A stretch of DNA of 64,000 nucleotides from a virus (lineage: Duplodnaviria; Caudoviricetes): positions 1,499 through 65,498 of the IMG/VR virus record IMGVR_UViG_3300036861_001161; one strand, written 5' to 3'. Below the pieces are notes generated by a model, which ran no database searches, had not been told where the DNA came from, and worked only from the letters and a program-made list of their open reading frames with translations. Every line of letters begins with the position of its first letter. Position 1 is the stretch's first letter. Positions 1 to 64,000 of the stretch are shown here, piece after piece. The translations under genes were made by a program, and so were the position numbers.

Positions 1-230
1 ATACGGCGGGGATCAGCTGCTTCATCAAACAGCTGGGCGCCCGTCCTTGGATGACAGACTTGCGATCCCATGAAGGATTCCCCGCACATATTTATAGCCG
101 GACCGATACAACAGGGAGCCATCCTTCAGCCTATGAATTACATGGGTTCAAAAGTAAAGCAGCTGCGGATCCTCTTGAGTGGCCAGCAGGGATCCGCGTC
201 CAGGAATTCCCCGTAAGGCAAGGAGCTTAG
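1..230 (+). CDS. Phage gp37/gp68 (DUF5131)-like protein, C-terminal part
   Basis: Frame 3 reads ...CFIKQLGARP...ADPLEWPAGIRVQEFP...*, the typical C-terminus of this family. The 5' end lies outside the window. Confidence 0.7.
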   Translation, partial: TAGISCFIKQLGARPWMTDLRSHEGFPAHIYSRTDTTGSHPSAYELHGFKSKAAADPLEWPAGIRVQEFPVRQGA

Positions 231-233
231 CCG

Positions 234-710
234 ATGTCCTGGTGGGAAGAACCGGTCACGATTTATCTCGATCATCTCCGGACCGTCAATGAACTCAATA
301 CGTCTCAGCGGGAGCATTGGACAACCAAACATAAGCGGGCGAAGCTGCAACGAAGTACGACGTTTCATTGGCTCCAACACTTGTTGCCCCATGAGCCCAT
401 GCCATGGCCTCTGAAAATCGTACTCACACGCATTAGCCCGCGGGCGTTGGACTATGATGGGCTGGTCGCCTCATTAAAGCATGTCGTTGATGGGGTAGCA
501 GACTACCTCATGGGTGCGTATGGCACCGGCCAAGACCGGCAACCAGACCTCTTCTGGCGGTATGGTCAACGCCATGGCAAGCCCAAAGAGTATGGTGTAG
601 AGATCATTCTTATCCCTCTCAATACACAGGAGGCCGCCAGGATCATCCAAGCCATCACCATGCTGAACGATCACGAACATCTCATCACCGACATTGGAAA
701 GGACAAATGA
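234..710 (+). CDS. RusA-like Holliday junction resolvase
   Basis: TVNELN...RALDYDGLVASLKHVVDGVAD...QD...YGQ pattern resembles RusA catalytic Asp spacing. Located at the end of a phage early arm. Confidence 0.6.
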   Translation: MSWWEEPVTIYLDHLRTVNELNTSQREHWTTKHKRAKLQRSTTFHWLQHLLPHEPMPWPLKIVLTRISPRALDYDGLVASLKHVVDGVADYLMGAYGTGQDRQPDLFWRYGQRHGKPKEYGVEIILIPLNTQEAARIIQAITMLNDHEHLITDIGKDK

Positions 711-982
711 TGCGTGACAAGCCCACGACAGTGCTCATCGTCATCACTCCGGAAGAACACGCTACCCTGACCTCCTGGCAGCGCACCACGACCATGCCGG
801 CGGGCCTCCAACGACGGGGCCAGATTATTCTGTTGCTCGGGCAAGGCGTCCCGATGACGCAGATTGCCGTGAGGGTGGGCATGACGCGGCGCCATATTTA
901 CAAGTGGATGCGACGCTGGCAGGCCGCGGGCCTCGCCGGACTCCACAGTGCCCCGTGTGGACGCCCGAGGCGGAGTGCCTGA
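707..982 (+). CDS. Stand-alone helix-turn-helix protein (resembles the IS630 N-terminal HTH, no DDE domain)
   Basis: RRGQIILLL..G...TQIA.RVG.TRRHIYKWMRRW...GLAGL...GRP. ATGA overlap with the upstream gene. Confidence 0.7.
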   Translation: MMRDKPTTVLIVITPEEHATLTSWQRTTTMPAGLQRRGQIILLLGQGVPMTQIAVRVGMTRRHIYKWMRRWQAAGLAGLHSAPCGRPRRSA

Positions 983-1117
983 CACGCACCGCCGTAACAC
1001 GAGCGTTTTGCAGCGGTGAAAGCGCGTAACGAAGATCATATTTTTTGCAGCCCCCTTTGTGCTATAGTGTTCCCCTCTCTTTCCCTGAGAACTTCCGTTT
1101 CCCTGAAGGAGTGTCGG

Positions 1118-1498
1118 ATGCAGCCGTCTCTCTCTGTCCTTCGTCTATGTGTGTGCAGCCTCAGTCTCCTCCTCCTGCTGGGGCTGGTCGGACGGGGACA
1201 GGCGCAGGGAGGTATTGATCTATCACAGCCGCTGACCTATTCCTCAGCAAGCCTTGGCGATATCTGTCACTGGACAGGATTTCCTCCCCAAGAGGTCAGA
1301 GAGGAGTTTGACGTGGCGGGTGGCAGGATGCGCCAATGGTATGAACGGCTCCCTCGCTATAAAGATCTCTCCTGTGTCGAATATTATGGCATCATCCGGG
1401 CGCGCTATCTCGCCTCCAAGACGCAGCACTGGAGAGACATGCTGATCTGGCAGTGCTGGTACGATGATCCATGTGCATGTGAGCAGGATAGGAGTTAA
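1118..1498 (+). CDS. Secreted Cys-rich hypothetical protein (moron)
   Basis: AAGGAG RBS before ATG 1118, signal peptide ending GQA-Q, and an extended -10 TGcTATAGT near 1060-1068. Confidence 0.6.
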   Translation: MQPSLSVLRLCVCSLSLLLLLGLVGRGQAQGGIDLSQPLTYSSASLGDICHWTGFPPQEVREEFDVAGGRMRQWYERLPRYKDLSCVEYYGIIRARYLASKTQHWRDMLIWQCWYDDPCACEQDRS

Positions 1499-1663
1499 GC
1501 GATGCTAGAAGGTCTGAAAGTCATAGGCACGATGCTCGCGCATCGCTTTCCCCAGGAATATAGAAGATTATTTTTTGGGGCGTGATCCTCTAGCACTAGG
1601 GGATCAAACATACTTACCCGCCACCAACCGCGCCCAACTCCGCAGATACTGCGCCTGACAGTC

Positions 1664-2029
1664 CTAGATGCCTGGGCGCGGCGACTGCCGTAGTTCAAAA
1701 TGATTTGCATCCACGAGCTTTGGAATGCGTCCTCCCCAGTAACAATGGGGGTCTAGTCCTTCCCAGTACACGCCCAGCGTCGTATAGTGGCTCGGTGCAG
1801 TCAGGTAGACTCCATCCTTAAAGAGCGATAAGTCGATCGCGAGCTTTTTCGTGTGCTGACTGTTTTTCGTCTTCGTGGAGCCGCGCTGGTAGTATATATC
1901 CTGCATTTCCTGGGGACGAAAAGTCTCGCCGTACCGTAATTGATACCCTTGATCCAAGATGAATTGGATGAAGGTCACTGAGAGTACCACGAAGAGTTCT
2001 TGGGCCTTCCCTAACGCGAGAGCCATCAT
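1664..2029 (-). CDS. Endolysin, M15-family (L-Ala-D-Glu type) peptidase
   Basis: GETFR..E.Q..YY..G.....NSQH.KKLAID...WGG....D.NHFE matches the M15 Zn-peptidase motifs. Start placed at ATG 2029. Confidence 0.85.
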   Translation of the reverse strand: MMALALGKAQELFVVLSVTFIQFILDQGYQLRYGETFRPQEMQDIYYQRGSTKTKNSQHTKKLAIDLSLFKDGVYLTAPSHYTTLGVYWEGLDPHCYWGGRIPKLVDANHFELRQSPRPGI

Positions 2030-2132
2030 GATTGCATCACCTTTATCCCATAGGCACCAGTCCCCGCCAGCGCCTTCCCACACCAGGACAACTGACACAA
2101 CAATCCGTTGGGTTCATCCTTGCGTGCCATCA

Positions 2133-2864
2133 TTACCTCCGATAGGCTACAGATGCTTCCCGGCTGAAGAAACTCAGTTGCCGTGTTGCTTGCTCATAAG
2201 CAGCGGCAATGGTATAGGGACTGTAGTAGGGGCAGAGGTAGTCATAGTTCTCAGGGCGGAACATATCGGGGTCTTCCATGTCACGGCAGGTCGCCCGAAG
2301 ATGGGCGAGGACCGGCTTGGGCAGAAATGGCTTACTGTGGCGTCGTAACCAGTCTTCAATACGAAACTTATCCGCTGGCGGTTGACGTTCAACCAACGCA
2401 GCAATTTGGAGGGCCTGTTCCTCTTGTCGTGCCTCTATTGCGCTTGCCCGTTGCTCAAACTCCACGTTGATGTGAGCTTGGGCAAGAAACATTTCTGCGG
2501 TTGTAAGTGCTTTATGGGATGGTCGTTCAAGTACTTCTCGCTCACATTCGAGAAACCAGAGGCGTGCTTCTTTCCCCTTGGCAGTCTTTTCCACCATAGA
2601 GAGTTCTTTACACATCTCGAAGGAGAGATAATACTCAATTGGCGGGTTTGGGTTTGCGCTACTAGAATCGTAGTATCTTGTAAAATCAATACCTTGCACA
2701 AACCCATACTGGGCAATCCGCTTTGTAATCCAATCATTAAACCGCTGTTTCACTTCTAAAAAAGCATAGAGATCACGGGCATTGACGGTGTTCACGGTGT
2801 CGGTGCCTATTTGGCGCCGAGCAAATGGAATCAACATGGATGTGGTAGACTTGTGGGTAGTCAA
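2133..2864 (-). CDS. AntA/AntB-family antirepressor
   Basis: TVNARDLYAFLEVKQRFNDWITKRIAQYGF..G.DF...EYYLS..M.KELSMVE....GK.AR.WFLECE. Own promoter (TGGTACAAT) near 2936-2944. Confidence 0.85.
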   Translation of the reverse strand: MTTHKSTTSMLIPFARRQIGTDTVNTVNARDLYAFLEVKQRFNDWITKRIAQYGFVQGIDFTRYYDSSSANPNPPIEYYLSFEMCKELSMVEKTAKGKEARLWFLECEREVLERPSHKALTTAEMFLAQAHINVEFEQRASAIEARQEEQALQIAALVERQPPADKFRIEDWLRRHSKPFLPKPVLAHLRATCRDMEDPDMFRPENYDYLCPYYSPYTIAAAYEQATRQLSFFSREASVAYRR

Positions 2865-2992
2865 GACAGTTTCCTTCCTAGAGGACTGTTTTGGTCAGCG
2901 GTGTTGAGGTGTTTGCGCATCTCGACACCGCGCTCATTGTACCATACATCGTGCCGACAATCCCTCCGCATACCAGCGAACTCGCTCTTTCT

Positions 2993-3214
2993 TTACCACT
3001 TCTGCTCTAGACAAGTCGCGAGATCCACCCCGCCAGTCGCCGTGATTCCGCGAATGCTCACATACGGACCGATATTTCCCTGATAGGAAAGGCACGATTG
3101 CACATTGCGCTCGTTGAGCCTGCTCGCATACGTCGAGATTTTCTCACTGTCGGGCGACGTGACGCAGCCCGTCCAGAGCAGCGCCACGGCCGTGATCAGG
3201 ATCCAGTGCAGCAT
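2993..3214 (-). CDS. Small lipoprotein (possible o-spanin or exclusion lipoprotein)
   Basis: MLHWILITAVALLWTG-C lipobox. TAATG coupling to the upstream gene, in the lysis region. Confidence 0.55.
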   Translation of the reverse strand: MLHWILITAVALLWTGCVTSPDSEKISTYASRLNERNVQSCLSYQGNIGPYVSIRGITATGGVDLATCLEQKW

Positions 3215-3624
3215 TACGGCAGCACGGGCGCTGGAATCTCCACGACACACGGTTCGCTCCAGATACCTTTAGGGGCTCCAGCTTGCAACGGGCCGCCGGC
3301 ATGCTTGGGAGCCGGCAGCGCCCGCACATGGACCGTCAGCGCAGCAAAATCATCCAGGACAATCACGTCCGGGGGCGCCAGGAGAAAATCACTGTCGACG
3401 ATAATACTCCCATCCGCGAGAATCCCAATCATCTCGACCTGATAGGCGTTCGCATCAGCGATCAGGTCCCAGGCCACTATGACGTCCGTACCCACCACGG
3501 GACAGACCACATTCTCTGGGGCTGGGAGTTTCGCCTGGCCCGGTGGGACCAGCGGCGGGGCGGCAAAGGCCGTAGAGGCGAGCACGAGGGTAAGGGCGCA
3601 GAGGGTTGCAGCAAACGTCTTCAT
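3214..3624 (-). CDS. Secreted FN3-like protein
   Basis: Signal peptide ending AFA-A, then LPAPENV...VAWD....A.AYQVE...VHVRAL...G.WSEP, an FN3-like pattern. Confidence 0.65.
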   Translation of the reverse strand: MKTFAATLCALTLVLASTAFAAPPLVPPGQAKLPAPENVVCPVVGTDVIVAWDLIADANAYQVEMIGILADGSIIVDSDFLLAPPDVIVLDDFAALTVHVRALPAPKHAGGPLQAGAPKGIWSEPCVVEIPAPVLP

Positions 3625-3702
3625 CCAGAGATTCCTTTTTTATAAGTAAGTAACCAGATCCTGCCAAAGTATACCAACAAATCCTCCGAGGCACTCCTGG
3701 AG

Positions 3703-4125
3703 TCACAGCAGCAGCGGAGGCAACTGCGCTGGCGTCTCGCGAAACCGGATGAAGGCCATCGTGAGCTGGCGCGCCCCATCCTGGAGCGGGGCCAGATCCG
3801 CGATCACCGGAATCTCATGGCCATCGGCATGCCGGGCGAAGATTTCTATGCCCATGCGCCGGTGGATACGCGGTGTCCGTTCATAGGTCGTGCGGAGCAA
3901 GACATGTTTGGTCCGTAAGCGTTCAGGAACCAAAACTTCGACGGGCTCCCCCACGAGGCTGCCCCGGGCGTAGCCGGCGAGCGTCTCCAACACCAGATTG
4001 GTTGCCAGGATGCGTCCGAGCGCATCCACAATAACAATGCCATCCTGCATCACATCGATTATTTCTTGTATCAGGCCCGGACCGAAAGGTTCGGTGGGCT
4101 CCTGGAATGGCAGTTCCTCATTCAT
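3703..4125 (-). CDS. Stand-alone PAS-domain protein (FixL-like heme-PAS features)
   Basis: DGIVIVDALGRILATN..LE.L.GY....LVG.PVEVLVPERLRTKH...ARHADGHEIPV. Confidence 0.85.
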   Translation of the reverse strand: MNEELPFQEPTEPFGPGLIQEIIDVMQDGIVIVDALGRILATNLVLETLAGYARGSLVGEPVEVLVPERLRTKHVLLRTTYERTPRIHRRMGIEIFARHADGHEIPVIADLAPLQDGARQLTMAFIRFRETPAQLPPLLL

Positions 4126-4568
4126 TTCAGCGGCCCTCCTCTACTGCCGACCCAGAGCGCGAGGAAGGCCCCGGCGACCGCAAAGACGAGTCCGACCGCC
4201 AGATTGCCGAGAAACCGAAACCACCACTCCCGGCCCGATTTCTGACTGGTCTCCAGCAGAAGCAACCGTTGCTCTATCGGGCCGATCTTTTGCAGCGTCG
4301 GGATATTGAATGTCTCATGAGCTTCGAGGAGCGCGAGGCGTTGTTCCACCAGGAGGACCCGCGTGATGATCGGCAAGGTGCTGCCATTTCCCTCACGGAT
4401 TAATTGATTCAGCGCCGTGAGGATCTTGCGTAATTCCGTCAGATCATTTTGGAGATGGACGATCTCACGGAGCGTGCCTTGCAGATCACTCATGACCCGT
4501 TGCATATTGATGACCGTGGCGTTGACTTCCCGACTCAGACGGCCAAATTCACTGGCATCATCAGCCAT
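4122..4568 (-). CDS. Coiled-coil protein with C-terminal TM helix (holin/hemolysin-like)
   Basis: Heptad-rich N-terminus and a hydrophobic C-terminal segment, in the lysis region. Confidence 0.5.
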   Translation of the reverse strand: MADDASEFGRLSREVNATVINMQRVMSDLQGTLREIVHLQNDLTELRKILTALNQLIREGNGSTLPIITRVLLVEQRLALLEAHETFNIPTLQKIGPIEQRLLLLETSQKSGREWWFRFLGNLAVGLVFAVAGAFLALWVGSRGGPLK

Positions 4569-4576
4569 CGCACCCT

Positions 4577-4981
4577 CTATTTCTTCGACAGGGGCGAGGA
4601 GGGCCGCACAAGCGGACGTTGGGCATAGACCAGATCGTTCAGTCGGGCATTCAGGGTGTCCACTTTCTTTTCCAGGAGGCTCACATTGAGGACGTTCGTC
4701 AGTTGTTGCCCCTTCATGGATTCGAGCAGCACCGCGCGGTCTTCGAGTTTGCCGCGCAACGTCGCAATCTCCTCACGAAAGGCTTTGAGTTCGGTCATGA
4801 CGCCGGTGCGTCGGGCTTGCTCCGCACCGATGGTGTCAATTTTGCCGTCCAGCACAATCATGACAATCACGACCACGATGATAAACACGCAGCACATCAG
4901 CCAGAGCGCCACGAATGACCGGTCTCTGGGGGTGAAACTCGGTGAGGACGTGATCGGCTCTTGCTGAGAAGATTCGCTCAA
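4577..4981 (-). CDS. N-terminal TM plus coiled-coil protein (i-spanin-like)
   Basis: FVALWLMCCVFIIVVVIVMIVL TM segment followed by a coiled coil. Confidence 0.5.
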   Translation of the reverse strand: MSESSQQEPITSSPSFTPRDRSFVALWLMCCVFIIVVVIVMIVLDGKIDTIGAEQARRTGVMTELKAFREEIATLRGKLEDRAVLLESMKGQQLTNVLNVSLLEKKVDTLNARLNDLVYAQRPLVRPSSPLSKK

Positions 4982-5397
4982 GGAGCCGGCCTCCTGAATG
5001 TGGTCTTCCGCTTCAACGTCAGCGGCGCAGTCACCTCCCGTAGATTCGTCGCGGGGGGCGGCTTGGTCAATAGGATACGTTTACAGATCACGTTACTGAG
5101 ATCGCCCCGGCCTTGCCCATCGAGGCCCTTCGGCTGGACGCCCCAACATTCGGTTTCTCCCTGGAGCGCCGTGCGATCAATATAGGCCCTGATATTTGCC
5201 GCCAAGGGCATGCCTGGGAGATCGGTCAGCGGCGCGCACGTCATACTCCCTGCGGGGACCGTGCAGCGCAGGACATACCATCCCTCGATCGGGGCCACGC
5301 CATAATCCCACGCCATACTGAATGTGGCCGTCTGGGCATGCACCGGCATGATCCAACAACCCAGAAGCATGACCAGTCCGAGCATGAAGAATACCAT
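4978..5397 (-). CDS. Secreted FN3-like protein
   Basis: Signal peptide ending VHA-Q, then MAWDY....GWYVLRC...YID.T...G...CWGV......G..SNVIC. Confidence 0.65.
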   Translation of the reverse strand: MVFFMLGLVMLLGCWIMPVHAQTATFSMAWDYGVAPIEGWYVLRCTVPAGSMTCAPLTDLPGMPLAANIRAYIDRTALQGETECWGVQPKGLDGQGRGDLSNVICKRILLTKPPPATNLREVTAPLTLKRKTTFRRPAP

Positions 5398-5407
5398 AGC
5401 GACTCCT

Positions 5408-5731
5408 TCAGTGCAGACAGATACGATTAGAGGACTCTGAACGCGCTGGCTTATCCAGGACTATCACTTCAAAACACCGCACTTTTTGCTGAGGCACCCG
5501 CACCCGTGTCTGCCGCCGCTGGGGCCCGAGCTGCTGCACATCCCGCATAACACAGCTCGGGCCTTCCTGCTGGCAGCCGCGCAGCACAAACCCGGTATGG
5601 CTGGGAGGGGCCGCCGGCACATAGTCCCACGCGAGGAGGGCGGGCCGGGCCGTAGCCAGGGGGATGACACCGAGTAGATTCACCATCAGCAGGCCTGCCC
5701 ATCTGATGATCATTGGACTTATTGTGGACAT
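5408..5731 (-). CDS. Secreted FN3-like protein, paralogue of 4978-5397
   Basis: Signal peptide, then LAWDY......GFVLRGC...C...CFEV......SESSNRIC. Confidence 0.6.
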   Translation of the reverse strand: MSTISPMIIRWAGLLMVNLLGVIPLATARPALLAWDYVPAAPPSHTGFVLRGCQQEGPSCVMRDVQQLGPQRRQTRVRVPQQKVRCFEVIVLDKPARSESSNRICLH

Positions 5732-6030
5732 CCCTGCGCCTCAATATCGTCACTGACGATGGTCACGCCATATTCGGCGAACGCCCGCATGATGATGAGA
5801 TTTTTGATCGCGGGACAAATGTTGGGCCCGGTCAACGCGGTGCGCGCGCCACATTCCACCACCGCGCGCATATCCAGTGTCCAGGGTTTCAGAATTAATG
5901 GCGCACACACCTGTGTCCCGGACGGATTCGGCGTATGGATCGCGTCATTGTCGGCATAAAAGAGTGGGCCAACGATGACAAGCACTTTCAGGGTCAACGG
6001 GAGCAGAAGCATGTATGTGAGATTTTTCAT
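5719..6030 (-). CDS. Hypothetical membrane/secreted protein
   Basis: Hydrophobic N-terminus, tightly packed in the operon. Confidence 0.45.
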   Translation of the reverse strand: MKNLTYMLLLPLTLKVLVIVGPLFYADNDAIHTPNPSGTQVCAPLILKPWTLDMRAVVECGARTALTGPNICPAIKNLIIMRAFAEYGVTIVSDDIEAQGCPQ

Positions 6031-6040
6031 CGTATGTGTA

Positions 6041-6646
6041 TCATGGCTTAAAGATATCCACGCTCAAGGCTCGTAGCACTAAAGAGGCCCCGGCAATATT
6101 GCTCCCCCAATTGGACGTAAAGGTCCAAGCTAAACTTCCATTCGTGGCTAACGCCACGGGCTGTGGTGTGACATTATTGTCCCCATCAAAGCCCACCGCC
6201 GTGAGATAACTTAGTGGTCCGGAATAGGTATTGACGCTTGCCCCCGGTGCGGCAGCAATGATCGTCTGAAAACACAAGGTGGAACTCATGCCAGTGAGAT
6301 TCGTCGCGGGTGCACTCGCGGTGCCTGGGGCAACCAGCGTCGTGGTCCCTGCGGCCCCCGCCTTCAGTTTCATAAGGAGGGTCGGTGCCGTCGCGCCGGT
6401 CGTGACGCTGACCGTGGCGCAGGCCTGAAGTACACTATTCGCGGTGAGGAAATTGGCATCGATTGTGCAAACGAGTGAGTGAGCAAAATCGGTCCCAAAG
6501 GTAGCGGTGGCAACATTCGTGGTGCCTCCTGTCTGGGAGCATTTGTACCATCCCTGGCCCTTCGCGATCCATTCGCTCGGAGACGCTGCACGAGCACCCC
6601 ACGGGAAACATACCATACAGAGGAGCCCAAGAAACCAACGTCTCAT
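6041..6646 (-). CDS. Secreted protein, stand-alone copy of the C-terminal domain of 6643-9657
   Basis: Signal peptide MRRWFLGLLCMVCFPWGARA. SEW.AKG....C...GG.TN...GTDF.H.L.CT..AN aligns with the last ~180 aa of the upstream gene. ATGA overlap. Confidence 0.75.
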   Translation of the reverse strand: MRRWFLGLLCMVCFPWGARAASPSEWIAKGQGWYKCSQTGGTTNVATATFGTDFAHSLVCTIDANFLTANSVLQACATVSVTTGATAPTLLMKLKAGAAGTTTLVAPGTASAPATNLTGMSSTLCFQTIIAAAPGASVNTYSGPLSYLTAVGFDGDNNVTPQPVALATNGSLAWTFTSNWGSNIAGASLVLRALSVDIFKP

Positions 6647-9600
6647 GGCCGGAGGACCTCCATCGTCAGGGCTAAGGGCGTGAGGAGGTTTTGACCTGAA
6701 CCTGCCGCGACCCACGTACTGGCCAGCGTCCAGTTGGTTGCTGCATTCGTCGCCACATTCACCGGCTGCAACATCCCATTATTCTTGGTGCCACTCGCCA
6801 TCGTTCCGCTCAACGGGGTGAGTGAGGCGGAATAGGTGGGGACGCTCGCCCCAGGTGATCCAGCGATGGTGGTGAGCCAGCAGAGCCAGGACGTGCGATT
6901 CGTCAGGCCAGGCTCCGGCGTCGCACTGTTGGCGGGCGCCGCAAGGGTTATCCCCTCTGCCCGGAGCTTGAAGAAAAAGGCCTGGGGCGGCGTTTCAGTA
7001 GTCATCTGGGCGAGGACACAGGTTTTGAGCTGGGCACCATTCTGTAAGCTATTCGCGGGTAAGGTGCAGGCCAGGTTGTGAATGAAATCCGTCCCTGCCC
7101 CAACGGTGCTGGCGTTGGTATCCCCGCCCACCGTTGCACAGCGTAAGGGCGCTGTGCCACGGGCCGCCCATTCTGACGACACCGCCGGAGTCCCCAGAAT
7201 CCCGAAAAGGCTGCTCGTATCACTCGTCATACCGGTGGCGCTGGCCACAAGCGTATAGCTTGATGCCGCGGCCGTGAGCGCCAGATCACTAAAGGTTGCA
7301 ATCCCCCCAACGGCCGCCTGCGTGAGGGTCCCATTCAGAGTACTCCCCCCGGGATTGGCTCCCAGGGCTACGGTAATGGTCTGCGTCGTTGCAAAGAGAT
7401 TATTCGCTCCATCTTCGAACTGCACAGTGATGGGCGGCAGCGTTTGTCCCACCAGCACGGTTTGTGGCTGGGCGGTGAAGCGCAGATGGGTCGGTCCCAC
7501 GGTCTGCTGAAACACGGTACTAGTGGTGCTCGGAAGGCCCGACACGGTCGCCATAAGCGTATAGGTCCCTCCGGCATTAATCGACAGATCGTTGAACGTC
7601 GCGATACCGCCGACGGCCCCACGGCTCACTGTCCCTGCCAGGGTGCCCGTGCCCATCCCTGTCGTATAGAGGGCCCGGAGTTCTGCTGCCGCCGTATACG
7701 GCCCTGCATTGGCCGCGGTGAGTGCCCGAAGCCGCAGATAGTGCCCTTGCCGCTCAGAGAATGTGACCGTTTTCTCGGTAAAGTCATTCGGCCAGGTCCC
7801 TGTCGCCGCTGCCGTTCCCCACGTACTCCCATTCAGTGAGGTATATACCTCATACTGGCCAATATTGCCGTTGTCGCCACCAGCACTGGGTCGCGGCAGA
7901 TAGGTCATCCCGGTCAGCGCATAGTCAGCCCCAAGATTCACCTGAATTTCATGCGGGGGCGGCGGGGATGAAACAGAGAAATCGGTATGCCAAAACGTCG
8001 CGGGATTATTGTCGACAGCCCGAGGGCCATCATATCCCGTATTCTGGCTATCGACGAAGACGACCGACGTGCTCCCAAAGGGAACGATGGCGGTGGCCGG
8101 CGTGAGGGCGATCATGACGACGTTCGTGGCACTACTGATGAGATTCCCGCTACTATCCTGGAGCTGCACCTGGATAGCCGGCAGCGTCTGTCCCACGGGG
8201 GTGGTTTGGGGTTGCACACTGAAGACCAGCTGGGAGGGCGTGGGTCCGGCGGAGGGCAGGGTGCAGCCGTTGGCGTTGACGTTGAGCCGCACACGCACGT
8301 CAAAACACGAGTCCCCCGCGCTGTCATTGACGCCTGCGACAATAGCGCCGCAGGGAAACTGACTCGTCGTGGGATCCCAGAGCGGCTGACTGGTGAGGAC
8401 GCCGTCCTGGTAGCGATAGAGGATGTTGGCACCGATGTCAGCGCCGTTCTGTCCAGCCCCTTTGGCCGGACTGCCCGTGGGAATAAACACTTTGCACGTG
8501 CCAAGATTCGGGTCTGAAGTCAGTATGTTCGTATAATGCGAATCGGTCAGTGCAGGCGAGGCAGGCGTCCCGTTGCCAAAGATTATAATATGATCAAAAG
8601 ACCAATCAGACTGACCAGAGATTTCAAAGCCTATGGTCTTATTCATTATAAGAATATTTTTCCCATATATCGTCGCGGCTCCGTCGCCCGTATAGCCCGA
8701 TTCGACATCAGCCGCAAAACCCGTTCCCGTGCCATCAATAAATGTGCAATTGTCGCAATGTGTATTTTTATTGCCTCGGAAATAGCCGCCAATCTCGTAA
8801 TCGCCGATCGAGAGATGATTCGTCAATTGGGTATTCTGTGGCATACTATCCAGACTGTTGCCATAATCGATACGCACATTGAAGACGACACCCTTGGGAT
8901 TGTTGAGCGTAATATTCCCGTAATACTGATTCCCAATGGCACTGGTTTTCGCTTGCAGATCCATCCCGGTGTTCCAGTCTTCAAAAATGTTGTTTTCAAC
9001 GATAGTGGTATTACAGGGATAGCACGAAAAGCCGGTATCGCCTCGGAAGGGATCGGCAGAATCCCCAGGGTAATCTCGTGAATGAAAATAATTGCGGCGC
9101 AGCGTATTGCCCGTGGGGGAGTACCCAGGCGAGCCTGAAAACAACATAATCCCATGACGATGGGCAAAGTAGCCTTCATTTTCTTCCAGCAACGAATAAT
9201 CAACATCCGTGAGAGACAGGAGATGGACATTCTGGTTCCTATTCGTGTAGGCAAGCAGTAATCGGCGAAAGGTGAGATGGCTTCCACCGGTGACTTCAAC
9301 GACCGATTGCCATGAACTCCCGCCACCTGCATAATCAGCGCTCGTCGCATAGAGCCCCTGAAATACCCAGTAGGAGCAACCATAGATGACTAAGGCGCCT
9401 TGAGAGCCGTCACTTTGCAGATGCGCTTGCCGCTCATTCTGCGCACGAATGGTAATCGGCTGGGTGCTGGTGCCGTTGTTCGGGGCGCCATTACAATCAA
9501 TCAAGATCGGCGCATAGGTACCATTAGTCAGGGTGAGCGTATCTCCGGGGATGAGCTGATTGATGGATGCCGTCATGTTATCCCCCGGTCCAATGGTCAG

Positions 9601-9657
9601 GGAGACGGCGTGGCTCAGGCTGGGGAGGAGGAGCCAGAGGAGCAACAGGAGCATCAT
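6643..9657 (-). CDS. Secreted multidomain glycan-binding/depolymerase-like protein: parallel beta-helix, Ig-like, F5/8 (CBM32) and C-terminal domains
   Basis: Signal peptide ending SHA-V. PGDTLTL.NGTY...PITIRA beta-helix start, AVDNNPATFWHT...PHEIQV.LG....TGMTYLPR discoidin motif, and two QLVF.VQP...GG.ATF.DL Ig-like units. Confidence 0.8.
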   Translation of the reverse strand: MMLLLLLWLLLPSLSHAVSLTIGPGDNMTASINQLIPGDTLTLTNGTYAPILIDCNGAPNNGTSTQPITIRAQNERQAHLQSDGSQGALVIYGCSYWVFQGLYATSADYAGGGSSWQSVVEVTGGSHLTFRRLLLAYTNRNQNVHLLSLTDVDYSLLEENEGYFAHRHGIMLFSGSPGYSPTGNTLRRNYFHSRDYPGDSADPFRGDTGFSCYPCNTTIVENNIFEDWNTGMDLQAKTSAIGNQYYGNITLNNPKGVVFNVRIDYGNSLDSMPQNTQLTNHLSIGDYEIGGYFRGNKNTHCDNCTFIDGTGTGFAADVESGYTGDGAATIYGKNILIMNKTIGFEISGQSDWSFDHIIIFGNGTPASPALTDSHYTNILTSDPNLGTCKVFIPTGSPAKGAGQNGADIGANILYRYQDGVLTSQPLWDPTTSQFPCGAIVAGVNDSAGDSCFDVRVRLNVNANGCTLPSAGPTPSQLVFSVQPQTTPVGQTLPAIQVQLQDSSGNLISSATNVVMIALTPATAIVPFGSTSVVFVDSQNTGYDGPRAVDNNPATFWHTDFSVSSPPPPHEIQVNLGADYALTGMTYLPRPSAGGDNGNIGQYEVYTSLNGSTWGTAAATGTWPNDFTEKTVTFSERQGHYLRLRALTAANAGPYTAAAELRALYTTGMGTGTLAGTVSRGAVGGIATFNDLSINAGGTYTLMATVSGLPSTTSTVFQQTVGPTHLRFTAQPQTVLVGQTLPPITVQFEDGANNLFATTQTITVALGANPGGSTLNGTLTQAAVGGIATFSDLALTAAASSYTLVASATGMTSDTSSLFGILGTPAVSSEWAARGTAPLRCATVGGDTNASTVGAGTDFIHNLACTLPANSLQNGAQLKTCVLAQMTTETPPQAFFFKLRAEGITLAAPANSATPEPGLTNRTSWLCWLTTIAGSPGASVPTYSASLTPLSGTMASGTKNNGMLQPVNVATNAATNWTLASTWVAAGSGQNLLTPLALTMEVLRP

Positions 9658-11921
9658 GGCAGCACCACCGCTTGCGATCCTGTGTTCATCAGCGTTGTAA
9701 GCTGTAACTTAGGATAGCCTGTTGAGATCGAGTTCAGGGACGAATTAACATTCACTTGAATATCTCCAGCGGTAGTTACCGTAAACGTGACAACAAGCGT
9801 CGCCGTCGCCAAGGAGGAATCTTTGATATTTCCTACCTGGGAACACCGGGCGGTCTCGGTCGCAATTACCGACGCTTTGTTGATGGCATGACAGACCACC
9901 CATCCTTCTTCGAGCTGGACATCGGTGCCATTAAATACATGTGCCCCATAGGCGAGCATGATACTCGCCCCGGTATTGCTCGCCACCGTCAAATTTGCCA
10001 CCGTTGTGGTCACGTTATTGGCCAGGGTCTTGTAGCCCCCAAGAATCATTTTATCGACATGCACATTATCACTCGTCCCAGTACTACCTGCGGTGGTCGT
10101 GCCCTGGAAGCGCAGTACGCCCCGCCCCGTCCCTGTGGAGAGCCCCGTCTGGAAGATGATCCCGCCCGCATCTTTATTCGTGGACCCACTTGTCGCTGAG
10201 CCGCCAGGGGCCGTCCAGGGCTGCCCGGCCGTATTGCTCGTGGTATTCCGTTCCATACCCACAGTGCGGGGCGCGGCACCTCCGAAGAGCACGCCACCGG
10301 TACTGACGGTCTGCAGCCGGAGATTCCCACTCCCCTTGGCATTCAGATCGACACCTACGTCAGCAGCGCTCCCGATCGCCGTCAGCACCGTCGGATTCCC
10401 GGTCGCCTGCCCCGTGACATCAAGTCCAGTATCGACACTCCCAGCGCTATAGTTGACACGAAAGGCCGGGTTGGTCACCCCATTAAAGCCTATGGTAAAC
10501 GCACTGCTGGTCACCCGGCCCCGCTCCAGATTATTGGTCCGTAGGAACACCGGGACATCGTTGAAGGCCCGCAGGTCGACCCCGTCGGCCCCGACGCTCA
10601 GGAGCGAGATATACCGGGAGCCTGCGCCATCGCCGCCCTGATAGCTCAAGGACCCTTTCGCCGTACTATTGTTATCGTACAGTGTATGACTGAGCGTCTG
10701 GTTGGTCGCACTGCCCGCTTGCCGGATTTCCGCACTTGGTCCCAGGAGATGCAGGAGCGTATTTGCGGTCACCCCGAGACCGAGACGGCCGTTGCTGTCC
10801 ACATTCCAGACCCCCGCCACTACCGGGGCGATGAGGGTCGGGGACGTCTGCTTGACGTAGTTTCCCGTACCAGTCGTGGCCACGCCTTGAAGCGTGGTCT
10901 GGCTGGCGAACTCTGCGGTCTGTCCGGCCACAGGTGTCCCGGTATTGGAGAGATTCCCCCCGCCTGCCGGCGTACACCAGGTCCCATTTCCGCACCATAC
11001 CGTGGAAGCACTGGCGTTCGTGCCGTTGTTGAGGCGGCTGATGGCCAGATTCCCCGTGACATCTGTGCCGAGATCCCAGAGGCTTCTTCGGATGGCCACA
11101 TGCCAGTTTGGGGTCGTGCGACTCGCGAGCGTAATTTCCAGTTCATCATTGAGCAGGGAGACTGCTCTGGTGGCATCTACGGTCGCATTCAGCCGCTCAC
11201 CAGTGGCCGGTTGCACGACGCATTGCCCCGTGCCCGCATCGACTTTGATCACGCGGTAGGTGCCAACCGTGCTTGCTGCGGCGCCGGGGAGCGTGAGCGA
11301 GACGGTGCTAGCCCCACTTGTACACGCTACCACGTTATGGGCGCCCAGCGTCGTATTACTGGCCAGCGCACTGACATTGGGATTGGCCGACAGAATCGCC
11401 GTGGCATTGATGGTCAGAGCCGTCGAGGGTGCCACCGTCGTTCCAGCTGCCAGGTAGGCCGCCAGGGCCGCGGTAGTACCACTACTCACAACCCCGCTCC
11501 CGCTGCCGCCTCCCGCGCTGCCGAGCGATTGGGCCTGCATGTTTGTGCCGTCATAGCAGGCTTCCAGCAATTGCCCGATGCCGAGGTCATTGGCGGCCAA
11601 GTCCGTTTGCACGCCGGCCATGGCTTTCTTGATAGCCTTCGCGCCGAGTCCATTCACGTTAAGCGTCGCCGCTCCGGTATTGGCGGAGGCCGCTTTGATC
11701 AGGAAGCAGGTGCCGGGGCGGTACGTCGTGATCGAGGGATTGAGGGTGCAGGTGAGGGTATTCGCCGTGCCCCCGGCGAGACAATAATTGAAAGCCCCGG
11801 CGATCGTGCGATTCCCGTTGATCAGCTGACCCTGGGCATGCACCGAGAGTGCCGTGAGGAGGAGGAGCATGAAACTCCAGCCACTACATCGTCTCCCTCG
11901 GCGCAGTTGACGTCTCGTCAT
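9654..11921 (-). CDS. Tail-fibre-like protein with Sec signal peptide (QLING family, paralogue 2)
   Basis: ...LLLLTALSVHA-QGQLINGNRTIAG, a fibre-type NTGAATLNVNGLGAKAIKK domain, and G/T/S/A-rich shaft. Confidence 0.75.
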   Translation of the reverse strand: MTRRQLRRGRRCSGWSFMLLLLTALSVHAQGQLINGNRTIAGAFNYCLAGGTANTLTCTLNPSITTYRPGTCFLIKAASANTGAATLNVNGLGAKAIKKAMAGVQTDLAANDLGIGQLLEACYDGTNMQAQSLGSAGGGSGSGVVSSGTTAALAAYLAAGTTVAPSTALTINATAILSANPNVSALASNTTLGAHNVVACTSGASTVSLTLPGAAASTVGTYRVIKVDAGTGQCVVQPATGERLNATVDATRAVSLLNDELEITLASRTTPNWHVAIRRSLWDLGTDVTGNLAISRLNNGTNASASTVWCGNGTWCTPAGGGNLSNTGTPVAGQTAEFASQTTLQGVATTGTGNYVKQTSPTLIAPVVAGVWNVDSNGRLGLGVTANTLLHLLGPSAEIRQAGSATNQTLSHTLYDNNSTAKGSLSYQGGDGAGSRYISLLSVGADGVDLRAFNDVPVFLRTNNLERGRVTSSAFTIGFNGVTNPAFRVNYSAGSVDTGLDVTGQATGNPTVLTAIGSAADVGVDLNAKGSGNLRLQTVSTGGVLFGGAAPRTVGMERNTTSNTAGQPWTAPGGSATSGSTNKDAGGIIFQTGLSTGTGRGVLRFQGTTTAGSTGTSDNVHVDKMILGGYKTLANNVTTTVANLTVASNTGASIMLAYGAHVFNGTDVQLEEGWVVCHAINKASVIATETARCSQVGNIKDSSLATATLVVTFTVTTAGDIQVNVNSSLNSISTGYPKLQLTTLMNTGSQAVVLP

Positions 11922-12451
11922 GGCCTTACGAGCCTCCGCAGGGCAAAGAGACACCGGGCCACCTTTTTCTGGACTGTCGTCAATTCATCATTGATCCCAT
12001 GCAGGGCAGCTTTAAAGGTCGTCAGATTGAGCGTCCCGATCCCATCAATTTGCGTTGCCAGCGCATCGTGGCGTGTGTCCAGCGCTGTCCCAACGGCCGC
12101 CAAATTGGCCACACTGCATACCTCGCTCGCCGCTAATTCATCCAGATAGGCCTGCACAGCGGCAGCCGCAGCAGCGAGCGCCGCATCGACCGCGTCTTTT
12201 TCTCCCTGCGTCATTTCCGTTGCCAATCCCGCCACGACTTTGAGGTAGCGACGTGCCACCGTCTGGAGGAGGGTCCGCTGAGCCGGCGTGTCGCCTTCGG
12301 GAATGACACTACACGTGCCATCCGTCACGGTGGTCGGGTCAACGGAGGGAAGATACCGCGTCAAGCGGGTCGTATTTCCACAGACGACGTCATGACCCCA
12401 CGCAACCACAGGAAGCAGGACCAGGAGGAAAAGGACAAGCCCCAGACGCAT
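11918..12451 (-). CDS. Secreted helical protein
   Basis: Signal peptide MRLGLVLFLLVLLPVVAWG. EMTQGEKDAVDAA segment resembles fibre-associated proteins. Confidence 0.6.
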   Translation of the reverse strand: MRLGLVLFLLVLLPVVAWGHDVVCGNTTRLTRYLPSVDPTTVTDGTCSVIPEGDTPAQRTLLQTVARRYLKVVAGLATEMTQGEKDAVDAALAAAAAAVQAYLDELAASEVCSVANLAAVGTALDTRHDALATQIDGIGTLNLTTFKAALHGINDELTTVQKKVARCLFALRRLVRP

Positions 12452-12453
12452 CG

Positions 12454-13215
12454 CTAATTCGCTCCCCAGGGAGAGGACAGGAGCTCACTGGCACGACAGG
12501 TGACCCCTGTGGTATTCGCTTCAGCCGCCATAAGCATCGTGTTTCCGGTCAGGGTCCCTGAGCGCTGCAGAAAGGCATACCCATCCGCCGAGGTCCCATC
12601 CGCACAGTCATCAAGCACCCAGTACATCGTGCCATTGTGGAGGTGGCCGTAGCGGAGCCGGCTCGACGCGAGCGCGAGAATGTCAGTGGCCGACAGCGCC
12701 GTGGGAAAGACACGGACATCCTCCAGCAGCCCATTAAAGGTCAGCCCACTGACGATATTGGTTTTACATAGGGTCATATCAAACGCGATATTACTCGTAT
12801 CACCACTCGCCGTACTCCCTGCAGACACACCGTTGACATAGAGTTCCAGTATGCCAGCCCCATGAACCAGGGCGAGATGGGTCCAGGTATCAACCGTATA
12901 CGTCCCGCCCACCTCAGCAGACGCCCCATCATTATTGACCGCCCAAAAGAGGTCCTGCCCGGCCACCGTGGCTCGGAAGAGGCCCACATTCCCCTCGTAC
13001 TCCCCGGCGAGGCCTTGTCCCAGAGACGCGCTGCCTACCGAGGGGGAGGAACCGGTGGGTTTCGCCCACAGGGTGATCGTGGCCGCCGACGCCGTCAGCG
13101 CATCACTGGTCGGCCCATCAAAACCATCGTCATCCACGCCGTCGCAGAGAATCGCCGCGTGAATCGACGTGGCGAGGAGCAAGAGACTGAGGAACACACC
13201 ACAGGTTCTTTTCAT
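12454..13215 (-). CDS. Secreted LamG/concanavalin-A-like lectin domain protein
   Basis: Signal peptide, then TITLWAKP...WTHLALV....LELYVNG...FNGLLEDVRVF..ALS..DI. Confidence 0.85.
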   Translation of the reverse strand: MKRTCGVFLSLLLLATSIHAAILCDGVDDDGFDGPTSDALTASAATITLWAKPTGSSPSVGSASLGQGLAGEYEGNVGLFRATVAGQDLFWAVNNDGASAEVGGTYTVDTWTHLALVHGAGILELYVNGVSAGSTASGDTSNIAFDMTLCKTNIVSGLTFNGLLEDVRVFPTALSATDILALASSRLRYGHLHNGTMYWVLDDCADGTSADGYAFLQRSGTLTGNTMLMAAEANTTGVTCRASELLSSPWGAN

Positions 13216-13229
13216 AACATTTTATCCTG

Positions 13230-15560
13230 TTACTGCTTGGTAAACTCTAGCATAACTCCAACTATCTCAAGGTCCCCGGTGGACGTATCAGCACTATCCG
13301 CCGGTGCCCGGCAGAGCTTGATTTTGGTCAAATCTCCTGCTGACATCGAGTCATTATTCGTGAGCGGACACACAATCTGGCCCAGGAAACCTACGGTCCC
13401 TGGTACGGCGGCATCGTCACAATTATTCACCGTCGCGTAGGAATCGGTGTTGATATCCGCGCTATCGCCTGGGGTGACTGCCATGACGGAGATGTCCACC
13501 GATACGCCGCCAGACGACGCACTGAGCATCGAATAAAGGACGCGCACCTGTGGACTCGTGCCATAGTCGGGGGGCATGACGAATTGCCACCAGACACATT
13601 CCTGAGTCGTGTCATCAAAGAGAATCCGCGTATTGTTCTCGCTATTGTCGATGACGCCGGGGTTGGTCGTAGGGAGCTTGGCAGCCCCGACCGGGAGTTG
13701 CACATACGCCTTGGCGATGGTGGCGATGACGACTTCGTTGCTAAGGGTTGCATTGCTAGTCGTGGTGACATAGGTGGCGCTCAGTGGGGCTACGGCGAGC
13801 ATGGTTTGCGCGGTCGCAATACTCAGGGCTTCCGGCACGCCGGTGCCTGCCGTGTTGCGCCCGAGGAAGGTGGCGGTGGCCAGATTCGCCATCTTCGCCA
13901 GTGTGACCGTGGCCGCCGGAATCGTGGTCGCGAGACTACCGGCCGTGGTCGTCACATCACCCGTCAGCGCAGGGAAGTTCGCCGCGGGAAGGGCCGTGAG
14001 CCCTTGGATGGTCGTGGAACCCGTCCAGAGGGCCAGCTGGCCACTGGTCGGCGTGCCACTGTTACTGACGTTGCCCCCACCTGACGGCGTGGCCTGCGTA
14101 CCGTCAGAACGATAAAACGTTGTGGTGGAGCCCGTGCCTTTGGGCATAAATCCATGCGCAGAGGTGGAGGCATTATTCGTCGTAACGTCCGTGAGCGCCA
14201 AGGCCGCTTCCGCGAGCGTCCCACCTCCGGCGGCATTTGTATGCGTATGCCCCGCATTCACAAAGCTGGCAATTGCCGGCGTGGTAAGGTCTGGGGAGAC
14301 TTGCCGTACTAAGGCGCCGGTCCCCGTTGTACCGCCGAGCATCGTCAAAGCGGTTGTCGGAGTGAGGGCTTCCGGGTCGCCCGTCCCTCCCGTATTGCGT
14401 CCTAAGAACGTCGGGCTCGTGAGATCGGCCATCTTGGCCAGAGTCACGGCATTATTGGCAATCGTCGCGGCAAGACTACCGGCAGAGGTGGTAACATCTC
14501 CGATGATCGCTGGGAAATTCGTCGCTGGGAGGGTCGTGACGCCCTGAATCGTCGTCGCGCTTGTCCAGAGGGCCAGCTGACCACTCGTCGGGGTGGGAAC
14601 ATTCGAAACATTCCCTCCGCCAGTAGGTGTACACCAGGTCCCGTTGCCGCACCATACGGTGGAGGCTGACGCATTCGTGCCACTGTTGAGGCGACTCACC
14701 GGAAGATTGCCCGTGACATCCGTCCCCAGATCGACGAGCAGCCGCCGCCGCGCGGCATGCCAGTTCGGCGTTCCCGTATTGAGGAGGGTGATCTCAAGCT
14801 CATCATTGACGAGCACGGCCGCCAGCGTCCCATTGATCGTGCCGTTGAGCCGTTCCCCCGTCGCGGGCTGCGCCACGCATTGGCCGGCCCCGGTATCCAC
14901 TTTGACGACTCGGTAGAGACCAGCGGTCGTAGTGGCCGCTGGGGGTAACGTCAACGTTTTGTCTGTGGCCCCCGCCGTGCAGGGAATGACGTAATGTGCG
15001 CTGAGGCTCGTATTGCCGGACACGGGAGTAAATTGCGGCTTGATGGTGAGGACATCGGTCGCGTTGACGGTGAGGGCCGTGGTTGGACTCACGGTCGTCC
15101 CAGCACTGAGGTAGGCGGCAAGCGTAGCGGCTCCTCCACTCGCTACCGTGCCACTGCCACTTCCCGAGCCACCACCGAGGGACTGGGCCTGCATGTTGAC
15201 GCCGTCATAACACGCCTCCAGCAACTGGTCGATGCCCAGGTCATTGGCGGCAAGGTTCGTCTGGATGCCCAGGACCGCTTTCTTCAGGGTTGTGGCGCCG
15301 AGACCATTGACGTTCAGCGTGGCAGAGGCCGTATTAGTGGCGGTGACATGGACGAGGAAGCAGGTACCGGGCCGATATTGGGTAATGGCTGGATTCAATG
15401 TGCAGGTGAGAGCGTTCGCCGTACCCCCGGCGGTACAAAAATTAAACGCCCCGGCGATCGTCCGGTTCCCATTGATGAGTTGCCCTTGTCCATAGGCCAA
15501 CGATGAGGCAAGGAGCCACAGAAACAGCGTTGTGTGCCACGGGGAGAGCCGCGCCTGCAT
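13230..15560 (-). CDS. Tail-fibre-like protein with Sec signal peptide (QLING family, paralogue 1)
   Basis: ...LLASSLAYG-QGQLINGNRTIAG, an internal duplicated shaft unit (GGGNVSN..TPTSGQLALWT...VTLAKMA.L...TFLGRNT.GTG.PEAL), and a C-terminal beta domain. Confidence 0.8.
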   Translation of the reverse strand: MQARLSPWHTTLFLWLLASSLAYGQGQLINGNRTIAGAFNFCTAGGTANALTCTLNPAITQYRPGTCFLVHVTATNTASATLNVNGLGATTLKKAVLGIQTNLAANDLGIDQLLEACYDGVNMQAQSLGGGSGSGSGTVASGGAATLAAYLSAGTTVSPTTALTVNATDVLTIKPQFTPVSGNTSLSAHYVIPCTAGATDKTLTLPPAATTTAGLYRVVKVDTGAGQCVAQPATGERLNGTINGTLAAVLVNDELEITLLNTGTPNWHAARRRLLVDLGTDVTGNLPVSRLNSGTNASASTVWCGNGTWCTPTGGGNVSNVPTPTSGQLALWTSATTIQGVTTLPATNFPAIIGDVTTSAGSLAATIANNAVTLAKMADLTSPTFLGRNTGGTGDPEALTPTTALTMLGGTTGTGALVRQVSPDLTTPAIASFVNAGHTHTNAAGGGTLAEAALALTDVTTNNASTSAHGFMPKGTGSTTTFYRSDGTQATPSGGGNVSNSGTPTSGQLALWTGSTTIQGLTALPAANFPALTGDVTTTAGSLATTIPAATVTLAKMANLATATFLGRNTAGTGVPEALSIATAQTMLAVAPLSATYVTTTSNATLSNEVVIATIAKAYVQLPVGAAKLPTTNPGVIDNSENNTRILFDDTTQECVWWQFVMPPDYGTSPQVRVLYSMLSASSGGVSVDISVMAVTPGDSADINTDSYATVNNCDDAAVPGTVGFLGQIVCPLTNNDSMSAGDLTKIKLCRAPADSADTSTGDLEIVGVMLEFTKQ

Positions 15561-15697
15561 GAGAGAATCTCATCATGAGATCGTGGAGTGCGCCGGCTCA
15601 TCACCCTACTACAGCAGCGGGTGGGGGATACCAGAAGATTGTAGAAAGCATAACAGAGAATACCCTAACATACGAGAAGCAAGAGACACGCCTATGA

Positions 15698-17206
15698 TCA
15701 AGGGCTACGCACCTGCAAGGCCTGGACCTGGGCTTTGAGCGTGCCAACTTCCCCTGCTAGTTCTTTCACGGCGTTCACGAGTGCATAGATCATCGCATGG
15801 CCGTTATAATCTAAGATATCTATGTCAGTCTCCTCAGGTGTGAGCTTTCCTTTATGACTTCCGATCATATACGGCGCGACCGGCTGCACGTCCTGGGCAA
15901 TCACCCCGACATATTCCTGTCGGTCAACGGGTATCCCCCCTTTGCCGTTGTAGCAAAACCATTGGGGCTGGATCTGCAGAATGAGAGCCAGGCCATCCTG
16001 ATAGGGTCGCAGGACCTCCTTCAAACGCCCATCCGAAAGCGTTGCCCAGGTACTGGTGGCGAGCTTACGCGCGAGATCAGTGGACAGATCGAGCTGATGC
16101 GTCGAGGGGGTAACGCCGAGGCCCACGCGTCCAGTGTTCGTATCAATATCCACCCGTGTGACGGCCCCGGTGCGCTCCTGAATAAGGACGTGGTGCCCTG
16201 AGCCTGGCTGAAGATAGAGATTCCCCGTGCCACTCCGCACCCGTACCGCCGTGCTATCGACGACACCCCCGTCCTGGATCGTAAAGTCATTACCCGTGAT
16301 CGCTGGCGCAGTGCACAGCACCAAGGTTCCTAATTGCGCCTGCCCGAACGTGACCACGACATCAAAGGTCGTGGGATGAACCGTCAACGATTCAGGAGCG
16401 AGGGCCGCCGCCAGCGGCGAGGTATTGTCATAGACCTGGAAGAGCAAGGCTTTGGTGGCGAGGTTGTGCGTCGTGCCGGGAATGTTGACGGTGGTCGTGC
16501 CGGGCAGGGTATGCACATACTGCGGGCCGGGCGAGGCAAGGATGATGGTCCCTGTTTGCGGCTGGCCGAACGTCAATCGCACGTCAAAATTGCCGGAATC
16601 GACCGTCAGGGATTCCGGCTCGATTGCGGCGGCGGGCGTTGCAGCGTCATAGATTTGGAAGAGGAGATTCTTCGTCCCCAGCTGGTGGACGGCGCCTGGA
16701 ATGTCGAAGAGAATGACGCCGGTAAAGGTCGTGACATACAATGGCGGACTCGCATTGAGGACGACGATACCGCTCTGGGTCTGGCCAAAACTTGCCGCGA
16801 GGGTATAGGTAGCCTGATCAATCGTGACCAGTACCATTTCCGTCGAGAGCGCGGCGGCAGGAATCTGGGCATCGTAGACCTGAAACAGGACGGCAGGGGA
16901 ACCCAGATTGGATAAGGTGCCAGGGATACTTACGGCCGTGGTATTACTAAAGGAAATGACGCCTGCCGCCGTACTGCCGCCCGGGAGAAACTGTTGCAAG
17001 CGGGCCGCGACACTGCCATAGACGCCCTGGGGGTTCGCCCCTAACGCGGTCTCTATTTTGATAAGGGCATCAAGGATATCGTTCATCACTTCCATGTCAA
17101 TGCGCGAAGCGGAATCAGGTCCCGCGCCATCCGCATTGACAAACGTCTGGCGGGAATCGATGGCCAGTGAATAACTGGAATTATTGCCACTCCCGAGCTG
17201 CGACAC
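15698..17206 (-). CDS. Tail fibre/spike with C-terminal peptidase S74 intramolecular chaperone
   Basis: GTG start after AAGGAGG. W..LSDGRLKE....Y.DGL..I....P.WF.YNG...GVIAQDV..V.P...Y......LVNAVKEL is the S74 chaperone. Three THNLG-type repeats. Confidence 0.85.
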   Translation of the reverse strand: MSQLGSGNNSSYSLAIDSRQTFVNADGAGPDSASRIDMEVMNDILDALIKIETALGANPQGVYGSVAARLQQFLPGGSTAAGVISFSNTTAVSIPGTLSNLGSPAVLFQVYDAQIPAAALSTEMVLVTIDQATYTLAASFGQTQSGIVVLNASPPLYVTTFTGVILFDIPGAVHQLGTKNLLFQIYDAATPAAAIEPESLTVDSGNFDVRLTFGQPQTGTIILASPGPQYVHTLPGTTTVNIPGTTHNLATKALLFQVYDNTSPLAAALAPESLTVHPTTFDVVVTFGQAQLGTLVLCTAPAITGNDFTIQDGGVVDSTAVRVRSGTGNLYLQPGSGHHVLIQERTGAVTRVDIDTNTGRVGLGVTPSTHQLDLSTDLARKLATSTWATLSDGRLKEVLRPYQDGLALILQIQPQWFCYNGKGGIPVDRQEYVGVIAQDVQPVAPYMIGSHKGKLTPEETDIDILDYNGHAMIYALVNAVKELAGEVGTLKAQVQALQVRSP

Positions 17207-17207
17207 G

Positions 17208-17408
17208 TTAGCCTCCTTGCCCAGCGCCAGGCCGGGGGTGGGTCCTGAGATATTCGCGGATGGCGCGTCGCACATCCTGAGCATCCAGGCGCGGCAAGGT
17301 CAGGGCTTGCCGCAAAACGTTCAGTTGCTGAACGAGCAAGGTAAGCACCATCTGGGTCTCATAGGAGACGGTGGTATCAAGGGTGACGCGGTGATCCAGG
17401 CGTGGCAT
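17208..17408 (-). CDS. Small tail-fibre-associated protein
   Basis: GAAGGAG RBS, located between tail-tip and fibre genes. Confidence 0.5.
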   Translation of the reverse strand: MPRLDHRVTLDTTVSYETQMVLTLLVQQLNVLRQALTLPRLDAQDVRRAIREYLRTHPRPGAGQGG

Positions 17409-17409
17409 G

Positions 17410-18387
17410 TCAAGCGGCTCCTTCACTCATCAGAATTATTTCCTCTAGCATGACACTCAGATCACCAGAGCGGGGTGGGGAGCCACTGCTCTCCAGGATC
17501 ACGGCATCGAGTAACAAGCTTGCACTGCCTACGATGGAAAGCGTCCCCTGCGCGGTCAGGAGCGCCGGCGCACCCACGAGGGCGGCGGTGGCCTGGATGG
17601 GGAGAACTCCCATACTCTCCAGCGTCTGGGCCTGGAGGAGAGCGTTTAGATTCCCTTGTATCGCCATACTGCCGATGCTGCTGACCAGCACCGCAGCCGT
17701 CGTGAGACTGCTTGTGGCCTGGAGCGCCAGGGTGCCCGCACTCGTCAGATGGGCATCCTCCGTCGTCAGGGCGGTGGTCAGCATGGTCGTCAGCGTCGTG
17801 GTGGCGCTCATGCTCGCATCCACAAGGGTCGCCGTGAGACTCCCCTGGATACCGACCTGCCCCGTACTACTCATTTGGGCCGATGCGAGCGTGAGTGCAC
17901 CGGTTCCAAGCACGGCCACGCTTCCGGTCGAAGAGAGGATCGTCTCAGCAGCATCGACGGCCCAGATGATGACATCTGCGGCCACATAGCCCGGCATCGT
18001 CACCAAGCGGACCTGAAACCGTTGCGCCACCTCCGACGTCAGCAGCAGGGTCGGATCTCCTGTCGTCAAGACCGTGGGAGTGCCATTGACCAACAGCGTA
18101 CATTCAACGAACGGCGCAACGGTAATGGCGCATTCGGCCAGACCATCGGCAATAAAGGACGAAGGAACGGTGGTAATCGTGAGCAACGTTTTCGCCGTGA
18201 GGACCCCTGCAAGCACCTCATACGCCTGTTGCCGCTGGTTCTCGATATCCCATGGGGGCATGAGATAGCCATACATGGGGTCATCCTCGACGATCTGGGC
18301 CTCAATGAGGGCCTGATTATTCGATTCATAGAGCGAACGAATCTGCCCGGTACTGAGAAGGTATTGAAGCAACTGTGCCATGGTCAA
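17410..18387 (-). CDS. Tail-associated protein with ~21-aa C-terminal repeats
   Basis: ATGA-coupled to the central tail gene. Repeats of the type TG.V.I.G.L..TL..A.M.S. Confidence 0.65.
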   Translation of the reverse strand: MTMAQLLQYLLSTGQIRSLYESNNQALIEAQIVEDDPMYGYLMPPWDIENQRQQAYEVLAGVLTAKTLLTITTVPSSFIADGLAECAITVAPFVECTLLVNGTPTVLTTGDPTLLLTSEVAQRFQVRLVTMPGYVAADVIIWAVDAAETILSSTGSVAVLGTGALTLASAQMSSTGQVGIQGSLTATLVDASMSATTTLTTMLTTALTTEDAHLTSAGTLALQATSSLTTAAVLVSSIGSMAIQGNLNALLQAQTLESMGVLPIQATAALVGAPALLTAQGTLSIVGSASLLLDAVILESSGSPPRSGDLSVMLEEIILMSEGAA

Positions 18388-21300
18388 CGCCTGCGTCGCA
18401 TGCCGACGAACGTCGAATTATTCAGCGTCACCTCATTGGTACTCGCGGTGCCGAAGTAACTCACCACAAACAGTTTATTCGTCATGTTCGTTGGGACGTT
18501 ATAGACCATTTGCAGCATAATACTGCCTTCCAGGACGCCCCCGAAGATCGTAATGTCCCAGATTGGCCCCAGTTGGGAATCTTCTTTGAGCATAATCTGC
18601 ATGCGATCCGTCGTCACACTGAGCTGTCCCAAGCCCTTAAACACGAACCAGAGCTGATCGCCTGCCTCCAGGGAGGGAAACAAGATGGCCGCATGCGTCA
18701 CCTCGGTATTAGTGGTACTTCCGGGATTGCTTGTCACACGAATGACTTCCGTGACCGCATTGACCGCCACGGACGGGGTCGTGACGGCCGCCGGCGCAAT
18801 CCCGGCCGTCTGGACGCCACTATCGAATCGCCACATCAGTTGCCCGGCTGCGTTATAGATGAGGAGTCCATAGTCAGGAAACCCCGCTTGCGTCAGATTC
18901 CCCATAAGCACCCGCAGCGCATTACTTCCATCCAACACTGCGATATTTTGCTGTACACCCTGCAACCGCAACTGCGGCCCCACCCCAATGCTGATGTCGG
19001 CCTGGATGGTTCCTGCGATGATTTTGTTGGCGCTCAGGTTGCTCACATGCGCATCGGTAATCAGCGCATTGGCGATTTGGGCCGACGTGGTGATGACCGC
19101 CGTATCGGTGCGTAGGTGTTGGGATGCAATGGTGGCCGCAGTGATCTTTTGTGCCGTAATGCTGTTATCGGCAATGCCGAGGGTCTGGGCCCCATCCGTG
19201 AAATTCCACATGAGCTGGCCGGCGGCATTAAAAATGCGCATCCCCCAATCCGTGGAGAGCGCGCCAAGTTTGCCGAGTTGGACGCGCGTGCCCCCAACCT
19301 GGTCAATGATAAAGATTTGTTGATTCGGACCATCAAGAAAAATTTGCGTGGCCACGCCGAGATTGACGAGCGCTTGGATCGTTCCCGCCGTGATTTTGCC
19401 TGCCGAAAGGCTACTGACATGCGCATTGGTAATAATGGCATCACGAATCTGGGCGCCCTGGGTAATCAGTTCTCCCGTAGTCACCTTGGCTGCCGTCACA
19501 ATCTGATCGCCCAGGTCATTGGTCACCGCCTGGGCACTCGTCGCACTCAGACCTGCCGTATCCGCTGGCACAAAGGTGCTGAGATTCTCGGAACTATCTT
19601 TGGCACGAAACCAGTAATACCAGGTCTGCCCGGTGAGCAGGCCCTCATGCACGAGGGATTCCCGTGCTTCCCCAACTTTATTCGCGGTCGTGCGGTTATT
19701 GATCAGCGAGGCCCAGATTTCGACTGCGACATAATCGCGGTCAGGTGGCGGGGTCCAGAGCAGGGCGATCGCCCGAAAACTCCCAAAGGCCGTGAGATTC
19801 GTCGGCGTTCCTGGCGCGACCGTATCAGTCCCGGTCGTAGTCGAGACTTCCATCGTAAACGGCGAGACATTATGGAACCGGTCAAAGGCTAGGATCCGAC
19901 AGAAGATCGTCACATTCCCAGGGACAGATTCCAACCGGACCGACGTCTGACTTTTGTCCACGCTGAACACGGTCGGGGTGAGACTCGGATCGACGCGAAA
20001 ATGGACCTCATAACCGGCCAGGTCACTTTCGGTATTGGCCGTCCAGTTCGCCTGTACCCAGGGAATGATCGTCCCATCAGCGCTGACGGTGGTGCCGGTA
20101 CTCAGGCTCAGTCCGATGGGCAAGGCGGGAGGAATGGTATCCAGACTATCGGCATTGATTGAGACGGGTGTAAAGCTGGCAATCTGGCTGCGGAGGCCTG
20201 GGCCAAACGTATCATAGGGCAGAATGTAGACGTAGTAGGTCACATCGGCAAGGAGATTGCCAGGGAAAAGTTTTTGGAATCGAATGCTCACATCCTGATA
20301 GATGGCAAGCGGCGGATTCACCGTATCCAGGTGGACTTCATAATGATCAAAATCACGTGGCTCAAAAAATTGATTATAGTCGATCAGCGCCGCCTGAAAG
20401 AGCGCTTTCACTTCCGGGATAAGGTCTGTCATGTCCGGCGGAGGGTTCGTCACAGTGATCGTTACTGGATCCAGGGATATCCGCCCGGTATTCGTGCGCG
20501 CATACACGAGAAATTGGATGGTGCGCTGGGCACCTGATTGCCCCTGCCGCACATGATCCTCAGCGTTTTGCTCTAGGGTATACGTCCATTGCACGCTTTG
20601 CCCTGGAGGTCCGGTGGAGACCGTCGTGCGGCGTAGCAGGCTCAGTTGCCCAGGCATCCAGACTTCAACGATATAATCTTGGACAAAAAACGTTGCCGAA
20701 AAGAGGGGACTATTGGCGACGGGATCCCACTCGATATGAATATCTCTGCCCTCAAATTCTGTCTCGCCAACACGTTGTCCCCGCAAGCGCAGATTGAGGA
20801 CTGTCGATGGGAAAAAATCCGGCGTCGTGGCTCCGGAGACATGGATGAGGGCTTCCCGGGCGCCGAGTTCATTCGGGACACCCCGTTGGGAGATAGGCAC
20901 CACCCGGTAAACATAGGTTACATGAGAGGTGACCGTATAATCATCAAAATCAAGGATATGCCCGGTCACCTGAAAGAGGGGCGCATAGTTCAGATTGCTA
21001 TCCTGCTGGGAGACACCCGCCTGGGCGATGCCGGCGGCAGCAATCCCTGCCAGATCCCCACTCAGGACCGTCCGCCGAAACACCATCGCGCCGCCATAGG
21101 GGGCAAAGCCAGCAGTCAGCGCGGCTACATCCCAGGAAATGTTGACCACATGCAAGGAGGCACCACTTGGCTGAATGCGCGTGACTTCCGTGAGAATGAG
21201 CGAGGTGATAGCCGGAGGCGGCCCGAGCGGATTAAATAGCACTGTTGTTACTGGGAGTGGCGAGGCATTCGGCTCATCATAGATGGAGGGATTATGAATG

Positions 21301-23504
21301 ACGGCCTGCAAAGTGAGCGTCGTCGCACTCGAGCGTTTCAGGTTGACGACGCGAAAGACTTTGACAGCGCTATCCGCGACACCGACTACGGCGCCAAAGG
21401 CCCAGAGACTGGTCCTGGGCGCGGGGGTCTGGCCGAGGGGGGTTGCCAGCGCCAGCGTGGTGGCCGGGCCATCGCCAAAGTAGATGACCGGACGCATCTC
21501 CACTACGTCGTTCTCATGGCGCACATACACGAGATAGGACTGTGCACCGACAAAGGTGACCGTCTCATCCAGGGTGAGCATCGTCATGGTGCTGCCGGCC
21601 TGGACGCGGCCTGACACGCCCCAGCCGGGGAGGGGATGCGCGAAGCGCAAGAGATCATGGGGTTGTAAGACCAGCGCATCGAGGGCGCAGGTACATTCGA
21701 GCGTCAAGGTTTCATACCGGCGCCGGTTCAGCTCAAATTGGAGCGCTCGCATAATGCGCGAGGCCTTGGTTACGCCACGGATCTCCAGACTGGCTTTCCG
21801 AACATCAGCAGGCCAGTTGTCCATCGTCGGCCAGGTCAGGACGTCCTGTTGAAACTCATTGTCCTGATTCGCGTAGCGAGCCTCCATCACATTGATGCGG
21901 TCCACATCGCGGGTATAGGTGAGCTTGAGATCACTGCAATTGGCCCAGGAGAGCAATTGCACAGGGGGATCGTCGCGCGTGGGACGCGGAGTCCAGAGCC
22001 CTTCACTCTTAAAGAGCAGTGTCCGACTCGCCCCCTGCATTTCCAGTACTGCCGATTGCGCACGACTGTCACGGTCCAGCACATAGTTAAACGTATGGCG
22101 GGTTTCCCCATCAATCACCTGGTCACAATAGGCAGCCCAGGCGGCAAACGCGCCCAGGTCAATCTCAGCATCAGGAATCCCCAGGCCATAGCGCGTATCC
22201 GTGAGGAAATCCATCATGCACCAGGCCGGATTATCCGACCAGGTCAGCCCGGACGCGAATGATCCGACACGCACTGTACGTCCGCGCACATCAAGGGTAA
22301 TGTTGGGCAGGGCACCCTGGAGGGCATTCGTGGCGACCGAGCGCAAGCCAAGCAACGCGGTATTGGGATAGGTCTGGATGTTCTGTTGGATCTCGGTCAC
22401 AGACTCAAGGGTGGGCTTCCAGCGGTCGCGTTGCTCATTATTGTTCTTGACAGCGACCAGCGCCAGACGAATGTCATACGTCCCCAGGGGCAGGCCTTCC
22501 CGACGAATACCCAGCCGTACGGGACTGGTACGGGCGGCCGTGATATCCCAGTCCAGGGGACCATTCCAGCCCTCAGCATTGCGTTGATAGTAATACCGGA
22601 CGCTGACCGCATTGTCTTCTTTGTTGCCATCACTTGTAAAATGGTACAGTCCTTCATTAAATACGATATTCAGAATAAACGCCTGCACGGGTACTGTGGT
22701 CGTATAGATGATCTCATTCGTGGGAATCTCACGCCCATCCGCAAACGTCTGGCGCGTCTCCCCAAAGGCCGGCAGGGGGCCTTGATCGGACGTGCCCAGG
22801 GCAAACGACGGCACTACGCCAGGGAAATTGGCCAGCGGCTGCCCATTAATTTGGATGGTCTCCGGGAGCAATGTCGCGTCAATCGGGCCTTCACCGAGAG
22901 CAATAAGCATGGTCAACGTCGGCGGAGTCGCGACGGCCGTCAGGCTGCGCTGCGATTGCCCGACATCGACGACGGTCATGGCCTGATCCACCGACGCGCT
23001 GAGCAGTTGCCCGCCGACCCGATGCCGGCCATAGATCACGGGCACCACTGCTCCAGGGCCAATCGCGGTGCGAATCCCTTCCCAGCTGAAGGTGGCCTCA
23101 TCCGGGGCCTGGATATGCGGTTTTGCGGGAGGGAAGAGCAGGTAAGTCAGACCTGTCACAGCAAGGGAGACGGCGAGGCCGACGGCGAAGGTAATCAGCA
23201 GTGCGGGCGTGACGACGGGATCACCCCAGCGCGGAATGACCAGTATCTCATCGCCTGGGCGCAGAGTCAGCGAGAGGTATTCTTCATCGAGAAGCACCCG
23301 TCCATTCAGGATAATACGTTCTGCCGTCAGGGTATCATAGAATGTGAGAACATCAATGACAGTGCCAGGCAATGGGATCTCTGTGCGCCAGATGCGCCAG
23401 GAACCATCCGCAGCCCGGATGGGGGAGCAGAGGATTGCGAGCGTGGCGGTCGCCACAGACTGCAATTCAGGATCGCATATTTCAGGAATGAGGGCTGTAG
23501 CCAT
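18384..23504 (-). CDS. Central tail fibre / host-specificity protein J-like (with N-terminal gpI-like region)
   Basis: VPVIYGRHRVGGQL, ALGEGPI, WSDNPAWCMMDFLT..RYGLG, and FN3 domains (W..NTESDLAGYEV). Follows the NlpC gene. Confidence 0.9.
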   Translation of the reverse strand: MATALIPEICDPELQSVATATLAILCSPIRAADGSWRIWRTEIPLPGTVIDVLTFYDTLTAERIILNGRVLLDEEYLSLTLRPGDEILVIPRWGDPVVTPALLITFAVGLAVSLAVTGLTYLLFPPAKPHIQAPDEATFSWEGIRTAIGPGAVVPVIYGRHRVGGQLLSASVDQAMTVVDVGQSQRSLTAVATPPTLTMLIALGEGPIDATLLPETIQINGQPLANFPGVVPSFALGTSDQGPLPAFGETRQTFADGREIPTNEIIYTTTVPVQAFILNIVFNEGLYHFTSDGNKEDNAVSVRYYYQRNAEGWNGPLDWDITAARTSPVRLGIRREGLPLGTYDIRLALVAVKNNNEQRDRWKPTLESVTEIQQNIQTYPNTALLGLRSVATNALQGALPNITLDVRGRTVRVGSFASGLTWSDNPAWCMMDFLTDTRYGLGIPDAEIDLGAFAAWAAYCDQVIDGETRHTFNYVLDRDSRAQSAVLEMQGASRTLLFKSEGLWTPRPTRDDPPVQLLSWANCSDLKLTYTRDVDRINVMEARYANQDNEFQQDVLTWPTMDNWPADVRKASLEIRGVTKASRIMRALQFELNRRRYETLTLECTCALDALVLQPHDLLRFAHPLPGWGVSGRVQAGSTMTMLTLDETVTFVGAQSYLVYVRHENDVVEMRPVIYFGDGPATTLALATPLGQTPAPRTSLWAFGAVVGVADSAVKVFRVVNLKRSSATTLTLQAVIHNPSIYDEPNASPLPVTTVLFNPLGPPPAITSLILTEVTRIQPSGASLHVVNISWDVAALTAGFAPYGGAMVFRRTVLSGDLAGIAAAGIAQAGVSQQDSNLNYAPLFQVTGHILDFDDYTVTSHVTYVYRVVPISQRGVPNELGAREALIHVSGATTPDFFPSTVLNLRLRGQRVGETEFEGRDIHIEWDPVANSPLFSATFFVQDYIVEVWMPGQLSLLRRTTVSTGPPGQSVQWTYTLEQNAEDHVRQGQSGAQRTIQFLVYARTNTGRISLDPVTITVTNPPPDMTDLIPEVKALFQAALIDYNQFFEPRDFDHYEVHLDTVNPPLAIYQDVSIRFQKLFPGNLLADVTYYVYILPYDTFGPGLRSQIASFTPVSINADSLDTIPPALPIGLSLSTGTTVSADGTIIPWVQANWTANTESDLAGYEVHFRVDPSLTPTVFSVDKSQTSVRLESVPGNVTIFCRILAFDRFHNVSPFTMEVSTTTGTDTVAPGTPTNLTAFGSFRAIALLWTPPPDRDYVAVEIWASLINNRTTANKVGEARESLVHEGLLTGQTWYYWFRAKDSSENLSTFVPADTAGLSATSAQAVTNDLGDQIVTAAKVTTGELITQGAQIRDAIITNAHVSSLSAGKITAGTIQALVNLGVATQIFLDGPNQQIFIIDQVGGTRVQLGKLGALSTDWGMRIFNAAGQLMWNFTDGAQTLGIADNSITAQKITAATIASQHLRTDTAVITTSAQIANALITDAHVSNLSANKIIAGTIQADISIGVGPQLRLQGVQQNIAVLDGSNALRVLMGNLTQAGFPDYGLLIYNAAGQLMWRFDSGVQTAGIAPAAVTTPSVAVNAVTEVIRVTSNPGSTTNTEVTHAAILFPSLEAGDQLWFVFKGLGQLSVTTDRMQIMLKEDSQLGPIWDITIFGGVLEGSIMLQMVYNVPTNMTNKLFVVSYFGTASTNEVTLNNSTFVGMRRRR

Positions 23505-23525
23505 GGATTCTCAATGAGTAGATGC

Positions 23526-23573
23526 AGTCACATAGTCACATAGACGTATAGTCACATAAATACATAATCACAC
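23526..23573. repeat. Six tandem degenerate 8-bp repeats (consensus AGTCACAT)
   Basis: AGTCACAT AGTCACAT AGACGTAT AGTCACAT AAATACAT AATCACAC, directly upstream of the J-like gene. Confidence 0.75.
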
Positions 23574-23618
23574 GGGTCCATAATAGTCGCGAATAATTTG
23601 GAGATCGTGTTCATTAGA

Positions 23619-24017
23619 TCACTCCATCAGTCTTCGTAACCGCGCGACTTGTAACAATTTTGGCCGCCACCTACGCAGGCGTTCTATCGCCACGCCGGTC
23701 GCTGCCGTTCTGGCATGGACGAAAGTGGTCTCATCCACGACGAGGCCAACATGGGTGCTCCAGGGCCGATCATCGCGCTCGCAACAGATGTACAAGTCCC
23801 AGGGTTGCACGAGCGTTAACGGATTGCGCTCGTCGCCGCGAAACCAGATCTCGCCCATAATCGTGGCGGCCTGGGTGGGCTGCTCGGCAATGTCGAGGGC
23901 AAAACCTTCGATGAGCAGACGACGAACCAGGCCCCAGCAATCGTAGGCCTCATATGACGTGCCGAGCAGAGGGTCGACGAGTTCGCGAATATTGGGAAGC
24001 CGAAGAGCCTGATTCAT
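23619..24017 (-). CDS. NlpC/P60 tail-tip protein (gpK-like)
   Basis: YDCWGLVRR...HVGLVVD...FVHA catalytic Cys/His pattern. Confidence 0.85.
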   Translation of the reverse strand: MNQALRLPNIRELVDPLLGTSYEAYDCWGLVRRLLIEGFALDIAEQPTQAATIMGEIWFRGDERNPLTLVQPWDLYICCERDDRPWSTHVGLVVDETTFVHARTAATGVAIERLRRWRPKLLQVARLRRLME

Positions 24018-24045
24018 GTCATACCTACTCTATAGTTCAATTAGA

Positions 24046-24555
24046 TTAATTCCTTCTTGGTATATTCTGAAAACCGGAACTGGAGGTGAATCGACGTCTT
24101 GGAACTGTCGCGGTCAGCGTCACCCCTTCAGCTTGGAGGTCAAGTGTTGCCGTGATAAGATCGGTGGTCACTGATACCACCGTAAATACTTGGCCGGAGC
24201 TAAAAGGACTTTGATCAGGTTGCTGGGCATCGATTTCAAATATTGTTACCCGCCAATCGGGATCAGCCGCCTGTGCCCAATAATTCTCCAGTAAAGATTG
24301 AAAAGTTTGATCCACGTTCGCCGCCGTGACGCGAATATTCACTAAGGCCGCGGTGGTGGCTTCCTCCAGGCTATCCACGGTCACGGGGAAGCGTAAGTAG
24401 GTGAATCCATGAAACACAATATCCTGGTCATAGTTGACGAGGCGAAAGGGGACTGGAGCGCCTTGAATATCGACGAGAAAAGCCCAGGTCCAAACGTGGT
24501 CACTCTCGAGCCGGTTCTTCTCGATGGCGAGAGCTGCAGAGAGCAAACGGGCCAT
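24046..24555 (-). CDS. Tail-tip protein L-like (DUF1833-like)
   Basis: RLVNYDQDIVF.G.TY..FP...V...NVD...PRRRF, located between the distal-tail and NlpC genes. Confidence 0.75.
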   Translation of the reverse strand: MARLLSAALAIEKNRLESDHVWTWAFLVDIQGAPVPFRLVNYDQDIVFHGFTYLRFPVTVDSLEEATTAALVNIRVTAANVDQTFQSLLENYWAQAADPDWRVTIFEIDAQQPDQSPFSSGQVFTVVSVTTDLITATLDLQAEGVTLTATVPRRRFTSSSGFQNIPRRN

Positions 24556-24687
24556 GCAGGGAGCCTTTCTGTCCCCGACGTATCACGGGGGGAAAAGGCT
24601 CCCTCTACTACTGACGAGGCGTAGAGGAGATACCTAAGACATCGTGCATTGCTGAGAGAACAAAGGGTTTGAGCTTCTTCTTGCCCC

Positions 24688-25272
24688 CTAAAACACCTCT
24701 TCAATCAAGACGGTCCAGGAATAATAGCCACTACGGCGATTGACCGAGATCACTTGATCCGGTCCGATGATCGTGGCCGGCGTCGGGGCCGTGTCTTCCG
24801 CATAGACCACAATGGCATTCGGCAGATATTGCACAACGCTCACCTGCCCTCCTGGGCCAGCCCCAGAGGACCCATTGAGGGCCAGCGTGGCGGCGTCCAG
24901 CCGCGTGATTTGCCAGAAACCAATGAGGGACGATGGCCCGCTGACAATCCCGAGCCACTGGCCGGTAATCAAGCCGTGGGCATAACTCAGCAGCACGGGA
25001 GTGGTGGCCTGAAACGTGGCAATATCAATAGCTGTAGGATGCCAAAATTGACACGGGATCACATTGGCCCGCTGCGTCAGAATAAAATCACGAATGATGC
25101 GGAGCGCTTCCGTCGTCTGCCCAAGATAGTCGAGAGTGTAGCGACGCCGGGGACGACTCGTGCGTGCGCGCCTGACCGTATAGCCTGCATCGACCTGATA
25201 GGATAATACCGGGTCGATAATGGCCGGGGCTGAGACATGGGAGGGCACGGGAGCTAACGGGAAAAGGGCCAT
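24688..25272 (-). CDS. Distal tail protein (gpM/Dit-like) with an inserted beta domain
   Basis: Follows the tape measure gene. GYTVRRARTSRPRRRYTL.Y...F.HP...IEEVF. Confidence 0.75.
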   Translation of the reverse strand: MALFPLAPVPSHVSAPAIIDPVLSYQVDAGYTVRRARTSRPRRRYTLDYLGQTTEALRIIRDFILTQRANVIPCQFWHPTAIDIATFQATTPVLLSYAHGLITGQWLGIVSGPSSLIGFWQITRLDAATLALNGSSGAGPGGQVSVVQYLPNAIVVYAEDTAPTPATIIGPDQVISVNRRSGYYSWTVLIEEVF

Positions 25273-25286
25273 AGCTCATCTCCTGC

Positions 25287-28214
25287 CTAGCGGGCCGTGG
25301 TGCGCATCATCCTGACAATCGGACTCCGTTCCCCTTGCGCCATATTCATGAGCACCTCGTTTATAATGGCCTCCCGACCGAGCGCGCGCTGGCGACCTGC
25401 TTCCTCTTCAGCTTGTTCCCGTGTCACGACGTTGATGATGGCGATATTGTTTGCCGCCTGGCCCCCGGCAGAAGGCCCCGCCCGAAACGCCTCGCTCATC
25501 AGCGCCTTCATCTGTGGTTGGTTCAACACGTACTCAGGATTCATCGCAGGATTCTCCCCTGCAAGGATGTTGGTGGGTTTGTTCACAATGGCGCCGCCCT
25601 GTGTAAAGAGCAGCGGCGGCGGATTGAGCGGCGCGGTGCCCCCTGGTCCCCCAATGTACTCGGCGCCCCCAGCCGGCGTTGTGGTCAGCCCGGACGTCAC
25701 CCCACCAAGGATGAGCCCGGTTCCAAACCGAATCAATGCCCGGAAGGCTTCCTGGGAGGCAATCTGCGCCATCGATTGGAGGATCGACTGCGCCATGGCG
25801 CGAAAGGCACCAGCCACCGTAGCAGTCCCATTCGCAATACTCAGCAGGGCATTGGTCCAGGCGCTCCCAACGGCATTGCCAAACTGCTCAAAAAGTTCAG
25901 CAACCTTGTTGAGGCGCTCCTGGGCGGTGATCTGGGCACGCAAGCGCTCGGCGCGCTCCCGGCCTTCCGGCGTCACAATCTTGGCGTCCTCCAGCTGGCG
26001 CAAGCGCACATCAAGCCGCTCATCCTTGGGGGCACGCAGCTGGTCGAGGGTTCCTTGCAGTTTGGCGAGGGCTTCCGCTTCGGTGCGGGCGGCTTTCTGC
26101 GCATCGGTATACAACCTGAAACTGTTGGCAGCTTCCTCGACGAGTCCAGGCACCTTCGCCATAACGGCGGTACTGGCCTGGATGGCTTCGTTGAGCCGTT
26201 CGGCTTCTTCGGCAGACTCAGTTTGGCGTAAACGGGCCGTCAGCATCGTCGCCGTATCGGCATCGCGCGCTTCTTTCGTCAGGCCGTACTGCGCAGCAAG
26301 ACGTTGGAGACGCTCCAGCGCGCGAGTATCAGCTTGTTCCACCCGCTTGCTCGCAGCTTCAACCGCGCTGGCCATTGCTGCCTCGGCCTGTTCCTGCTCC
26401 CGTACGCGCTGACGGGCATCCTGCAGGGCTTGCTGCATGGATTTTTCTGCGTCCTGCTCGGCCTCCCGCTCACGTTCATGAACCCGCTGCCGGATAGTCT
26501 GGACTTCGGTTTTTGCCTGTTGAGGAAGTTCCTTTTCGGCTTGCAGCGCGGCTGAAATGTCATTGGCGCCTGCCATAAGTGTGGCCAGCCGGGGACCAAT
26601 TGCCTGAAGGAGTTCAGGTGAGAACTTACTAATCTCGACTTCCAGCTGTTGGAGGGTCTTGTTCCAGGCCTCGAGTTTTTCCTTGTTTGCGTCAACGCCC
26701 GTCAGGATACCGGCCGTTTTATCAAACTTCTCGAGCGCCTTCGTGCCTTCCTCAAGCTTCTTGATAATCTCATCAAGAACCGTTTCCACTGGACCAGGTC
26801 CGGTTGCTCCCGCGCCGCCTTCGGCTTGGAGCCGCGCCTGGAAGGCCGCAATCGCGCCAGGAACTTTCGAGTCACCAGTCCGTCCCGCCTGCGCCTCCTG
26901 GAGTTGTTGGAGGCGCGCGCGCATCTCCTCAATCATGGGACCGGGGCTCGCCCCTTGCCGTTCAAGACCTGCCCGCTGCTTGAGGAGTTCATTGAGCGCA
27001 AAGCGCAGGTCTTCAATCTCTTGCTGCCGGGCACGAATATCGGGTGAAAGCTTCTCCAACCCAGGAGGTACAGGACGAATCGGCCCCCCAAGCTGCTTTT
27101 CGCGGTCTTCGGCCCCTTTGCGCAAGGAGGCAAGAAGGTTCGCCGCCGTATCGGCCAGGCTTTGTAAGAGGGTGAGCAAGCCCGACGAGGCAATATTGTC
27201 TTTCAGGAGCGTCAGTTCATTGCCGAGCCGGGTAAACGCTGCGGTCGTGGACTGACTCGCTGCATCGGCCGCACCACCCAGCTCCATCCGGAGTTGCTCC
27301 GCCAGCTTTTCGACAAAGGGAATCGCCTCGACGGTACCCGTGCGTATCATCTTTTCCAGCTCTTGCGTCGTCACGCCCATGGCGCGGGCCGCGATCTGGA
27401 ACGCGCCTGGCAGGGCATTCCCAAGCTGGCGCCGGAGCTCCTCCATCGACACAGTACCCTTGGAGATCATCTGCTCTAATGCGAGCAGTGCACTATGGGT
27501 CTGCTGACTGCTCGCTCCCATCGCACGACTGGCCATCGTCACCGCTTCGAAGACGCGTTGGCCCCGATCCCCTTCCAGCACGGTACCGCGGATAGCCCCA
27601 GCAAAGTTGCGGAAGGCGGCCGTCGTTTGGAGGGTATCAATGCCGAGACGATTGGAGAGGGAAATGAGGGTGGCGAACGTGCGTTCCCCCTGGGTTTGTC
27701 CACCCGTGAGGGCCGCCATGCCAAGGCGCAGGAGTTCGAGCTTCGCGCCGGTCTCCACGATGGAAACGGCAAACTGCCGCAACTCGCCAATCACAGCCCG
27801 TAGCGAGGTCGCAATGCCGAGCCCGCCCGCCACCCCGAGCATCGTCCGCCAGACGTCCTGAGCCCGCCGGGCTTCTTCGTTGGCCTGGCGTTGTTCTTCC
27901 CGTTGTTGGCGGGTCGCTTCGCGCAGCACGTCTTGCTGTTTGGTATAGGCGAGGGCGGCAGTCGAAGTTTGGGTATAAGCCTGCGTGCTTTCACGGACGG
28001 CTTCAGCGAGGGCTTTCAGGGACGCCGCCGTCTGGGCACTCCCTTGCGCGGCACCCTGCTGCGCCTGGTGCATCTGGCTCAGAGCCTGCTGGACCTGTGC
28101 GACGGCTTGCGTGAGTTGCGTAAGCTGCTGGAGCGCCTGCTGCATCTGGCGTTGGAAGTCAGATGTATCAGCCCTAAGTCTGGCTGTAATATCGCCGATG
28201 GAGATGTCAGCCAC
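25287..28214 (-). CDS. Tail tape measure protein
   Basis: IGDITARLRADTSDF start, tape_meas motif LEQMISKGTVSMEELRRQLG..LPGAFQIAARAMG, and long helical content. Start codon is GTG. Confidence 0.95.
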   Translation of the reverse strand: MADISIGDITARLRADTSDFQRQMQQALQQLTQLTQAVAQVQQALSQMHQAQQGAAQGSAQTAASLKALAEAVRESTQAYTQTSTAALAYTKQQDVLREATRQQREEQRQANEEARRAQDVWRTMLGVAGGLGIATSLRAVIGELRQFAVSIVETGAKLELLRLGMAALTGGQTQGERTFATLISLSNRLGIDTLQTTAAFRNFAGAIRGTVLEGDRGQRVFEAVTMASRAMGASSQQTHSALLALEQMISKGTVSMEELRRQLGNALPGAFQIAARAMGVTTQELEKMIRTGTVEAIPFVEKLAEQLRMELGGAADAASQSTTAAFTRLGNELTLLKDNIASSGLLTLLQSLADTAANLLASLRKGAEDREKQLGGPIRPVPPGLEKLSPDIRARQQEIEDLRFALNELLKQRAGLERQGASPGPMIEEMRARLQQLQEAQAGRTGDSKVPGAIAAFQARLQAEGGAGATGPGPVETVLDEIIKKLEEGTKALEKFDKTAGILTGVDANKEKLEAWNKTLQQLEVEISKFSPELLQAIGPRLATLMAGANDISAALQAEKELPQQAKTEVQTIRQRVHEREREAEQDAEKSMQQALQDARQRVREQEQAEAAMASAVEAASKRVEQADTRALERLQRLAAQYGLTKEARDADTATMLTARLRQTESAEEAERLNEAIQASTAVMAKVPGLVEEAANSFRLYTDAQKAARTEAEALAKLQGTLDQLRAPKDERLDVRLRQLEDAKIVTPEGRERAERLRAQITAQERLNKVAELFEQFGNAVGSAWTNALLSIANGTATVAGAFRAMAQSILQSMAQIASQEAFRALIRFGTGLILGGVTSGLTTTPAGGAEYIGGPGGTAPLNPPPLLFTQGGAIVNKPTNILAGENPAMNPEYVLNQPQMKALMSEAFRAGPSAGGQAANNIAIINVVTREQAEEEAGRQRALGREAIINEVLMNMAQGERSPIVRMMRTTAR

Positions 28215-28224
28215 AATTTAGCCC

Positions 28225-28296
28225 TTGCGTATTTACGTATTCAGAGCTATGCTAGGAGCACTCTTAGTAAAGGAGCACTCTTAGTAAAGGAGCACT
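28225..28296 (+). promoter_or_regulatory. Sigma70-type promoter followed by 2.5 tandem 17-bp repeats
   Basis: TTGCGT-17bp-TATGCT (28225-28253), then AGGAGCACTCTTAGTAA twice plus AGGAGCACT (28254-28296). Confidence 0.65.
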
Positions 28297-28300
28297 GCGA

Positions 28301-28579
28301 ATGCCGAACGGTCGTTCCCATGCCAATATTTCACTGTCAACCCCCCTCTGGCGTCTGTTTCGCAAGGGGTGTCTCGATCACGAAACCTCAGCCAGTAAGG
28401 AGATAGAGCGATTCATCTCTACCCAATTACTCGCGTGGCATCTCCTGCCGCCTCTCCAAAAAGAAGGACCAGATGCTTTGGACAGGGCGGATGCTGCGTC
28501 CATCGTGACCTTTACGTCGATACTTCAGCAGGCAGGTGAGATCTTTGATACACTCTGTCCTGCAAAGAAAGGTCCATAA
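28301..28579 (+). CDS. Ribbon-helix-helix-like regulator (moron)
   Basis: ANISLSTPLWRLFRKGC.....SASKEIERFI strand-helix-helix pattern. Has its own promoter. Confidence 0.55.
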   Translation: MPNGRSHANISLSTPLWRLFRKGCLDHETSASKEIERFISTQLLAWHLLPPLQKEGPDALDRADAASIVTFTSILQQAGEIFDTLCPAKKGP

Positions 28580-28580
28580 C

Positions 28581-29012
28581 ATGTTTTGGAAAACGCTTCT
28601 TGGACTCACCCTTCTGCTGAGGCTTCCCTCCATACTCTCAGCGGCCCCGGATGCCGAGACCATGCGCCTGGAAGCACTCGCCCTCTGTCAGGCGATGCCG
28701 TACCGCTGCGCACCACCACCGACCATTGCCGCCCTGGAAAGGACCCATCCTGAAGTCAATGTGCTCTGTGCCGAATTACTTGCGCCCTTGCAAGCCATTC
28801 GTAATGCCTTTACTTATCATCGCCGCACGACAGCACAGGAAGACCAGCAATGGAATGCCTGGAGAACCTCATGTGCGCCTACCGAGTGGCAGACCCGCTT
28901 GACGTCGAGAGTTCGTCCTCTGCCTCTCCCTGTCTTTTCTAGTACCGTAGAATGCCGCACCACGTCGAGTGCGAGTGGGGATTATATTGCGACAACTTGT
29001 CACGCCTATTAG
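28581..29012 (+). CDS. Secreted protein (candidate superinfection-exclusion moron)
   Basis: Signal peptide MFWKTLLGLTLLLRLPSILSA. Opposite strand between the chaperone and tape measure genes. Confidence 0.6.
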   Translation: MFWKTLLGLTLLLRLPSILSAAPDAETMRLEALALCQAMPYRCAPPPTIAALERTHPEVNVLCAELLAPLQAIRNAFTYHRRTTAQEDQQWNAWRTSCAPTEWQTRLTSRVRPLPLPVFSSTVECRTTSSASGDYIATTCHAY

Positions 29013-29039
29013 TAACTCTTTCACTCCGGAGCCTGATAC

Positions 29040-29175
29040 ATGCCACCGCTGCGCCGGCATCCCCGACGAATCTGACGACACTGTGGCGCACGTTTCACAG
29101 CGTCTGTATTCATTGTGGTCTCTCGGCAAGCCATGAGATAGAATGCTTGCTGCACGCACAATGAACGGAGTGGAA
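29040..29175 (+). pseudogene. Degenerate copy of the RHH gene 28301-28579
   Basis: LTTLWRTFHSVCIHCGLSASHEIECLLHAQ*TEW aligns with LSTPLWRLFRKGCLDHETSASKEIERFISTQLLAW. Boundaries are approximate. Confidence 0.5.
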
Positions 29176-29207
29176 TAGCACATCATCTTTCCGGAAAGAA
29201 GGATGTC

Positions 29208-29393
29208 ATGGCATGGAAATATCTCCTCCTCCTCGCCCTCCTCCTCGCGCAGTCTGCCTGCTCACGTGAATTCGCCGTAGCCGCACTGCAGGGCTTTGAA
29301 CGTGGCGCCACCGCTCCGCAAACCGTATGTATGACGCGCTATCAGTCGCATAAAGGCAATGGAGCCTACTACGCGAGTTGCAATACCTACTGA
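29208..29393 (+). CDS. Small lipoprotein (candidate exclusion/immunity protein)
   Basis: MAWKYLLLLALLLAQSA-C lipobox and AAGGA RBS. Confidence 0.65.
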   Translation: MAWKYLLLLALLLAQSACSREFAVAALQGFERGATAPQTVCMTRYQSHKGNGAYYASCNTY

Positions 29394-29478
29394 TGCAAAG
29401 GACAACGGTGCATGGACAGCCTGCATCACAACAAATACCAGTCACTCGGAGTGAATACGTCTATACATGCTGAACCGT

Positions 29479-30218
29479 CTAGTTGTCCATCCGTTGCCCG
29501 TTATACAGCGCGTTGAGCATCTGAACCCGCTCTAGTAAATCTCCCTGCGTGGGCTGTACTGCTGGTCCTGGAGCAGGCTCCTGCTGCTGAAACCCATGTC
29601 CCAGCCAGCTCGTGACTTCTTCCAGCGTAAACGGCGTCGGTCGCGTATCACTATCCCTGTGCACATTCGCCAAGAGCATCGCACTAAGCGCAGCCCGCCG
29701 ATCTTCCCGCGCCTGCACCTGGCGATAGCGCACCGACAGCAAGTCCACCTCATGCAACGTGAGTCCCCAAAACTCAAGGTCACTCAGCCCTAGCTCAACA
29801 CGGCCATAGGCCCAGAGGGAGTCCCAGGCAATCCAGCCGGAAAAGGGTCCGCTGGGGCCTCACCGTTGGACATGGACTCTGGGACAGCCGGCGCCGTCGC
29901 GGCGTTCCAGGCTTGGAGAATGACATCGATGATCGTTGGCAGCTGCCCTAGATCCATGATGTCTTGCGTTTGTTCGAGTGTGAGTCTGGGATCTTCATGC
30001 AAAAGTCCTTGCCATAAAATGACGGACAAATCGTTGAACCCCAATGTTTCGCTATTTCCTAACGTCTGAAACAGACTGACTTTCCGTCCCCAGAGCTTCG
30101 AGAGTTCAATCTCTGCCCGAAAGATAGCCCGATTCCTGAGGCGCACATGGCGCCGCTTATCAAGATCGATCGGAAAGGAGGGGACGACTGAATCATAAGA
30201 TTCATACTCAAAAGGCAT
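29479..30218 (-). CDS. Tail assembly chaperone G (29790-30218) and G-T made by a -1 frameshift (ends 29479)
   Basis: Slippery C CCT TTT at 29847-29841. The -1 frame is open as SGWIAWDSLWAYGRVELGLSDLEFWGLTLHEVDLL... into the 29479 ORF. Confidence 0.85.
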
Positions 30219-30350
30219 AGTTTCCTTTCCTATGGATCGAGGCGCATAGGGCGGCGCCGGGCCAGATCAATCGTTATCAGTGGTACAATCGATGGCATAA
30301 TGTGTATAGATCTCCCTAGTATACAAGGATAGATAATGCCTGAGCGTCTG

Positions 30351-30755
30351 TTAGTTCATCGTGATCGGTCCATCAACTGTAAGATCCACATTAAGTTGAA
30401 GTTGGCCATTGACCGGGGCGCCAGGGACGCGGTAATTGGTGACAAACGCATTGAAAGTCCAAATGGGGCTACCTGCCGGGGGATAGAGGACCCGGAAGGC
30501 CGTGGAGGCACGCGCGAGCATGGCGGTTTTCAGGGCGATATGTTGGGCATTCGTAGGTACAAAATTGAACGTAGCTCTAATAGTTCCACCGTCGAGCAAA
30601 GTTGGTATTTTGCTCGACCATCCATTGCCATCATGCGCACTAGTATCAACAGTACCAAACTGCCCGCCTAGCTCAGTCAGGTTTACAAGTTCAGGAATAG
30701 TCGTAGTGCCCTGTTGCAATTGGATGCCGTATGCGGCGAGAGCCTGAGTAGGCAT
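30351..30755 (-). CDS. Major tail tube protein (paralogue 2, minimal)
   Basis: MPTQALAAYGIQL...DTSAHDGNGWSSKIPTLLDGGTI...NFVP...WTFNAFVT. Immediately upstream of the chaperone. Confidence 0.85.
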   Translation of the reverse strand: MPTQALAAYGIQLQQGTTTIPELVNLTELGGQFGTVDTSAHDGNGWSSKIPTLLDGGTIRATFNFVPTNAQHIALKTAMLARASTAFRVLYPPAGSPIWTFNAFVTNYRVPGAPVNGQLQLNVDLTVDGPITMN

Positions 30756-30986
30756 TGAGAGCCTCCTTATTCCCATCTATGGAAATAGGTTGAGGCTCTG
30801 TGCGCTACCGGAAGGCGTGCGAGGATACCTACGGATGACGGATGTGATCTATTTTTACTTCTTTTTCCTCTCTAAATCGGCTATAATCCTAGGCCTGGTG
30901 GCGACTGATCATCGCCCGTCATAAGCCCTCGGTGCTAACCCACTGAGGGGCCAGGTACCCGTCATTCCCTCGGTTAGGAGGAGCCT

Positions 30987-31778
30987 GTGAATATCCCACA
31001 AGAAAAAAGATGTCTCAAATGTCTCGAAACAAAATCCCTTGATGAATTTGGGAAAGATAAGTACCAGTCCGATAGACACGCAACGCGATGCCTTCTTTGT
31101 AAACGGCAGAAAAGTGCTGACTATAGGAAAAAGAATCCAGAGAAGGCAAGGGCAGCGAGCGCGGCATGGAAGACAGAAAATCCTGCAAAGGTTCTTGCGT
31201 ATGCTGATGCCCATAGAGAGCGTAAAAATACGCGACGCAGAGAAAGGTATCGTGAGAATCCTGAAAGAGAGCTGGCTGTAAACGCGACGTACTATTACAG
31301 TCATAAGGATGAATTGCGCCCAGTACGTGCGGCATGGGAAGCCTCGAACAAACCTCAGCGCAAAGCGAAAAGACTTGAAACCTTCCTGAAAGATCCAGAA
31401 GGCAACCTTGAGAAACGACACAAACGTGATGCGGACTGGCTTGTAAAACATCCGGGATATTCGACAGAAAAATGGGCACGGCGGCGGGCACGAATAGCCA
31501 ATTCGCCCGCCAATGACTTTACGGCGGCTCAATTCGAGGAAATCAAAGCCGCTCAAAAGCATCGCTGTTATCATTGTGGTAAACGTCGCAAGTTGACTCG
31601 TGATCACGTCGTTCCTGTTATCCAAAATGGTGCACATACCGTACAAAATATTGTAGCGCTCTGCCTCGAATGTAATAGCCGTAAGAAAGATGGGGATGTT
31701 CTTGGTCCAACACAGTTAAACCTTCTCACTGAAGCACCTCCCAAACCCTACAAACCTCGCACCAAGAAAGTTGCCTAA
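30987..31778 (+). CDS. Free-standing HNH endonuclease
   Basis: N-terminal CxxC...CxxC, and RCYHCG....LTRDHVVPV..NGAHTVQNIVALC..CNSRK. TATAAT promoter at 30882-30887. Confidence 0.9.
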   Translation: MNIPQEKRCLKCLETKSLDEFGKDKYQSDRHATRCLLCKRQKSADYRKKNPEKARAASAAWKTENPAKVLAYADAHRERKNTRRRERYRENPERELAVNATYYYSHKDELRPVRAAWEASNKPQRKAKRLETFLKDPEGNLEKRHKRDADWLVKHPGYSTEKWARRRARIANSPANDFTAAQFEEIKAAQKHRCYHCGKRRKLTRDHVVPVIQNGAHTVQNIVALCLECNSRKKDGDVLGPTQLNLLTEAPPKPYKPRTKKVA

Positions 31779-31780
31779 TC

Positions 31781-32050
31781 ATGACTCATCATTCCTTTTT
31801 TCATCTCGTCCCATCCAACGACCTCCCTGAGGAGCACGACTCCCACCTGGCCTGGTGCGCGTCCCTCTCTGAAGCCGAGCATCACGCTGCCATGGAGCAG
31901 GGGATGGCCCTGGGGGAGCAGCTCTTTGAGGCGATTGATGCCTATTGTGCAGCCCATCAGGAGACCTCTTACGGCGTCATCCTCGAAGCCCTGCGCTACA
32001 TGCAATGGTACCTCGAACGCGAACTAGCGGAGGAGAGCGCCGATGCCTGA
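31781..32050 (+). CDS. Small acidic hypothetical protein
   Basis: ORF directly behind the HNH gene. Confidence 0.5.
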   Translation: MTHHSFFHLVPSNDLPEEHDSHLAWCASLSEAEHHAAMEQGMALGEQLFEAIDAYCAAHQETSYGVILEALRYMQWYLERELAEESADA

Positions 32051-32065
32051 CCTCCATCCCCGCCG

Positions 32066-32275
32066 TTAGGCGCGGCTACTGGGCGGCTGGGAGAGCGAGG
32101 CGCGGATACTCTGGCAGATCGTCACGCCACCCATCACGGCCCCGATGGCCCACGCACTCTCCGGAATCTCGCCGACGCTTGTTTTGGCGGTGAGTAGGGC
32201 ACCACCCATCGCGACCCCGCCTGCCGCGAGGGCATCGACTACGAGCCGTATGATCCGTCGTGTGTCGTCGGTCAT
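32066..32275 (-). CDS. Small two-TM membrane protein (holin-like)
   Basis: MTDDTRRIIRLVVDALAAGGVAMGGALL...AWAIGAVMGGV. ATGA overlap with the upstream gene. Confidence 0.55.
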   Translation of the reverse strand: MTDDTRRIIRLVVDALAAGGVAMGGALLTAKTSVGEIPESAWAIGAVMGGVTICQSIRASLSQPPSSRA

Positions 32276-32709
32276 TCTGTCACGCCCTTGCATGGCACCG
32301 GCCGCACCGTATCGGTCCCTGTGAGCGGTGTCCCATCCGTCGTGACCGCCGTAAGCGTCACTTCGGTACTCTCGCAGGTGACGCCGATGGCTGGCGTAGG
32401 GAAGTGGCAGATCAGATCGATGCACGTATCCCCATTGACGTCTTCCAGGTCGCAGTGCTCCCCAGTGGCTCCCCCAAGCTTCACGCTGGTGACATCTACG
32501 GTCAGCGGATCAAATGTCGCACTACAAAGCAGCGCCGCCGGAACTTTGCCATGGGCCTGCACGTTGAGGGGATTCACGTCACTGTCGGGCTTGACGTCAA
32601 TCTCGATGACCAGCGGGACTTCTTGCGCATTGAGAAAGGCGATGATCCCAAGCAGCAGCGCTATCCAGCCGATTATGAGATACCAGAAAAATCCTGAAGA
32701 CCTTGCCAC
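32272..32709 (-). CDS. Secreted protein with IDxKP...DVNGD (EF-hand/dockerin-like) domain
   Basis: GTG start, signal peptide, then IEIDVKP.S..NP.N....GKVPAALL....FD...VD..SV.LG...EDVNGD..IDL.CHF. Confidence 0.65.
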   Translation of the reverse strand: MARSSGFFWYLIIGWIALLLGIIAFLNAQEVPLVIEIDVKPDSDVNPLNVQAHGKVPAALLCSATFDPLTVDVTSVKLGGATGEHCDLEDVNGDTCIDLICHFPTPAIGVTCESTEVTLTAVTTDGTPLTGTDTVRPVPCKGVTE

Positions 32710-32722
32710 AGGCTTCCTTTCC

Positions 32723-32875
32723 TTAGCGTCCCAAGGGTAGCGACCGTAGTAATTCACAGAGCGCTAGGAGCACGACGGGCACCCAGAGTGGACAATAACT
32801 CAGAGATGAAGCGATGGCACAAATGAAGGCGGCCATGGCCAAGAGCATCGTGACAGTGATCGTGACGGTGAGCAT
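32723..32875 (-). CDS. 50-aa membrane peptide
   Basis: MLTVTITVTMLLAMAAFICAIASSLSYCPLWVPVVLLALCELLRSLPLGR with a GGAG RBS. Below the ORF-track size cutoff. Confidence 0.5.
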   Translation of the reverse strand: MLTVTITVTMLLAMAAFICAIASSLSYCPLWVPVVLLALCELLRSLPLGR

Positions 32876-32883
32876 CAGGTCTC

Positions 32884-33564
32884 CTATGCTGCTGCTGACA
32901 AGATCGGCGCATCCACCATCTCAATCATCGTGGCCGCTGTCAGAATCCCGGCCACTGGTCCGGCGACATGATGCCCGGTCACCCATCCGGAGAACCACCA
33001 CGCGCTCTTGAGCGTATCGGGAAACACGAGCAAGTACGAGCGCCGCGTTTTGGTGAGCAAGAGATACTCTAACCCTGTAGTCGGATTATGGGTCGCATGC
33101 CCAGGAACCAGGTTCAAGGAGAGCCGCACCGTATTCCCACTGAGCAGCGTCGGGACTCGACTGGTCCAGTTATTGCCGTCATGGGCACTCGTCTCGACAA
33201 GCGTGGCTTGTATACCGGCATCCTCTATATTGGTTACTTCGGCAATCGTCGCATACGTATCGTTGCGCACGACCGTACCGGGGGATGTATAGGCTCCGTT
33301 ACCTGCGGAGCCCCGAAGAAGGAGATGGGTCGCATCGACACGGGCGGCGATCCAGTAGGGATTCGCGAGGGTGTTATTTGCCGCGGTATTGCCGCCGACC
33401 CCCGCCACCGTAATCACGTCGACATCGGTGATCCCATGGGCCGTGGCTGTTTGAATGACAATCGGGGTGACATTCGTGGCGCCAGTGATGGCCACGGAGG
33501 CCAAGGCTACCCCATCTCCTAATCTCAGCTGGATGCCATAGGCCGCTATAGCCTGAGTCGTCAT
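32884..33564 (-). CDS. Major tail tube protein (paralogue 1, with inserted FCCH-like beta domain)
   Basis: MTTQAIAAYGIQL...[ITGATNVTPIVIQTATAHG insert]...IAEVTNI...ETSAHDGNNWTSRVPTLL...WWFSGWVT. Confidence 0.8.
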   Translation of the reverse strand: MTTQAIAAYGIQLRLGDGVALASVAITGATNVTPIVIQTATAHGITDVDVITVAGVGGNTAANNTLANPYWIAARVDATHLLLRGSAGNGAYTSPGTVVRNDTYATIAEVTNIEDAGIQATLVETSAHDGNNWTSRVPTLLSGNTVRLSLNLVPGHATHNPTTGLEYLLLTKTRRSYLLVFPDTLKSAWWFSGWVTGHHVAGPVAGILTAATMIEMVDAPILSAAA

Positions 33565-33732
33565 CGCCGGCGCTCCTCTTGCAGGATGGCCGCCAGCTTA
33601 CGCAGCGCGCGGACATCACGCTTGGCGCAGCACCACCAATGCAGGCGGGTGATATGATAGCGCATGAGACGCCATAGATGTCTGAGAGTCATCGGCATGT
33701 CCCTTCTACCGCGATCGCTTGCGTAGCCATGA

Positions 33733-33951
33733 CTATACCTCTTCTTCAGGCATAGGAGCTTTCGGGGGCACCGGGGCGGGCTGCATAGCCTCAGGAGGAG
33801 ATGCACCCTTGATCAGTGCCACGCCCTCATGAAGGAATCCCATATGGACCTCGAGTTGCGTGAGACTCCACGCATCATAGCCACAGAGGAGACAGACATA
33901 CTGCGGCACGTCGCTCCAGGGTCGTTCAATATAGGTAGGATCGCCAGGCAT
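33733..33951 (-). CDS. Small C2H2 zinc-finger-like protein
   Basis: YVCLLCGYDAWSLTQLEVHMGFLH. Confidence 0.55.
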   Translation of the reverse strand: MPGDPTYIERPWSDVPQYVCLLCGYDAWSLTQLEVHMGFLHEGVALIKGASPPEAMQPAPVPPKAPMPEEEV

Positions 33952-33966
33952 GCATTCCGCTCCAAC

Positions 33967-34026
33967 AAAAAAAAGAGCCAGAGTATGATGAGGACCAGGG
34001 GGAATCCTCGTCACGCTCCGGCTCTT
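33967..34026 (-). terminator. Intrinsic terminator
   Basis: Long hairpin AAGAGCCGGAG...CTCTGGCTCTT followed by T8 on the minus strand. Confidence 0.75.
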
Positions 34027-34122
34027 CACGCTACAGCAGGCACAGCGCGGCAAGATACCAGTAGTTCACTTTCAGCGCAGACATACGAGCGCCATGACTA
34101 TAGCAGAAGTCACAGCAATATT

Positions 34123-34353
34123 CTACCAGGATGTGTGGCGTTGGTAGTAGCGCTCAAGCGTCATGGGGACAGCCAGGTCGATCTCAGTGAGTTCTTGCGA
34201 AGAGCACCCTAGCCGTAGGAGGCAGGCCCGAAGCACATTGTCACTTTCGACATACTCCTGGGACCAACAGGCAAACTCACTGGCCGCCGCACGGCATTCT
34301 CCCGCAAGATGCTTGATAGCATCCTGACGTGACACAATATCACTTGCACGCAT
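34123..34353 (-). CDS. Hypothetical protein (moron)
   Basis: GGAGG RBS, upstream TATAGT -10 near 34420-34425, and a downstream terminator. Confidence 0.5.
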   Translation of the reverse strand: MRASDIVSRQDAIKHLAGECRAAASEFACWSQEYVESDNVLRACLLRLGCSSQELTEIDLAVPMTLERYYQRHTSW

Positions 34354-34440
34354 CGCTGCCTCCGTATCGCCTACGCCCGTGCGCGCTCAATCCCAATGCC
34401 AATCTGATAAGCATATTTTACTATACGCCACTAAGGCACG

Positions 34441-34767
34441 CTAGACGAGTTGCCCAACAATCTTGATATGGAAATACCCATCATTGGGAAACGAAATCAC
34501 CGTGCCATCCGTCCACGTCACCTGCCACTCGGCCTCGTAGACGCCGGCGGCGCGCATTTGCGGCGTGGGCCAGGTATACCGGACCTGGCCCGCCGGTTCA
34601 CTCAGAATTTCGACGGGCGTTAAGGCTTCGGTCGTACCGTCCCTGCCACGTAAATGGAGCACAATCGTCGTGGCCCCGAGATTGACCGGCTCCAGATTTT
34701 CATCAAGCAGCGTATCATCAAGCGTCGGCTCCGTATCGCCGACTTTCATGATAAATTCCTGGGGCAT
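34441..34767 (-). CDS. BppU N-terminal-like (baseplate/fibre adaptor) protein
   Basis: MKVGDT.P.L...L.D....PVNL...G.VRY.W......AG.Y.AEWQVTW.DG...SFPN.GY..I.I. Confidence 0.75.
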   Translation of the reverse strand: MPQEFIMKVGDTEPTLDDTLLDENLEPVNLGATTIVLHLRGRDGTTEALTPVEILSEPAGQVRYTWPTPQMRAAGVYEAEWQVTWTDGTVISFPNDGYFHIKIVGQLV

Positions 34768-34769
34768 CG

Positions 34770-37700
34770 CTATCCTCCCACCGATGTGACCTGACGTTTT
34801 TGGGCGATGCCTGGCTGGCTACGAGCCGTACGCAAGCGGCCATGCAGATGCCGCCGAGGGATACCAATAAGACTGGCCGTCGCGCTCCAGGACCCGGTGC
34901 TGCCGAGGAGACTACTTGCGAGCAGCGTCACGGTACTGCCGCTCTGCCCCTGACTGGGACGCACTTCACTGATGAGTGCGACCGCCAGGGCCTGCTCTTG
35001 CAGCAAGCGCGCCAAGATTTCATGGGCAACCACCTGCGGAAGACTCCGGAGGGTGCCGCCGCGTTGGGCGAGAGCACTGACGACTTCTGCCGTCACGGCC
35101 TGAATCACGGCGGGATGGGACAACACCGAGTTTGCCAGACGCTGCGCACTGGCCTCCATATGGCCGGTGGCTTGCAAGCCCGGCAGCGTAAAATTCTGCC
35201 CCTGTATTTGGACGAGGCGGGCGAGGATTTGCGAAATGCGTAGCGTCGAGCTCGTGCCTTGCGCCTGGCCGGTGGCAGCATGGATCTGGCTCAGGAGACT
35301 ACTCGCCAGTGCTTGAATCAACGCAGGACGCGTGAGTATTTGATTCACGCTCCGTGACGCCAGACCCTGTATGCTGGCCGGCCGGGCAAGAAGACTGCTA
35401 CTGACATGGCTCGAAGCGCCATGCAGCATGGCCCCTGATGCCCGCAGGCTACTGGCGAGTTCCAGGGTAAACGCATGGATGACCTCAGGACGGGCGAGGA
35501 CGGAACTCGCCACGCGGGTCATCTGCCCGGCCAGATGCGCACTTCCCACTGCCCCGCCGGCCTGGCTCGGGACGCTACGTATCTGGCCGCTGCCTACCCG
35601 TAGGGAACTCGTCAATGCTCCGGCCACAGCATGAACCACAGGTGTGCGGGCCAGGACTTCACTCGCGAGGCGCGTCATCTGCGCATGGAAGATCCCGCTT
35701 CCCGTGCGCACGCTACTGGCAACGCGAGTGCTCGTCCCCTGGAGGAGGCCCAATCCGGTGCGAAGCGAACTGGCGACTCGGCTTGCCAGTGCCTGAACCT
35801 GCACAGCCCGGAAGGCTACGGCATGACCAATCCGCGCACTGCTGGCCTGCTCATGAGCTGCCGCAGCCCGGAGGCTACTAGCGATGCGTACCGCAACCCC
35901 GGAGGCATGGACCGTTACGGAGACGACACCAGGCGTGAGACCAACTCCTACTCCATGAAGCATCCCACTGGCGGTACGCAGGGAGGAGGCCACGCGGATG
36001 GCATTGACCTGGATCATGCCTGTTGCCGCACGAATTTCACTGGCCATCCGCGTGGCCTGGGCATGTGCCGTCCCACTGCCAGCCCGGAGACTGCTCGCCA
36101 GCCGCGCCGTTTGTGCCGTGATCGTCGCCACGCGTCCGGTGATGGCACTACCGATATGGGCCGTCGTATCATACACAACCCCACTGCCAGCCCGGAGACT
36201 GCTGGCAATTCGGCTCGTGCTCGCCGTGACCTGCCCGGCAACCGCCAGCGTGCCGGCTGGTAACGGGGTTCCTGTGGCATGGACCATGGCCGTACCGGCG
36301 CGGAGCGAACTTGCGAGCCGCGTCGCGCTACTCTGTTCTTGTCCCGTACTGAGGCGGCTGGCACTCGCAACCCGCGTCATGGTATCGTGGATGGTGGCAC
36401 TCCCAGCACGGAGACTGCTCGCGAGCCGAACGCTACTCGCCTGCTCCTGGGCACTGCTCGCCCGAATCGCACTGCCCACACCGACGCTGCTGGCTTGGAG
36501 ATGCGCAGCACCTGCCCTCAACGACGAGGCGATCTTTCCAGCACTGGCGCCCATGAACCCTGTTTTTGCCAGAATAGCACTCGCAATCGGCCCGGCCTGG
36601 CCCTGCTGATGCCCACTCCCCGTGCGAAGATTCGTGGTGACACGAGGAGCGGCTGGCCCCGCCATGCTGCCACTCACCTCGACCGCAGCCGCGCCAGGAG
36701 ATGTAATGGCGATGCGATAGACGGGGAGAGCGGCACTCAACAGGACCGTCCCACTTTGCAGTTGGTCAAAGCGTACCGTGACATCCTTGTTGCCCGTGTC
36801 AATCGTCACGCTGGCCGGCTCGATCAGGGCTATGGCAGGACTGCCGGCATCCCAAATCTGCCACACGAGATCTGGGGTAAGGAGATTATGGAGTGTGCCA
36901 GCAATCGTAAACTGTGTTTCACCCGTAAAGGGATGCACATACACGGGCGTCCCGACACTCACGAGGATGGTCCCGCTCTGCGACTGATCAAAGGTGACAT
37001 CGACATTCTTACTGGCAGTCGTGACGGTAACACTTGCGGCCGCTAGCAAGGCGGCAGGCGTCGCCGCATCGCGCAGCTGGACAAACAGATTCGCCGTGCC
37101 CAGATTGTGGGTCGTGCCATTGACGGTGAATGATGGGGCCGCAAACCCCTGCGTATAGGGTGCAGGGGCTTGGCGCAGAAGGATGATGCCAGCGGGCGGG
37201 AAATAAAAGGCAATCGCGACATCAAAGCTCGTCGGATGAATCGTGATGGTCCCAGGTTCGACCGTGAGCGCGGTGCCTACCGTATCATAGGCCTGGACCA
37301 GAATATTCCCCGTCCCAAATTGATGCGTGGTGCCGGGCACGAGCACAGTCGTCGCAAGAGTCGTCGGTTGAATGGCCACCAGGCGCGCATGCGCACTGAG
37401 TCCAGCCGTCGAGGACCGCACCGCACTGGCTACCCGCTGCGAGGTGGCCTGGACCCTGCCGGTGCCTGTTTGTTGTGCCGCGCTTGTCGCCACTGGCAGG
37501 GTGATCGACACGGGCGTGGCCGCACTCAACACCACGACCCCGGCTTGCAGTTGCGTGAACGTGATCTTGACCTGAAAAGTAGTTGGATGAATCGTCACCG
37601 AGCCCGGCGTAAGCGCAGCACGTACCGGCGTCACGTCATCATAGACGTGCACGCGCAAGGCGGCCGTCGCCAGCCCATGGGTACTTCCGTCAAGGACGAC

Positions 37701-40328
37701 TTCCATGGTCGAGGTAAAGGCATGCACAAAAGCGGGAAGCCCGCGACTGAGAATGAGCGTCCCGCTCTGATTCTGCCGGAAGACGAGATCGACGGCGGCA
37801 TTATCCGTCCGGACTGTCAAGGATCCTGGCTCCACAACCTGAGCAGGCGTACCCGCATCGAGCAGTTGCCAGGCGAGATCGGCACTGCCTAAGCCATGCG
37901 TGCCCCCTGGGATATTCAGGCTGCCCTGGCCAGTAAACGGCAAGACATAGGGCGCCGGGATCAGATGAATGATTACCCGCGTATTTTCGCCCTGGGTTTC
38001 CCGCACAATGACATCAAATGTGGTGGGATGAATCGTGATGGATGCCGGCTCAAGGACTCGCAATGGGCTTGCGGTATCAGTAGCCTCCACAAAGAGGTTC
38101 CCACTCCCAACGCCATGCGTCGTGCCGGGCACCATGATGGTAACGGCGAGGCTCGTCGGAAATCCCGCAATGAGGGTGGCATGGCCGGCGAGCCGTCCAC
38201 TCCCGGCTCGCACACTACTGGCGAGCCGTGTCGTTTGGGCCTGCGCCTGCCCGATGCCGATTCGTAGACTGCTCGCGACTTGCGTACTACTGGCATGCTC
38301 GATGCCTGTACCAGCCTGCACGAGGTTGCCACTCGGTACGCCTGAGCCGGCAATATGTCCACTGCCGGACCGCAGACTACTCGCCACCCGGCTGCTCATC
38401 GCCTGCTCCTGGACGGTACTCGCACGGAGTTCACTCGCCACGCGTATCGTGGTGACCTGCACTTGGGCAGCCCCAGCGCGAAGCGAGCTACTCACGGCAC
38501 TCCGCGTAGCCTGTTCCTGGACAGTGCTGACGCGCACTTCACTCGCAAGGCGTACGGTACTGGCCTGCGCCTGCCCGCTGCCGGACCGCACACTACTCGC
38601 CACGCGGGCGGTTGTGGCCTGCGCGAGAGCCGTTGCAGCCCGGAGACTACTGGTAAGACGCGTCGTCGTGGCCTGCGCCTGGCCACTGCCGATGCGCTGC
38701 GAGCTAGCGACATGAGCCGCACTGGCCTGCGCTGTTCCACTGCCAGCTCGCAGACTACTGGCGAGGCGTATGCTACTCGCCTGCTCACTCACCGTAACGC
38801 TTTTGATACCAGCCGGAGTAAAGAGGGCACGCTGTTCCACGGTCGTCAGCAAGGTGACCTGGCCATCCTGCACCGTGAATGCGGCAGCATAGCGGGTCGG
38901 AGGGGCCGCGAGCACGATAGTGCCTGCCTGGGCTTGTCGAAACGTGATTTCGACATTAAAACTCGTCGGATCAATCGTCACCCGGCCAGGGCGCAGCGCG
39001 GCAGGCGTTCCTGCGGCATCATAGACTTGCCAGAAGAGATCAGCGGTTCCCAGGTTATGCGTGGTCCCAGGAATACTCCAGGTAGCAAAACTGCCAAAAG
39101 TTTCGGTATAGCGGGCGCTGGGGGCGGCGAGGATGACTGTCCCACTTTGGGACTGTGCAAAGGTGAGCGTCACGTTGAACGATCCGGGAGCGACGGTCAC
39201 CGAGCCTGGCTCAAGGCGTCTTGGAGGGCTCGCGGCATCCCAGACCTCCCAGAGTAACGCCGTCGTCCCGAGATTGTGCGTCGTCCCCGGAATACTCCAG
39301 ACGATATCGGAGAAGCTTCCGCTATACTGCGGCATGGCGCTGCTGAGCAGGATACGACCACTCTGTCCCTGGCGGAACGTGGCCGTGACATCGAAGCTCG
39401 TCGCATCCATGGTGACGCGCCCGGCCTCAATGGCTTCTCGTGGGGAAGCATTATCGACGAAGCGCACGAGGAGGTTGGCGGTCCCCTGGCGATGCGCCAC
39501 GCCGGGCACCCGCAGCGTCAAGCCTGTGGGCTGCAGCGCGGCCTGAAGTGCGGCCGTCGCCTGCTGTTGTCCGCTGCCAGCTCGGGTGGCATTGGCCGTG
39601 CCTATCCGTGAGGCCTGGGCGGCACCACTGCCAGCGCGTAAACTACTGGCGATACGAGCTGCCGTAGCCTGCGCTGATCCTGCTCCCGCCGTGGTCGCGA
39701 GGAAGATTAAGGTCTGCGAAAACTCCCACCAGGGATTGCGGGCGGTTGTCTCACCAGAATCCCCCGCGGTCAGATCGGTGGCATTGTCATTGCCGTAACT
39801 CAGCGTGACCGTACGGTCCACGGCCGTGGCCGAGCGAAACCCCCACTCGATGACGAGATAATCCCCGGCCGTCGCCGATTGGGTCGTGAGGGTAATCGCC
39901 GTCGCTTCTGCCACATCGGCGAATTGACGATTGGTTAGGGTATTCGTCACAAATTCATGGGGGGCACTGGTGGCGGCATCGCTCGCGGTTTGGGCCAACA
40001 GTACCGCACGATCCGCCCCGCCGGGTTGCACGATTTTGACGGCCATGGCCAGCGTCCCACTCGCCCCATTATTATTCTGCATGGCGCGCATCTGGCCGCT
40101 GATGCTGCCCGCAATCGATTGAGCAGCCAACGGACCAATGATGGTCCGCCCCATGGCCTGCGCAATAGTCGCGATGCCTGTGGCCTCGGTCTTCGAGGTC
40201 ATGGCCGAACCGTCATTTTTGGCGAGCGTGCCGGGCACCGTCACGGGATTAATCTGGTTGGCAAAATTCCAGGTCGAGGGCGTCACGCCGACCGCCCCAG
40301 AAACCTTCGTATAAATGCGGGTTGCCAT
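34770..40328 (-). CDS. 1852-aa repetitive fibre/whisker-like virion protein
   Basis: N-terminal globular domain, a backbone of ~19-aa R.ASSLRAGSG..QA repeats, and nine ~70-aa THNLG modules in three triplets. Confidence 0.75.
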   Translation of the reverse strand: MATRIYTKVSGAVGVTPSTWNFANQINPVTVPGTLAKNDGSAMTSKTEATGIATIAQAMGRTIIGPLAAQSIAGSISGQMRAMQNNNGASGTLAMAVKIVQPGGADRAVLLAQTASDAATSAPHEFVTNTLTNRQFADVAEATAITLTTQSATAGDYLVIEWGFRSATAVDRTVTLSYGNDNATDLTAGDSGETTARNPWWEFSQTLIFLATTAGAGSAQATAARIASSLRAGSGAAQASRIGTANATRAGSGQQQATAALQAALQPTGLTLRVPGVAHRQGTANLLVRFVDNASPREAIEAGRVTMDATSFDVTATFRQGQSGRILLSSAMPQYSGSFSDIVWSIPGTTHNLGTTALLWEVWDAASPPRRLEPGSVTVAPGSFNVTLTFAQSQSGTVILAAPSARYTETFGSFATWSIPGTTHNLGTADLFWQVYDAAGTPAALRPGRVTIDPTSFNVEITFRQAQAGTIVLAAPPTRYAAAFTVQDGQVTLLTTVEQRALFTPAGIKSVTVSEQASSIRLASSLRAGSGTAQASAAHVASSQRIGSGQAQATTTRLTSSLRAATALAQATTARVASSVRSGSGQAQASTVRLASEVRVSTVQEQATRSAVSSSLRAGAAQVQVTTIRVASELRASTVQEQAMSSRVASSLRSGSGHIAGSGVPSGNLVQAGTGIEHASSTQVASSLRIGIGQAQAQTTRLASSVRAGSGRLAGHATLIAGFPTSLAVTIMVPGTTHGVGSGNLFVEATDTASPLRVLEPASITIHPTTFDVIVRETQGENTRVIIHLIPAPYVLPFTGQGSLNIPGGTHGLGSADLAWQLLDAGTPAQVVEPGSLTVRTDNAAVDLVFRQNQSGTLILSRGLPAFVHAFTSTMEVVLDGSTHGLATAALRVHVYDDVTPVRAALTPGSVTIHPTTFQVKITFTQLQAGVVVLSAATPVSITLPVATSAAQQTGTGRVQATSQRVASAVRSSTAGLSAHARLVAIQPTTLATTVLVPGTTHQFGTGNILVQAYDTVGTALTVEPGTITIHPTSFDVAIAFYFPPAGIILLRQAPAPYTQGFAAPSFTVNGTTHNLGTANLFVQLRDAATPAALLAAASVTVTTASKNVDVTFDQSQSGTILVSVGTPVYVHPFTGETQFTIAGTLHNLLTPDLVWQIWDAGSPAIALIEPASVTIDTGNKDVTVRFDQLQSGTVLLSAALPVYRIAITSPGAAAVEVSGSMAGPAAPRVTTNLRTGSGHQQGQAGPIASAILAKTGFMGASAGKIASSLRAGAAHLQASSVGVGSAIRASSAQEQASSVRLASSLRAGSATIHDTMTRVASASRLSTGQEQSSATRLASSLRAGTAMVHATGTPLPAGTLAVAGQVTASTSRIASSLRAGSGVVYDTTAHIGSAITGRVATITAQTARLASSLRAGSGTAHAQATRMASEIRAATGMIQVNAIRVASSLRTASGMLHGVGVGLTPGVVSVTVHASGVAVRIASSLRAAAAHEQASSARIGHAVAFRAVQVQALASRVASSLRTGLGLLQGTSTRVASSVRTGSGIFHAQMTRLASEVLARTPVVHAVAGALTSSLRVGSGQIRSVPSQAGGAVGSAHLAGQMTRVASSVLARPEVIHAFTLELASSLRASGAMLHGASSHVSSSLLARPASIQGLASRSVNQILTRPALIQALASSLLSQIHAATGQAQGTSSTLRISQILARLVQIQGQNFTLPGLQATGHMEASAQRLANSVLSHPAVIQAVTAEVVSALAQRGGTLRSLPQVVAHEILARLLQEQALAVALISEVRPSQGQSGSTVTLLASSLLGSTGSWSATASLIGIPRRHLHGRLRTARSQPGIAQKRQVTSVGG

Positions 40329-40529
40329 ATCAGGATATCACCATGGCGCCAGGGAGATGTCTGCGCTTATCCAGGAGAACGAGGGTCATGAGGCGCTGAC
40401 GTGGCGCCGACCGTGAGCACAAGTTCGTGCGACTCATGGAACATGGCGCCACAATAGACGCAGATATACTTCCCTTCCGGGAGTTTCTGGACGAAATGGG
40501 TACCTGCCTCACACATCGCAGTCATCACG

Positions 40530-40895
40530 CTACCTCTCCATAGCCGCAATGCCAGCGCACCACTCGAGGAATGCCGCACACGTCTGTGGCTGGCCGGAAC
40601 GGCTATAAATATCGACGGCCTCTTCCATGAGGTCCACCATCGCCGGCGTGAGGCGTGCCTGTAACATGGTGGCTTCGATGGCTTGCGCCTCCTCGGCACT
40701 CACGTCACGCATGGGATTGGCCTCGTCCCAAGCTTCGACGGCTTCCTCCATACTCGTGCCTGCGACGGCATTGCCACAGCCGGTACACGTGACCCAATAG
40801 GCCGGGTCGCGCCATTCCATGGCTTCGACTTTGCGGGGGCCCGCGCAGTTGGCACAGGGATGGGTTGAGACGTCATGGGCAACGGGTTCGGACAT
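40530..40895 (-). CDS. Lar-like zinc-ribbon protein
   Basis: PCANCAG...YWVTCTGCG......EAVEAWD. Confidence 0.6.
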   Translation of the reverse strand: MSEPVAHDVSTHPCANCAGPRKVEAMEWRDPAYWVTCTGCGNAVAGTSMEEAVEAWDEANPMRDVSAEEAQAIEATMLQARLTPAMVDLMEEAVDIYSRSGQPQTCAAFLEWCAGIAAMER

Positions 40896-41019
40896 GGGAG
40901 GGTCTCCTTCTAGTTAAAGATCGTCTAGCATCTTGGGAGTGGGCTTACCTGCTATGGCATGACACCACTCAACAAACTCCTCGGCACGAAAACGAATGAG
41001 GACAGGCCCTGCCTCTGTC

Positions 41020-41241
41020 TCAGCTTCGATGATCACTGGTTCGGTCATCCTCAGGTTCCTTCCGTAACGCATGCTGATCCATCCAGGTCGCAATCTGGCG
41101 CAATTCCCCTGCGGTAAAGTCACCGTCGAGCGTGGCCCGATCAGCCTGACAGGGCCAATCAATATACTCGGCATAGGTGCCCGCTGTAAAAATACTTCCA
41201 TCAGGTTGTATCTGCCCTCCAAGCATATCGCGGTCTGCCAT
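41020..41241 (-). CDS. Hypothetical protein
   Basis: GAGGAG RBS, and YIDW......ATLDGDFTAGELRQIA.WM. Confidence 0.5.
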   Translation of the reverse strand: MADRDMLGGQIQPDGSIFTAGTYAEYIDWPCQADRATLDGDFTAGELRQIATWMDQHALRKEPEDDRTSDHRS

Positions 41242-41268
41242 GGAATACGTCTCCTCGTGCCGTTGACG

Positions 41269-41628
41269 TTACGGCGTAGCCACGGTAGTGCACCACGTCA
41301 GAAAAGTGGCCAGGTTCTGGGTCTCTGCCGAATGACTAAACACGAGTGCCGCGTCTTGAATGATGGCATCCACGGCGGGCGTCAGGGTTGCCTCAAGGAT
41401 GGTCACTTCCATCGCATAGGCGTCTTCCGGCGTCACCGTGCGCGTTGGGTTATCCAGATCCCAGGCGGCCACGACCTCTGCGACGCTATCCCCGGCTGCA
41501 TACCGACCATCGCCGAGACAAATCACCCAATAGGACGGGACACGCCAGCTCATCGATTGGACCACGCGGGCGCCGGCGCAGGTAGCGCAGGGATTCGTGG
41601 CATCGGCATAGTCGACCGGATCCGACAT
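41269..41628 (-). CDS. Lar-like zinc-ribbon protein, paralogue of 40530-40895
   Basis: Collinear over the full length. The second CxxC is degenerate (CLGD). Confidence 0.6.
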   Translation of the reverse strand: MSDPVDYADATNPCATCAGARVVQSMSWRVPSYWVICLGDGRYAAGDSVAEVVAAWDLDNPTRTVTPEDAYAMEVTILEATLTPAVDAIIQDAALVFSHSAETQNLATFLTWCTTVATP

Positions 41629-41643
41629 GGGGACGGCTCCTTT

Positions 41644-42387
41644 CTAAGGCACAGGGGAGAGGGGAACATCTCCTAAAGGTTGATTGGCATCTTCTAGGGG
41701 CTCCTCAACAAACCAGGTTGGGACGGCACGACGGCCGCATTCATATTCATACAGTCGGTTATGATTGCAGCAACGGACATCCAGATCGTCAAGAGCGCGT
41801 GAGCCATCAAGAATGATGGAGTACATATCCATCCCGAATTTGCCCTTATCATCTCCACGACCATTGAGATGGTTAATGTCAAGCACACGCAAGTCAGTTA
41901 TGCCACAAATCACACATTTTCCGCCAAGCTTGTTAATGGCTTCCGCCTTGAATTTCCAGAGATATTCAATCATGCGTTTCTGATGGCGCTCTTTATTGTT
42001 CTCGTAATATGTTTTCCCAAACTTTGGATTTCTTTCACGCCATCGCTTACTACGTTTGTTCGCATCGCCAGGATTGCGATCCTCCCAAGATGTTACTAAG
42101 GCATCATGGCATGTCTTGCATCGTCGGAGTTTTCGTTTTTGAAATGCCGGATACCAATTCTCTTCGGTAAGTTTCACGCCACATTTTTTACAATCTCTAT
42201 TCCCGTCACATTGTGGACATCGTTTCTCGGTACATGCAACGCCACATCCTGCGCAGAAGCGTCGAGGAATTTTCCCTTGGTAACAAAAACAACACCAGCC
42301 GACATTTGCTTTGCGAAGAGAGGGATACCAAATCTCATCATGAAGTTCGATCCCACATCCTCGACAGTACTTCGCAATCACTTTCAT
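41644..42387 (-). CDS. Free-standing HNH-like endonuclease with multiple Zn ribbons
   Basis: Repeated CxxCG..L...WY units, and LGGKCVICG..DLRVLDINH.NG...DLDVRCCNHN. Confidence 0.7.
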   Translation of the reverse strand: MKVIAKYCRGCGIELHDEIWYPSLRKANVGWCCFCYQGKIPRRFCAGCGVACTEKRCPQCDGNRDCKKCGVKLTEENWYPAFQKRKLRRCKTCHDALVTSWEDRNPGDANKRSKRWRERNPKFGKTYYENNKERHQKRMIEYLWKFKAEAINKLGGKCVICGITDLRVLDINHLNGRGDDKGKFGMDMYSIILDGSRALDDLDVRCCNHNRLYEYECGRRAVPTWFVEEPLEDANQPLGDVPLSPVP

Positions 42388-42433
42388 TGAGAGTCTCCAT
42401 CATTGGGTTGTAACAAAGAAGACTCTCAGTATA
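42388..42433 (-). promoter_or_regulatory. RBS-occluding hairpin with -10 box at its 5' arm
   Basis: TGAGAGTCT/AGACTCTCA inverted repeat (42388-42396 and 42420-42428) covers the GGAG RBS. TATACT at 42433-42428. Confidence 0.65.
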
Positions 42434-42515
42434 CTATACATTTCATAAATATACATCTAGAAAATGTATAAATCGCTTTTTATTGACCACCTTCATCATT
42501 CATACTATACTAGTA

Positions 42516-43322
42516 CTAAGTATTCTGGAACGTGTAGGTCGTTGCGAGGGTGCCTAAATTGCTGACGTTAAGCACGCTGAATGAGTCATGTGTCAGCAGA
42601 AAACTCCAGAACGGTGAGGTGGTCGTCACGTTCTTCAGCCCCACCTCTGTATAGGCCCGGTCGGCAGTGGCGGTGATCGTAAATGCGACCGTAAAGGTCC
42701 CCGTCGCGCCAGCACCCGACACGGTATTCACCGTGACCGAGGCTTGCGTCTCGGTCTGAGTTTGCATATTCGTGTCAGCCACCGTTGCAGCTGTCACGCC
42801 AGTGCCTGCACAGCCGAGCATCGAGTTCACGCCACCGTTCATCGTCTTATCCACCGAACGGCCAGTCCCACCTACATCGGTCACCGTCGTAGTCGTCCCC
42901 ATCAGGCCGACACGCACCAGGTTGGCAAATACGTTGGTACACAGGTTCGCCGGGCCTTCACGCAGCCCCACCAGCTTCTTCTTGCAGCCACAGGCTTTGC
43001 CCCAGTGCGCCTTATGGTGGCAGGGATCGTAGGCTCGCACCTGGAGGTCAATGCGAAAGTGATTGGGGTCAATTTTCGGCTCGCTGCGGCCCTCCATCCA
43101 ATGGCCCGTCTTCACATCACGAAAGCGCACCGTCGCGGGTGCAATACGCGGCAGCGCGAGATCGGAGGTGAGGCCGGCATAGTCAATGCCGCGCGCCGCA
43201 TAGTGACTTTTCTCAATCAGATGGCGCTGAATAAGTCCTGACAATTCCTGTGGCGTGAGGACTTCCGCTAGAGCAGGGGGAATGACTATCGATGTCAGAG
43301 ATGCAGTATTAATCATAGACAT
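42516..43322 (-). CDS. Virion structural-like protein (collar/fibre base)
   Basis: NLCTNV...GTG.TAATVADT.MQT...AYTEVGL......L.H..FS..N......TYTF resembles phage fibre-base proteins. Confidence 0.6.
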   Translation of the reverse strand: MSMINTASLTSIVIPPALAEVLTPQELSGLIQRHLIEKSHYAARGIDYAGLTSDLALPRIAPATVRFRDVKTGHWMEGRSEPKIDPNHFRIDLQVRAYDPCHHKAHWGKACGCKKKLVGLREGPANLCTNVFANLVRVGLMGTTTTVTDVGGTGRSVDKTMNGGVNSMLGCAGTGVTAATVADTNMQTQTETQASVTVNTVSGAGATGTFTVAFTITATADRAYTEVGLKNVTTTSPFWSFLLTHDSFSVLNVSNLGTLATTYTFQNT

Positions 43323-43329
43323 GGGAGAA

Positions 43330-43580
43330 ACTCTCCTTCCTCACGAGAACTCTCGGGAGTCCCTGGTGTGAGGCAACGGGAAAATCGCACAGAGCTTGTG
43401 CGGAGCATCAAACAGAGACATGCTAGGAAGAATGAATTCTCCTCTTCATTCCCTTCCTCGAATGACCCTCTCTATCGCCAGGCGTCAGGCGGTGCTGGAT
43501 GAGAGGGAGAGAGCCCGGCACCCCGGCATTGCCTGACGCCTGGCGCCACGGTGAGGCAAAAACGGGACAGTTGTTAGTCA
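43330..43580 (-). ncRNA. Candidate structured RNA (5' leader of 43322 gene)
   Basis: Perfect 15-bp inverted repeat (43476-43490 and 43531-43545), at least three further hairpins, and a possible pseudoknot. Confidence 0.45.
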
Positions 43581-43584
43581 TGCC

Positions 43585-43636
43585 AAAAAAAAGAGGCGCA
43601 TCGTTTCAGCTCATCTCTGAAACGATGCGCCTTCTT
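43585..43636 (-). terminator. Intrinsic terminator
   Basis: AGGCGCATCGTTTCAG/CTGAAACGATGCGCCT stem followed by a T8 tract. Confidence 0.8.
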
Positions 43637-43687
43637 GTAATACCTGCAAGGGCTTACGCCAATAGCGCCTGTCAGAACATTCTAATA

Positions 43688-44815
43688 CTATGCAATGGTC
43701 TTTATATCCCCACTTCCTTGGGTTGCGGTCCGTATCTTATAGTGGACAATATTGAGGATCGTTTTCTTCGACACGTGATACTCATCGGCCAATCCCTGAA
43801 GGCCGATACCGCCAGCGGCATAGCGCTGGCGAATCTCTTCTGTGGATGCATCGCTCAGCTTCGAACGCGGGTGCTTCTCACCTTGGATGCTGGGATTCGT
43901 GTAGCCTTTGGAGCGCGGAGCCTTCGCACCAAGGGCCAGTTGAACCCGTTGCCGTGCGGCGTATTCGGGGTCTTCCCACATCTTCTGGCGGGTCGTCTTC
44001 ATGCGAGCAATGGTTTCAGGTGACTTCGGGATACCCTTGCGAGAGACAGGCGTTTTGACGCTGTCGATTATAATGCCGTCAGGAAACAACGGCGTCTCAA
44101 GGAGAGGAGTTTCTTCTAGAAGAATAGGATTGTTGCGTACAGCCCTTGCTCGTCGTATGCGCTTCGTTAAGCGTATGCCACGAGTAAAGAAATGCATGTA
44201 GACCGTGCGATAATGCGCACCAGCTTCTTTAGCAATTTCGGCAATAGTCATCCCGTTCTCGAACTGTGCATGCAACTTCTCATATCCATATTCGGCGAGA
44301 ATCCCATAGGCACCTTCTGCCGGTCCGCGTCTCCGCCCATTAATGCCATGCCGTAGGAAAAAACTCGCGACTGCCCCATCGCTAACGCCAATCTTTTCTG
44401 CAATCTGTCGCTGAGTAAGACCTTCTACATGATAGAGTCGCGTAATTTCCTCAGCGCCAACGCGTCCCAATATACCCCACGTTTCTTTTTGGGCAGTGCG
44501 ATGCACTTTTGCCCACTCCATCATTTCCTGGAGTTCCTGTTGCTTAATAAGAAGATAAGGAAGCATTGCTTCCCCGACTCGCAGGATATCAGCAACACGA
44601 GTAATGGCAAGACAATATCCTAGTTTATATCCTTCTTTCTTTGTGGCTGGATTCAGAATGCCACATCCTATAAATTCCTTAATCGCCTCTAAACTCCTCT
44701 TGTGAGTATTCGCCCATGAAAGAGAAATAAGAATATAGTCAGGGCGACTGGGTGCAGCTTTGAAATGTACATGTCCTTCCCCATCAAAATACCCAGCAAT
44801 GTATGACCAATCCAT
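43688..44815 (-). CDS. Free-standing LAGLIDADG endonuclease fused to HTH/NUMOD-like DNA-binding repeats
   Basis: WSYIAGYFDGEGHV motif and MLPYLLIK. C-terminal HTHs, KSPETIARMK and GEKHPRSKLS modules. Confidence 0.85.
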   Translation of the reverse strand: MDWSYIAGYFDGEGHVHFKAAPSRPDYILISLSWANTHKRSLEAIKEFIGCGILNPATKKEGYKLGYCLAITRVADILRVGEAMLPYLLIKQQELQEMMEWAKVHRTAQKETWGILGRVGAEEITRLYHVEGLTQRQIAEKIGVSDGAVASFFLRHGINGRRRGPAEGAYGILAEYGYEKLHAQFENGMTIAEIAKEAGAHYRTVYMHFFTRGIRLTKRIRRARAVRNNPILLEETPLLETPLFPDGIIIDSVKTPVSRKGIPKSPETIARMKTTRQKMWEDPEYAARQRVQLALGAKAPRSKGYTNPSIQGEKHPRSKLSDASTEEIRQRYAAGGIGLQGLADEYHVSKKTILNIVHYKIRTATQGSGDIKTIA

Positions 44816-44823
44816 AATAGCCT

Positions 44824-44880
44824 CTTTCTTGTGAAGTTCGACACACAAGAAAGGATAGCATTATTTTTAATTAACTGCAA
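44824..44880 (-). promoter_or_regulatory. Sigma70 promoter overlapping an RBS-occluding hairpin
   Basis: TTGCAG(44880-44875)-17bp-TATCCT(44857-44852). Inverted repeat CTTTCTTGTG/CACAAGAAAG at 44824-44833 and 44844-44853. Confidence 0.7.
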
Positions 44881-44967
44881 TGAATACATAACTATCGTAA
44901 ACACATTAACAATATATCGTATCCTTTTCTTAGTGTGAATACTATATAAAATATTGATATTATTGGC

Positions 44968-45375
44968 TCACGCGTTTCCGATAGTAAATGAAAAGGAATT
45001 TACGGTGAATGATTGTCCAAGAGCAAAACTGGTATTGTCAACTTGCATATCTCCACCATCACCCGTCATGGTGACCGTGCCTTGTGCATGACAGGTCGTC
45101 CCGGCCGTATCATGAATACGGAAATGTCCTGCCGTCCCGGTGGCATCCGCAGACGTGTCTTGCCACGTGCCCGACTTTGCCTTGGTTCCACCGGAGGAAG
45201 CCGCCATCCAATCCGATGGCAATGCCAGCGTGGCCAGGACCACGCCCTGGTTGGGTGCTGCGCAATTGGCAGGCTTGGCGCCGGTGCGTATGGTAAGCAT
45301 GGGCGACGTGCTCACGACCGACTCAAAGGCATCGGCCATGGCGTCTCTGACCGGAACACTAAACTGGAGGGCCAT
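44968..45375 (-). CDS. Conserved phage virion structural protein
   Basis: MALQFS..VRDA..DA.E......L.IRTG..PANCAA...G.VLA.L.LPSDW...ADATGTAGHFRI...QGTV...GGDM..DNTS...GQ. Confidence 0.7.
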   Translation of the reverse strand: MALQFSVPVRDAMADAFESVVSTSPMLTIRTGAKPANCAAPNQGVVLATLALPSDWMAASSGGTKAKSGTWQDTSADATGTAGHFRIHDTAGTTCHAQGTVTMTGDGGDMQVDNTSFALGQSFTVNSFSFTIGNA

Positions 45376-45401
45376 AGGTACTCTTTCTGCTGCTGCACAA
45401 T

Positions 45402-45445
45402 AAAAAAGCCGGGTCTCACTGGAGTGATGTCCAGCGAGCCCGGCT
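45402..45445 (-). terminator. Intrinsic terminator
   Basis: AGCCGGGCTCGCTGGA...TCCAGTGAGACCCGGCT stem followed by a T tract. Confidence 0.75.
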
Positions 45446-45521
45446 CGGGGCACTACCTGCGCGGCGTGCCTGTGATACCGTCTGTCATTTCAGGATAACA
45501 ACATACCGTTATGCCAGGTGA

Positions 45522-45755
45522 TTAGGGTTCCATGTGATACTGCCTCAGGTGTTCTCGATACGCAGTACGTCGCTGGCGTTGCGCATCCGTCATGAACGCG
45601 GCATGGATATCGCGTTTTTCAACAAAATGGTATGCCGTCATCGCCTCGGCAAGCGAGCGAAGGCTTTCCACGTAGGCGATCGGAGCACCACGCAGGTGAG
45701 CCAGGTACGCCTCCATCACCACCGCATTGAACAGAGTAACATCAATATCGTCCAT
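45522..45755 (-). CDS. Hypothetical protein (moron)
   Basis: GAGGGAG RBS, bracketed by a candidate promoter and a terminator. Confidence 0.5.
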   Translation of the reverse strand: MDDIDVTLFNAVVMEAYLAHLRGAPIAYVESLRSLAEAMTAYHFVEKRDIHAAFMTDAQRQRRTAYREHLRQYHMEP

Positions 45756-45913
45756 GGCTCTCTCCCTCGACCTTCTCGACAATGAGGATCGCGGCTTCCC
45801 GTCTCCGTATAGCATAAAGGTACGAGTCTATGCACGGTTTTGCTACTGATAGTTACCCCGTCAATGCCCAGAATGATAACGGGCACGGCACAACTGAAGG
45901 TACCAGGACGGCC

Positions 45914-46216
45914 TTACGGCGTGGCGCCATTCCCTGGCGGCTTCGCCTCCTGCCCTGACGATTCGTCCTTCGGCGGTGCCTGTCTCAGCGTCTTCAGTTC
46001 CTGATCGAGCCGTTGATAGGCCATAGATAACTGCCGAGCCTGGACCCAGATATCCGCCCAGTCACGCTTACACTGCTCGTGGTCCTGGGTCGTGCGCTCC
46101 AGGAGTTTTTGCGTCACGTCAGCCTGGTGCTGAAGCTTCAGGTCCGGCTCTTGAGCCAAGGTCATAAGTGGTACGGTCAGGACGCCGAGCACCAGCAGTC
46201 GCCACACAAGTGGCAT
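45914..46216 (-). CDS. Secreted coiled-coil protein
   Basis: Signal peptide MPLVWRLLVLGVLTVPLMTLA-Q followed by heptads. Confidence 0.6.
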   Translation of the reverse strand: MPLVWRLLVLGVLTVPLMTLAQEPDLKLQHQADVTQKLLERTTQDHEQCKRDWADIWVQARQLSMAYQRLDQELKTLRQAPPKDESSGQEAKPPGNGATP

Positions 46217-46224
46217 AGAGTCTC

Positions 46225-46824
46225 CTACGGACTGCATGCAGTATTCGAATATGGTCCGACTATAGCGCCCGTCGTCACCGCCATCCGGTAGCAATAGTTT
46301 TCTGTCGGGAGCACCATCGTATCGATCCATGACCGATCAGTGAGCGCTAAGGACGCCACCAGCTCCATCGTACACGGTTGCGGGGCTACGCACCGTTCCA
46401 TCCGGAAGGCATCCCCCTCACCACCACCCCAGGTCCATTCGACGGTAATCGGCCCTGGAGGCGGCGGGGGCGAGGTCAGCGTCACGGTCAGCGCGTCGGT
46501 CTTCGTGTTACCCGCCGCATCTCGCGCGGTCACCGTGACGATATTCGTCCCCAGTTGAAGCGCCACGGAGGCCGACCAGCTGGTAGTCCCTGCCGCCGTC
46601 CCGCTCCCGCCTCGGTCATTCACCCACGTCACTTGCGTGACCCCGACATTGTCGGACGCAGTCCCTCCGATCAGGAGCGGCGTCGTGGATGTTGTGTAGG
46701 TTGGCGATGACGTCGGGGTCATGATCGCGATCGTCGGTTTCTGGTGATCCACCGCCTTCGCTGAGCGGGCCGCGAGCGGCAGCACCGTCCCAAGCATAAG
46801 CATGATCCACGTCAAGATCCGCAT
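46225..46824 (-). CDS. Secreted Ig-like plus FN3 protein
   Basis: Signal peptide, D..KPTIAI..PT...GTASDNVGVTQVTW.N..GGSG.A.GT..WS..V.L..G.N..TVTARDAAGN Ig fold, and C-terminal FN3 with YCYR...YSN.AC. Confidence 0.8.
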   Translation of the reverse strand: MRILTWIMLMLGTVLPLAARSAKAVDHQKPTIAIMTPTSSPTYTTSTTPLLIGGTASDNVGVTQVTWVNDRGGSGTAAGTTSWSASVALQLGTNIVTVTARDAAGNTKTDALTVTLTSPPPPPGPITVEWTWGGGEGDAFRMERCVAPQPCTMELVASLALTDRSWIDTMVLPTENYCYRMAVTTGAIVGPYSNTACSP

Positions 46825-48116
46825 TAGCGTATGATCCTCACAATGGTCGGCACGCTGCTGCCACTTACGACAAACTCATAGGCGCCAATGTCATACGCTA
46901 AGCCTTGCGGTCGTGTCACTCCGTCAAAATCTGTGGTAAAGACCCCACTTAAATTGAATCCAGCATCAAGAGCATCACTACCAGATTGAAGATGAAAGTC
47001 ATTTCCAGCAGCATTCACAAACGCTGGGTTGCCTCCTGTGCATAAGCCTGATAACGTAGCATTACATAAGTTATTTGACAGCGTGGTACTCACGCCGTCA
47101 TCAACCATATTGGTGGCATTATTGTAATAGATATTGTTCCTAATAACAGTGCCGGAAGCACTTCCCTGCACCTCTATACCAAGGGTGGTATTATTATAAA
47201 CTGTATTATTGTAGACTTGATTATTCGTAGAACCGGTGGCGAAGGCGACGAGCATGCCTTTGATGTTTCCATAGACGATATTGTTGTATGCTTGATTATT
47301 ACTTCCAGAGGAAAGAATAAAAGCTGACCATTCTGTTCCTCCCCGAGCATCAGGAAAGAATCCATTACCATGGAAGATATTATTGCGAATGATATTATCA
47401 CTGACATCTGTATGACCTGTATTAAAAAGATGAAGGCCATATCCTCCATTATCGTATATCTCATTCCCCTCAAAAAGATTATCATGTCCAGTGACATAGA
47501 GCCCGTAACAATCGGCAAAAGCCTGTTCCGTGCACGGGGTATTCCCACCAAAATAACCAGCGTCATGAATCTTGGTATTGAGAACCTCAAAGAAATAACA
47601 ACCCGAAATGATATTTTGCTCTCTAGCATTCTTGATTTCACTATTACTAATGCGGATATTATTGCTGTCATTACCGGTCGCAAAGCCATTCGCTTTACCG
47701 GAAGCGTCAAGTACAACATTATTAATGACAAAATACGTCACAGGAGCCCCTGCGCCAAAAGTAATAACCCCGTCACTGGCGCCGGTAATCGTCACGGTCT
47801 CACCAGTATATCCTGACATGGTCACTGGATTATTCCAATCAGTCCCATTGGGAACGGTTTGTCCTTGGGAATAAATCCGCTCGGCATACGTGCCACTTCG
47901 AATGTACAGCGTATCGCCTGGGCTGAGACATGGTAAGCCACTGGCAATAGTCAGCTTTGAATTACTACTTGTACAGGCACTTGGAGCCGTACTACATGTC
48001 GCATTGGCACATGTAACGCCATCAGAGCCTTGCTTCGAAACATAATAGGTTACCGCTTCGGCATCAATGGTGATCATCAGAAGAAGAAAGGCGAGAATAC
48101 TGCTGTGAATTTTCAT
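46824..48116 (-). CDS. Secreted right-handed beta-helix protein (pectin-lyase-like fold)
   Basis: Signal peptide ending AEA-V, TYYVS..GSD, PGDTLYIRSGTY.E, Asn-rich NNI/NNT repeats, and DFHLQSGS.ALDAG...DFDG.TRPQG.AYDIGAYEF. Confidence 0.85.
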   Translation of the reverse strand: MKIHSSILAFLLLMITIDAEAVTYYVSKQGSDGVTCANATCSTAPSACTSSNSKLTIASGLPCLSPGDTLYIRSGTYAERIYSQGQTVPNGTDWNNPVTMSGYTGETVTITGASDGVITFGAGAPVTYFVINNVVLDASGKANGFATGNDSNNIRISNSEIKNAREQNIISGCYFFEVLNTKIHDAGYFGGNTPCTEQAFADCYGLYVTGHDNLFEGNEIYDNGGYGLHLFNTGHTDVSDNIIRNNIFHGNGFFPDARGGTEWSAFILSSGSNNQAYNNIVYGNIKGMLVAFATGSTNNQVYNNTVYNNTTLGIEVQGSASGTVIRNNIYYNNATNMVDDGVSTTLSNNLCNATLSGLCTGGNPAFVNAAGNDFHLQSGSDALDAGFNLSGVFTTDFDGVTRPQGLAYDIGAYEFVVSGSSVPTIVRIIR

Positions 48117-48120
48117 GCGA

Positions 48121-48780
48121 CTAATTCCCACTATTGCACTGAAAGTTGTCAACACTATTCGTGGCACTAAAGACGGACATCCCCGCATGGGTTTGGGTAA
48201 CTAATCTCGCTGCAGCCGTGTCGGATATGACGCCGTTGGTTCCTAAGATGGTGTCCAAAGACCCGTTCTTGTACATCGTTAAGGTGACGGTCGCTCCTGT
48301 CCCGGAAACCGTGATTTTCATCGTATCTCCCGTGGCCCATGTGCCTCCTTGCGTATCGAGTAAAGTAAAAGATCCAGCGTTGATCCTATAGACTTGACGA
48401 TCCCCATAGTTATAGGCATAGTAACAATAGCCATCGGCTTGTGTTAAGCTGACACGTACACATACCCCGACATTCTCAGTGCTGGTAAACGTCCCGATGG
48501 TCACTTGTCCGTAATGGGTCGTGGTCAGATCATTGGGATTCCATGCGGCGAGCGTATCTTGACCAGCGGTTCCTGTGGCCGCATTGCTCGCCACGTTCAT
48601 CGTGCTGAGGACATTGGTCCAATTCGTTCCGAGACCACCATTCGCCCGGTTGAAGTCGTCCGTAAATGGACCACCTGCTGCTACAGCAATAGGAGCGCGT
48701 CGTTTGACGAGCATATCCGCATGAAGACTGAGTGGACTTATGCAGATGACGAGGAGGACCACCCATCGGACATATCGCAT
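48121..48780 (-). CDS. Secreted concanavalin-A-like lectin domain protein
   Basis: Signal peptide, then FTDDFNRANG.LG.NW...GVCVR......GY...L.MYKNG...G.S......VDNF. Confidence 0.75.
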   Translation of the reverse strand: MRYVRWVVLLVICISPLSLHADMLVKRRAPIAVAAGGPFTDDFNRANGGLGTNWTNVLSTMNVASNAATGTAGQDTLAAWNPNDLTTTHYGQVTIGTFTSTENVGVCVRVSLTQADGYCYYAYNYGDRQVYRINAGSFTLLDTQGGTWATGDTMKITVSGTGATVTLTMYKNGSLDTILGTNGVISDTAAARLVTQTHAGMSVFSATNSVDNFQCNSGN

Positions 48781-49952
48781 TACTGCGCTCTCCTCATGGT
48801 GAGTTCGACTCCACTGAGCCGCGCCACTGACGCGCCCGCAAGCGTGTCTGAGGCATGGGCGGGATCACGCAACACCCGCACATGCATCAATTCGCCTGCC
48901 GCACAGCCGGTCGTGGTGATACCTGTAACAGACGCCATATTCCATTGATTCGTCGTGGCTTTCGCCGTGGAGGTGACCGTCGAGGCCGTGTTGAAGGCCG
49001 TTGAGTTACTTTCTTCTTCGGCATCAGCGAGGCAAGACGTGGCGATTTGCCATACGACGGCATTTGCAATCACGGTAGTACGCCAAACAAACTTGGCATC
49101 TATCGTCCCCGACCAATCACTCGGTAATAACAGCGTCTGTTGCATGGAGAGGCTTCCGCTGTCAGTGGCAAAATCCGCGACCCCACTTTGGAGATTCGTA
49201 AAAGTGAGACAAGCCGCAACGGCAGGACTCGCGGTGGGTGTATCCCAGATCAGCGTGGCCGTAGTATTCTGGCAAACCGCAGCGGGGAGCCAGATCTTGG
49301 AGACTGTCGTGAGCACGTTGCCCGTGCCTTCGGCATCGTAGGTTTTGCCCGTCAGGGTCTGGGTATCCGTCGTGCCGACGACAGCTCCACTCGGTGCAGT
49401 CACCGTTCCCAAGACGCCGGATGCCAGGGTCGCCAATCCCGTGCCCGTCGCCCGCTTCCCCGTTTTGCCGGCAGTACCTGAAAACAGCATGACTTCACTG
49501 TCGACCGAGGTGGCCGTGTTGCTCGAAAAATCTCCGGCGCCGCCCAGTTGTGACTGCATCTGGAAATTATCAGCAGTACTGTCATAGACCACCGTGATAT
49601 ATTGCCCCGCCCGAATGTCATTATCCGCGAGTGTGGTGGCCAGGCCGCCGACGACTTTCACAATCGTTTTGACGCCGACGCCATTCAGATTGAGCGTGGC
49701 GGCGCCCACGTTGGCATTGGGGGCCTTAAACTGATACTGCGCGCCCGTGATGTAGGTGGTAATGGGTGGCACGAGCGCGCAGGCATAGGCATCCCCCGTA
49801 CTGGTGTCCGTGACACAGGTATTGAGGGTACCAACGAGGACGCGATCACCATTTATTAATTGAGATTGTCCTCGAGCATGAGAGGGGAAGAGGACAACCA
49901 GGAGCGCAAGCCAGAGCCATCGTTGAACCATCATCGCGCGCCCATGCTCCAT
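48780..49952 (-). CDS. Tail-fibre-like protein with Sec signal peptide (QLING family, paralogue 3)
   Basis: WLWLALLVVLFPSHARG-QSQLINGDR, VGTTDTQTLT.KT shaft motif, and a C-terminal domain homologous to that of 13230-15560. Confidence 0.8.
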   Translation of the reverse strand: MEHGRAMMVQRWLWLALLVVLFPSHARGQSQLINGDRVLVGTLNTCVTDTSTGDAYACALVPPITTYITGAQYQFKAPNANVGAATLNLNGVGVKTIVKVVGGLATTLADNDIRAGQYITVVYDSTADNFQMQSQLGGAGDFSSNTATSVDSEVMLFSGTAGKTGKRATGTGLATLASGVLGTVTAPSGAVVGTTDTQTLTGKTYDAEGTGNVLTTVSKIWLPAAVCQNTTATLIWDTPTASPAVAACLTFTNLQSGVADFATDSGSLSMQQTLLLPSDWSGTIDAKFVWRTTVIANAVVWQIATSCLADAEEESNSTAFNTASTVTSTAKATTNQWNMASVTGITTTGCAAGELMHVRVLRDPAHASDTLAGASVARLSGVELTMRRAQ

Positions 49953-50066
49953 CAGTATCTCCTCAGCGAATAAGCCACAAAATGACCGGCGCGACCCATT
50001 TTTTGATGGTCTTGGCGGCCAACCCATTCAGGGCTAACGTCGCCTGCCCGGTGCAAGAAGGACGAG

Positions 50067-50798
50067 TCATCGCAGCACCCGCCAGTTTAAAGTGACGGCT
50101 CCTGGTGTTATACTAGAGCTAGTTGCATTGCAAACTTTGAAATTAACAGTATTAGAAGTAGGGTACACATCGATCCTCAACGTCCCCGTGGTGGCCGGGG
50201 TATATCCTGTAACTGCCGTCACATTCCCATTGAAACTGGCGAGCACGACATCTGTGGTCAACGTCCCGGTCGCCGTGGCCGTGACTAACGCCGGCTCCCC
50301 CGAGTCACCCGTACATTTGGCCGAGGAAAGCGCGCTTGTGCCGAGGGCTGTCGCCCCACTCGCAATCGTGGTAGGCACATTCCCCGACTGCGAGAGCATT
50401 TGCATATTGGTGCCATCGTAGATCACATCAACGATCTGGCCAGCCCGGATATCTCCTGCGATCAGGTCGGTGGTAATGCTCCCGGTAAGCTTCTTGATCG
50501 TCTTGACGCCCAGGCTATTCAAATTGAGGGACGCCGCGCCGGTATTCGTCGTAAACGGTTTGAACGTGTACCGCGTCCCTATCCTATAGCCAGCAATGGC
50601 TGGCACCAGGGGACAGCGATAGGTATTGACATTCGTATCGTCATCGCTCGCCTCGGCACAATAATTGAGGCTTCCCGTAATAATGCGAGAGCCATTTATT
50701 AGTTGAGATTGTCCTATGCTATATTGCGGGATGAGACAAGCAAGAAAAATGCAGAAAAGCGTCTGATATGCTATAGTACGTAGATATGGCTTACGCAA
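50067..50798 (-). CDS. Tail-fibre-like protein with Sec signal peptide (QLING family, paralogue 4)
   Basis: TTG start after GAGGG, then TLFCIFLACLIPQYSIG-QSQLINGSR and NTGAASLNLNSLGVKTIKK. Confidence 0.75.
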   Translation of the reverse strand: MRKPYLRTIAYQTLFCIFLACLIPQYSIGQSQLINGSRIITGSLNYCAEASDDDTNVNTYRCPLVPAIAGYRIGTRYTFKPFTTNTGAASLNLNSLGVKTIKKLTGSITTDLIAGDIRAGQIVDVIYDGTNMQMLSQSGNVPTTIASGATALGTSALSSAKCTGDSGEPALVTATATGTLTTDVVLASFNGNVTAVTGYTPATTGTLRIDVYPTSNTVNFKVCNATSSSITPGAVTLNWRVLR

Positions 50799-50862
50799 AA
50801 ACCCTCGCGCTGTGCAACCAGCCGAGGGCATGGCACCAGACTTCTGGGATAGAGAAGCACCG

Positions 50863-51537
50863 ATGCGAGACAAGTCTACCATACTACGCCCCACGACGAA
50901 AGATCTCACCGGACAATCCTTTGGCGGCTGGACCGTTGTTGACTTTGCAGGCTATGTCCATGGAAATAACTGCTGGGCATGCCAATGCTGTTGCGGTACA
51001 ACCCGCAATGTTCTCGGATTTTCTCTCCGCAATGGACGTTCTCAGTCATGTGGATGCCTTGGCCATATCAAAACAGGGCAATCTGCCAAAACGCATGGAC
51101 AAAGCCGTACTCCTGAATACCGAGTCTGGCAACAGATGCTTCAACGCTGCGAAAATCCCATGGCTCAGGGATATCAACTTTATGGCGCCAGGGGGATTGC
51201 CGTCTGTGAGACATGGCATGACTTCATGACCTTCTATACTGATCTTGGTCCGCGCCCTTCGTCTAGACATAGTCTTGAGAGAAAGAATAATGCTCATGGA
51301 TATACTCCTGATAACTGCATATGGGCAACAGCGCTTGTGCAAAGTCGCAATACAAGAAGGAATATCCTTATTACTTATAATGGCATCACTCAATGTCTCC
51401 AACAATGGTCTCTATCTACAGGTATCCTCGCTGATACAATAGGACGTCGGTTAAAACATGGATGGCCAATCAAAGAAGCATTAACTCTTATGCCATCACA
51501 TTCTAACAAGTCTAAAGCTTTGTTTAAATCGCCTTAG
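50863..51537 (+). CDS. Free-standing HNH-like phage endonuclease
   Basis: DLTGQ.FG.WTV...W.C.C.CG...LR.G.SQSCGC...HG.S.TPEY.VW..M.QRC.NP...YGARGI.VC..W..F...SLER.NN..GY.P.NC.WAT. Confidence 0.85.
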   Translation: MRDKSTILRPTTKDLTGQSFGGWTVVDFAGYVHGNNCWACQCCCGTTRNVLGFSLRNGRSQSCGCLGHIKTGQSAKTHGQSRTPEYRVWQQMLQRCENPMAQGYQLYGARGIAVCETWHDFMTFYTDLGPRPSSRHSLERKNNAHGYTPDNCIWATALVQSRNTRRNILITYNGITQCLQQWSLSTGILADTIGRRLKHGWPIKEALTLMPSHSNKSKALFKSP

Positions 51538-51940
51538 CGCACCTCACGTTGAACACAATGACGGGTCGACTCATTTGGTCACTATGAAGGAAAAAGGGAC
51601 TTTGCAACGCTTGCACGAATAAATAAAATGTCCCATTGATGGTTATATTACTGAGACCATCCAAGGCCAGAAACGCCGCCTGGGCACGCGCTCTGGCCTC
51701 AGCATAGTCGTAAGGCGCACCTCTTACGACTACTTGAACTACTGGCTGCTCAAAGGAGGCCTGCTGAATATTGTGTATATGAAATGGTGGCAGACCTGCA
51801 CTTTCGATGATGGCCATAATCGCATCATGCACCGGCGCGAGAGGCGAATCCATCGGCAGCCCGCCCTTGAACAGATCGGTCTGGAGCGTGGCCACGCCCT
51901 GCGCTTGCAGGTAACTCCCCAGGTCGTCCAGCAGCGCCAT
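51524..51940 (-). CDS. Tail terminator / minor capsid-3-like protein
   Basis: L.DLGSYL...G......DLF.G.LP...E.P.VQVVVRG..YDY..A...A....ALDG...ALQSP..L..D...RP...FN. Confidence 0.8.
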   Translation of the reverse strand: MALLDDLGSYLQAQGVATLQTDLFKGGLPMDSPLAPVHDAIMAIIESAGLPPFHIHNIQQASFEQPVVQVVVRGAPYDYAEARARAQAAFLALDGLSNITINGTFYLFVQALQSPFFLHSDQMSRPVIVFNVRCAKAI

Positions 51941-52209
51941 TACTCCTCCACCGGTGGCCGCACATGCCGCGTGAGTACCAGGTCGATTTCCTTCTGGATC
52001 ACGCCATCCTGGACGGCAAAGCGCACCACCACCTCCACATGCATCCCCCGCCGCAAGATCTGCGGCATCTGTTCTTCGAGCAGCGCTACGAGGAACCGCC
52101 GCTGCGCCTGGTTCTGTGGACGCTCCAGGAGGAGTTCCTGGCGTGCGTCCGTGAGCGGCTGGATCGGGCGGCCGTAACTGTCACGCCGCGACTGGGGCAG
52201 GGCCATCAC
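51940..52209 (-). CDS. Small hypothetical protein
   Basis: Overlaps both neighbours. G...V.V...VQDG.I motif. Confidence 0.5.
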   Translation of the reverse strand: MMALPQSRRDSYGRPIQPLTDARQELLLERPQNQAQRRFLVALLEEQMPQILRRGMHVEVVVRFAVQDGVIQKEIDLVLTRHVRPPVEE

Positions 52210-52595
52210 ACGCCTCCCAGGTGTTGACGGATCGCAGCAGCTAAACGTTCAGCCATCCCTTGAGTGGCCTCGAAAAACGGTTGTTGTAGATAAAAAGCCT
52301 GGCCCACAGGATGGTGTACATCAGTCCTAAAATGCACGACTGCGGCATACGGTGCCAGCCCATTGCCGCCATAGCTGAGTTTTACCACCGACTCAGGGCC
52401 CGGCGCGCTCTCAGTCTCGACGCGACCTGTGCTCTTAAGTAAACCAGTGTCAACCGGAACAAGAGGCTGACTGGCCGCCATGATGCGCGTGGCTTCCTCA
52501 TAGATCGCCTGAGCGGCAGCAGCCAGCACGCCAGCGGGCATCGTAGCGAGCTTCTGCTGGAGACCTTCGATACCTTCAAGATCGAGAACTGCCAC
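52206..52595 (-). CDS. HK97 gp10-like tail completion protein
   Basis: LEGIEGL...SQPLVPVDTGLLKSTG...APYA..VH......H..GQA.YL.QP. Confidence 0.85.
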   Translation of the reverse strand: MAVLDLEGIEGLQQKLATMPAGVLAAAAQAIYEEATRIMAASQPLVPVDTGLLKSTGRVETESAPGPESVVKLSYGGNGLAPYAAVVHFRTDVHHPVGQAFYLQQPFFEATQGMAERLAAAIRQHLGGV

Positions 52596-52869
52596 AACGT
52601 CTCCGTATTGTAATCTGTTCTAAGAGCGCCGTAGCTATCGCTTCATCATCATCATCCCTAAAGGGATTATCTGGTACTGTTTTCATAACGGCGATGGCGT
52701 GCCTGACCCATGCTGTCGCATCCCGGGCATGGCGTTGTATGCGTTCCGGCGTGGTGATAGCACATACCCCGGCCATGAACGGATCTTCAACACCAATGGG
52801 GATCGCTACGCCGGCCATCCGTGCAGCAATAAGACGTTTCACCGCTAGTCCCATAGACGTTAACTCCAA
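52576..52869 (-). CDS. Hypothetical protein
   Basis: ORF inserted between head-closure and tail-completion genes. Confidence 0.5.
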   Translation of the reverse strand: MELTSMGLAVKRLIAARMAGVAIPIGVEDPFMAGVCAITTPERIQRHARDATAWVRHAIAVMKTVPDNPFRDDDDEAIATALLEQITIRRRCGSSRS

Positions 52870-53054
52870 GCATCCGCGGCGCGCCGGTTTCTGCGGATGA
52901 GTATCACCATCTCAAAGGCCACATCTTCAGCCATCGCCCACTGATCATAATAACTCGTCACATCAGGACGTATTGCCTGGACCGCGATGTGGATCTCAGC
53001 TACAAACTCCTCAGCGAGCTGCCTGTTTTTCTCATCGGTCATCATGTACGCCAC
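52860..53054 (-). CDS. Hypothetical protein
   Basis: ORF overlapping the head-closure stop codon. Confidence 0.45.
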   Translation of the reverse strand: MAYMMTDEKNRQLAEEFVAEIHIAVQAIRPDVTSYYDQWAMAEDVAFEMVILIRRNRRAADAWS

Positions 53055-53368
53055 TAGAGCGATACCTCATGATGCGACACGTTGCCATCGAGATCCTTCG
53101 GGCTATAGAGCACCAGGATAGGCGGTCTGGTCCCATCGGACAATACAAGCTGATCACGCATATCTATCGTCACGTCCCCATCCAGAAACACCCGGCTACG
53201 GCTCACGCGCTCCTGTCCCGTCGCATCCACGACACGCCGGACCTTATACTCCACACGCGCGGAACGACTCACCGGTGTCGCATAGTTCGGCTTGCCGTAG
53301 GCGTCCTGCCCGGCATAAGCCGCATGCTGGACGGTATCCGTGAACAGGCGCAAGAAAGCTGGATGCAT
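53054..53368 (-). CDS. Head closure (head-tail stopper) protein
   Basis: G.DAYGKP.Y....S..ARVE...R.V.D..G.E.VS....F.....D..D...L.DG. Confidence 0.8.
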   Translation of the reverse strand: MHPAFLRLFTDTVQHAAYAGQDAYGKPNYATPVSRSARVEYKVRRVVDATGQERVSRSRVFLDGDVTIDMRDQLVLSDGTRPPILVLYSPKDLDGNVSHHEVSL

Positions 53369-53380
53369 TGGGTGTCCTTG

Positions 53381-53974
53381 TCAACAGCGGCGCAACGGCA
53401 CCATCGCACTTCCCGCAATCGTCCCATACCATCGCAGCATATGGCGGATGTCCGGGGGGATCATCTGCGCGGCCCTCCAGGACGAGGGACGTGGGGCCTG
53501 CTGAAAGGCGATCGTCGTGTCCCCAAGACTGAGCGAGCGAATGTTCTGCTGGCCATCGAGCGCCTGGACGGACTCGCTCTGATCACGCAACAGGGCGAGC
53601 GCATAGAAGGCCGTGGCCCGCTGAATCACGATCGGAATGGTCTCCTGCGAGACGATACGCCCATATTGGTCCACCTGCCCCGTCATCGGCCAGGCTAAGG
53701 CTTGCGTGCGGGTCAAGGGATGGCCAAACCAGTTGACCTGTTCATCAAGCAGCCGTGTCGCCCAGATGAGAGCAGCCGTCCGGAGTTGCAGATCCTGTTC
53801 CCCATACCAGGCCGCCAGATCGCCCCGCAGCGCGGCCGTCGCACGGCGTGAAGTATCCTCGGGAAAGTTCCATGGTTCCCGATGGAGGCGTTCCGAGAGC
53901 AAGGTATCCGCCTCGATGAGGGTCACGTAACTATTCGCCGTCGGACTAGCGGGGGTCGCATCAAGCACCAGCAC
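53381..53974 (-). CDS. Head-tail connector (DnaT-like family)
   Basis: ANSYVT..EAD...AALI.AT..LD....W.G......QALAWP...IP..I..A....AL. Confidence 0.8.
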   Translation of the reverse strand: MLVLDATPASPTANSYVTLIEADTLLSERLHREPWNFPEDTSRRATAALRGDLAAWYGEQDLQLRTAALIWATRLLDEQVNWFGHPLTRTQALAWPMTGQVDQYGRIVSQETIPIVIQRATAFYALALLRDQSESVQALDGQQNIRSLSLGDTTIAFQQAPRPSSWRAAQMIPPDIRHMLRWYGTIAGSAMVPLRRC

Positions 53975-53982
53975 ACTCCCTC

Positions 53983-54234
53983 TTACGCTGGAATCACGTG
54001 AATACCGACACTGTTGAAGATTCCCACGTCCGTCGCCAAGGTCAGCACGTAATCACCCACCACGTCCGCCACAAATGAGGGCGTGGCCGTCAAGGCATCG
54101 GCCAGCATGCCTGTATATCCGGCAGGGATCACCGTCATAGCCCAACAATACGCATTGGCGCTGGACGCAGAGCCATCCAGGGCCACGGTCGTGCCGGCCG
54201 TCACTTCTTGGGAGAGCCCAGGCAGGGCCGCCAT
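53983..54234 (-). CDS. Stand-alone PKD/Ig-like domain protein
   Basis: AG.TV.LDGSAS....Y.W.....PAG....L......PSFVAD..GDY.L.L. Confidence 0.65.
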   Translation of the reverse strand: MAALPGLSQEVTAGTTVALDGSASSANAYCWAMTVIPAGYTGMLADALTATPSFVADVVGDYVLTLATDVGIFNSVGIHVIPA

Positions 54235-54494
54235 TATTTCTTCTCCGCAGCCGCATGGCTCGCCCGCGCTTCTGCCCGCGTCTCGATATGCGACGCCGCC
54301 GGCTCCGGGGATGCGGCTGGGGCCTTCAGGATGGGCTCCACATAGGGCGGGTAAACACTTGGGTCATACGCCAACCCCTGCGCATATTCCCACGCCGTGG
54401 CACCGGCCCGGTAATCGCGGGCATTGATGATCATGTAGCCTTCCGGGGTATCCGGACGGGAGACCTTTAGGGTTTCCAGCTGGTCATAGGCCAT
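54234..54494 (-). CDS. Small head-associated protein
   Basis: LET.KV.....PEGY.IINA.DY motif, commonly found downstream of capsid genes. AAGGAG RBS. Confidence 0.55.
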   Translation of the reverse strand: MAYDQLETLKVSRPDTPEGYMIINARDYRAGATAWEYAQGLAYDPSVYPPYVEPILKAPAASPEPAASHIETRAEARASHAAAEKK

Positions 54495-54523
54495 AGAACG
54501 TTCCTCCTTGCAGGACAGAAAGA

Positions 54524-55069
54524 TTAGGTAGAGGTCTGCTGTGCTGAACTTTGCCGCCAGACAACGCCATCGCTCATGACCCCAAGACAACTATTCGCCA
54601 GGAGCGCGACGTTCGCCCCGGCTTGCAACATCATCAGGGCATTTTGGTCTATAGTTATGGTATTCGTTGTTCCCACATTACAGACCAACATCATACATCC
54701 CGGCACAGTCGTAGCCGCTGTAATACTATTTGTCGTATCAGTAGTGACCGCACCAGCCGCCGTAATGCGTTTGACGCCCCCACAGGCATCTGCCGCAATC
54801 GTCCCGCCCGCGCCAATGGTCTGCGTGGCGGGCATGATCACCCAGGCCCCGGCGGTCGCAGTGGTCCTGACCGAGGTCACGTCACTGCCACCGACCTGCA
54901 CGACGCCGGTACTGGGGGTGCTCATACCGGAGAGCTTGGTTTCGCCCAGGACTAATCCGGTAACGAACTGAAAGATATCAGTGCGGCGATAATACTCCTG
55001 GGCGACCAGGTAGCTACTGGTGAGCAGGACTGCCAGCAGGGCGAGGGAGAGAATGGTTTTTCGCGGCAT
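54524..55069 (-). CDS. Head decoration/fibre-like protein with signal peptide
   Basis: MPRKTILSLALLAVLLTSSYLVA-Q, and a C-terminal beta domain (NVGT.NTITI...L......DG.VW.Q). First structural gene after the capsid. Confidence 0.6.
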   Translation of the reverse strand: MPRKTILSLALLAVLLTSSYLVAQEYYRRTDIFQFVTGLVLGETKLSGMSTPSTGVVQVGGSDVTSVRTTATAGAWVIMPATQTIGAGGTIAADACGGVKRITAAGAVTTDTTNSITAATTVPGCMMLVCNVGTTNTITIDQNALMMLQAGANVALLANSCLGVMSDGVVWRQSSAQQTST

Positions 55070-55118
55070 AGATGTCCTTTCTGCGCTCTTAAGAGAGTCC
55101 ATAGCCGTGCAGACAACG

Positions 55119-55156
55119 AAAAAAGGGACGTCAGGCAGGTGCACCTGAACGTCCCT
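55119..55156 (-). terminator. Intrinsic terminator nested within a longer stem (55099-55111 pairs with 55196-55208)
   Basis: AGGGACGTTCAGG...CCTGACGTCCCT stem followed by a T tract. Outer inverted repeat ATAGCCGTGCA/TGCACGGCTAT. Confidence 0.7.
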
Positions 55157-55225
55157 AAAGACGATGTGCATGATCACGCTAGCTAGGCGAGACTATGCAC
55201 GGCTATAGAGTTGTATCGACTGAAC

Positions 55226-56323
55226 TCATTCCTCCGTATCGATATAAGTGGCACGGCCCGTCTTCAACCGATACTTGACTTGCATACGCGTATAGCCACT
55301 ATCGCGGGCGGCATCCATAATCGAGGGATAGACAACGCCATCCAGAAGAATAGCGCGGGCGTTAGGGTTTTTCTTTCCAGAGTGGGCTGCTACCATCTTT
55401 GCACGAGCTTCTGGCGTATGCTTTCTTCCCGCATTCAATCCCCCCAGCCCTTGATGCGATTCGCTGAGTTTGGCACGATGCTCTTCAGAGAGTGGCCCTT
55501 GTTTCAGACCTTTATTCCAGGCTTTTCGGCCTTTTGCTGCTTCGGCAATCTTACGCCTCGTTTCCTCAGAATGGGTGCGTCCCTGCATTGCATTCCCATG
55601 CTCAGCCTGGTGCGCCCGTACTGCGGCGGCAATCTGCGTCTTTGTATCCTCTGTATGCTCCCGGCCAATCCAGGGATGTTGACCTTCTGCGTATCGTTTC
55701 ACAGCTTGGTCTCTGAGTTTTTGCTTGTGATCTTCTGTTTTTGGTTTGCCTCGCACCGAGGCCATCATGGCTTCGTGATGGGCCTCAGAAATTATCTGAC
55801 CCTGCCGTGCGTCTGACAATTTCTGCCTATGCTCCTCAGACAGCAATTTGCCATACATATGGTTCTTGTCGCCTAGCTGAGCCTCACTCATTTTCTGCCG
55901 CTGCTCAAGAGACTTCGGAATGCCACGGTGGCGATTGCCAACAGCTTCACGAGTGGCAAGAGAAATTGGGATGCCTAGCTTCGCAAGAGAGATACGCTGC
56001 TTCGCCTCCTCAGACATAACACGCCCGAGTGCTCCCTCACCACCGAGCGTGAGGTTATACCCATGCCCAGTTGGGGCAAACGTGTTGTACTCCTGGATCG
56101 CAGCGCATTCCATAACTACTAAGGCTTCCCAATCGGTAGCTTCAGCGAGCATTTCCACCGTAAATGCCTCTATACCATATTTGCGGATAGCCCGCGCAAG
56201 CGCCTGAGCACCGCCAGTTTTCGCGTTGGAATAGTGTCGTTGCCACCGATGGCGCAAAGGTTGAGTAGTAATACCGACATAACCCTTTAGATTGACCGTA
56301 TTACGAACTAGATAGAGATACAC
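55226..56323 (-). CDS. Free-standing GIY-YIG homing endonuclease with NUMOD3 repeats
   Basis: YLY.VRN.VN.K.YVGIT...L..RW..H...AIRKYG...F...E...I...NT....GYNLT.GGEG, and many HSEETRRKI-type repeats. Confidence 0.95.
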   Translation of the reverse strand: MYLYLVRNTVNLKGYVGITTQPLRHRWQRHYSNAKTGGAQALARAIRKYGIEAFTVEMLAEATDWEALVVMECAAIQEYNTFAPTGHGYNLTLGGEGALGRVMSEEAKQRISLAKLGIPISLATREAVGNRHRGIPKSLEQRQKMSEAQLGDKNHMYGKLLSEEHRQKLSDARQGQIISEAHHEAMMASVRGKPKTEDHKQKLRDQAVKRYAEGQHPWIGREHTEDTKTQIAAAVRAHQAEHGNAMQGRTHSEETRRKIAEAAKGRKAWNKGLKQGPLSEEHRAKLSESHQGLGGLNAGRKHTPEARAKMVAAHSGKKNPNARAILLDGVVYPSIMDAARDSGYTRMQVKYRLKTGRATYIDTEE

Positions 56324-56389
56324 TTTGAACCTCCTGTTGAGAGATATCGTAGAGGTTCAAAGTGTATCATGTTTTAGCCTGTATATCAA
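56317..56389 (-). promoter_or_regulatory. Sigma70 promoter embedded in a 17-bp hairpin covering the RBS and GTG start
   Basis: TTGATA(56389-56384)-17bp-TACACT(56366-56361). Perfect inverted repeat GATACACTTTGAACCTC at 56317-56333 and 56352-56368. Confidence 0.8.
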
Positions 56390-56397
56390 TAGCTAGC

Positions 56398-58367
56398 TCA
56401 CCCAGCTAGGATCACTGCTAATTCGGGACGTACTAATTGCCGATGGTGTTATCGCCATGGCTCTTTATCCATAGCTTCTGTATGTCGCCATACAGTCCAG
56501 ACTATCTCTTCATCTCACAACTGAGATGCCGGGCGCTCGTGTCGGCTGCATCACTGGTCGAGTGGTATGCCGTTAGTCGTTGCACCTTCTCCGTATCCCT
56601 ACGAAGCTTGGCTCAGGGTTGTCTGCATGAGAGGTTCCCTGAATTCACCCGGTTGGCACTCATAGCTTACGCTATGAGGGGGCAATAGTTCTCTTCCACC
56701 CCGTACAAAACGTCATAGGAGAACCTGGTCCTCTTGTGCTCTCGACTAATTTCAAGGCGTAAGTTCACGCCAGTCAGCGGATCCCCGATGGCCTGCACCA
56801 ACGAATCCGCCAGTTGCAGGTCTGCGAGGGGGCGCGAGGCGAAGGCGGCGGCATCGCGGTGGAAGATCAGGTTGCGCACATAGCCCGCGCCACCGACGGG
56901 GCCTTTGAAGGTGACCACGGCAGTCGTGGCAAAGCCGCCCGTTGGCGCCGCTGGCGCAAACGTGACGCCGGTAATAGCGTTGGCTGCGGCCGTCAACGTC
57001 GTGGCATTGGTGACCACGAAGGTGCCGCTCACGCCGGCCACGCTGAAAATCTCGCCGGTCAGAATCGTCCCGGTCAGTGAGGTCTCATTGATATTCATGG
57101 TGGTCGCACCCGCAGCCACGGTGCCGTTGACCTTCGCGGCATGGATGGAGCCGTTCGTCAAGGTTCCGGTAGGGCGAACGACGATGTTCTGATCCATGAA
57201 CCAGTCTGCGCCCATCTTGGTGCCTATCTGTCCGAGAATGATGCCTTGCGTATTGCCCGCCCAGGACGTGTCTTGAAACGCCCGGAGATTGAGCGCCGCG
57301 CCTTCGGCATCGGGGTCCAGCACGACGCGCCGGTCGCCCATAGGCGCCAGCTGGCGGTTGAGGACGGCGCGACCGGACGTGTAGACGGCGGTATCAGGCA
57401 CAATATTGGGGGAGACCGGGGTGCTGAAGGGCGTGGTGCCCGCCGTGCCGACAAAGCCGTAGACGCCGTTAAAAGCGGCAATCGTATCGGTATCCATCAC
57501 CTGGCAGACCGCCTTGATAGCCTCCGAAGCCTGCATGGGCATCGTGCCTTCCATGGCGTCCATCATGTCTTTATCAGTCAAATAGAACGGGGCTTCTTTC
57601 CACCGGTTTAAAACCACCACGACAGACGTCGGGGCAATGTCGGCGGTCGAGGGCGGGGTGGCCGCAGGAGTCACGTCCTGGACCGCGATAGCGCTAGGGA
57701 TGGGTATGTTTATTGAGTCCCCGCGCTGTGCGGCCATCGTGTCATAGCCACGGTTGACTCATCGATGTTATCGTGAGGGCTCTTTATCCCTCACTTCTGC
57801 ATGTCACCATGCAGAGCAGACTATCTCATCATCCCAGAAGGATGCCGCGCGCTCGTGGGGTTTTACTGCCATGGCTGTCTAGCGGTAGGCTCCATACCCT
57901 AGTCGTTGAACCTTCCGTGGGTTTCCCCAGCGGCTTGGCTGCTGATTGTCTCAAAGAGAGGTCCCAGCAATTCACGCGGTATACATCTCTAAATTACTTT
58001 AGAGAGGGCCAGTCAATCTAGCCTTGGCATTACGGTATTTGCTCTTAGTGCCATTAGCCCCTGCACACTGTTACCGTAGAAGCTTTTTATCTTCTACTTC
58101 TTTCCATCACTGGAAAGATCAGGCCATCTCTTCATCTCGATTGCCTGAGATGTCGGGCGCTCGTGTCGGCTGCATCACTGGTCTAGTGGTATGCCGTTGG
58201 CCGTTGCACCTTCACCCTATCCCTAGGGTGCTTGGCTCAGGATTGTCTTGTGGTATACCACAAGAGGTTCCCTGAATTCACCCGATGTACATCTGTGACT
58301 CGCGCCACAGAGAGCCCAGAAATTAAGCAAGGAGCTTAGGAAGAACCGCAGTAAGAATATTGGCCAC
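56398..58367 (-). CDS. Major capsid protein (P22 coat-like), 4 exons: 58367-58326, 58063-58020, 57759-56698, 56440-56398 (396 aa spliced)
   Basis: Joining the exons gives one open frame: MANILTAVLPKLLA|QGLMALRANTVMPRL|VNRGYD...GDSINIPIP...SYDVLYGV|QLVRPELAVILAG*. AAGGAGG RBS before GTG 58367. Confidence 0.9.
56441..56697 (-). ncRNA. Group I intron 3 in major capsid gene (257 nt, no ORF)
   Basis: 5' exon ends in U and the intron ends in G. P1 GGGGU/GCCCC, P4 AAUUCAGGGAA/AACCCUGAGC, P7 GACUA/UAGUC, J8/7 GAAGAGA. Confidence 0.9.
57760..58019 (-). ncRNA. Group I intron 2 in major capsid gene (260 nt, no ORF)
   Basis: P1 GGCU|AG/CUGGCC with U-G wobble, P10 UUGACU/AGUCAA, P4 AAUUGCUGG/AAUCAGCAGC, P7 GACUA/UAGUC, terminal G. 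Confidence 0.92.
58064..58325 (-). ncRNA. Group I intron 1 in major capsid gene (262 nt, no ORF)
   Basis: P1 GCU/GGC wobble, P10 CUG/CAG, P4 AAUUCAGGGAA/AAUCCUGAGC. P7 GGCCA/UGGCC shows compensatory changes relative to introns 2 and 3. Terminal G. Confidence 0.92.
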
Positions 58368-58402
58368 TGAATGGGCCTCCTTGTTCGCTTGATGAACATG
58401 AA

Positions 58403-58528
58403 GCCCCTCGGGGGCCAACATCGAACCGCTCGGCGGAAGGATGTTTGAAAAATCCGATGAAGATGCGAAGCATTCTCTCGGAGACATGCTTCTTTTTAGA
58501 GCGTACATCAAATAAAACAGTAATGCAA
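58403..58528 (-). promoter_or_regulatory. Capsid gene promoter and 5' leader with three CCGAG-loop hairpins
   Basis: TTGCAT-17bp-TACGCT (58528-58500). Hairpins UCU-CCGAG-AGA, CCG-CCGAG-CGG and GCCC-CCGAG-GGGC. Confidence 0.7.
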
Positions 58529-58624
58529 CTCGTAGTGCAATATGATATAATTACGAGGTAATGACAAATGGACGTTTGCCATTACCTCTGACCATACCAC
58601 GGACCTAAGAGGGAGGCCCGCTGC

Positions 58625-59530
58625 ATGACTGACGCCAGTATTACACCGCCGCCACTTATTTGCAATGCCTGTCCCGATGAAAAAACCCTAGAAGATTTCT
58701 ATTACAGTAAAACTGGCAAACGTCTACAGCCGTGCAAGCGTTGCATTGCGATGAGATATGCCGCCAATGGAGAAATCAACCGCGCAAGAAAGCGTCGTGC
58801 CTATGCCGCTGATCCTGCAAAGCATCAAGCTCAGGGGCGGGCGAGTCATGCCGCACATCGTGAAGAACGACAAGCTAAACAAAAAGTCTATCGTGATACT
58901 CACAAGGAAAAACGTACAATCAAGAAACATGAGTATTACGAAGAAAACCGCGAGGATATTCTTACAAAAGACCGCGCGTATAACGCAGAACACAAAGAGG
59001 AAAGGGCAGCAAAGAATCCTGAGTGGAATCTGAAAAATAAAGAGAAGGTCGCCATCGATAACCACAATCGGTACATGGCGAAACAGGAAGAACGTCAAGC
59101 AGCACAGCGCGCCTACAATGCTGCAAACCCTGACAAGAAGCGTGCAAGTGATCGATTAAATCGAAAGAACCACCCAGATATCCAGCTGACATTGCAAGCA
59201 CGAAAGCGAGCCAGGAAGCGTAATGCGCCTATCAATGACTTAAGTCATGGACAGTGGTTAGAAATTCAGGTCCATTTCTTCTATGCCTGCGTCTATTGTC
59301 CATGGGACTATGAAAAATGTTTTCACAAAACCCATTCGCTAACACAAGACCATATCATTGCCTTAATAAATGGCGGTAACCATACAGTTCCTAACGTTAT
59401 CCCAGCATGCCGGCATTGTAACAGTAAGAAACATACTGGCCCACCCACACGTTACGTCCAGCCACTCTTCTTTACAAGCGCTCCCCCAAAACTCTACAAA
59501 CCCCGCACCAAGAAAGTAGGTTCGCTATGA
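58625..59530 (+). CDS. Free-standing HNH endonuclease (paralogue of 30987-31778)
   Basis: C.YC...LTQDHIIAL..GG.HTV.NV.PAC..CNS.K. C-terminus APPKLYKPRTKKV is near-identical to the other HNH. Confidence 0.9.
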   Translation: MTDASITPPPLICNACPDEKTLEDFYYSKTGKRLQPCKRCIAMRYAANGEINRARKRRAYAADPAKHQAQGRASHAAHREERQAKQKVYRDTHKEKRTIKKHEYYEENREDILTKDRAYNAEHKEERAAKNPEWNLKNKEKVAIDNHNRYMAKQEERQAAQRAYNAANPDKKRASDRLNRKNHPDIQLTLQARKRARKRNAPINDLSHGQWLEIQVHFFYACVYCPWDYEKCFHKTHSLTQDHIIALINGGNHTVPNVIPACRHCNSKKHTGPPTRYVQPLFFTSAPPKLYKPRTKKVGSL

Positions 59531-59561
59531 ATACCGCCTATCCCCTGTGTTCGCGGCCTCC

Positions 59562-59768
59562 CTATGGAGACAATGGCGCTTCTCAGCCAATAATCTCCTT
59601 ACAGCCATGACAGATAATCGCACAATACGGGCGTTTTCATAAGCATCTCAAGAAGCGCTGGGGCCGTTGGACTTGGCCTCGCAGAAACTCAGGAAAGCAT
59701 GTACCGCAGCGGGGACAGACTTCATAGGCATAAGGCTATCCCCGTAAGCGAGAGACCTCGTCCGGCAT
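59562..59768 (-). pseudogene. Zn-ribbon small protein gene with three in-frame stops
   Basis: MPDEVSRLRG*PYAYEVCPRCGTCFPEFLRGQVQRPQRFLRCL*KRPYCAIICHGCKEIIG*EAPLSP*. Confidence 0.5.
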
Positions 59769-59782
59769 ACGGCTAACCTAGA

Positions 59783-59944
59783 CTATTTCTTTTTGGGTTT
59801 TATGCCAGGAACATGGCCCTCTGATATATTTATTGCCTGGACCTGTTTGACCGCTGCCTCTTTGGTCGCATGCGATCCATACTCCTTCCCCTTATCATCA
59901 ACCACGACAAACTTCTTCCCTTTCTTGGCACTATGCACCGGCAT
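59783..59944 (-). CDS. 53-aa basic head-region protein
   Basis: MPVHSAKKGKKFVVVDDKGKEYGSHATKEAAVKQVQAINISEG... with GAAAGGG RBS. Below the ORF-track size cutoff. Confidence 0.65.
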   Translation of the reverse strand: MPVHSAKKGKKFVVVDDKGKEYGSHATKEAAVKQVQAINISEGHVPGIKPKKK

Positions 59945-59964
59945 TGGTGTCCCTTTCTTCGGGC

Positions 59965-60726
59965 TTATGCACTCATATCGACTTCGACTTCCCCACGGGC
60001 GATCTTCTCCAAATTCTGAAGAAATGCCTTGGAATCACTAGCCGCCACCACATTGCGCCCATTCCGGCTCTGTCCCCCCAGTCCGTTATTGGCCCCACCC
60101 CCGCTACTGCTCTTGAAATAATGCGGATACGTCTTGCTCAGACCGCCGAGCCATTCTTCCATGCTCAGAAACCTGGATGGTTCGCGGTCACTATAGATGG
60201 GGTCTTCGCCTTGAAATGGGACGACCTTGCCTTCAGTAACACGAAACACGCGCGAGGCGCGCGTCTGCAAATCCTCCAGGGCGGTCTCATGAATTCCCAC
60301 CTTAGGCGCAGCCATGGCCACTTCATTGGAGATAAGGGCATGGTGGAACTTCATCTCATTGGCTTTGGCCACGGCATCGCGCTCAGCAAACATCCCTTCG
60401 TATTTTTTGGCGAGGCGTGCCTCGACCTCGGTAATTTGCTTCTGGATATCCGTCGGCGCGGCCTTGAGCGATTTGTATTCGTCAGGGTCAATATCCTTGT
60501 ATTTCCCCTGAAACTCGGCATGCTCGGTTTGCAGGGCTTCGTAATCTTTTTGCAGCTTCTCTTTGTCACGATTCAACGCTCTATTATTCGTTCTAAATTC
60601 ATTCAGCATATCCTTCGTGACATAGCCTTCCACATCCAGTATCCATTTCCCGTCTTTTTCGACCAGATGCTCCCGCAACGGTTCAGGCGCATCGTCTTGT
60701 GAATCGTACATTCCTTTGAGTGCCAC
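59965..60726 (-). CDS. Capsid scaffolding protein
   Basis: MALK....S.D..PE.LRE..VEKDGKW.LDVEG...EFR.NN..L, coiled coil, and PHYFKSSSGGGA. Located upstream of the capsid gene. Confidence 0.85.
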   Translation of the reverse strand: MALKGMYDSQDDAPEPLREHLVEKDGKWILDVEGYVTKDMLNEFRTNNRALNRDKEKLQKDYEALQTEHAEFQGKYKDIDPDEYKSLKAAPTDIQKQITEVEARLAKKYEGMFAERDAVAKANEMKFHHALISNEVAMAAPKVGIHETALEDLQTRASRVFRVTEGKVVPFQGEDPIYSDREPSRFLSMEEWLGGLSKTYPHYFKSSSGGGANNGLGGQSRNGRNVVAASDSKAFLQNLEKIARGEVEVDMSA

Positions 60727-60728
60727 AA

Positions 60729-60962
60729 CTATTTCTCCTGTCCTTCCTCGGGACCTTCATGGGCAGTCGTTGCCCAATTCCATGCGGTACGCGCCTGTGT
60801 GGCGCCCGGGCGCCAGGGTCCACGCAATCCACAGGCCGTACAGGTGACCCAAAACCCTGACGTTGAACTATACACGCTTACAAGACCCTCGCCCATCTGC
60901 ACATGTACGGCTGTGTGGCAGAATAGACAGGGAGCCAATGCCGTCTCCCCTTCTTCACTCAT
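60729..60962 (-). CDS. Lar-family (restriction alleviation-like) Zn-ribbon protein
   Basis: LAPCLFC...FWVTCTACGLRGP......A..AWN. Confidence 0.7.
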   Translation of the reverse strand: MSEEGETALAPCLFCHTAVHVQMGEGLVSVYSSTSGFWVTCTACGLRGPWRPGATQARTAWNWATTAHEGPEEGQEK

Positions 60963-61323
60963 AGAAACTCCTTCGTGGAGACTGCCTGCTTCAGGCGGCA
61001 GAGGAAAGTGAGGACGACAAACATGCGGTGCCTCGCCTATGATTCTTTCAAGCAGAAAAGAATAGGAACGATCTGGGGACTATCGGAAGGCAGGTGGCAC
61101 GATGCCAGCGGCATCATGCGATACCCTGACGGACAGACAGAGGTGTTCATCATCCACAGGACCGTGCGCGCCGGCACCCCGTCACGCACCGGAGACCCCT
61201 GCGTCGACATATGCACAGAGAACTGCCACCAGACAAGAAGGATGGCTACCAGAAGAACGATCAGGAGCCAGCGCATAGGTGAGGACCTTGTACTTGGGAG
61301 TTGTGAAAGCGTCCTGGTTAAGG

Positions 61324-61584
61324 TCATGGCACAGATGACACGAATCCACCATGGTCCACGCTTCTTTCCTGCATCACGTCTTGCACTCCCTCCAGTGTGC
61401 GACTCCAGCCTACCGGTTTGAGCCAGAGAAAGACCTGGGCGCCCTCGGCGTTATGGCCGGCAATTTCAAATACGTCATAGCCGGCAAAAACCTTCTCTCC
61501 GCGTCCAAAGTACGATGGCTTCCGGTCAAACCTGGTCCGGCTCGGCATCACGGCATACTTGATGTCATCAGACATTCCGACCAT
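61324..61584 (-). CDS. Hypothetical protein
   Basis: AAAGGAG RBS and a packed operon position. Confidence 0.5.
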   Translation of the reverse strand: MVGMSDDIKYAVMPSRTRFDRKPSYFGRGEKVFAGYDVFEIAGHNAEGAQVFLWLKPVGWSRTLEGVQDVMQERSVDHGGFVSSVP

Positions 61585-61644
61585 TAATTGGCTCCTTTCG
61601 CAGGCACCTCTTTCCCGTTCTCCTTGGGCAGATCGGCCACCGCC

Positions 61645-62166
61645 TCATCCCGCTTCTCCCTGGGCCGCGCGTAACCGCCGTATCTCTTCGATCAACAGAG
61701 GCACGGCCGTATGACACAGCATATAGAAATTGGCATTGGCATGACTCTCGCGGGCATTGCCGGTGATCGCGGTCAACACCGCGCCATGCGCTTCAATCTC
61801 CTCAGATGTCCCAAGAGACACGCCATACACGCGGTCCCCAAGAGTCTTCAGTAAGGCTTCCTGAAACCATGCGACCGGATCATCCTCGTCCGGAATGTGG
61901 ACGACATGGACCGGCGGCTGACTCGCCTGCTGCGCATACCAGGCCATCCGCTCCAGGACGTGCTCAGGTAATACCTCGGTTGTCGCGAGAGATGCAGGAT
62001 CATCGGGCATGGACTCCTCCGCCCTGAGGGCAAGGCCGTGCATCTCGAGCACAAAAGTGCCACCCTCCTCATGTAGCTGAGCGCCGTAGCCGGCAGCCTC
62101 GAGCTTGCCCCAGATTTCGACAAAGGCATCAACACTGATATCCAGAAGCGCATATGTGTCTGTCAC
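61645..62166 (-). CDS. Hypothetical protein with Ead/Ea22-like C-terminus
   Basis: TYA.L.IS..A..EI..KL.AAGY...MHGLAL N-terminal part, and ANANF.....AVP.LIEEIRRLR C-terminal part. Confidence 0.6.
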   Translation of the reverse strand: MTDTYALLDISVDAFVEIWGKLEAAGYGAQLHEEGGTFVLEMHGLALRAEESMPDDPASLATTEVLPEHVLERMAWYAQQASQPPVHVVHIPDEDDPVAWFQEALLKTLGDRVYGVSLGTSEEIEAHGAVLTAITGNARESHANANFYMLCHTAVPLLIEEIRRLRAAQGEAG

Positions 62167-63062
62167 AGCAAGCCTTCCTTAAGTACTACGGCTATTATGG
62201 ATCTACACCGCGGGTGATAGGGAGGTCCTGAGAGATACTGGAGGTTATGCCCTATAGGAGCATATGTCACCGGATCAAAGCGCTTGCCGTCTCGCTCGCG
62301 GCAGATGGCGGATGTCCGTTCATCCATAGTTGCATCATGGCGGAGATACGCAATCTGTTCACTATGAACCTGAACCACCACTTCCTTGGCCTGGGTCAGT
62401 GCCATCGCGGTCTGCGCCTCGGCGACCATCTCTGCCGTGCGCAGCGCCTGGGCCATCAGCCCATCCTTCCTCTGAAGCGACGGCGTTCCGGTCACCCGTC
62501 GCGCCAGGACGGTCCCCGATTCACCTGCCAGCACGCCTGCACGCAACTGATCCTGCATGCGTTGGGTGAGTGCCATGCCTTGGCGCTGCCACCATACTGG
62601 AGCAAAAGCAGTTGGCATGGCACCCATCACGGCACTGGGAAAAGACGTAGTCCGCAAGGCCATGGCGAGTTCGGCGCGCGCACTGACCGGATCGAATCTG
62701 ATCGCGTGGGATGTTGCTTGGAGCAGCTGCGTCACCTGGACGGCATGTTCGACAGCAAGATCAAGCGTCGCGGTTTCCATCAGGATCTCGATCTCGCGAT
62801 ACGTCATGCCAATGGCCTCTGTGAGGGTTGCGAGGAGTAACGTGAGCAATCCCACTTGTTGACGCCGTTGCGGGGCCTGTGTCGGATAATACAGGAGAAT
62901 ATTCGGATCATACAGGAGAATATGCTTACGCAAGGTCGCCTGCAAACGAAGCAGGAACTGTCGAACCTGGCGCGAGAGTCCTACCCCACGACGCAGGCCG
63001 TCGATATGGAGCAACAACATAGCGTCGGTAAGCGCGTGCTCCTCCTGCTTAGCCTCTGCCAT
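62163..63062 (-). CDS. Head morphogenesis protein (Mu gpF / SPP1 gp7-like)
   Basis: ATMDERTSAICRERDG...PPYHPRCRS, immediately after the portal gene. Confidence 0.9.
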   Translation of the reverse strand: MAEAKQEEHALTDAMLLLHIDGLRRGVGLSRQVRQFLLRLQATLRKHILLYDPNILLYYPTQAPQRRQQVGLLTLLLATLTEAIGMTYREIEILMETATLDLAVEHAVQVTQLLQATSHAIRFDPVSARAELAMALRTTSFPSAVMGAMPTAFAPVWWQRQGMALTQRMQDQLRAGVLAGESGTVLARRVTGTPSLQRKDGLMAQALRTAEMVAEAQTAMALTQAKEVVVQVHSEQIAYLRHDATMDERTSAICRERDGKRFDPVTYAPIGHNLQYLSGPPYHPRCRSIIAVVLKEGLL

Positions 63063-64000
63063 TTGTCACCCCGGACCGTCCGTCTTGACCCTGGCCAGGC
63101 TCCTCCTGCCCATTCAGCCCAAAGTGTGGAGCCGCTAGCAATGCCAGCGCCCCTTGCTCAGCCAGCTTCGCCTGCCACTCCTCAAAGAGCACGCCGGGCG
63201 CTAACAGGCTTCCCTGACGCAAATTCTCATACAGGTCTTCTTGGGTCAGGGCTCCGGCTTGCCAGGCACTCACAAGGGCCGTCAGCGTCGGCGCATCCAC
63301 CTTCGTCGGCAAGAAGTCGGTATTGAGGGTCAGTGAGATCGTCTCATCGTCGAGATCCTCTGTCAGTCCGGCCCACCAGGTATGCCACCGTAACGCCTTC
63401 GTCAGCAACACCGACGCCGCATCGGCATAGGCCTCCATGATACTCATCTCAGCATTCTGGCGCAGCTGATGCGTCTCGGCCGCTTCAACCGCCTGTTTTT
63501 GCGGCTCGAGGAGGCGCGCGCCGAGCACGGCCATTTGTGCCTCATCTTCTTTCAGCTTGTCAAGCTTGGCCTGGAGGCCATGGCCGCTCACTTCCAGATA
63601 ATACGCCTTGGCCTGGGGTTCCGGAAGAATCCATGCTATGAGTGCCCCAATTTTAAATTCATCCTCCGTATTGTCATGCCCTGTAACTACCGGCGTCGCT
63701 AAGGAGCACATATGCAGCTCATGCTGATAGTCCGCATTGGTCCTATAATGAGACAAATTCACATCGACAACATCCAACAGTGGCGGGGATCCAAGGATCA
63801 TATCGAGGGAATCAGCATTCAGGATCAGAAACGGGAGAAAGTCAAGCGAGGCCCCACGGCGCGTTGGGACGCGTTCGCCCACGAGGATGAAGCCTTCCCC
63901 CTGGGGAGACCGCACCTTCCGCCACAGGCGTACCACATACGTTCCATCCTCAAGCAGCAGTTCCCGCCAGTGGGGGATAGTCACATGGCGATAGGGATCC
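63049..64000 (-). CDS. Portal protein (DUF4055-type), C-terminal part
   Basis: PPLLDVV.VNLSHYR..ADY...LH....TPV.TG...YLE.SG.GL...E.QMA.LGARLL...LN.DF...WQAGA. The 5' end lies outside the window. Confidence 0.85.
   Translation of the reverse strand, partial: DPYRHVTIPHWRELLLEDGTYVVRLWRKVRSPQGEGFILVGERVPTRRGASLDFLPFLILNADSLDMILGSPPLLDVVDVNLSHYRTNADYQHELHMCSLATPVVTGHDNTEDEFKIGALIAWILPEPQAKAYYLEVSGHGLQAKLDKLKEDEAQMAVLGARLLEPQKQAVEAAETHQLRQNAEMSIMEAYADAASVLLTKALRWHTWWAGLTEDLDDETISLTLNTDFLPTKVDAPTLTALVSAWQAGALTQEDLYENLRQGSLLAPGVLFEEWQAKLAEQGALALLAAPHFGLNGQEEPGQGQDGRSGVTNGRG

Follow-up and report, generated by a model that had tools for sequence, protein, structure and literature searches.

A soil phage contig encodes two cassettes of predicted exported fibre-like, lectin and glycanase-type proteins

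Results

Gene content of cassette A and its surroundings

The 64,000-nt stretch of DNA analysed here (the window) is a siphovirus-type viral contig of a soil phage, and within its late tail-gene operon lies a block of nine tightly coupled minus-strand genes (cassette A, 4978-15560) with intergenic gaps of -13 to +14 nt, bordered by an S74-type side fibre on one side and a TM/lysis-like region on the other. Beyond the boundary at 4978 the coupled run extends down to 3214, and a second group of leader-bearing genes (cassette B) lies elsewhere in the window.

15698..17284, minus: S74-type side tail fibre, leaderless (Peptidase_S74, 1e-8; 12 tail-fibre PHROGs); directly upstream, used as internal control
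15561..15697, minus: 137-nt intergenic gap separating A1 from the S74 fibre gene, read in sequence; contains a candidate -10
13230..15560, minus: A1, 776 aa; leader of about 24 aa, QGQLINGNR, 108-aa fibre domain (15165-15488), Gly-rich linker, shaft common to A4, DUF5907-like repeats (2.1e-5, under the Pfam cut-off), unique C-terminal domain; 12 mature Cys
12454..13215, minus: A2, 253 aa; leader and LamG/concanavalin-like lectin domain (PF13385, 8.7e-20); 4 mature Cys
11918..12451, minus: A3, 177 aa; leader, no known family (only weak sub-threshold matches); 4 mature Cys
9654..11921, minus: A4, 755 aa counted from the ATG at 11921; leader rich in Arg, fibre domain (11511-11834) with QGQLINGNR, C-terminal part of its own; 10 Cys (P0066 is this protein too, with its start called further downstream)
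6643..9657, minus: A5, 1004 aa; leader, right-handed beta-helix, CBM32/F5-8C (residues 538-660), C-terminal jelly-roll; 14 Cys
6041..6646, minus: A6, 201 aa; leader and free-standing copy of the A5 C-terminal domain; 4 invariant Cys
5719..6030, minus: A7, 103 aa; leader-like N-terminus (Lys in hydrophobic core), small 4-Cys protein of no known family
5408..5731, minus: A8, 107 aa; leader and small 4-Cys domain
4978..5397, minus: A9, 139 aa; leader, FN3-like 4-Cys domain, basic tail
3214..4981, minus: continuation of the coupled run, four genes
4577-4981, minus: 134-aa coiled-coil protein with N-terminal TM
4122-4568, minus: 148-aa coiled-coil protein with C-terminal TM
3703-4125, minus: 140-aa PAS protein (PAS, 2.3e-7)
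3214-3624, minus: 136-aa leader-bearing protein whose homologue adjoins exported fibres in contig L092
45914..50909, minus: cassette B, next to and following the tail terminator; six genes, each with a leader: B1 and B2, both fibre-like and carrying QSQLING domains; B3, 219 aa; B4, beta-helix and choice-of-anchor Q domain (choice_anch_Q, 4.1e-13); B5, Ig-like and FN3-like; B6, small coiled-coil protein

Domain searches bore out the lectin and beta-helix calls of a first-pass annotation of this DNA, namely the LamG domain of A2 and, in A5, an F5/8 type C domain (3.5e-20) together with the N-terminus of Chondroitinase_B (1.6e-8), with Beta_helix itself at 2.4e-4, below cut-off. The A5 CBM32 is of the galactose-binding type, matching galactose oxidase and Micromonospora sialidase domains at 1.8e-25 to 2e-22; catalytic residues and substrate of the beta-helix proteins were not identified, and their glycanase role is predicted. 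The jelly-roll domain that ends A5 is paralogous to A6 (39% identity), which is predicted to be all-beta (pLDDT 62.8), has no Foldseek match at E<=0.001, and has two homologues, each with a leader. The call of FN3 proteins held in part: the AlphaFold model of A9 (pLDDT 74.2, 4-row alignment) found FN3 domains in all 40 Foldseek matches listed (best E among them 1.3e-3, TM 0.5-0.63), and Pfam returned 0 families for A7, A8 and A9 even at E<=10. The A8 domain is homologous to A9, to the C-terminus of B5 and to an ORF of contig L093. As read from the sequence, the set brings together two fibre-like proteins of the trimer type with a common N-terminal domain, LamG and galactose-type CBM32 lectins, beta-helix glycanase-type modules and small FN3-like proteins.

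Predicted leaders and integrity of the locus

Leaders were called by a strict home-made rule and by eye, not by SignalP. By eye, all nine cassette A genes begin with an n-h-c leader closing on a small-x-small end, in line with the earlier description of a coupled signal-peptide block; the strict rule recovers 7/9, missing A1, whose hydrophobic core scores slightly below the threshold, and A7, which has a Lys in the core. The same rule calls leaders in 6/6 cassette B genes and in 9/46 other genes (13/15 vs. 9/46, Fisher p = 5e-6), and of these 9, at least 3 appear to be false positives (g33733 and internal starts within MuF and J). It had also been claimed that the phage's own J and S74 fibres lack leaders, and they do: S74 is negative under both strict and permissive rules, while J gives a weak match at its annotated start under the permissive rule (acidic N-region, low core score) and a strict-rule match solely from an internal TTG start, both of which we judged spurious; its N-terminus shows no n-h-c leader. 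Neither lipoboxes nor sorting tails were found in the exported proteins.

Shine-Dalgarno-like sequences precede the leader codons, and the starts of A4, A5 and A6 fall in ATGA start/stop overlaps directly before the leaders, the A4 ATG at 11921 overlapping the A3 stop. These overlaps bear on whether the cassette could be an artefact, with host DNA mis-assembled onto phage or leaders read from wrong start codons. The contig is metagenomic, the Logan assembly of run X1 is interrupted within A5 (8538-8567), a place for which a minor variant contig also exists, and start codons are uncertain for B1, B2, B4 and B6. Against this, besides the ATGA overlaps, read depth is even (about 30-35) over 2500-18500, a single 68,940-nt contig links A5 through the tail and head genes at even depth, identical fragments occur in run X2 from a second study, the same junctions recur in independent contigs, and homologues keep the leader architecture, though not the leader sequence. 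Moreover, cassette A has leaderless tail genes upstream of it and, downstream, an AntA-like gene together with an M15 peptidase, so that the cassette is phage DNA rather than host flank. We therefore find an artefact hardly credible.

The fibre domain and its relatives

The first-pass annotation had singled out two fibre-like proteins with mature ends beginning QGQLINGNR and a Cys-containing domain, and both features were read in A1 and A4, whose predicted mature proteins start with this string and carry the 108-aa domain; the two are 66% identical over residues 13-349, and all close A1 homologues have leaders. The label "fibre-anchor-type" did not survive, since in known fibres the domain is internal and not an anchor. 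Indeed, it is a common internal tail-fibre domain (22,364 family representatives at E<=1e-3), lying at residues about 66-122 in RR1-A, about 189-254 in phiOH2 and 243-324 in Pa193 gp47, all leaderless, and in A1, A4, B1 and B2 its start coincides with the predicted site of leader cleavage. Sequence comparison thus places the leader where the usual N-terminal virion-docking segment would stand in the window's fibres.

Among 80 domain-bearing ORFs from 77 IMG/VR loci, the Cys pair occurs in 0 and a leader in at most 2. In the domain tree, the four window copies fall in a 15-tip clade with leaders throughout (support 0.98), nested in a 50-tip clade that contains 0/77 viral tips and both Acidobacteriota chromosomal genes. 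Homologues are not confined to host operons, though close ones do occur in ordinary Acidobacteriota exopolysaccharide (EPS) loci.

These results weigh on the proposal that folding and disulfide formation of the fibres take place in the periplasm and that they dock through their N-terminal domain on finished virions at lysis. The domain is a genuine tail-fibre domain, four proteins with one N-terminal domain and unrelated C-termini follow the modular pattern of virion receptor-binding proteins, tail genes immediately precede these genes in the window as well as in three related contigs, and cassette A codon usage looks long-resident (RSCU r = 0.94 against phage core genes); speculatively, an 1852-aa phage protein containing many short repeats could also give multiple docking sites. 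Yet the segment that precedes the domain in ordinary fibres is absent; no precedent was found in the literature, J and S74 already provide the phage with leaderless fibres, the genome-anchored members of the clade are non-phage and 0/77 sampled viral copies fall in it, and the lectin, beta-helix and FN3 partners bear leaders too, as would be expected of secreted proteins more than of virion parts. We consider virion appendages quite improbable.

Cysteine content and predicted disulfides

Mature Cys counts are even in 9/9 cassette A proteins (12, 4, 4, 10, 14, 4, 4, 4 and 4 for A1-A9) and odd in 3/6 cassette B proteins. Across cassettes A and B, Cys accounts for 87/4752 residues (1.83%), compared with 24/7718 (0.31%) in 16 leaderless structural proteins, a six-fold enrichment over leaderless virion proteins. 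We also tallied leaders and Cys pairs in the 109 fibre-domain family proteins whose domain covers both Cys columns: 42 have both, 2 a leader only, 4 a Cys pair only (3 of which carry visible or truncated leaders) and 61 neither. Some close A1 homologues, such as P0159, P0184 and P0207, have a leader without the pair, so the pair implies a leader but not the reverse. Leaders, even Cys counts and this family-wide coupling support the predicted Sec export and disulfide bonding, as had been suggested at first pass.

Transcriptional context

A candidate -10 had been placed upstream of the block, and the string TGTTATGCT is indeed present at 15655-15647 in the gap before A1. Its role as a promoter found no backing: a consensus scan called no promoter in 15561-15697, no promoter or terminator signal above chance was detected on the flanks of cassette A, and in the relative L006 the corresponding gap is 4 nt. 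The junction of S74 to leader-bearing fibre is kept in L006/L089 with this 4-nt gap, that of tail terminator to leader-bearing fibre in L091 with a gap of 15 nt, and gaps this short point to co-transcription with the tail genes. Cassette B gene order is kept in L093, with synteny also in L091.

This arrangement bears on a moron-type lysogenic-conversion module, in which a prophage would express new host surface fibres, lectins and matrix enzymes; were that so, the host would show changed adhesion or biofilm matrix, or would exclude other phages. Several features lean this way: the cassette lies where the late operon ends, as do the exported lambda morons lom and bor, the closest of its homologues that are anchored in a genome are cellular and belong to EPS loci, an AntA-type antirepressor domain is encoded nearby, the 137-nt gap holds a -10-like string, and the first four cassette B genes deviate from core composition (lower GC3, 0.45-0.55; RSCU r = 0.65). 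However, no integrase was found in the 65 kb and no integrase or repressor among the scanned window proteins, the flanks give no above-chance promoter or terminator signal, the short gaps in L006 and L091 point to tail-gene co-transcription, cassette A has the codon usage of the phage core, and the best cultured MCP relatives are Vibrio siphoviruses of about 76 kb, which are virulent. On balance, we regard lysogenic conversion as unlikely.

Discussion

Of the original interpretation, phage origin, export and disulfides are supported, virion loading is unsupported, and the anchor label of the domain does not hold. Because all cassette products bear predicted export signals, the fibre-like, sugar-binding and sugar-cutting products probably act outside the cytoplasm, on host surface sugars. 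We give about an even chance to the reading that cassettes A and B form a late-expressed, Sec-exported, disulfide-bonded set that binds and cuts host envelope or matrix glycans, rather than ordinary virion parts. The cassette genes would be transcribed alongside the tail genes, late in infection, and their products would pass the inner membrane via Sec, shed the leader to expose a new N-terminus, Q-G-Q-L-I-N-G, and become disulfide-bonded. From the infected cell, the exported set may then attach to and cleave EPS, capsule or surface glycan of the host itself, which could release progeny from the matrix and destroy or hide receptors, both on the dying cell and on its debris. The common N-terminal domain might serve as a trimerisation or docking unit, with the variable C-termini providing differing glycan specificities.

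Receptor masking through a shared binding domain is unsupported, as the C-termini of the exported fibres have no detectable similarity to J, S74 or the giant protein. The choice-of-anchor Q domain of B4 and the Bryobacterales EPS locus L009 were counted as cellular-context support. A location right after tail genes (three contigs) and a conserved N-terminus with variable C-termini would also be expected of a virion component.

Comparison with known systems

No named equivalent of an exported fibre/lectin/glycanase cassette turned up in the literature or with PADLOC (0/19), in agreement with the first-pass annotation. With ordinary phage fibres (Pa193 gp47, RR1-A tail protein, phiOH2 tail fibre) the window's fibres share the domain of about 100 aa: a profile of the four window copies matches PDB 9b45 chain 2 at E 3.3e-7, and tblastn gives 48-53% identity over 57-66 residues. 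In Pseudomonas phage Pa193 (described in PMC11042391), Rhizobium phage RR1-A and Thermus/Geobacillus phage phiOH2, however, the domain follows an N-terminal attachment segment and has neither Cys pair nor leader, whereas here it starts right where cleavage is predicted and has an additional QGQLINGNR stretch.

Exported fibre-like proteins of Acidobacteriota (Bryobacterales MAG L009, Solibacteraceae L013) likewise combine a leader with the Cys-paired domain and belong to the same 50-tip clade, the L009 protein being 46% identical, leader region included. These genes differ in being chromosomal with no phage genes around: the L009 homologue stands among other large leader-bearing proteins in an exosortase-type EPS locus (DUF3485/EpsI, UDP-glucose dehydrogenase, GT1/GT4, DegT, FemAB-like), and the Acidobacteriota partners are glycosyltransferases, a metallophosphoesterase-like protein and proteins of ~1140 aa of no known family, not a LamG, CBM32, beta-helix or FN3 set.

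Lambda lom and bor are signal-peptide-bearing envelope proteins encoded beside tail-fibre genes at the end of the late operon, but each comes from a lone gene that has a promoter of its own and is expressed in the lysogen, and they are unrelated to fibres, whereas the cassettes here comprise 9 + 6 coupled fibre-derived genes with no own-promoter signal. Signal-peptide and SAR endolysins are also late phage proteins exported by host Sec before lysis, yet they are single peptidoglycan hydrolases without a fibre/lectin/glycanase set. The Vibrio biofilm-matrix cluster (the FN3 protein RbmA, the beta-helix polysaccharide lyase RbmB and the lectins RbmC/Bap1) is likewise a secreted set acting on the cell's own exopolysaccharide, a likeness in possible working mode rather than established homology. 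For RbmB, shared ancestry with prophage pectin-lyase-like tail proteins has been inferred (PMC11451748). Unlike the cassettes, this cluster is chromosomal and not fibre-based.

PblA and PblB are not known to have signal peptides, reach the surface after phage lysis, and are also virion proteins, in a Gram-positive host. They resemble the cassette fibres as tail-fibre-like phage proteins acting at the bacterial surface, and differ in having a virion role and no known signal peptide. PblA/PblB of prophage SM1 (Streptococcus mitis) and pneumococcal PblB are described as phage tail-fibre-like surface adhesins, and the adhesion by PblB as galactose-specific (PMC4508584).

Genomic setting of the cassettes

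The record is linear, comprises 65,498 bases (64,000 of them in the window) and has a CheckV completeness of 66%. Its gene order in the window is of the siphovirus type, with nearly all genes on the minus strand and ~20 kb of extra genes between the connector and tail modules.

Main features of the window (strand in brackets where assigned individually)
Head module: portal (DUF4055), Mu-F-like protein, scaffold, major capsid protein (MCP)
Connector: DnaT_2-type adaptor; tail terminator (51524-51940)
30351-30776: tail tube protein
Tail module: G/T-like chaperones
25287-28214: tape measure
Tail module: M/L/K-like proteins
Tail module: J protein, 1706 aa (phrog_31, 6e-116)
Tail module: 325-aa protein between J and the S74 fibre
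15698-17284: S74-type side fibre
4978-15560 (-): cassette A, genes A1-A9
Past cassette A: two TM/coiled-coil proteins, PAS protein, a further leader-bearing protein, AntA-domain protein, M15 peptidase
45914-50909 (-): cassette B, with fibre-like B1 and B2, a 219-aa protein, a beta-helix protein with choice-of-anchor Q (4.1e-13), an Ig-like and FN3-like protein and a small coiled-coil protein
30987-31778 (+), 58625-59530 (+), 55226-56323 (-), 43688-44848 (-), 50812-51537 (+), 41644-42387 (-): homing-endonuclease-type set

Because tail genes lie on one side of cassette A and the AntA-domain and M15 peptidase genes on the other, we place the cassette within phage DNA. Depth in Logan contigs of sequencing run X1 is even (~30-35) across 2500-18500, and a single 68,940-nt X1 contig runs from the inside of A5 through the tail and head genes. 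Combined with a 10,546-nt X1 contig, it puts the size of the element at 79 kb or more, continuing ~13.5 kb rightward and ~2 kb leftward beyond the window. Identical low-depth fragments are present in a run from a second study, both runs being soil metagenomes, and an artefact is hardly credible as an explanation.

Inside A5 (window 8456-8567), a minor variant contig with a depth of 7.7 vs. ~30 and 11 differences in 112 nt coincides with the break point of Logan's X1 assembly and suggests strain-level diversity in this beta-helix gene. Another X1 contig, which joins 3205 to 17679 and drops 14,473 nt (the S74 fibre, cassette A and its tail), was set aside as a deletion variant, its shorter side being 28 letters; the join may reflect a repeat or another organism.

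Several further observations concern the surrounding genes. The structural region is dense in homing-endonuclease-type genes (two HNH, one GIY-YIG with NUMOD3, one multi-HTH protein and two Cys-rich ORFs), among which the ORF at 50812-51537 (+) sits between the tail terminator and B1 and is missing from the same junction in the related locus L091. A second tail-tube-like protein (32884-33564, -) has an extra N-terminal domain, and its residues 106-221 share 38% identity with the 141-aa tube protein; two neighbouring paralogues of ~120 aa (40530-40895 and 41269-41628, -) share 48% identity and belong to no known family. For the late region of a phage, a stand-alone PAS-domain protein (3703-4125, -; TIGR00229, 7.3e-13), ATGA-coupled to the preceding gene of its run, is unusual cargo.

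Predicted leaders and cysteine content

The nine genes of cassette A occupy 4978-15560, with -13 to +14 nt between neighbours. In A4, A5 and A6 the start codon falls in an ATGA overlap with the preceding stop, and Shine-Dalgarno-like strings are clear at six of nine starts, weaker at A5 and lacking at A1 and A7. The first-pass annotation had assigned signal peptides to nearly all of these genes, and by eye a putative n-h-c leader ending in small-x-small can be read in 9/9. Predicted leader/mature junctions include LLASSLAYG/QGQLINGNR (A1), TALSVHA/QGQLINGNR (A4), LLATSIHA/AILC (A2) and LPSLSHA/VSLT (A5), so that both fibres, as had been proposed, would begin with QGQLINGNR in their mature form. 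No lipobox was found at the predicted cleavage sites, where the +1 residue is Q, A, H, V, D or R and never Cys.

A strict home-made leader rule (not SignalP) makes calls in 7/9 genes of cassette A, 6/6 of cassette B and 9/46 of the others (13/15 vs. 9/46, Fisher p = 5e-6), missing the visible leaders of A1 and A7; at least three of the nine calls among other genes were judged spurious. Leader calls combine this rule with family conservation, a looser permissive rule having been left aside because it over-calls. The claim that the phage's own fibres lack signal peptides is borne out for the S74 fibre, which is leaderless under both rules; for J it needs qualification, in that J gives a weak match under both, with the permissive rule at the annotated start and with the strict rule solely from an internal TTG, which we judged spurious. 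Outside the cassettes, N-termini resembling leaders or anchors are present at 54524-55069 (-), 28536-29012 (+), 32272-32757 (-), 3214-3624 (-) and 1016-1498 (+). One such leader, MPRKTILSLALLAVLLTSSYLVA/QEYY, belongs to a head-module gene flanked by the GIY-YIG gene and the head-tail adaptor. A second one is read from the opposite strand and sits immediately upstream of the tape-measure gene, with the T-like chaperone gene on its other side.

With predicted leaders removed, the cassette A proteins contain 12, 4, 4, 10, 14, 4, 4, 4 and 4 cysteines, an even number in 9/9 that would arise by chance about 1 time in 512 if parity were random. Cysteine makes up 1.83% of both cassettes together vs. 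0.31% of 16 leaderless structural proteins, although cassette B is less clean, with even counts in 3/6 proteins. We then related leaders to two conserved cysteine columns (the Cys pair) of the 108-aa fibre N-domain, using the best 150 of 22,364 family representatives together with two cultured-phage fibres, 109 of which have a domain copy spanning these columns. Leader and Cys pair occur together in 42 proteins, the leader only in 2, the pair only in 4 and neither in 61; the four pair-only cases comprise A4 of the window itself, there called from a start further downstream, two proteins with visible sub-threshold leaders and one that is truly leaderless. Several close A1 homologues have a leader and no Cys pair, and the coupling thus holds in one direction only, from pair to leader. 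It provides a simple sequence rule separating exported from virion-bound members in a family of more than 22,000 representatives. The even counts, the cysteine enrichment and the pair-leader coupling lend independent support to export of the cassette proteins and to their folding in an oxidising compartment.

Relationships of the fibre domain

The window carries four copies of the fibre N-domain, two in cassette A and two in B1 and B2. A profile built from these copies matches Pa193 gp47 (PDB 9b45, E 3.3e-7), a known tail-fibre domain homology, and tblastn finds matches to the RR1-A and phiOH2 phage fibres; in all, 22,364 representative proteins belong to the family at E<=1e-3. In A1, A4, B1 and B2, a leader stands in place of the usual N-terminal segment, the domain begins at about residue 25-30 with a conserved QxQLINGxR, and the N-terminal docking segment of virion-attached fibres is missing. 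In leaderless members the domain starts from residue 7, mostly at ~60-250, behind conserved N-termini, and only leader-bearing members match the profile from position 1. In a viral sample of 79 IMG/VR loci obtained with a ten-row alignment, which yielded 80 domain-bearing ORFs in 77 loci, the Cys pair is found in 0/80 ORFs and a leader in at most 2/80, one of them doubtful.

In a FastTree phylogeny of 301 first-domain copies, weak because it rests on ~100 columns and a midpoint root, the four window copies fall within a 15-tip all-leader clade (support 0.98) nested in clades of 46 (support 0.83) and 50 tips (support 0.60), the last at least 90% leader-bearing under labels that, for locus ORFs, are approximate and over-call. 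The 50-tip clade includes 44 metagenome representatives, 0/77 viral tips and 2/70 genome tips, both from Acidobacteriota: one in Bryobacterales (L009), in an exosortase-type EPS locus with three other leader-bearing proteins nearby, and one in Solibacteraceae (L013), whose neighbours are likewise non-phage. Leader-bearing versions of the domain also occur in Bacteroidota genomes. From the tree and these loci we therefore assign the window fibres to a lineage of exported proteins whose other genome anchors are cellular, and not to the ordinary phage lineage.

BLAST finds no similarity of the exported fibres to J, the S74 fibre or a giant 1852-aa protein, so that receptor masking through a shared domain is unsupported. 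The giant protein (34770-40328, -) has no Cys and no Pfam family; three of its blocks share 39-43% identity with Ig-like repeats in the S74 fibre, and the motif ASS[LV]R occurs in it 17 times exactly (30 times under a looser pattern), many copies being 18 residues or multiples of this apart. It may be a repeat-rich virion decoration.

Host assignment

The MCP (56667-57737, -) has matches in 6/301 Acidobacteriota genomes, two of them at 50-51% identity, and is also 45% identical to that of cultured Vibrio and E. coli phages. It therefore does not discriminate the host, and assignment by this route was dropped. The fibre domain is absent from the two genomes with 50-51% MCP matches and present in only 4/301 sampled Acidobacteriota genomes, while one close homologue is labelled as a Nitrospiraceae MAG (66-kb contig). 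One Acidobacteriota genome locus (G084) has only three head genes (portal, scaffold and MCP) in common with the window, adjoins non-phage-looking ORFs and looks like a prophage remnant. The MCP match to Vibrio siphoviruses of the MAR10 group extends over 97% of its length, and their genomes of ~75-79 kb agree in size with that implied for this element.

Domain composition of the cassette proteins

The claimed LamG lectin is well matched in A2 (8.7e-20), as is the claimed beta-helix/CBM32 protein in A5 (F5/8 type C, 3.5e-20; Chondroitinase_B N-terminus, 1.6e-8), with Beta_helix itself below the cut-off (2.4e-4). The closest matches of the A5 CBM32 are galactose-binding domains, those found in galactose oxidase and in Micromonospora sialidase, and in a tblastn search of A5 against 50,697 phage records the CBM32 part alone matches, in 2 records. 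B4 has a Beta_helix match at 7.4e-15; A5 and B4 both open with a leader and have no N-terminal particle-binding domain. The FN3 claim stands only in part, since Pfam yields no such match even at E<=10, whereas an AlphaFold model of A9 (pLDDT 74.2) resembles FN3 domains, with FN3 throughout the 40 Foldseek rows listed and a best E of 1.3e-3, above the 0.001 line. A8, A9, the B5 C-terminus and an ORF of the related locus L093 can be aligned with three invariant Cys and a fourth kept in 3/4 rows.

A6 is a free copy of the A5 C-terminal domain (39% identity), and its two database homologues are both leader-bearing, with four Cys invariant. The A6 model, built like that of A9 from a four-row alignment, was weak (pLDDT 62.8), and a fold assignment was dropped: the best Foldseek rows, with E>=2e-3 and TM<=0.44, were generic jelly-rolls (birnavirus VP2, lambda gpJ tip and furin P-domain). 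Pfam at E<=10 gives no family for A7, A8, A9 or the protein at 3214-3624, NCBIfam gives none for 19/26 proteins, including all of cassette A save for one sub-threshold A2 row, and PADLOC anti-phage defence models match 0/19 cassette and neighbouring proteins at E<=0.001.

Junctions with the tail genes and alternative readings

Related contigs place leader-bearing fibre genes directly beside tail genes. One IMG/VR contig (L006/L089, the same as L095) is syntenic with the window from tape measure to S74 fibre at 44-68% identity, and 4 nt past the S74 stop a gene begins with MTVLRTLRVYSVSVFLLSLLMVASVSA/QGQLINGNR and runs off the contig. In L091, a tail terminator (74% identity) is followed after 15 nt by a gene with a leader and QGQLINGSR, the same position that cassette B occupies in the window, where all six genes (45914-50909) bear leaders. 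L093 retains the order of cassette B (B1-like, B2-like, leader-LamG, leader-beta-helix, leader-FN3-like and B6-like genes), L092 has the same parts in shuffled order, L090 has an A4-like gene in a different context, and L094 was compared by BLAST alone. A search for relatives with the single S74 protein returned nothing, and a two-row S74 alignment returned just the contig already known.

A string proposed as a -10 element upstream of cassette A is present but not supported as a promoter, as our scan calls none in 15561-15697. Assuming a sigma-70 consensus, which may not be the host's, the scan finds no promoter or terminator flanking cassette A; it gives 12 promoter-like sites vs. 6.2 +/- 2.3 expected and 7 terminator-like sites vs. 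11.7 +/- 3.4 expected.

These junctions bear on whether the cassettes serve lysogenic conversion, which we consider unlikely. The cellular relatives of the fibres and the moron-like site would fit such a role; against it stand the tight coupling to tail genes in relatives and the core-like codon usage of cassette A (GC3 0.666 vs. 0.655 in the core, RSCU r = 0.94), which lacks the foreign composition expected of a moron cassette, and the proteins scanned from the 64-kb window include neither an integrase nor any other lysogeny gene. Cassette B has the same kinds of parts as cassette A (a pair of fibres, one lectin-like and one beta-helix protein, and small beta-sandwich proteins), but the GC3 of its first four genes (46824-50800, -; 0.45-0.55, RSCU r = 0.65 vs. 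core) suggests a more recent or different origin for these.

That the fibres dock onto virions after lysis is quite unlikely in our estimation: the adjoining tail genes speak for it, as do N-termini that are conserved and C-termini that vary. Against it, we found no precedent, and there is no candidate site for docking. We think it very unlikely that they are virion appendages matured outside the cytoplasm, that is, exported, disulfide-bonded in the periplasm and trimmed to a Q-G-Q-L-I-N-G end, with the N-domain docking onto finished particles only at lysis. If this were true, the assembly of tailed phages would include a new step outside the cytoplasm, and soil virions would carry exchangeable receptor-binding fibres with oxidative cross-links; any route by which the fibres reach virions would add a compartment to phage assembly.

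The reading we prefer, while giving it an even chance, is that the cassettes encode an exported, disulfide-bonded set acting on host surface or matrix polysaccharide, serving release and receptor destruction or masking. Its basis is the late-operon position, the leaders, the Cys signature, the glycan-binding and glycanase-type modules, the fibre homology, the lost attachment segment and the cellular relatives in an EPS locus. Under this reading, the cassette genes would be co-transcribed with the tail genes, and their products would be exported by Sec, cleaved of their leaders and disulfide-bonded, after which their target would be polysaccharide of the host's own surface or matrix. They might loosen the matrix to aid release, and destroy or mask the receptors that the dying cell and its debris carry. 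Phages of EPS-rich soil bacteria could thereby ease their release and lose fewer progeny on debris, and phage fibres and cellular matrix proteins would form one exchanging gene pool.

Comparison with known tail fibres

Tail fibres and depolymerases are regarded as virion parts made in the cytoplasm. Searches of the literature outside subscription journals turned up no tail fibres described as having Sec-type leaders, which does not prove that none exists. The phage lineage described here retains fibre-derived proteins equipped for export, alongside lectins and enzymes of glycanase type, inside its tail operon. In the RR1-A, phiOH2 and Pa193 gp47 fibres, the shared domain is internal to a leaderless protein, whereas in the window fibres it lies right behind a leader.

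Follow-up and report, generated by a model that had tools for sequence, protein, structure and literature searches.

Three ORF-less group I introns and two flanking homing endonuclease genes at the major capsid gene of a soil phage

In Staphylococcus phage Twort a single late gene, orf142, reportedly holds three group I introns, an arrangement said to have been described by Landthaler and Shub in 1999. Among the crAss-like phages, introns in the major capsid protein (MCP) gene are given as typical of the Delta group and a Zeta-group MCP as lying in five fragments in the account of Yutin et al. (2021; PMC7886860). Capsid-gene introns are likewise reported for Tuc2009 and LittleE by Pope et al. 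(2013; PMC3706429), who document splicing in vivo for LittleE by RT-PCR and N-terminal sequencing, and Jug phages are described as carrying 18.5 group I introns in an average genome, 37 of 76 being backed by metatranscriptome data (PMC12363816). As to intron mobility, collaborative homing is set out for the psbA intron of cyanophage S-PM2 with F-CphI and for a T3/T7-like DNA polymerase intron with a free-standing homing endonuclease gene, or HEG (PMC3984707, PMC10448857), and HEG islands bracketing essential phage genes are described by Barth et al. (2023; PMC10448857).

Here we consider a locus in an IMG/VR virus record of 65,498 bases (IMGVR_UViG_3300036861_001161), from which a stretch of 64,000 nt was analysed; this whole stretch is the window, and positions refer to it unless stated otherwise. 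At 56398-58367 on the minus strand it holds what is very probably a P22-type, HK97-fold capsid gene of a soil phage, split by three ORF-less group I introns in such a way that splicing restores a 396-aa coat protein. The sequence-only reading that drew attention to the gene was right about its exons and introns but missed two free-standing homing endonuclease genes that flank it.

Exons, introns and the spliced coat protein

In the ORF list for the minus strand the capsid appears as a single ORF of 356 aa (56667-57737 (−)), which is also what the gene caller gives for the locus (P0001); the sequence-only reading had remarked that the ORF track offers just this truncated capsid, and no other ORF is listed for it. 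Joining four exons (58367-58326, 58063-58020, 57759-56698 and 56440-56398) gives 1191 nt, that is, 396 codons plus a TGA stop. Exon 1 (42 nt, 58326-58367 (−)) encodes residues 1-14 from a GTG start, 8 nt upstream of which a ribosome-binding site, AAGGAGG, can be read from the sequence (58376-58382 (−)). Exon 2 (44 nt, 58020-58063 (−)) encodes residues 15-28 and 2 nt of codon 29, exon 3 (1062 nt, 56698-57759 (−)) the body of the major capsid protein, and exon 4 (43 nt, 56398-56440 (−)) the final nucleotide of codon 383, residues 384-396 and the TGA; the three short exons are defined by the joined reading frame together with the homologue alignment. The N-terminal 29 and C-terminal 14 residues of the coat protein are thus present only after splicing. 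Automatic annotation delivers the truncated 356-aa capsid, with 43 residues lost including the N-terminal arm, and capsid calls are used in turn for taxonomy and structure prediction; the locus shows, in a form that is clean and easy to check, how capsid calls in viral metagenomes are corrupted by ORF-less introns.

A database search with the translation of exon 3 gives 1238 homologues at E ≤ 0.001, and the translation matches the PHROG major head protein family phrog_283 (E 1e-53). Searched alone against Pfam, exon 3 returned no family at E ≤ 0.01, so that the P22-coat assignment rests on the homologues and on PHROG: PF11651 (P22_CoatProtein) is present in 33 of 35 full-length homologues, and its match in P0004, which is 84% identical, has 63.7 bits (cut-off 24) and takes in profile positions 15-419 of 423. 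There are also matches to two solved major capsid proteins at E about 3e-8.

Aligned with 39 homologous proteins (P0002-P0040), the spliced product is gap-free at every junction. The exon 1 segment is covered by 34 of these (mean identity 69%, maximum 93%), that of exon 2 by 35 (identity up to 100%) and that of exon 4 by 37 (up to 93%). Among the 120 best database matches, 107 reach from spliced residue 5 or earlier to residue 390 or later, and two homologues, P0004 and P0006, are 396 aa long, as is the spliced product. This colinearity with uninterrupted homologues bears out the proposal that removal of 58325-58064, 58019-57760 and 56697-56441 restores a 396-aa P22-type coat protein. P0002, at 95% identity, was called as one continuous gene over junctions 1 and 2 and hence represents an intron-less allele of those two sites in a close relative, and junction 3 is read through by P0003-P0010. 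Within the family, conservation of the capsid protein at the junctions falls in the 97th, 83rd and 54th percentile for junctions 1, 2 and 3, respectively, and the N-terminal block belongs to the best conserved stretches. Viral and metagenome scans did not give the DNA of the nearest homologues (P0002-P0009), the best locus found there being 54% identical (58% over a fragment).

Among the 119 non-self homologues, eight (P0003, P0005, P0008, P0052, P0070, P0038, P0042 and P0063) begin just past junction 1, each with a Met, at spliced residue 26, 18 or 16; such starts are what a gene caller would be expected to produce if site 1 carried an insertion in other lineages as well. Within the prokaryote genome collection, the capsid sequence nearest to this one lies at the contig end of a Gemmatimonadaceae MAG (L090, 2501-2812; 71% identical over residues 3-106), and two further loci, L056 and L096, also come from Gemmatimonadaceae MAGs, a weak hint at this family as the host group.

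The introns were searched for with cmscan and the Rfam group I intron model RF00028, whose gathering cut-off is 50 bits. Three full-length matches (model 1-253) were returned on the minus strand, at 58100-58335 (75.3 bits), 57797-58029 (84.0 bits) and 56478-56706 (88.9 bits), with E-values from 2e-21 to 3e-17, in agreement with the three group I introns of the sequence-only reading, for which an Infernal search had been suggested as a check. These are the only RF00028 matches in the whole 65,498-base record, and a permissive Rfam scan of 53000-62000 added nothing except a chance-level LOOT match (E 0.69). Intron 1 (262 nt, 58064-58325 (−)) starts with an in-frame UAA as its first codon, intron 2 (260 nt, 57760-58019 (−)) has an in-frame UGA at codon 3 and intron 3 (257 nt, 56441-56697 (−)) an in-frame UAA at codon 11 (56667-56669). 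Each intron has stops in all three frames, and none holds an ORF.

Boundaries were examined by shifting them through all positions within ±6 nt and keeping those shifts that leave the protein unchanged, which leaves two choices for intron 1, three for intron 2 and two for intron 3. A T (U in the RNA) precedes each intron and a G is the last base of each, as had been noticed before; combining a U at −1 with a terminal G leaves just one boundary pair per intron, the one originally proposed, so that this rule fixes each intron uniquely.

By reading from the sequence, P1 comprises 5 bp in intron 1, 6 bp in intron 2 and 7 bp in intron 3, each including a U.G pair, and these wobble pairs agree with the cmscan alignments. 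P10 spans 6 bp in intron 1 (3 Watson-Crick and 3 G-U) and 6 bp in intron 2 (all Watson-Crick), in line with the clear P10 pairings first reported for these two introns; no convincing P10 was found in the sequence of intron 3. A structure comprising P2, P3, P4, P5, P6, a P7.x hairpin, P8, P9, P9.1 and the P7 pseudoknot was drawn on the three-intron alignment. With 11 helices, 69 pairs and 207 cells from three related sequences, all of one gene, 97.1% of the cells are paired as compared with 33-45% in slid controls, both sides have changed in 33 of the 69 pairs, and 0 of 500 shuffles match the observed pairing and covariation values; RNAalifold finds compensatory changes in 31 of 72 pairs. Every helix is preserved by compensatory changes. 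P7 is fully paired (100%) and includes 2 compensatory pairs, and the covariation GACUA/UAGUC versus GGCCA/UGGCC that had been pointed out is real in the alignment. Group I introns of subgroup IA are recognised by extra helices, P7.1 and P7.2, between P7 and P3′ (PMC3984707). All three introns have an insertion of 36-46 nt between P7 and P3′, with one predicted hairpin (87.5% of cells paired).

Overall, introns 1 and 3 are 68% identical, introns 2 and 3 also 68%, and introns 1 and 2 60%. Introns 1 and 3 are near-identical only over J6/7-P7-P7.x-P3′ (51 of 55 columns, 93%); elsewhere they share 83% in P6, 53% in P9 and 36% in P1-P2, while the P9-P9.1 region is 74% identical between introns 2 and 3. 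The similarity is thus a mosaic, with a centre common to introns 1 and 3 and a P9 region common to introns 2 and 3. The nearly identical core that the sequence-only reading ascribed to introns 1 and 3 holds for the centre but not for the introns as a whole, and the intragenic transposition read into it is not specifically indicated: the mosaic speaks for one intron family, and recombination or gene conversion would fit at least as well.

Beyond the gene, the intron cores match 116 phage records over short stretches, each covering at most 9% of the query, and an exact 28-nt pattern from the core has 0 matches in viral contigs. Rfam at gathering score returned 0 matches in 17 capsid-homologue loci and in the EBPR siphovirus 1 locus. 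An nhmmer search with a three-intron profile over all 96 loci (530 kb) gave matches confined to the window's own loci, to L045 (Sporosarcina phage Lietuvens) and to L020 (EBPR siphovirus 1), with a related intron at 0 of the 83 capsid-homologue loci of other records, so that the comparative support for the insertion sites comes from protein calls, not from DNA. Searching with a 62-aa ORF that ends at exon 1, for relatives sharing intron 1, gave no candidate.

The two outside matches are worth recording in their own right. The tape measure gene of Lietuvens (MT104122.1) appears to be split by a group I intron that is absent from the annotation and related to intron 2 (L045, 2407-2644; RF00028 48.1 bits against the cut-off of 50): ORF18, annotated as a minor tail protein, corresponds to positions 200-305 of phrog_1533, and the annotated tape measure ORF20 continues with 306-710. 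EBPR siphovirus 1 (JF412302.1) shows a match resembling a group I intron at 40.5 bits, below the cut-off, that runs from the end of the annotated head protein gp47 into the start of the HNH endonuclease gp48 (L020, 2973-3199). A head gene may thus be interrupted there by an intron that carries an endonuclease and is missing from the annotation; gp49, the ORF that follows, has weak RNA polymerase PHROG matches only.

From these data we infer self-splicing in vivo along the usual group I lines. In the late transcript each intron would most likely fold into a P3-P9 catalytic core, a guanosine would attack after the U of the P1 U.G pair, the terminal G would mark the 3′ splice site, and ligation of the exons would yield the 396-aa coat protein. 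Early in-frame stops have been tied to ribosome stalling that lets an intron fold (PMC3984707), and the stops at intron codons 1, 3 and 11 may similarly release ribosomes before these unfold the ribozyme core. The introns themselves, with 51-53% GC against 62% in exon 3, would then be selfish insertions in a region rich in homing endonucleases rather than a dedicated regulator.

Flanking endonuclease genes and intron mobility

The capsid gene belongs to an operon of late structural genes, on the minus strand, that comprises portal, head morphogenesis, scaffold, capsid and head-tail adaptor genes; a promoter and terminator scan gave consensus matches only. Starting 74 nt 3′ of the capsid stop is a free-standing GIY-YIG homing endonuclease gene of 365 aa (55226-56323 (−)), with Pfam GIY-YIG, NUMOD3 and I-TevI DNA-binding domains and a match to the homing endonuclease family phrog_314 (E 2e-52). 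On the other side, antisense between the capsid gene and that of the head scaffolding protein (59965-60726 (−); phrog_206, E 3e-25), lies a free-standing HNH endonuclease gene of 301 aa (58625-59530 (+)) with Pfam HNH and HNH_5 and matches to PHROG HNH families. The record has one GIY-YIG match, that of the 365-aa gene, and two HNH matches, one of them the 301-aa gene, so two of its three endonuclease-domain matches flank the capsid gene. The second HNH domain is at about 31566-31691 (33064-33189 (+) of G000:C1), within an open frame of 266 aa, and a very long ORF of 1852 aa (34770-40328 (−)) is seen upstream in the structural region. Relatives of the GIY-YIG protein in viral contigs are at most 39% identical, and none of the HNH protein was found there.

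With GIY-YIG and HNH genes on its two sides, the capsid gene (56398-58367) has the layout of a HEG island, and its ORF-less introns together with an adjoining free-standing endonuclease gene have that of collaborative homing. A tentative reading, compatible with the splicing account, is that the GIY-YIG enzyme, the HNH enzyme or both cut intron-less alleles, repair of which would copy the introns and the endonuclease genes. During co-infection, the intron-less capsid alleles of relatives would be cut at or near the insertion sites, and the introns would shield the phage's own capsid gene from cleavage. The concept itself is on record, as PMC3984707 and PMC10448857 describe it. Base composition is consistent with such an origin: exon 3 has 60-65% GC, the GIY-YIG gene about 52% and the HNH region about 45%. 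So is the relative L004, 54% identical, in which the scaffold gene and an uninterrupted capsid gene of 397 aa are adjacent and no endonuclease-size ORF was seen between the two or just 3′ of the capsid gene, as judged by ORF size. This uninterrupted locus, along with the lack of introns at the capsid-homologue loci, indicates that five selfish insertions were gained in the capsid region of this lineage.

The conserved protein positions of junctions 1 and 2 also suit insertion sites of mobile introns, though junction 3 is in the 54th percentile only, and cleavage at any of the sites by either enzyme is a prediction. Since the exon junctions have no common sequence, one enzyme cannot target all three. 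Two proteins from the same source, P0122 (a GIY-YIG protein, 75% identical) and P0005 (a capsid protein, 82% identical), each have a longest contig of 2802 nt, which suggests that the adjacency of endonuclease and capsid is conserved in a relative, the link between them being this shared figure alone. P0005 starts at residue 26, reads across junction 2 and has an uninterrupted C-terminus; if it is indeed linked to P0122, the GIY-YIG gene persists there without introns 2 and 3, which speaks against this reading.

Slightly more doubtful again is an extension in which the three introns and the two endonucleases, of different families, form a self-propagating island whose parts mobilise each other in mixed infections, with introns multiplying inside the gene and swapping core segments by gene conversion, for which the mosaic similarity is suggestive. 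If true, this would amount to a competitive weapon against the rivals' most essential structural gene. The mosaic introns, the micro-exons of 42-44 nt and the two endonucleases make the locus a compact test bed for collaborative homing and for the spread of introns within a gene.

Regulation, decay and assembly error

The sequence-only reading had raised the idea that splicing could gate capsid production, with GTP level, folding or translation setting splicing efficiency and so timing or limiting coat protein synthesis. Exons joined in silico do make the full-length coat protein dependent on all three splicing events, and skipping of exon 2, with its 44 nt, would shift the frame. The idea nevertheless finds no support at this locus, where there is no sign of regulation: introns 1 and 2 are absent from the 95%-identical relative and all three from most of the family, which makes them dispensable, and splicing of the LittleE capsid transcript is presumed to be extremely efficient in the account of PMC3706429. 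We regard such a gate as unlikely.

Still less probable is that the introns are dead relics, so that a truncated 356-aa coat protein with a read-through tail would be made from the ATG at 57737, or that the gene is a pseudogene. The 356-aa ORF is, admittedly, the only long one and the gene caller's own output. A start at this internal ATG, which had been named as an outcome that would overturn the intron account, is contradicted by a profile built from 35 uninterrupted homologues, which is matched from profile position 1 to 383 by the spliced product (606.7 bits) but only from 37 to 371 by the unspliced ORF (517 bits). The latter's read-through tail has no counterpart in any homologue of the alignment; the micro-exons are in frame and match intron-less relatives at up to 93-100% identity, the block that would be forfeited at the N-terminus ranks among the best conserved of the family, and the helices of the introns are all kept by compensatory changes.

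No RNA run with the stretch was found, and the contigs of two DNA runs, one of which (X2) leaves introns 1 and 2 uncovered, gave neither exon joints nor an intron-less form. That an assembly artefact or chimera placed intron-like DNA into the capsid gene is hardly credible even for a metagenome assembly estimated to be 66% complete, since three insertions that each restore the frame exactly are unlike misassembly, a contig of 68,940 nt at depth 31.9 (which may come from the source sample itself) covers the stretch without differences, and a second soil run, of another study, yields small contigs that are identical to it, among them one of 151 nt over 56336-56486, across the boundary of intron 3 and exon 4.

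Relation to described phage introns

Like Twort orf142, the present capsid gene is a late gene broken up by three small group I introns that lack ORFs and are separated by short exons. It differs in that the interrupted gene encodes the major capsid protein, that the phage is a high-GC soil phage, that two endonuclease genes flank the gene and that the introns are known here from DNA alone.

With the crAss-like MCP genes, as presented in PMC7886860, it shares a major capsid gene interrupted several times. The introns described there belong to gut Bacteroidota phages and were recognised through endonuclease-type domains that they encode, whereas those considered here are ORF-less, with the endonucleases outside the gene, and the coat family is P22-type, unlike the crAss-like MCP. 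LittleE offers another comparison, in the description of PMC3706429: both cases concern an intron in the major capsid gene of a phage of a high-GC host, preceded by U and ending in G. The same source offers a further likeness in related intron copies residing in different structural genes (a tail gene in BAKA) and in free-standing HNH genes nearby; LittleE, however, has one intron that holds an endonuclease ORF, in contrast to three ORF-less introns within one gene here.

LittleE, Tuc2009, the crAss-like phages and the Jug phages together make the arrangement one of an already documented kind, and the precedents in PMC7886860, PMC3706429 and PMC12363816, as far as these describe them, do not bear out the rarity that had been claimed beyond orf142. 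General knowledge of group I introns is unchanged by the locus.

As to mobility, collaborative homing in PMC3984707 and PMC10448857 is defined by cleavage at the insertion site, whereas the present case shows the gene layout alone, in which three introns are combined with a pair of endonucleases from different families. As in the HEG islands described by Barth et al. (2023; PMC10448857), an essential gene has homing endonuclease genes on both sides, but unlike in those islands the bracketed gene itself also holds three introns. What is particular to this locus is the combination of three ORF-less paralogous introns, two micro-exons of 14 codons and, outside the gene, endonucleases from two families.
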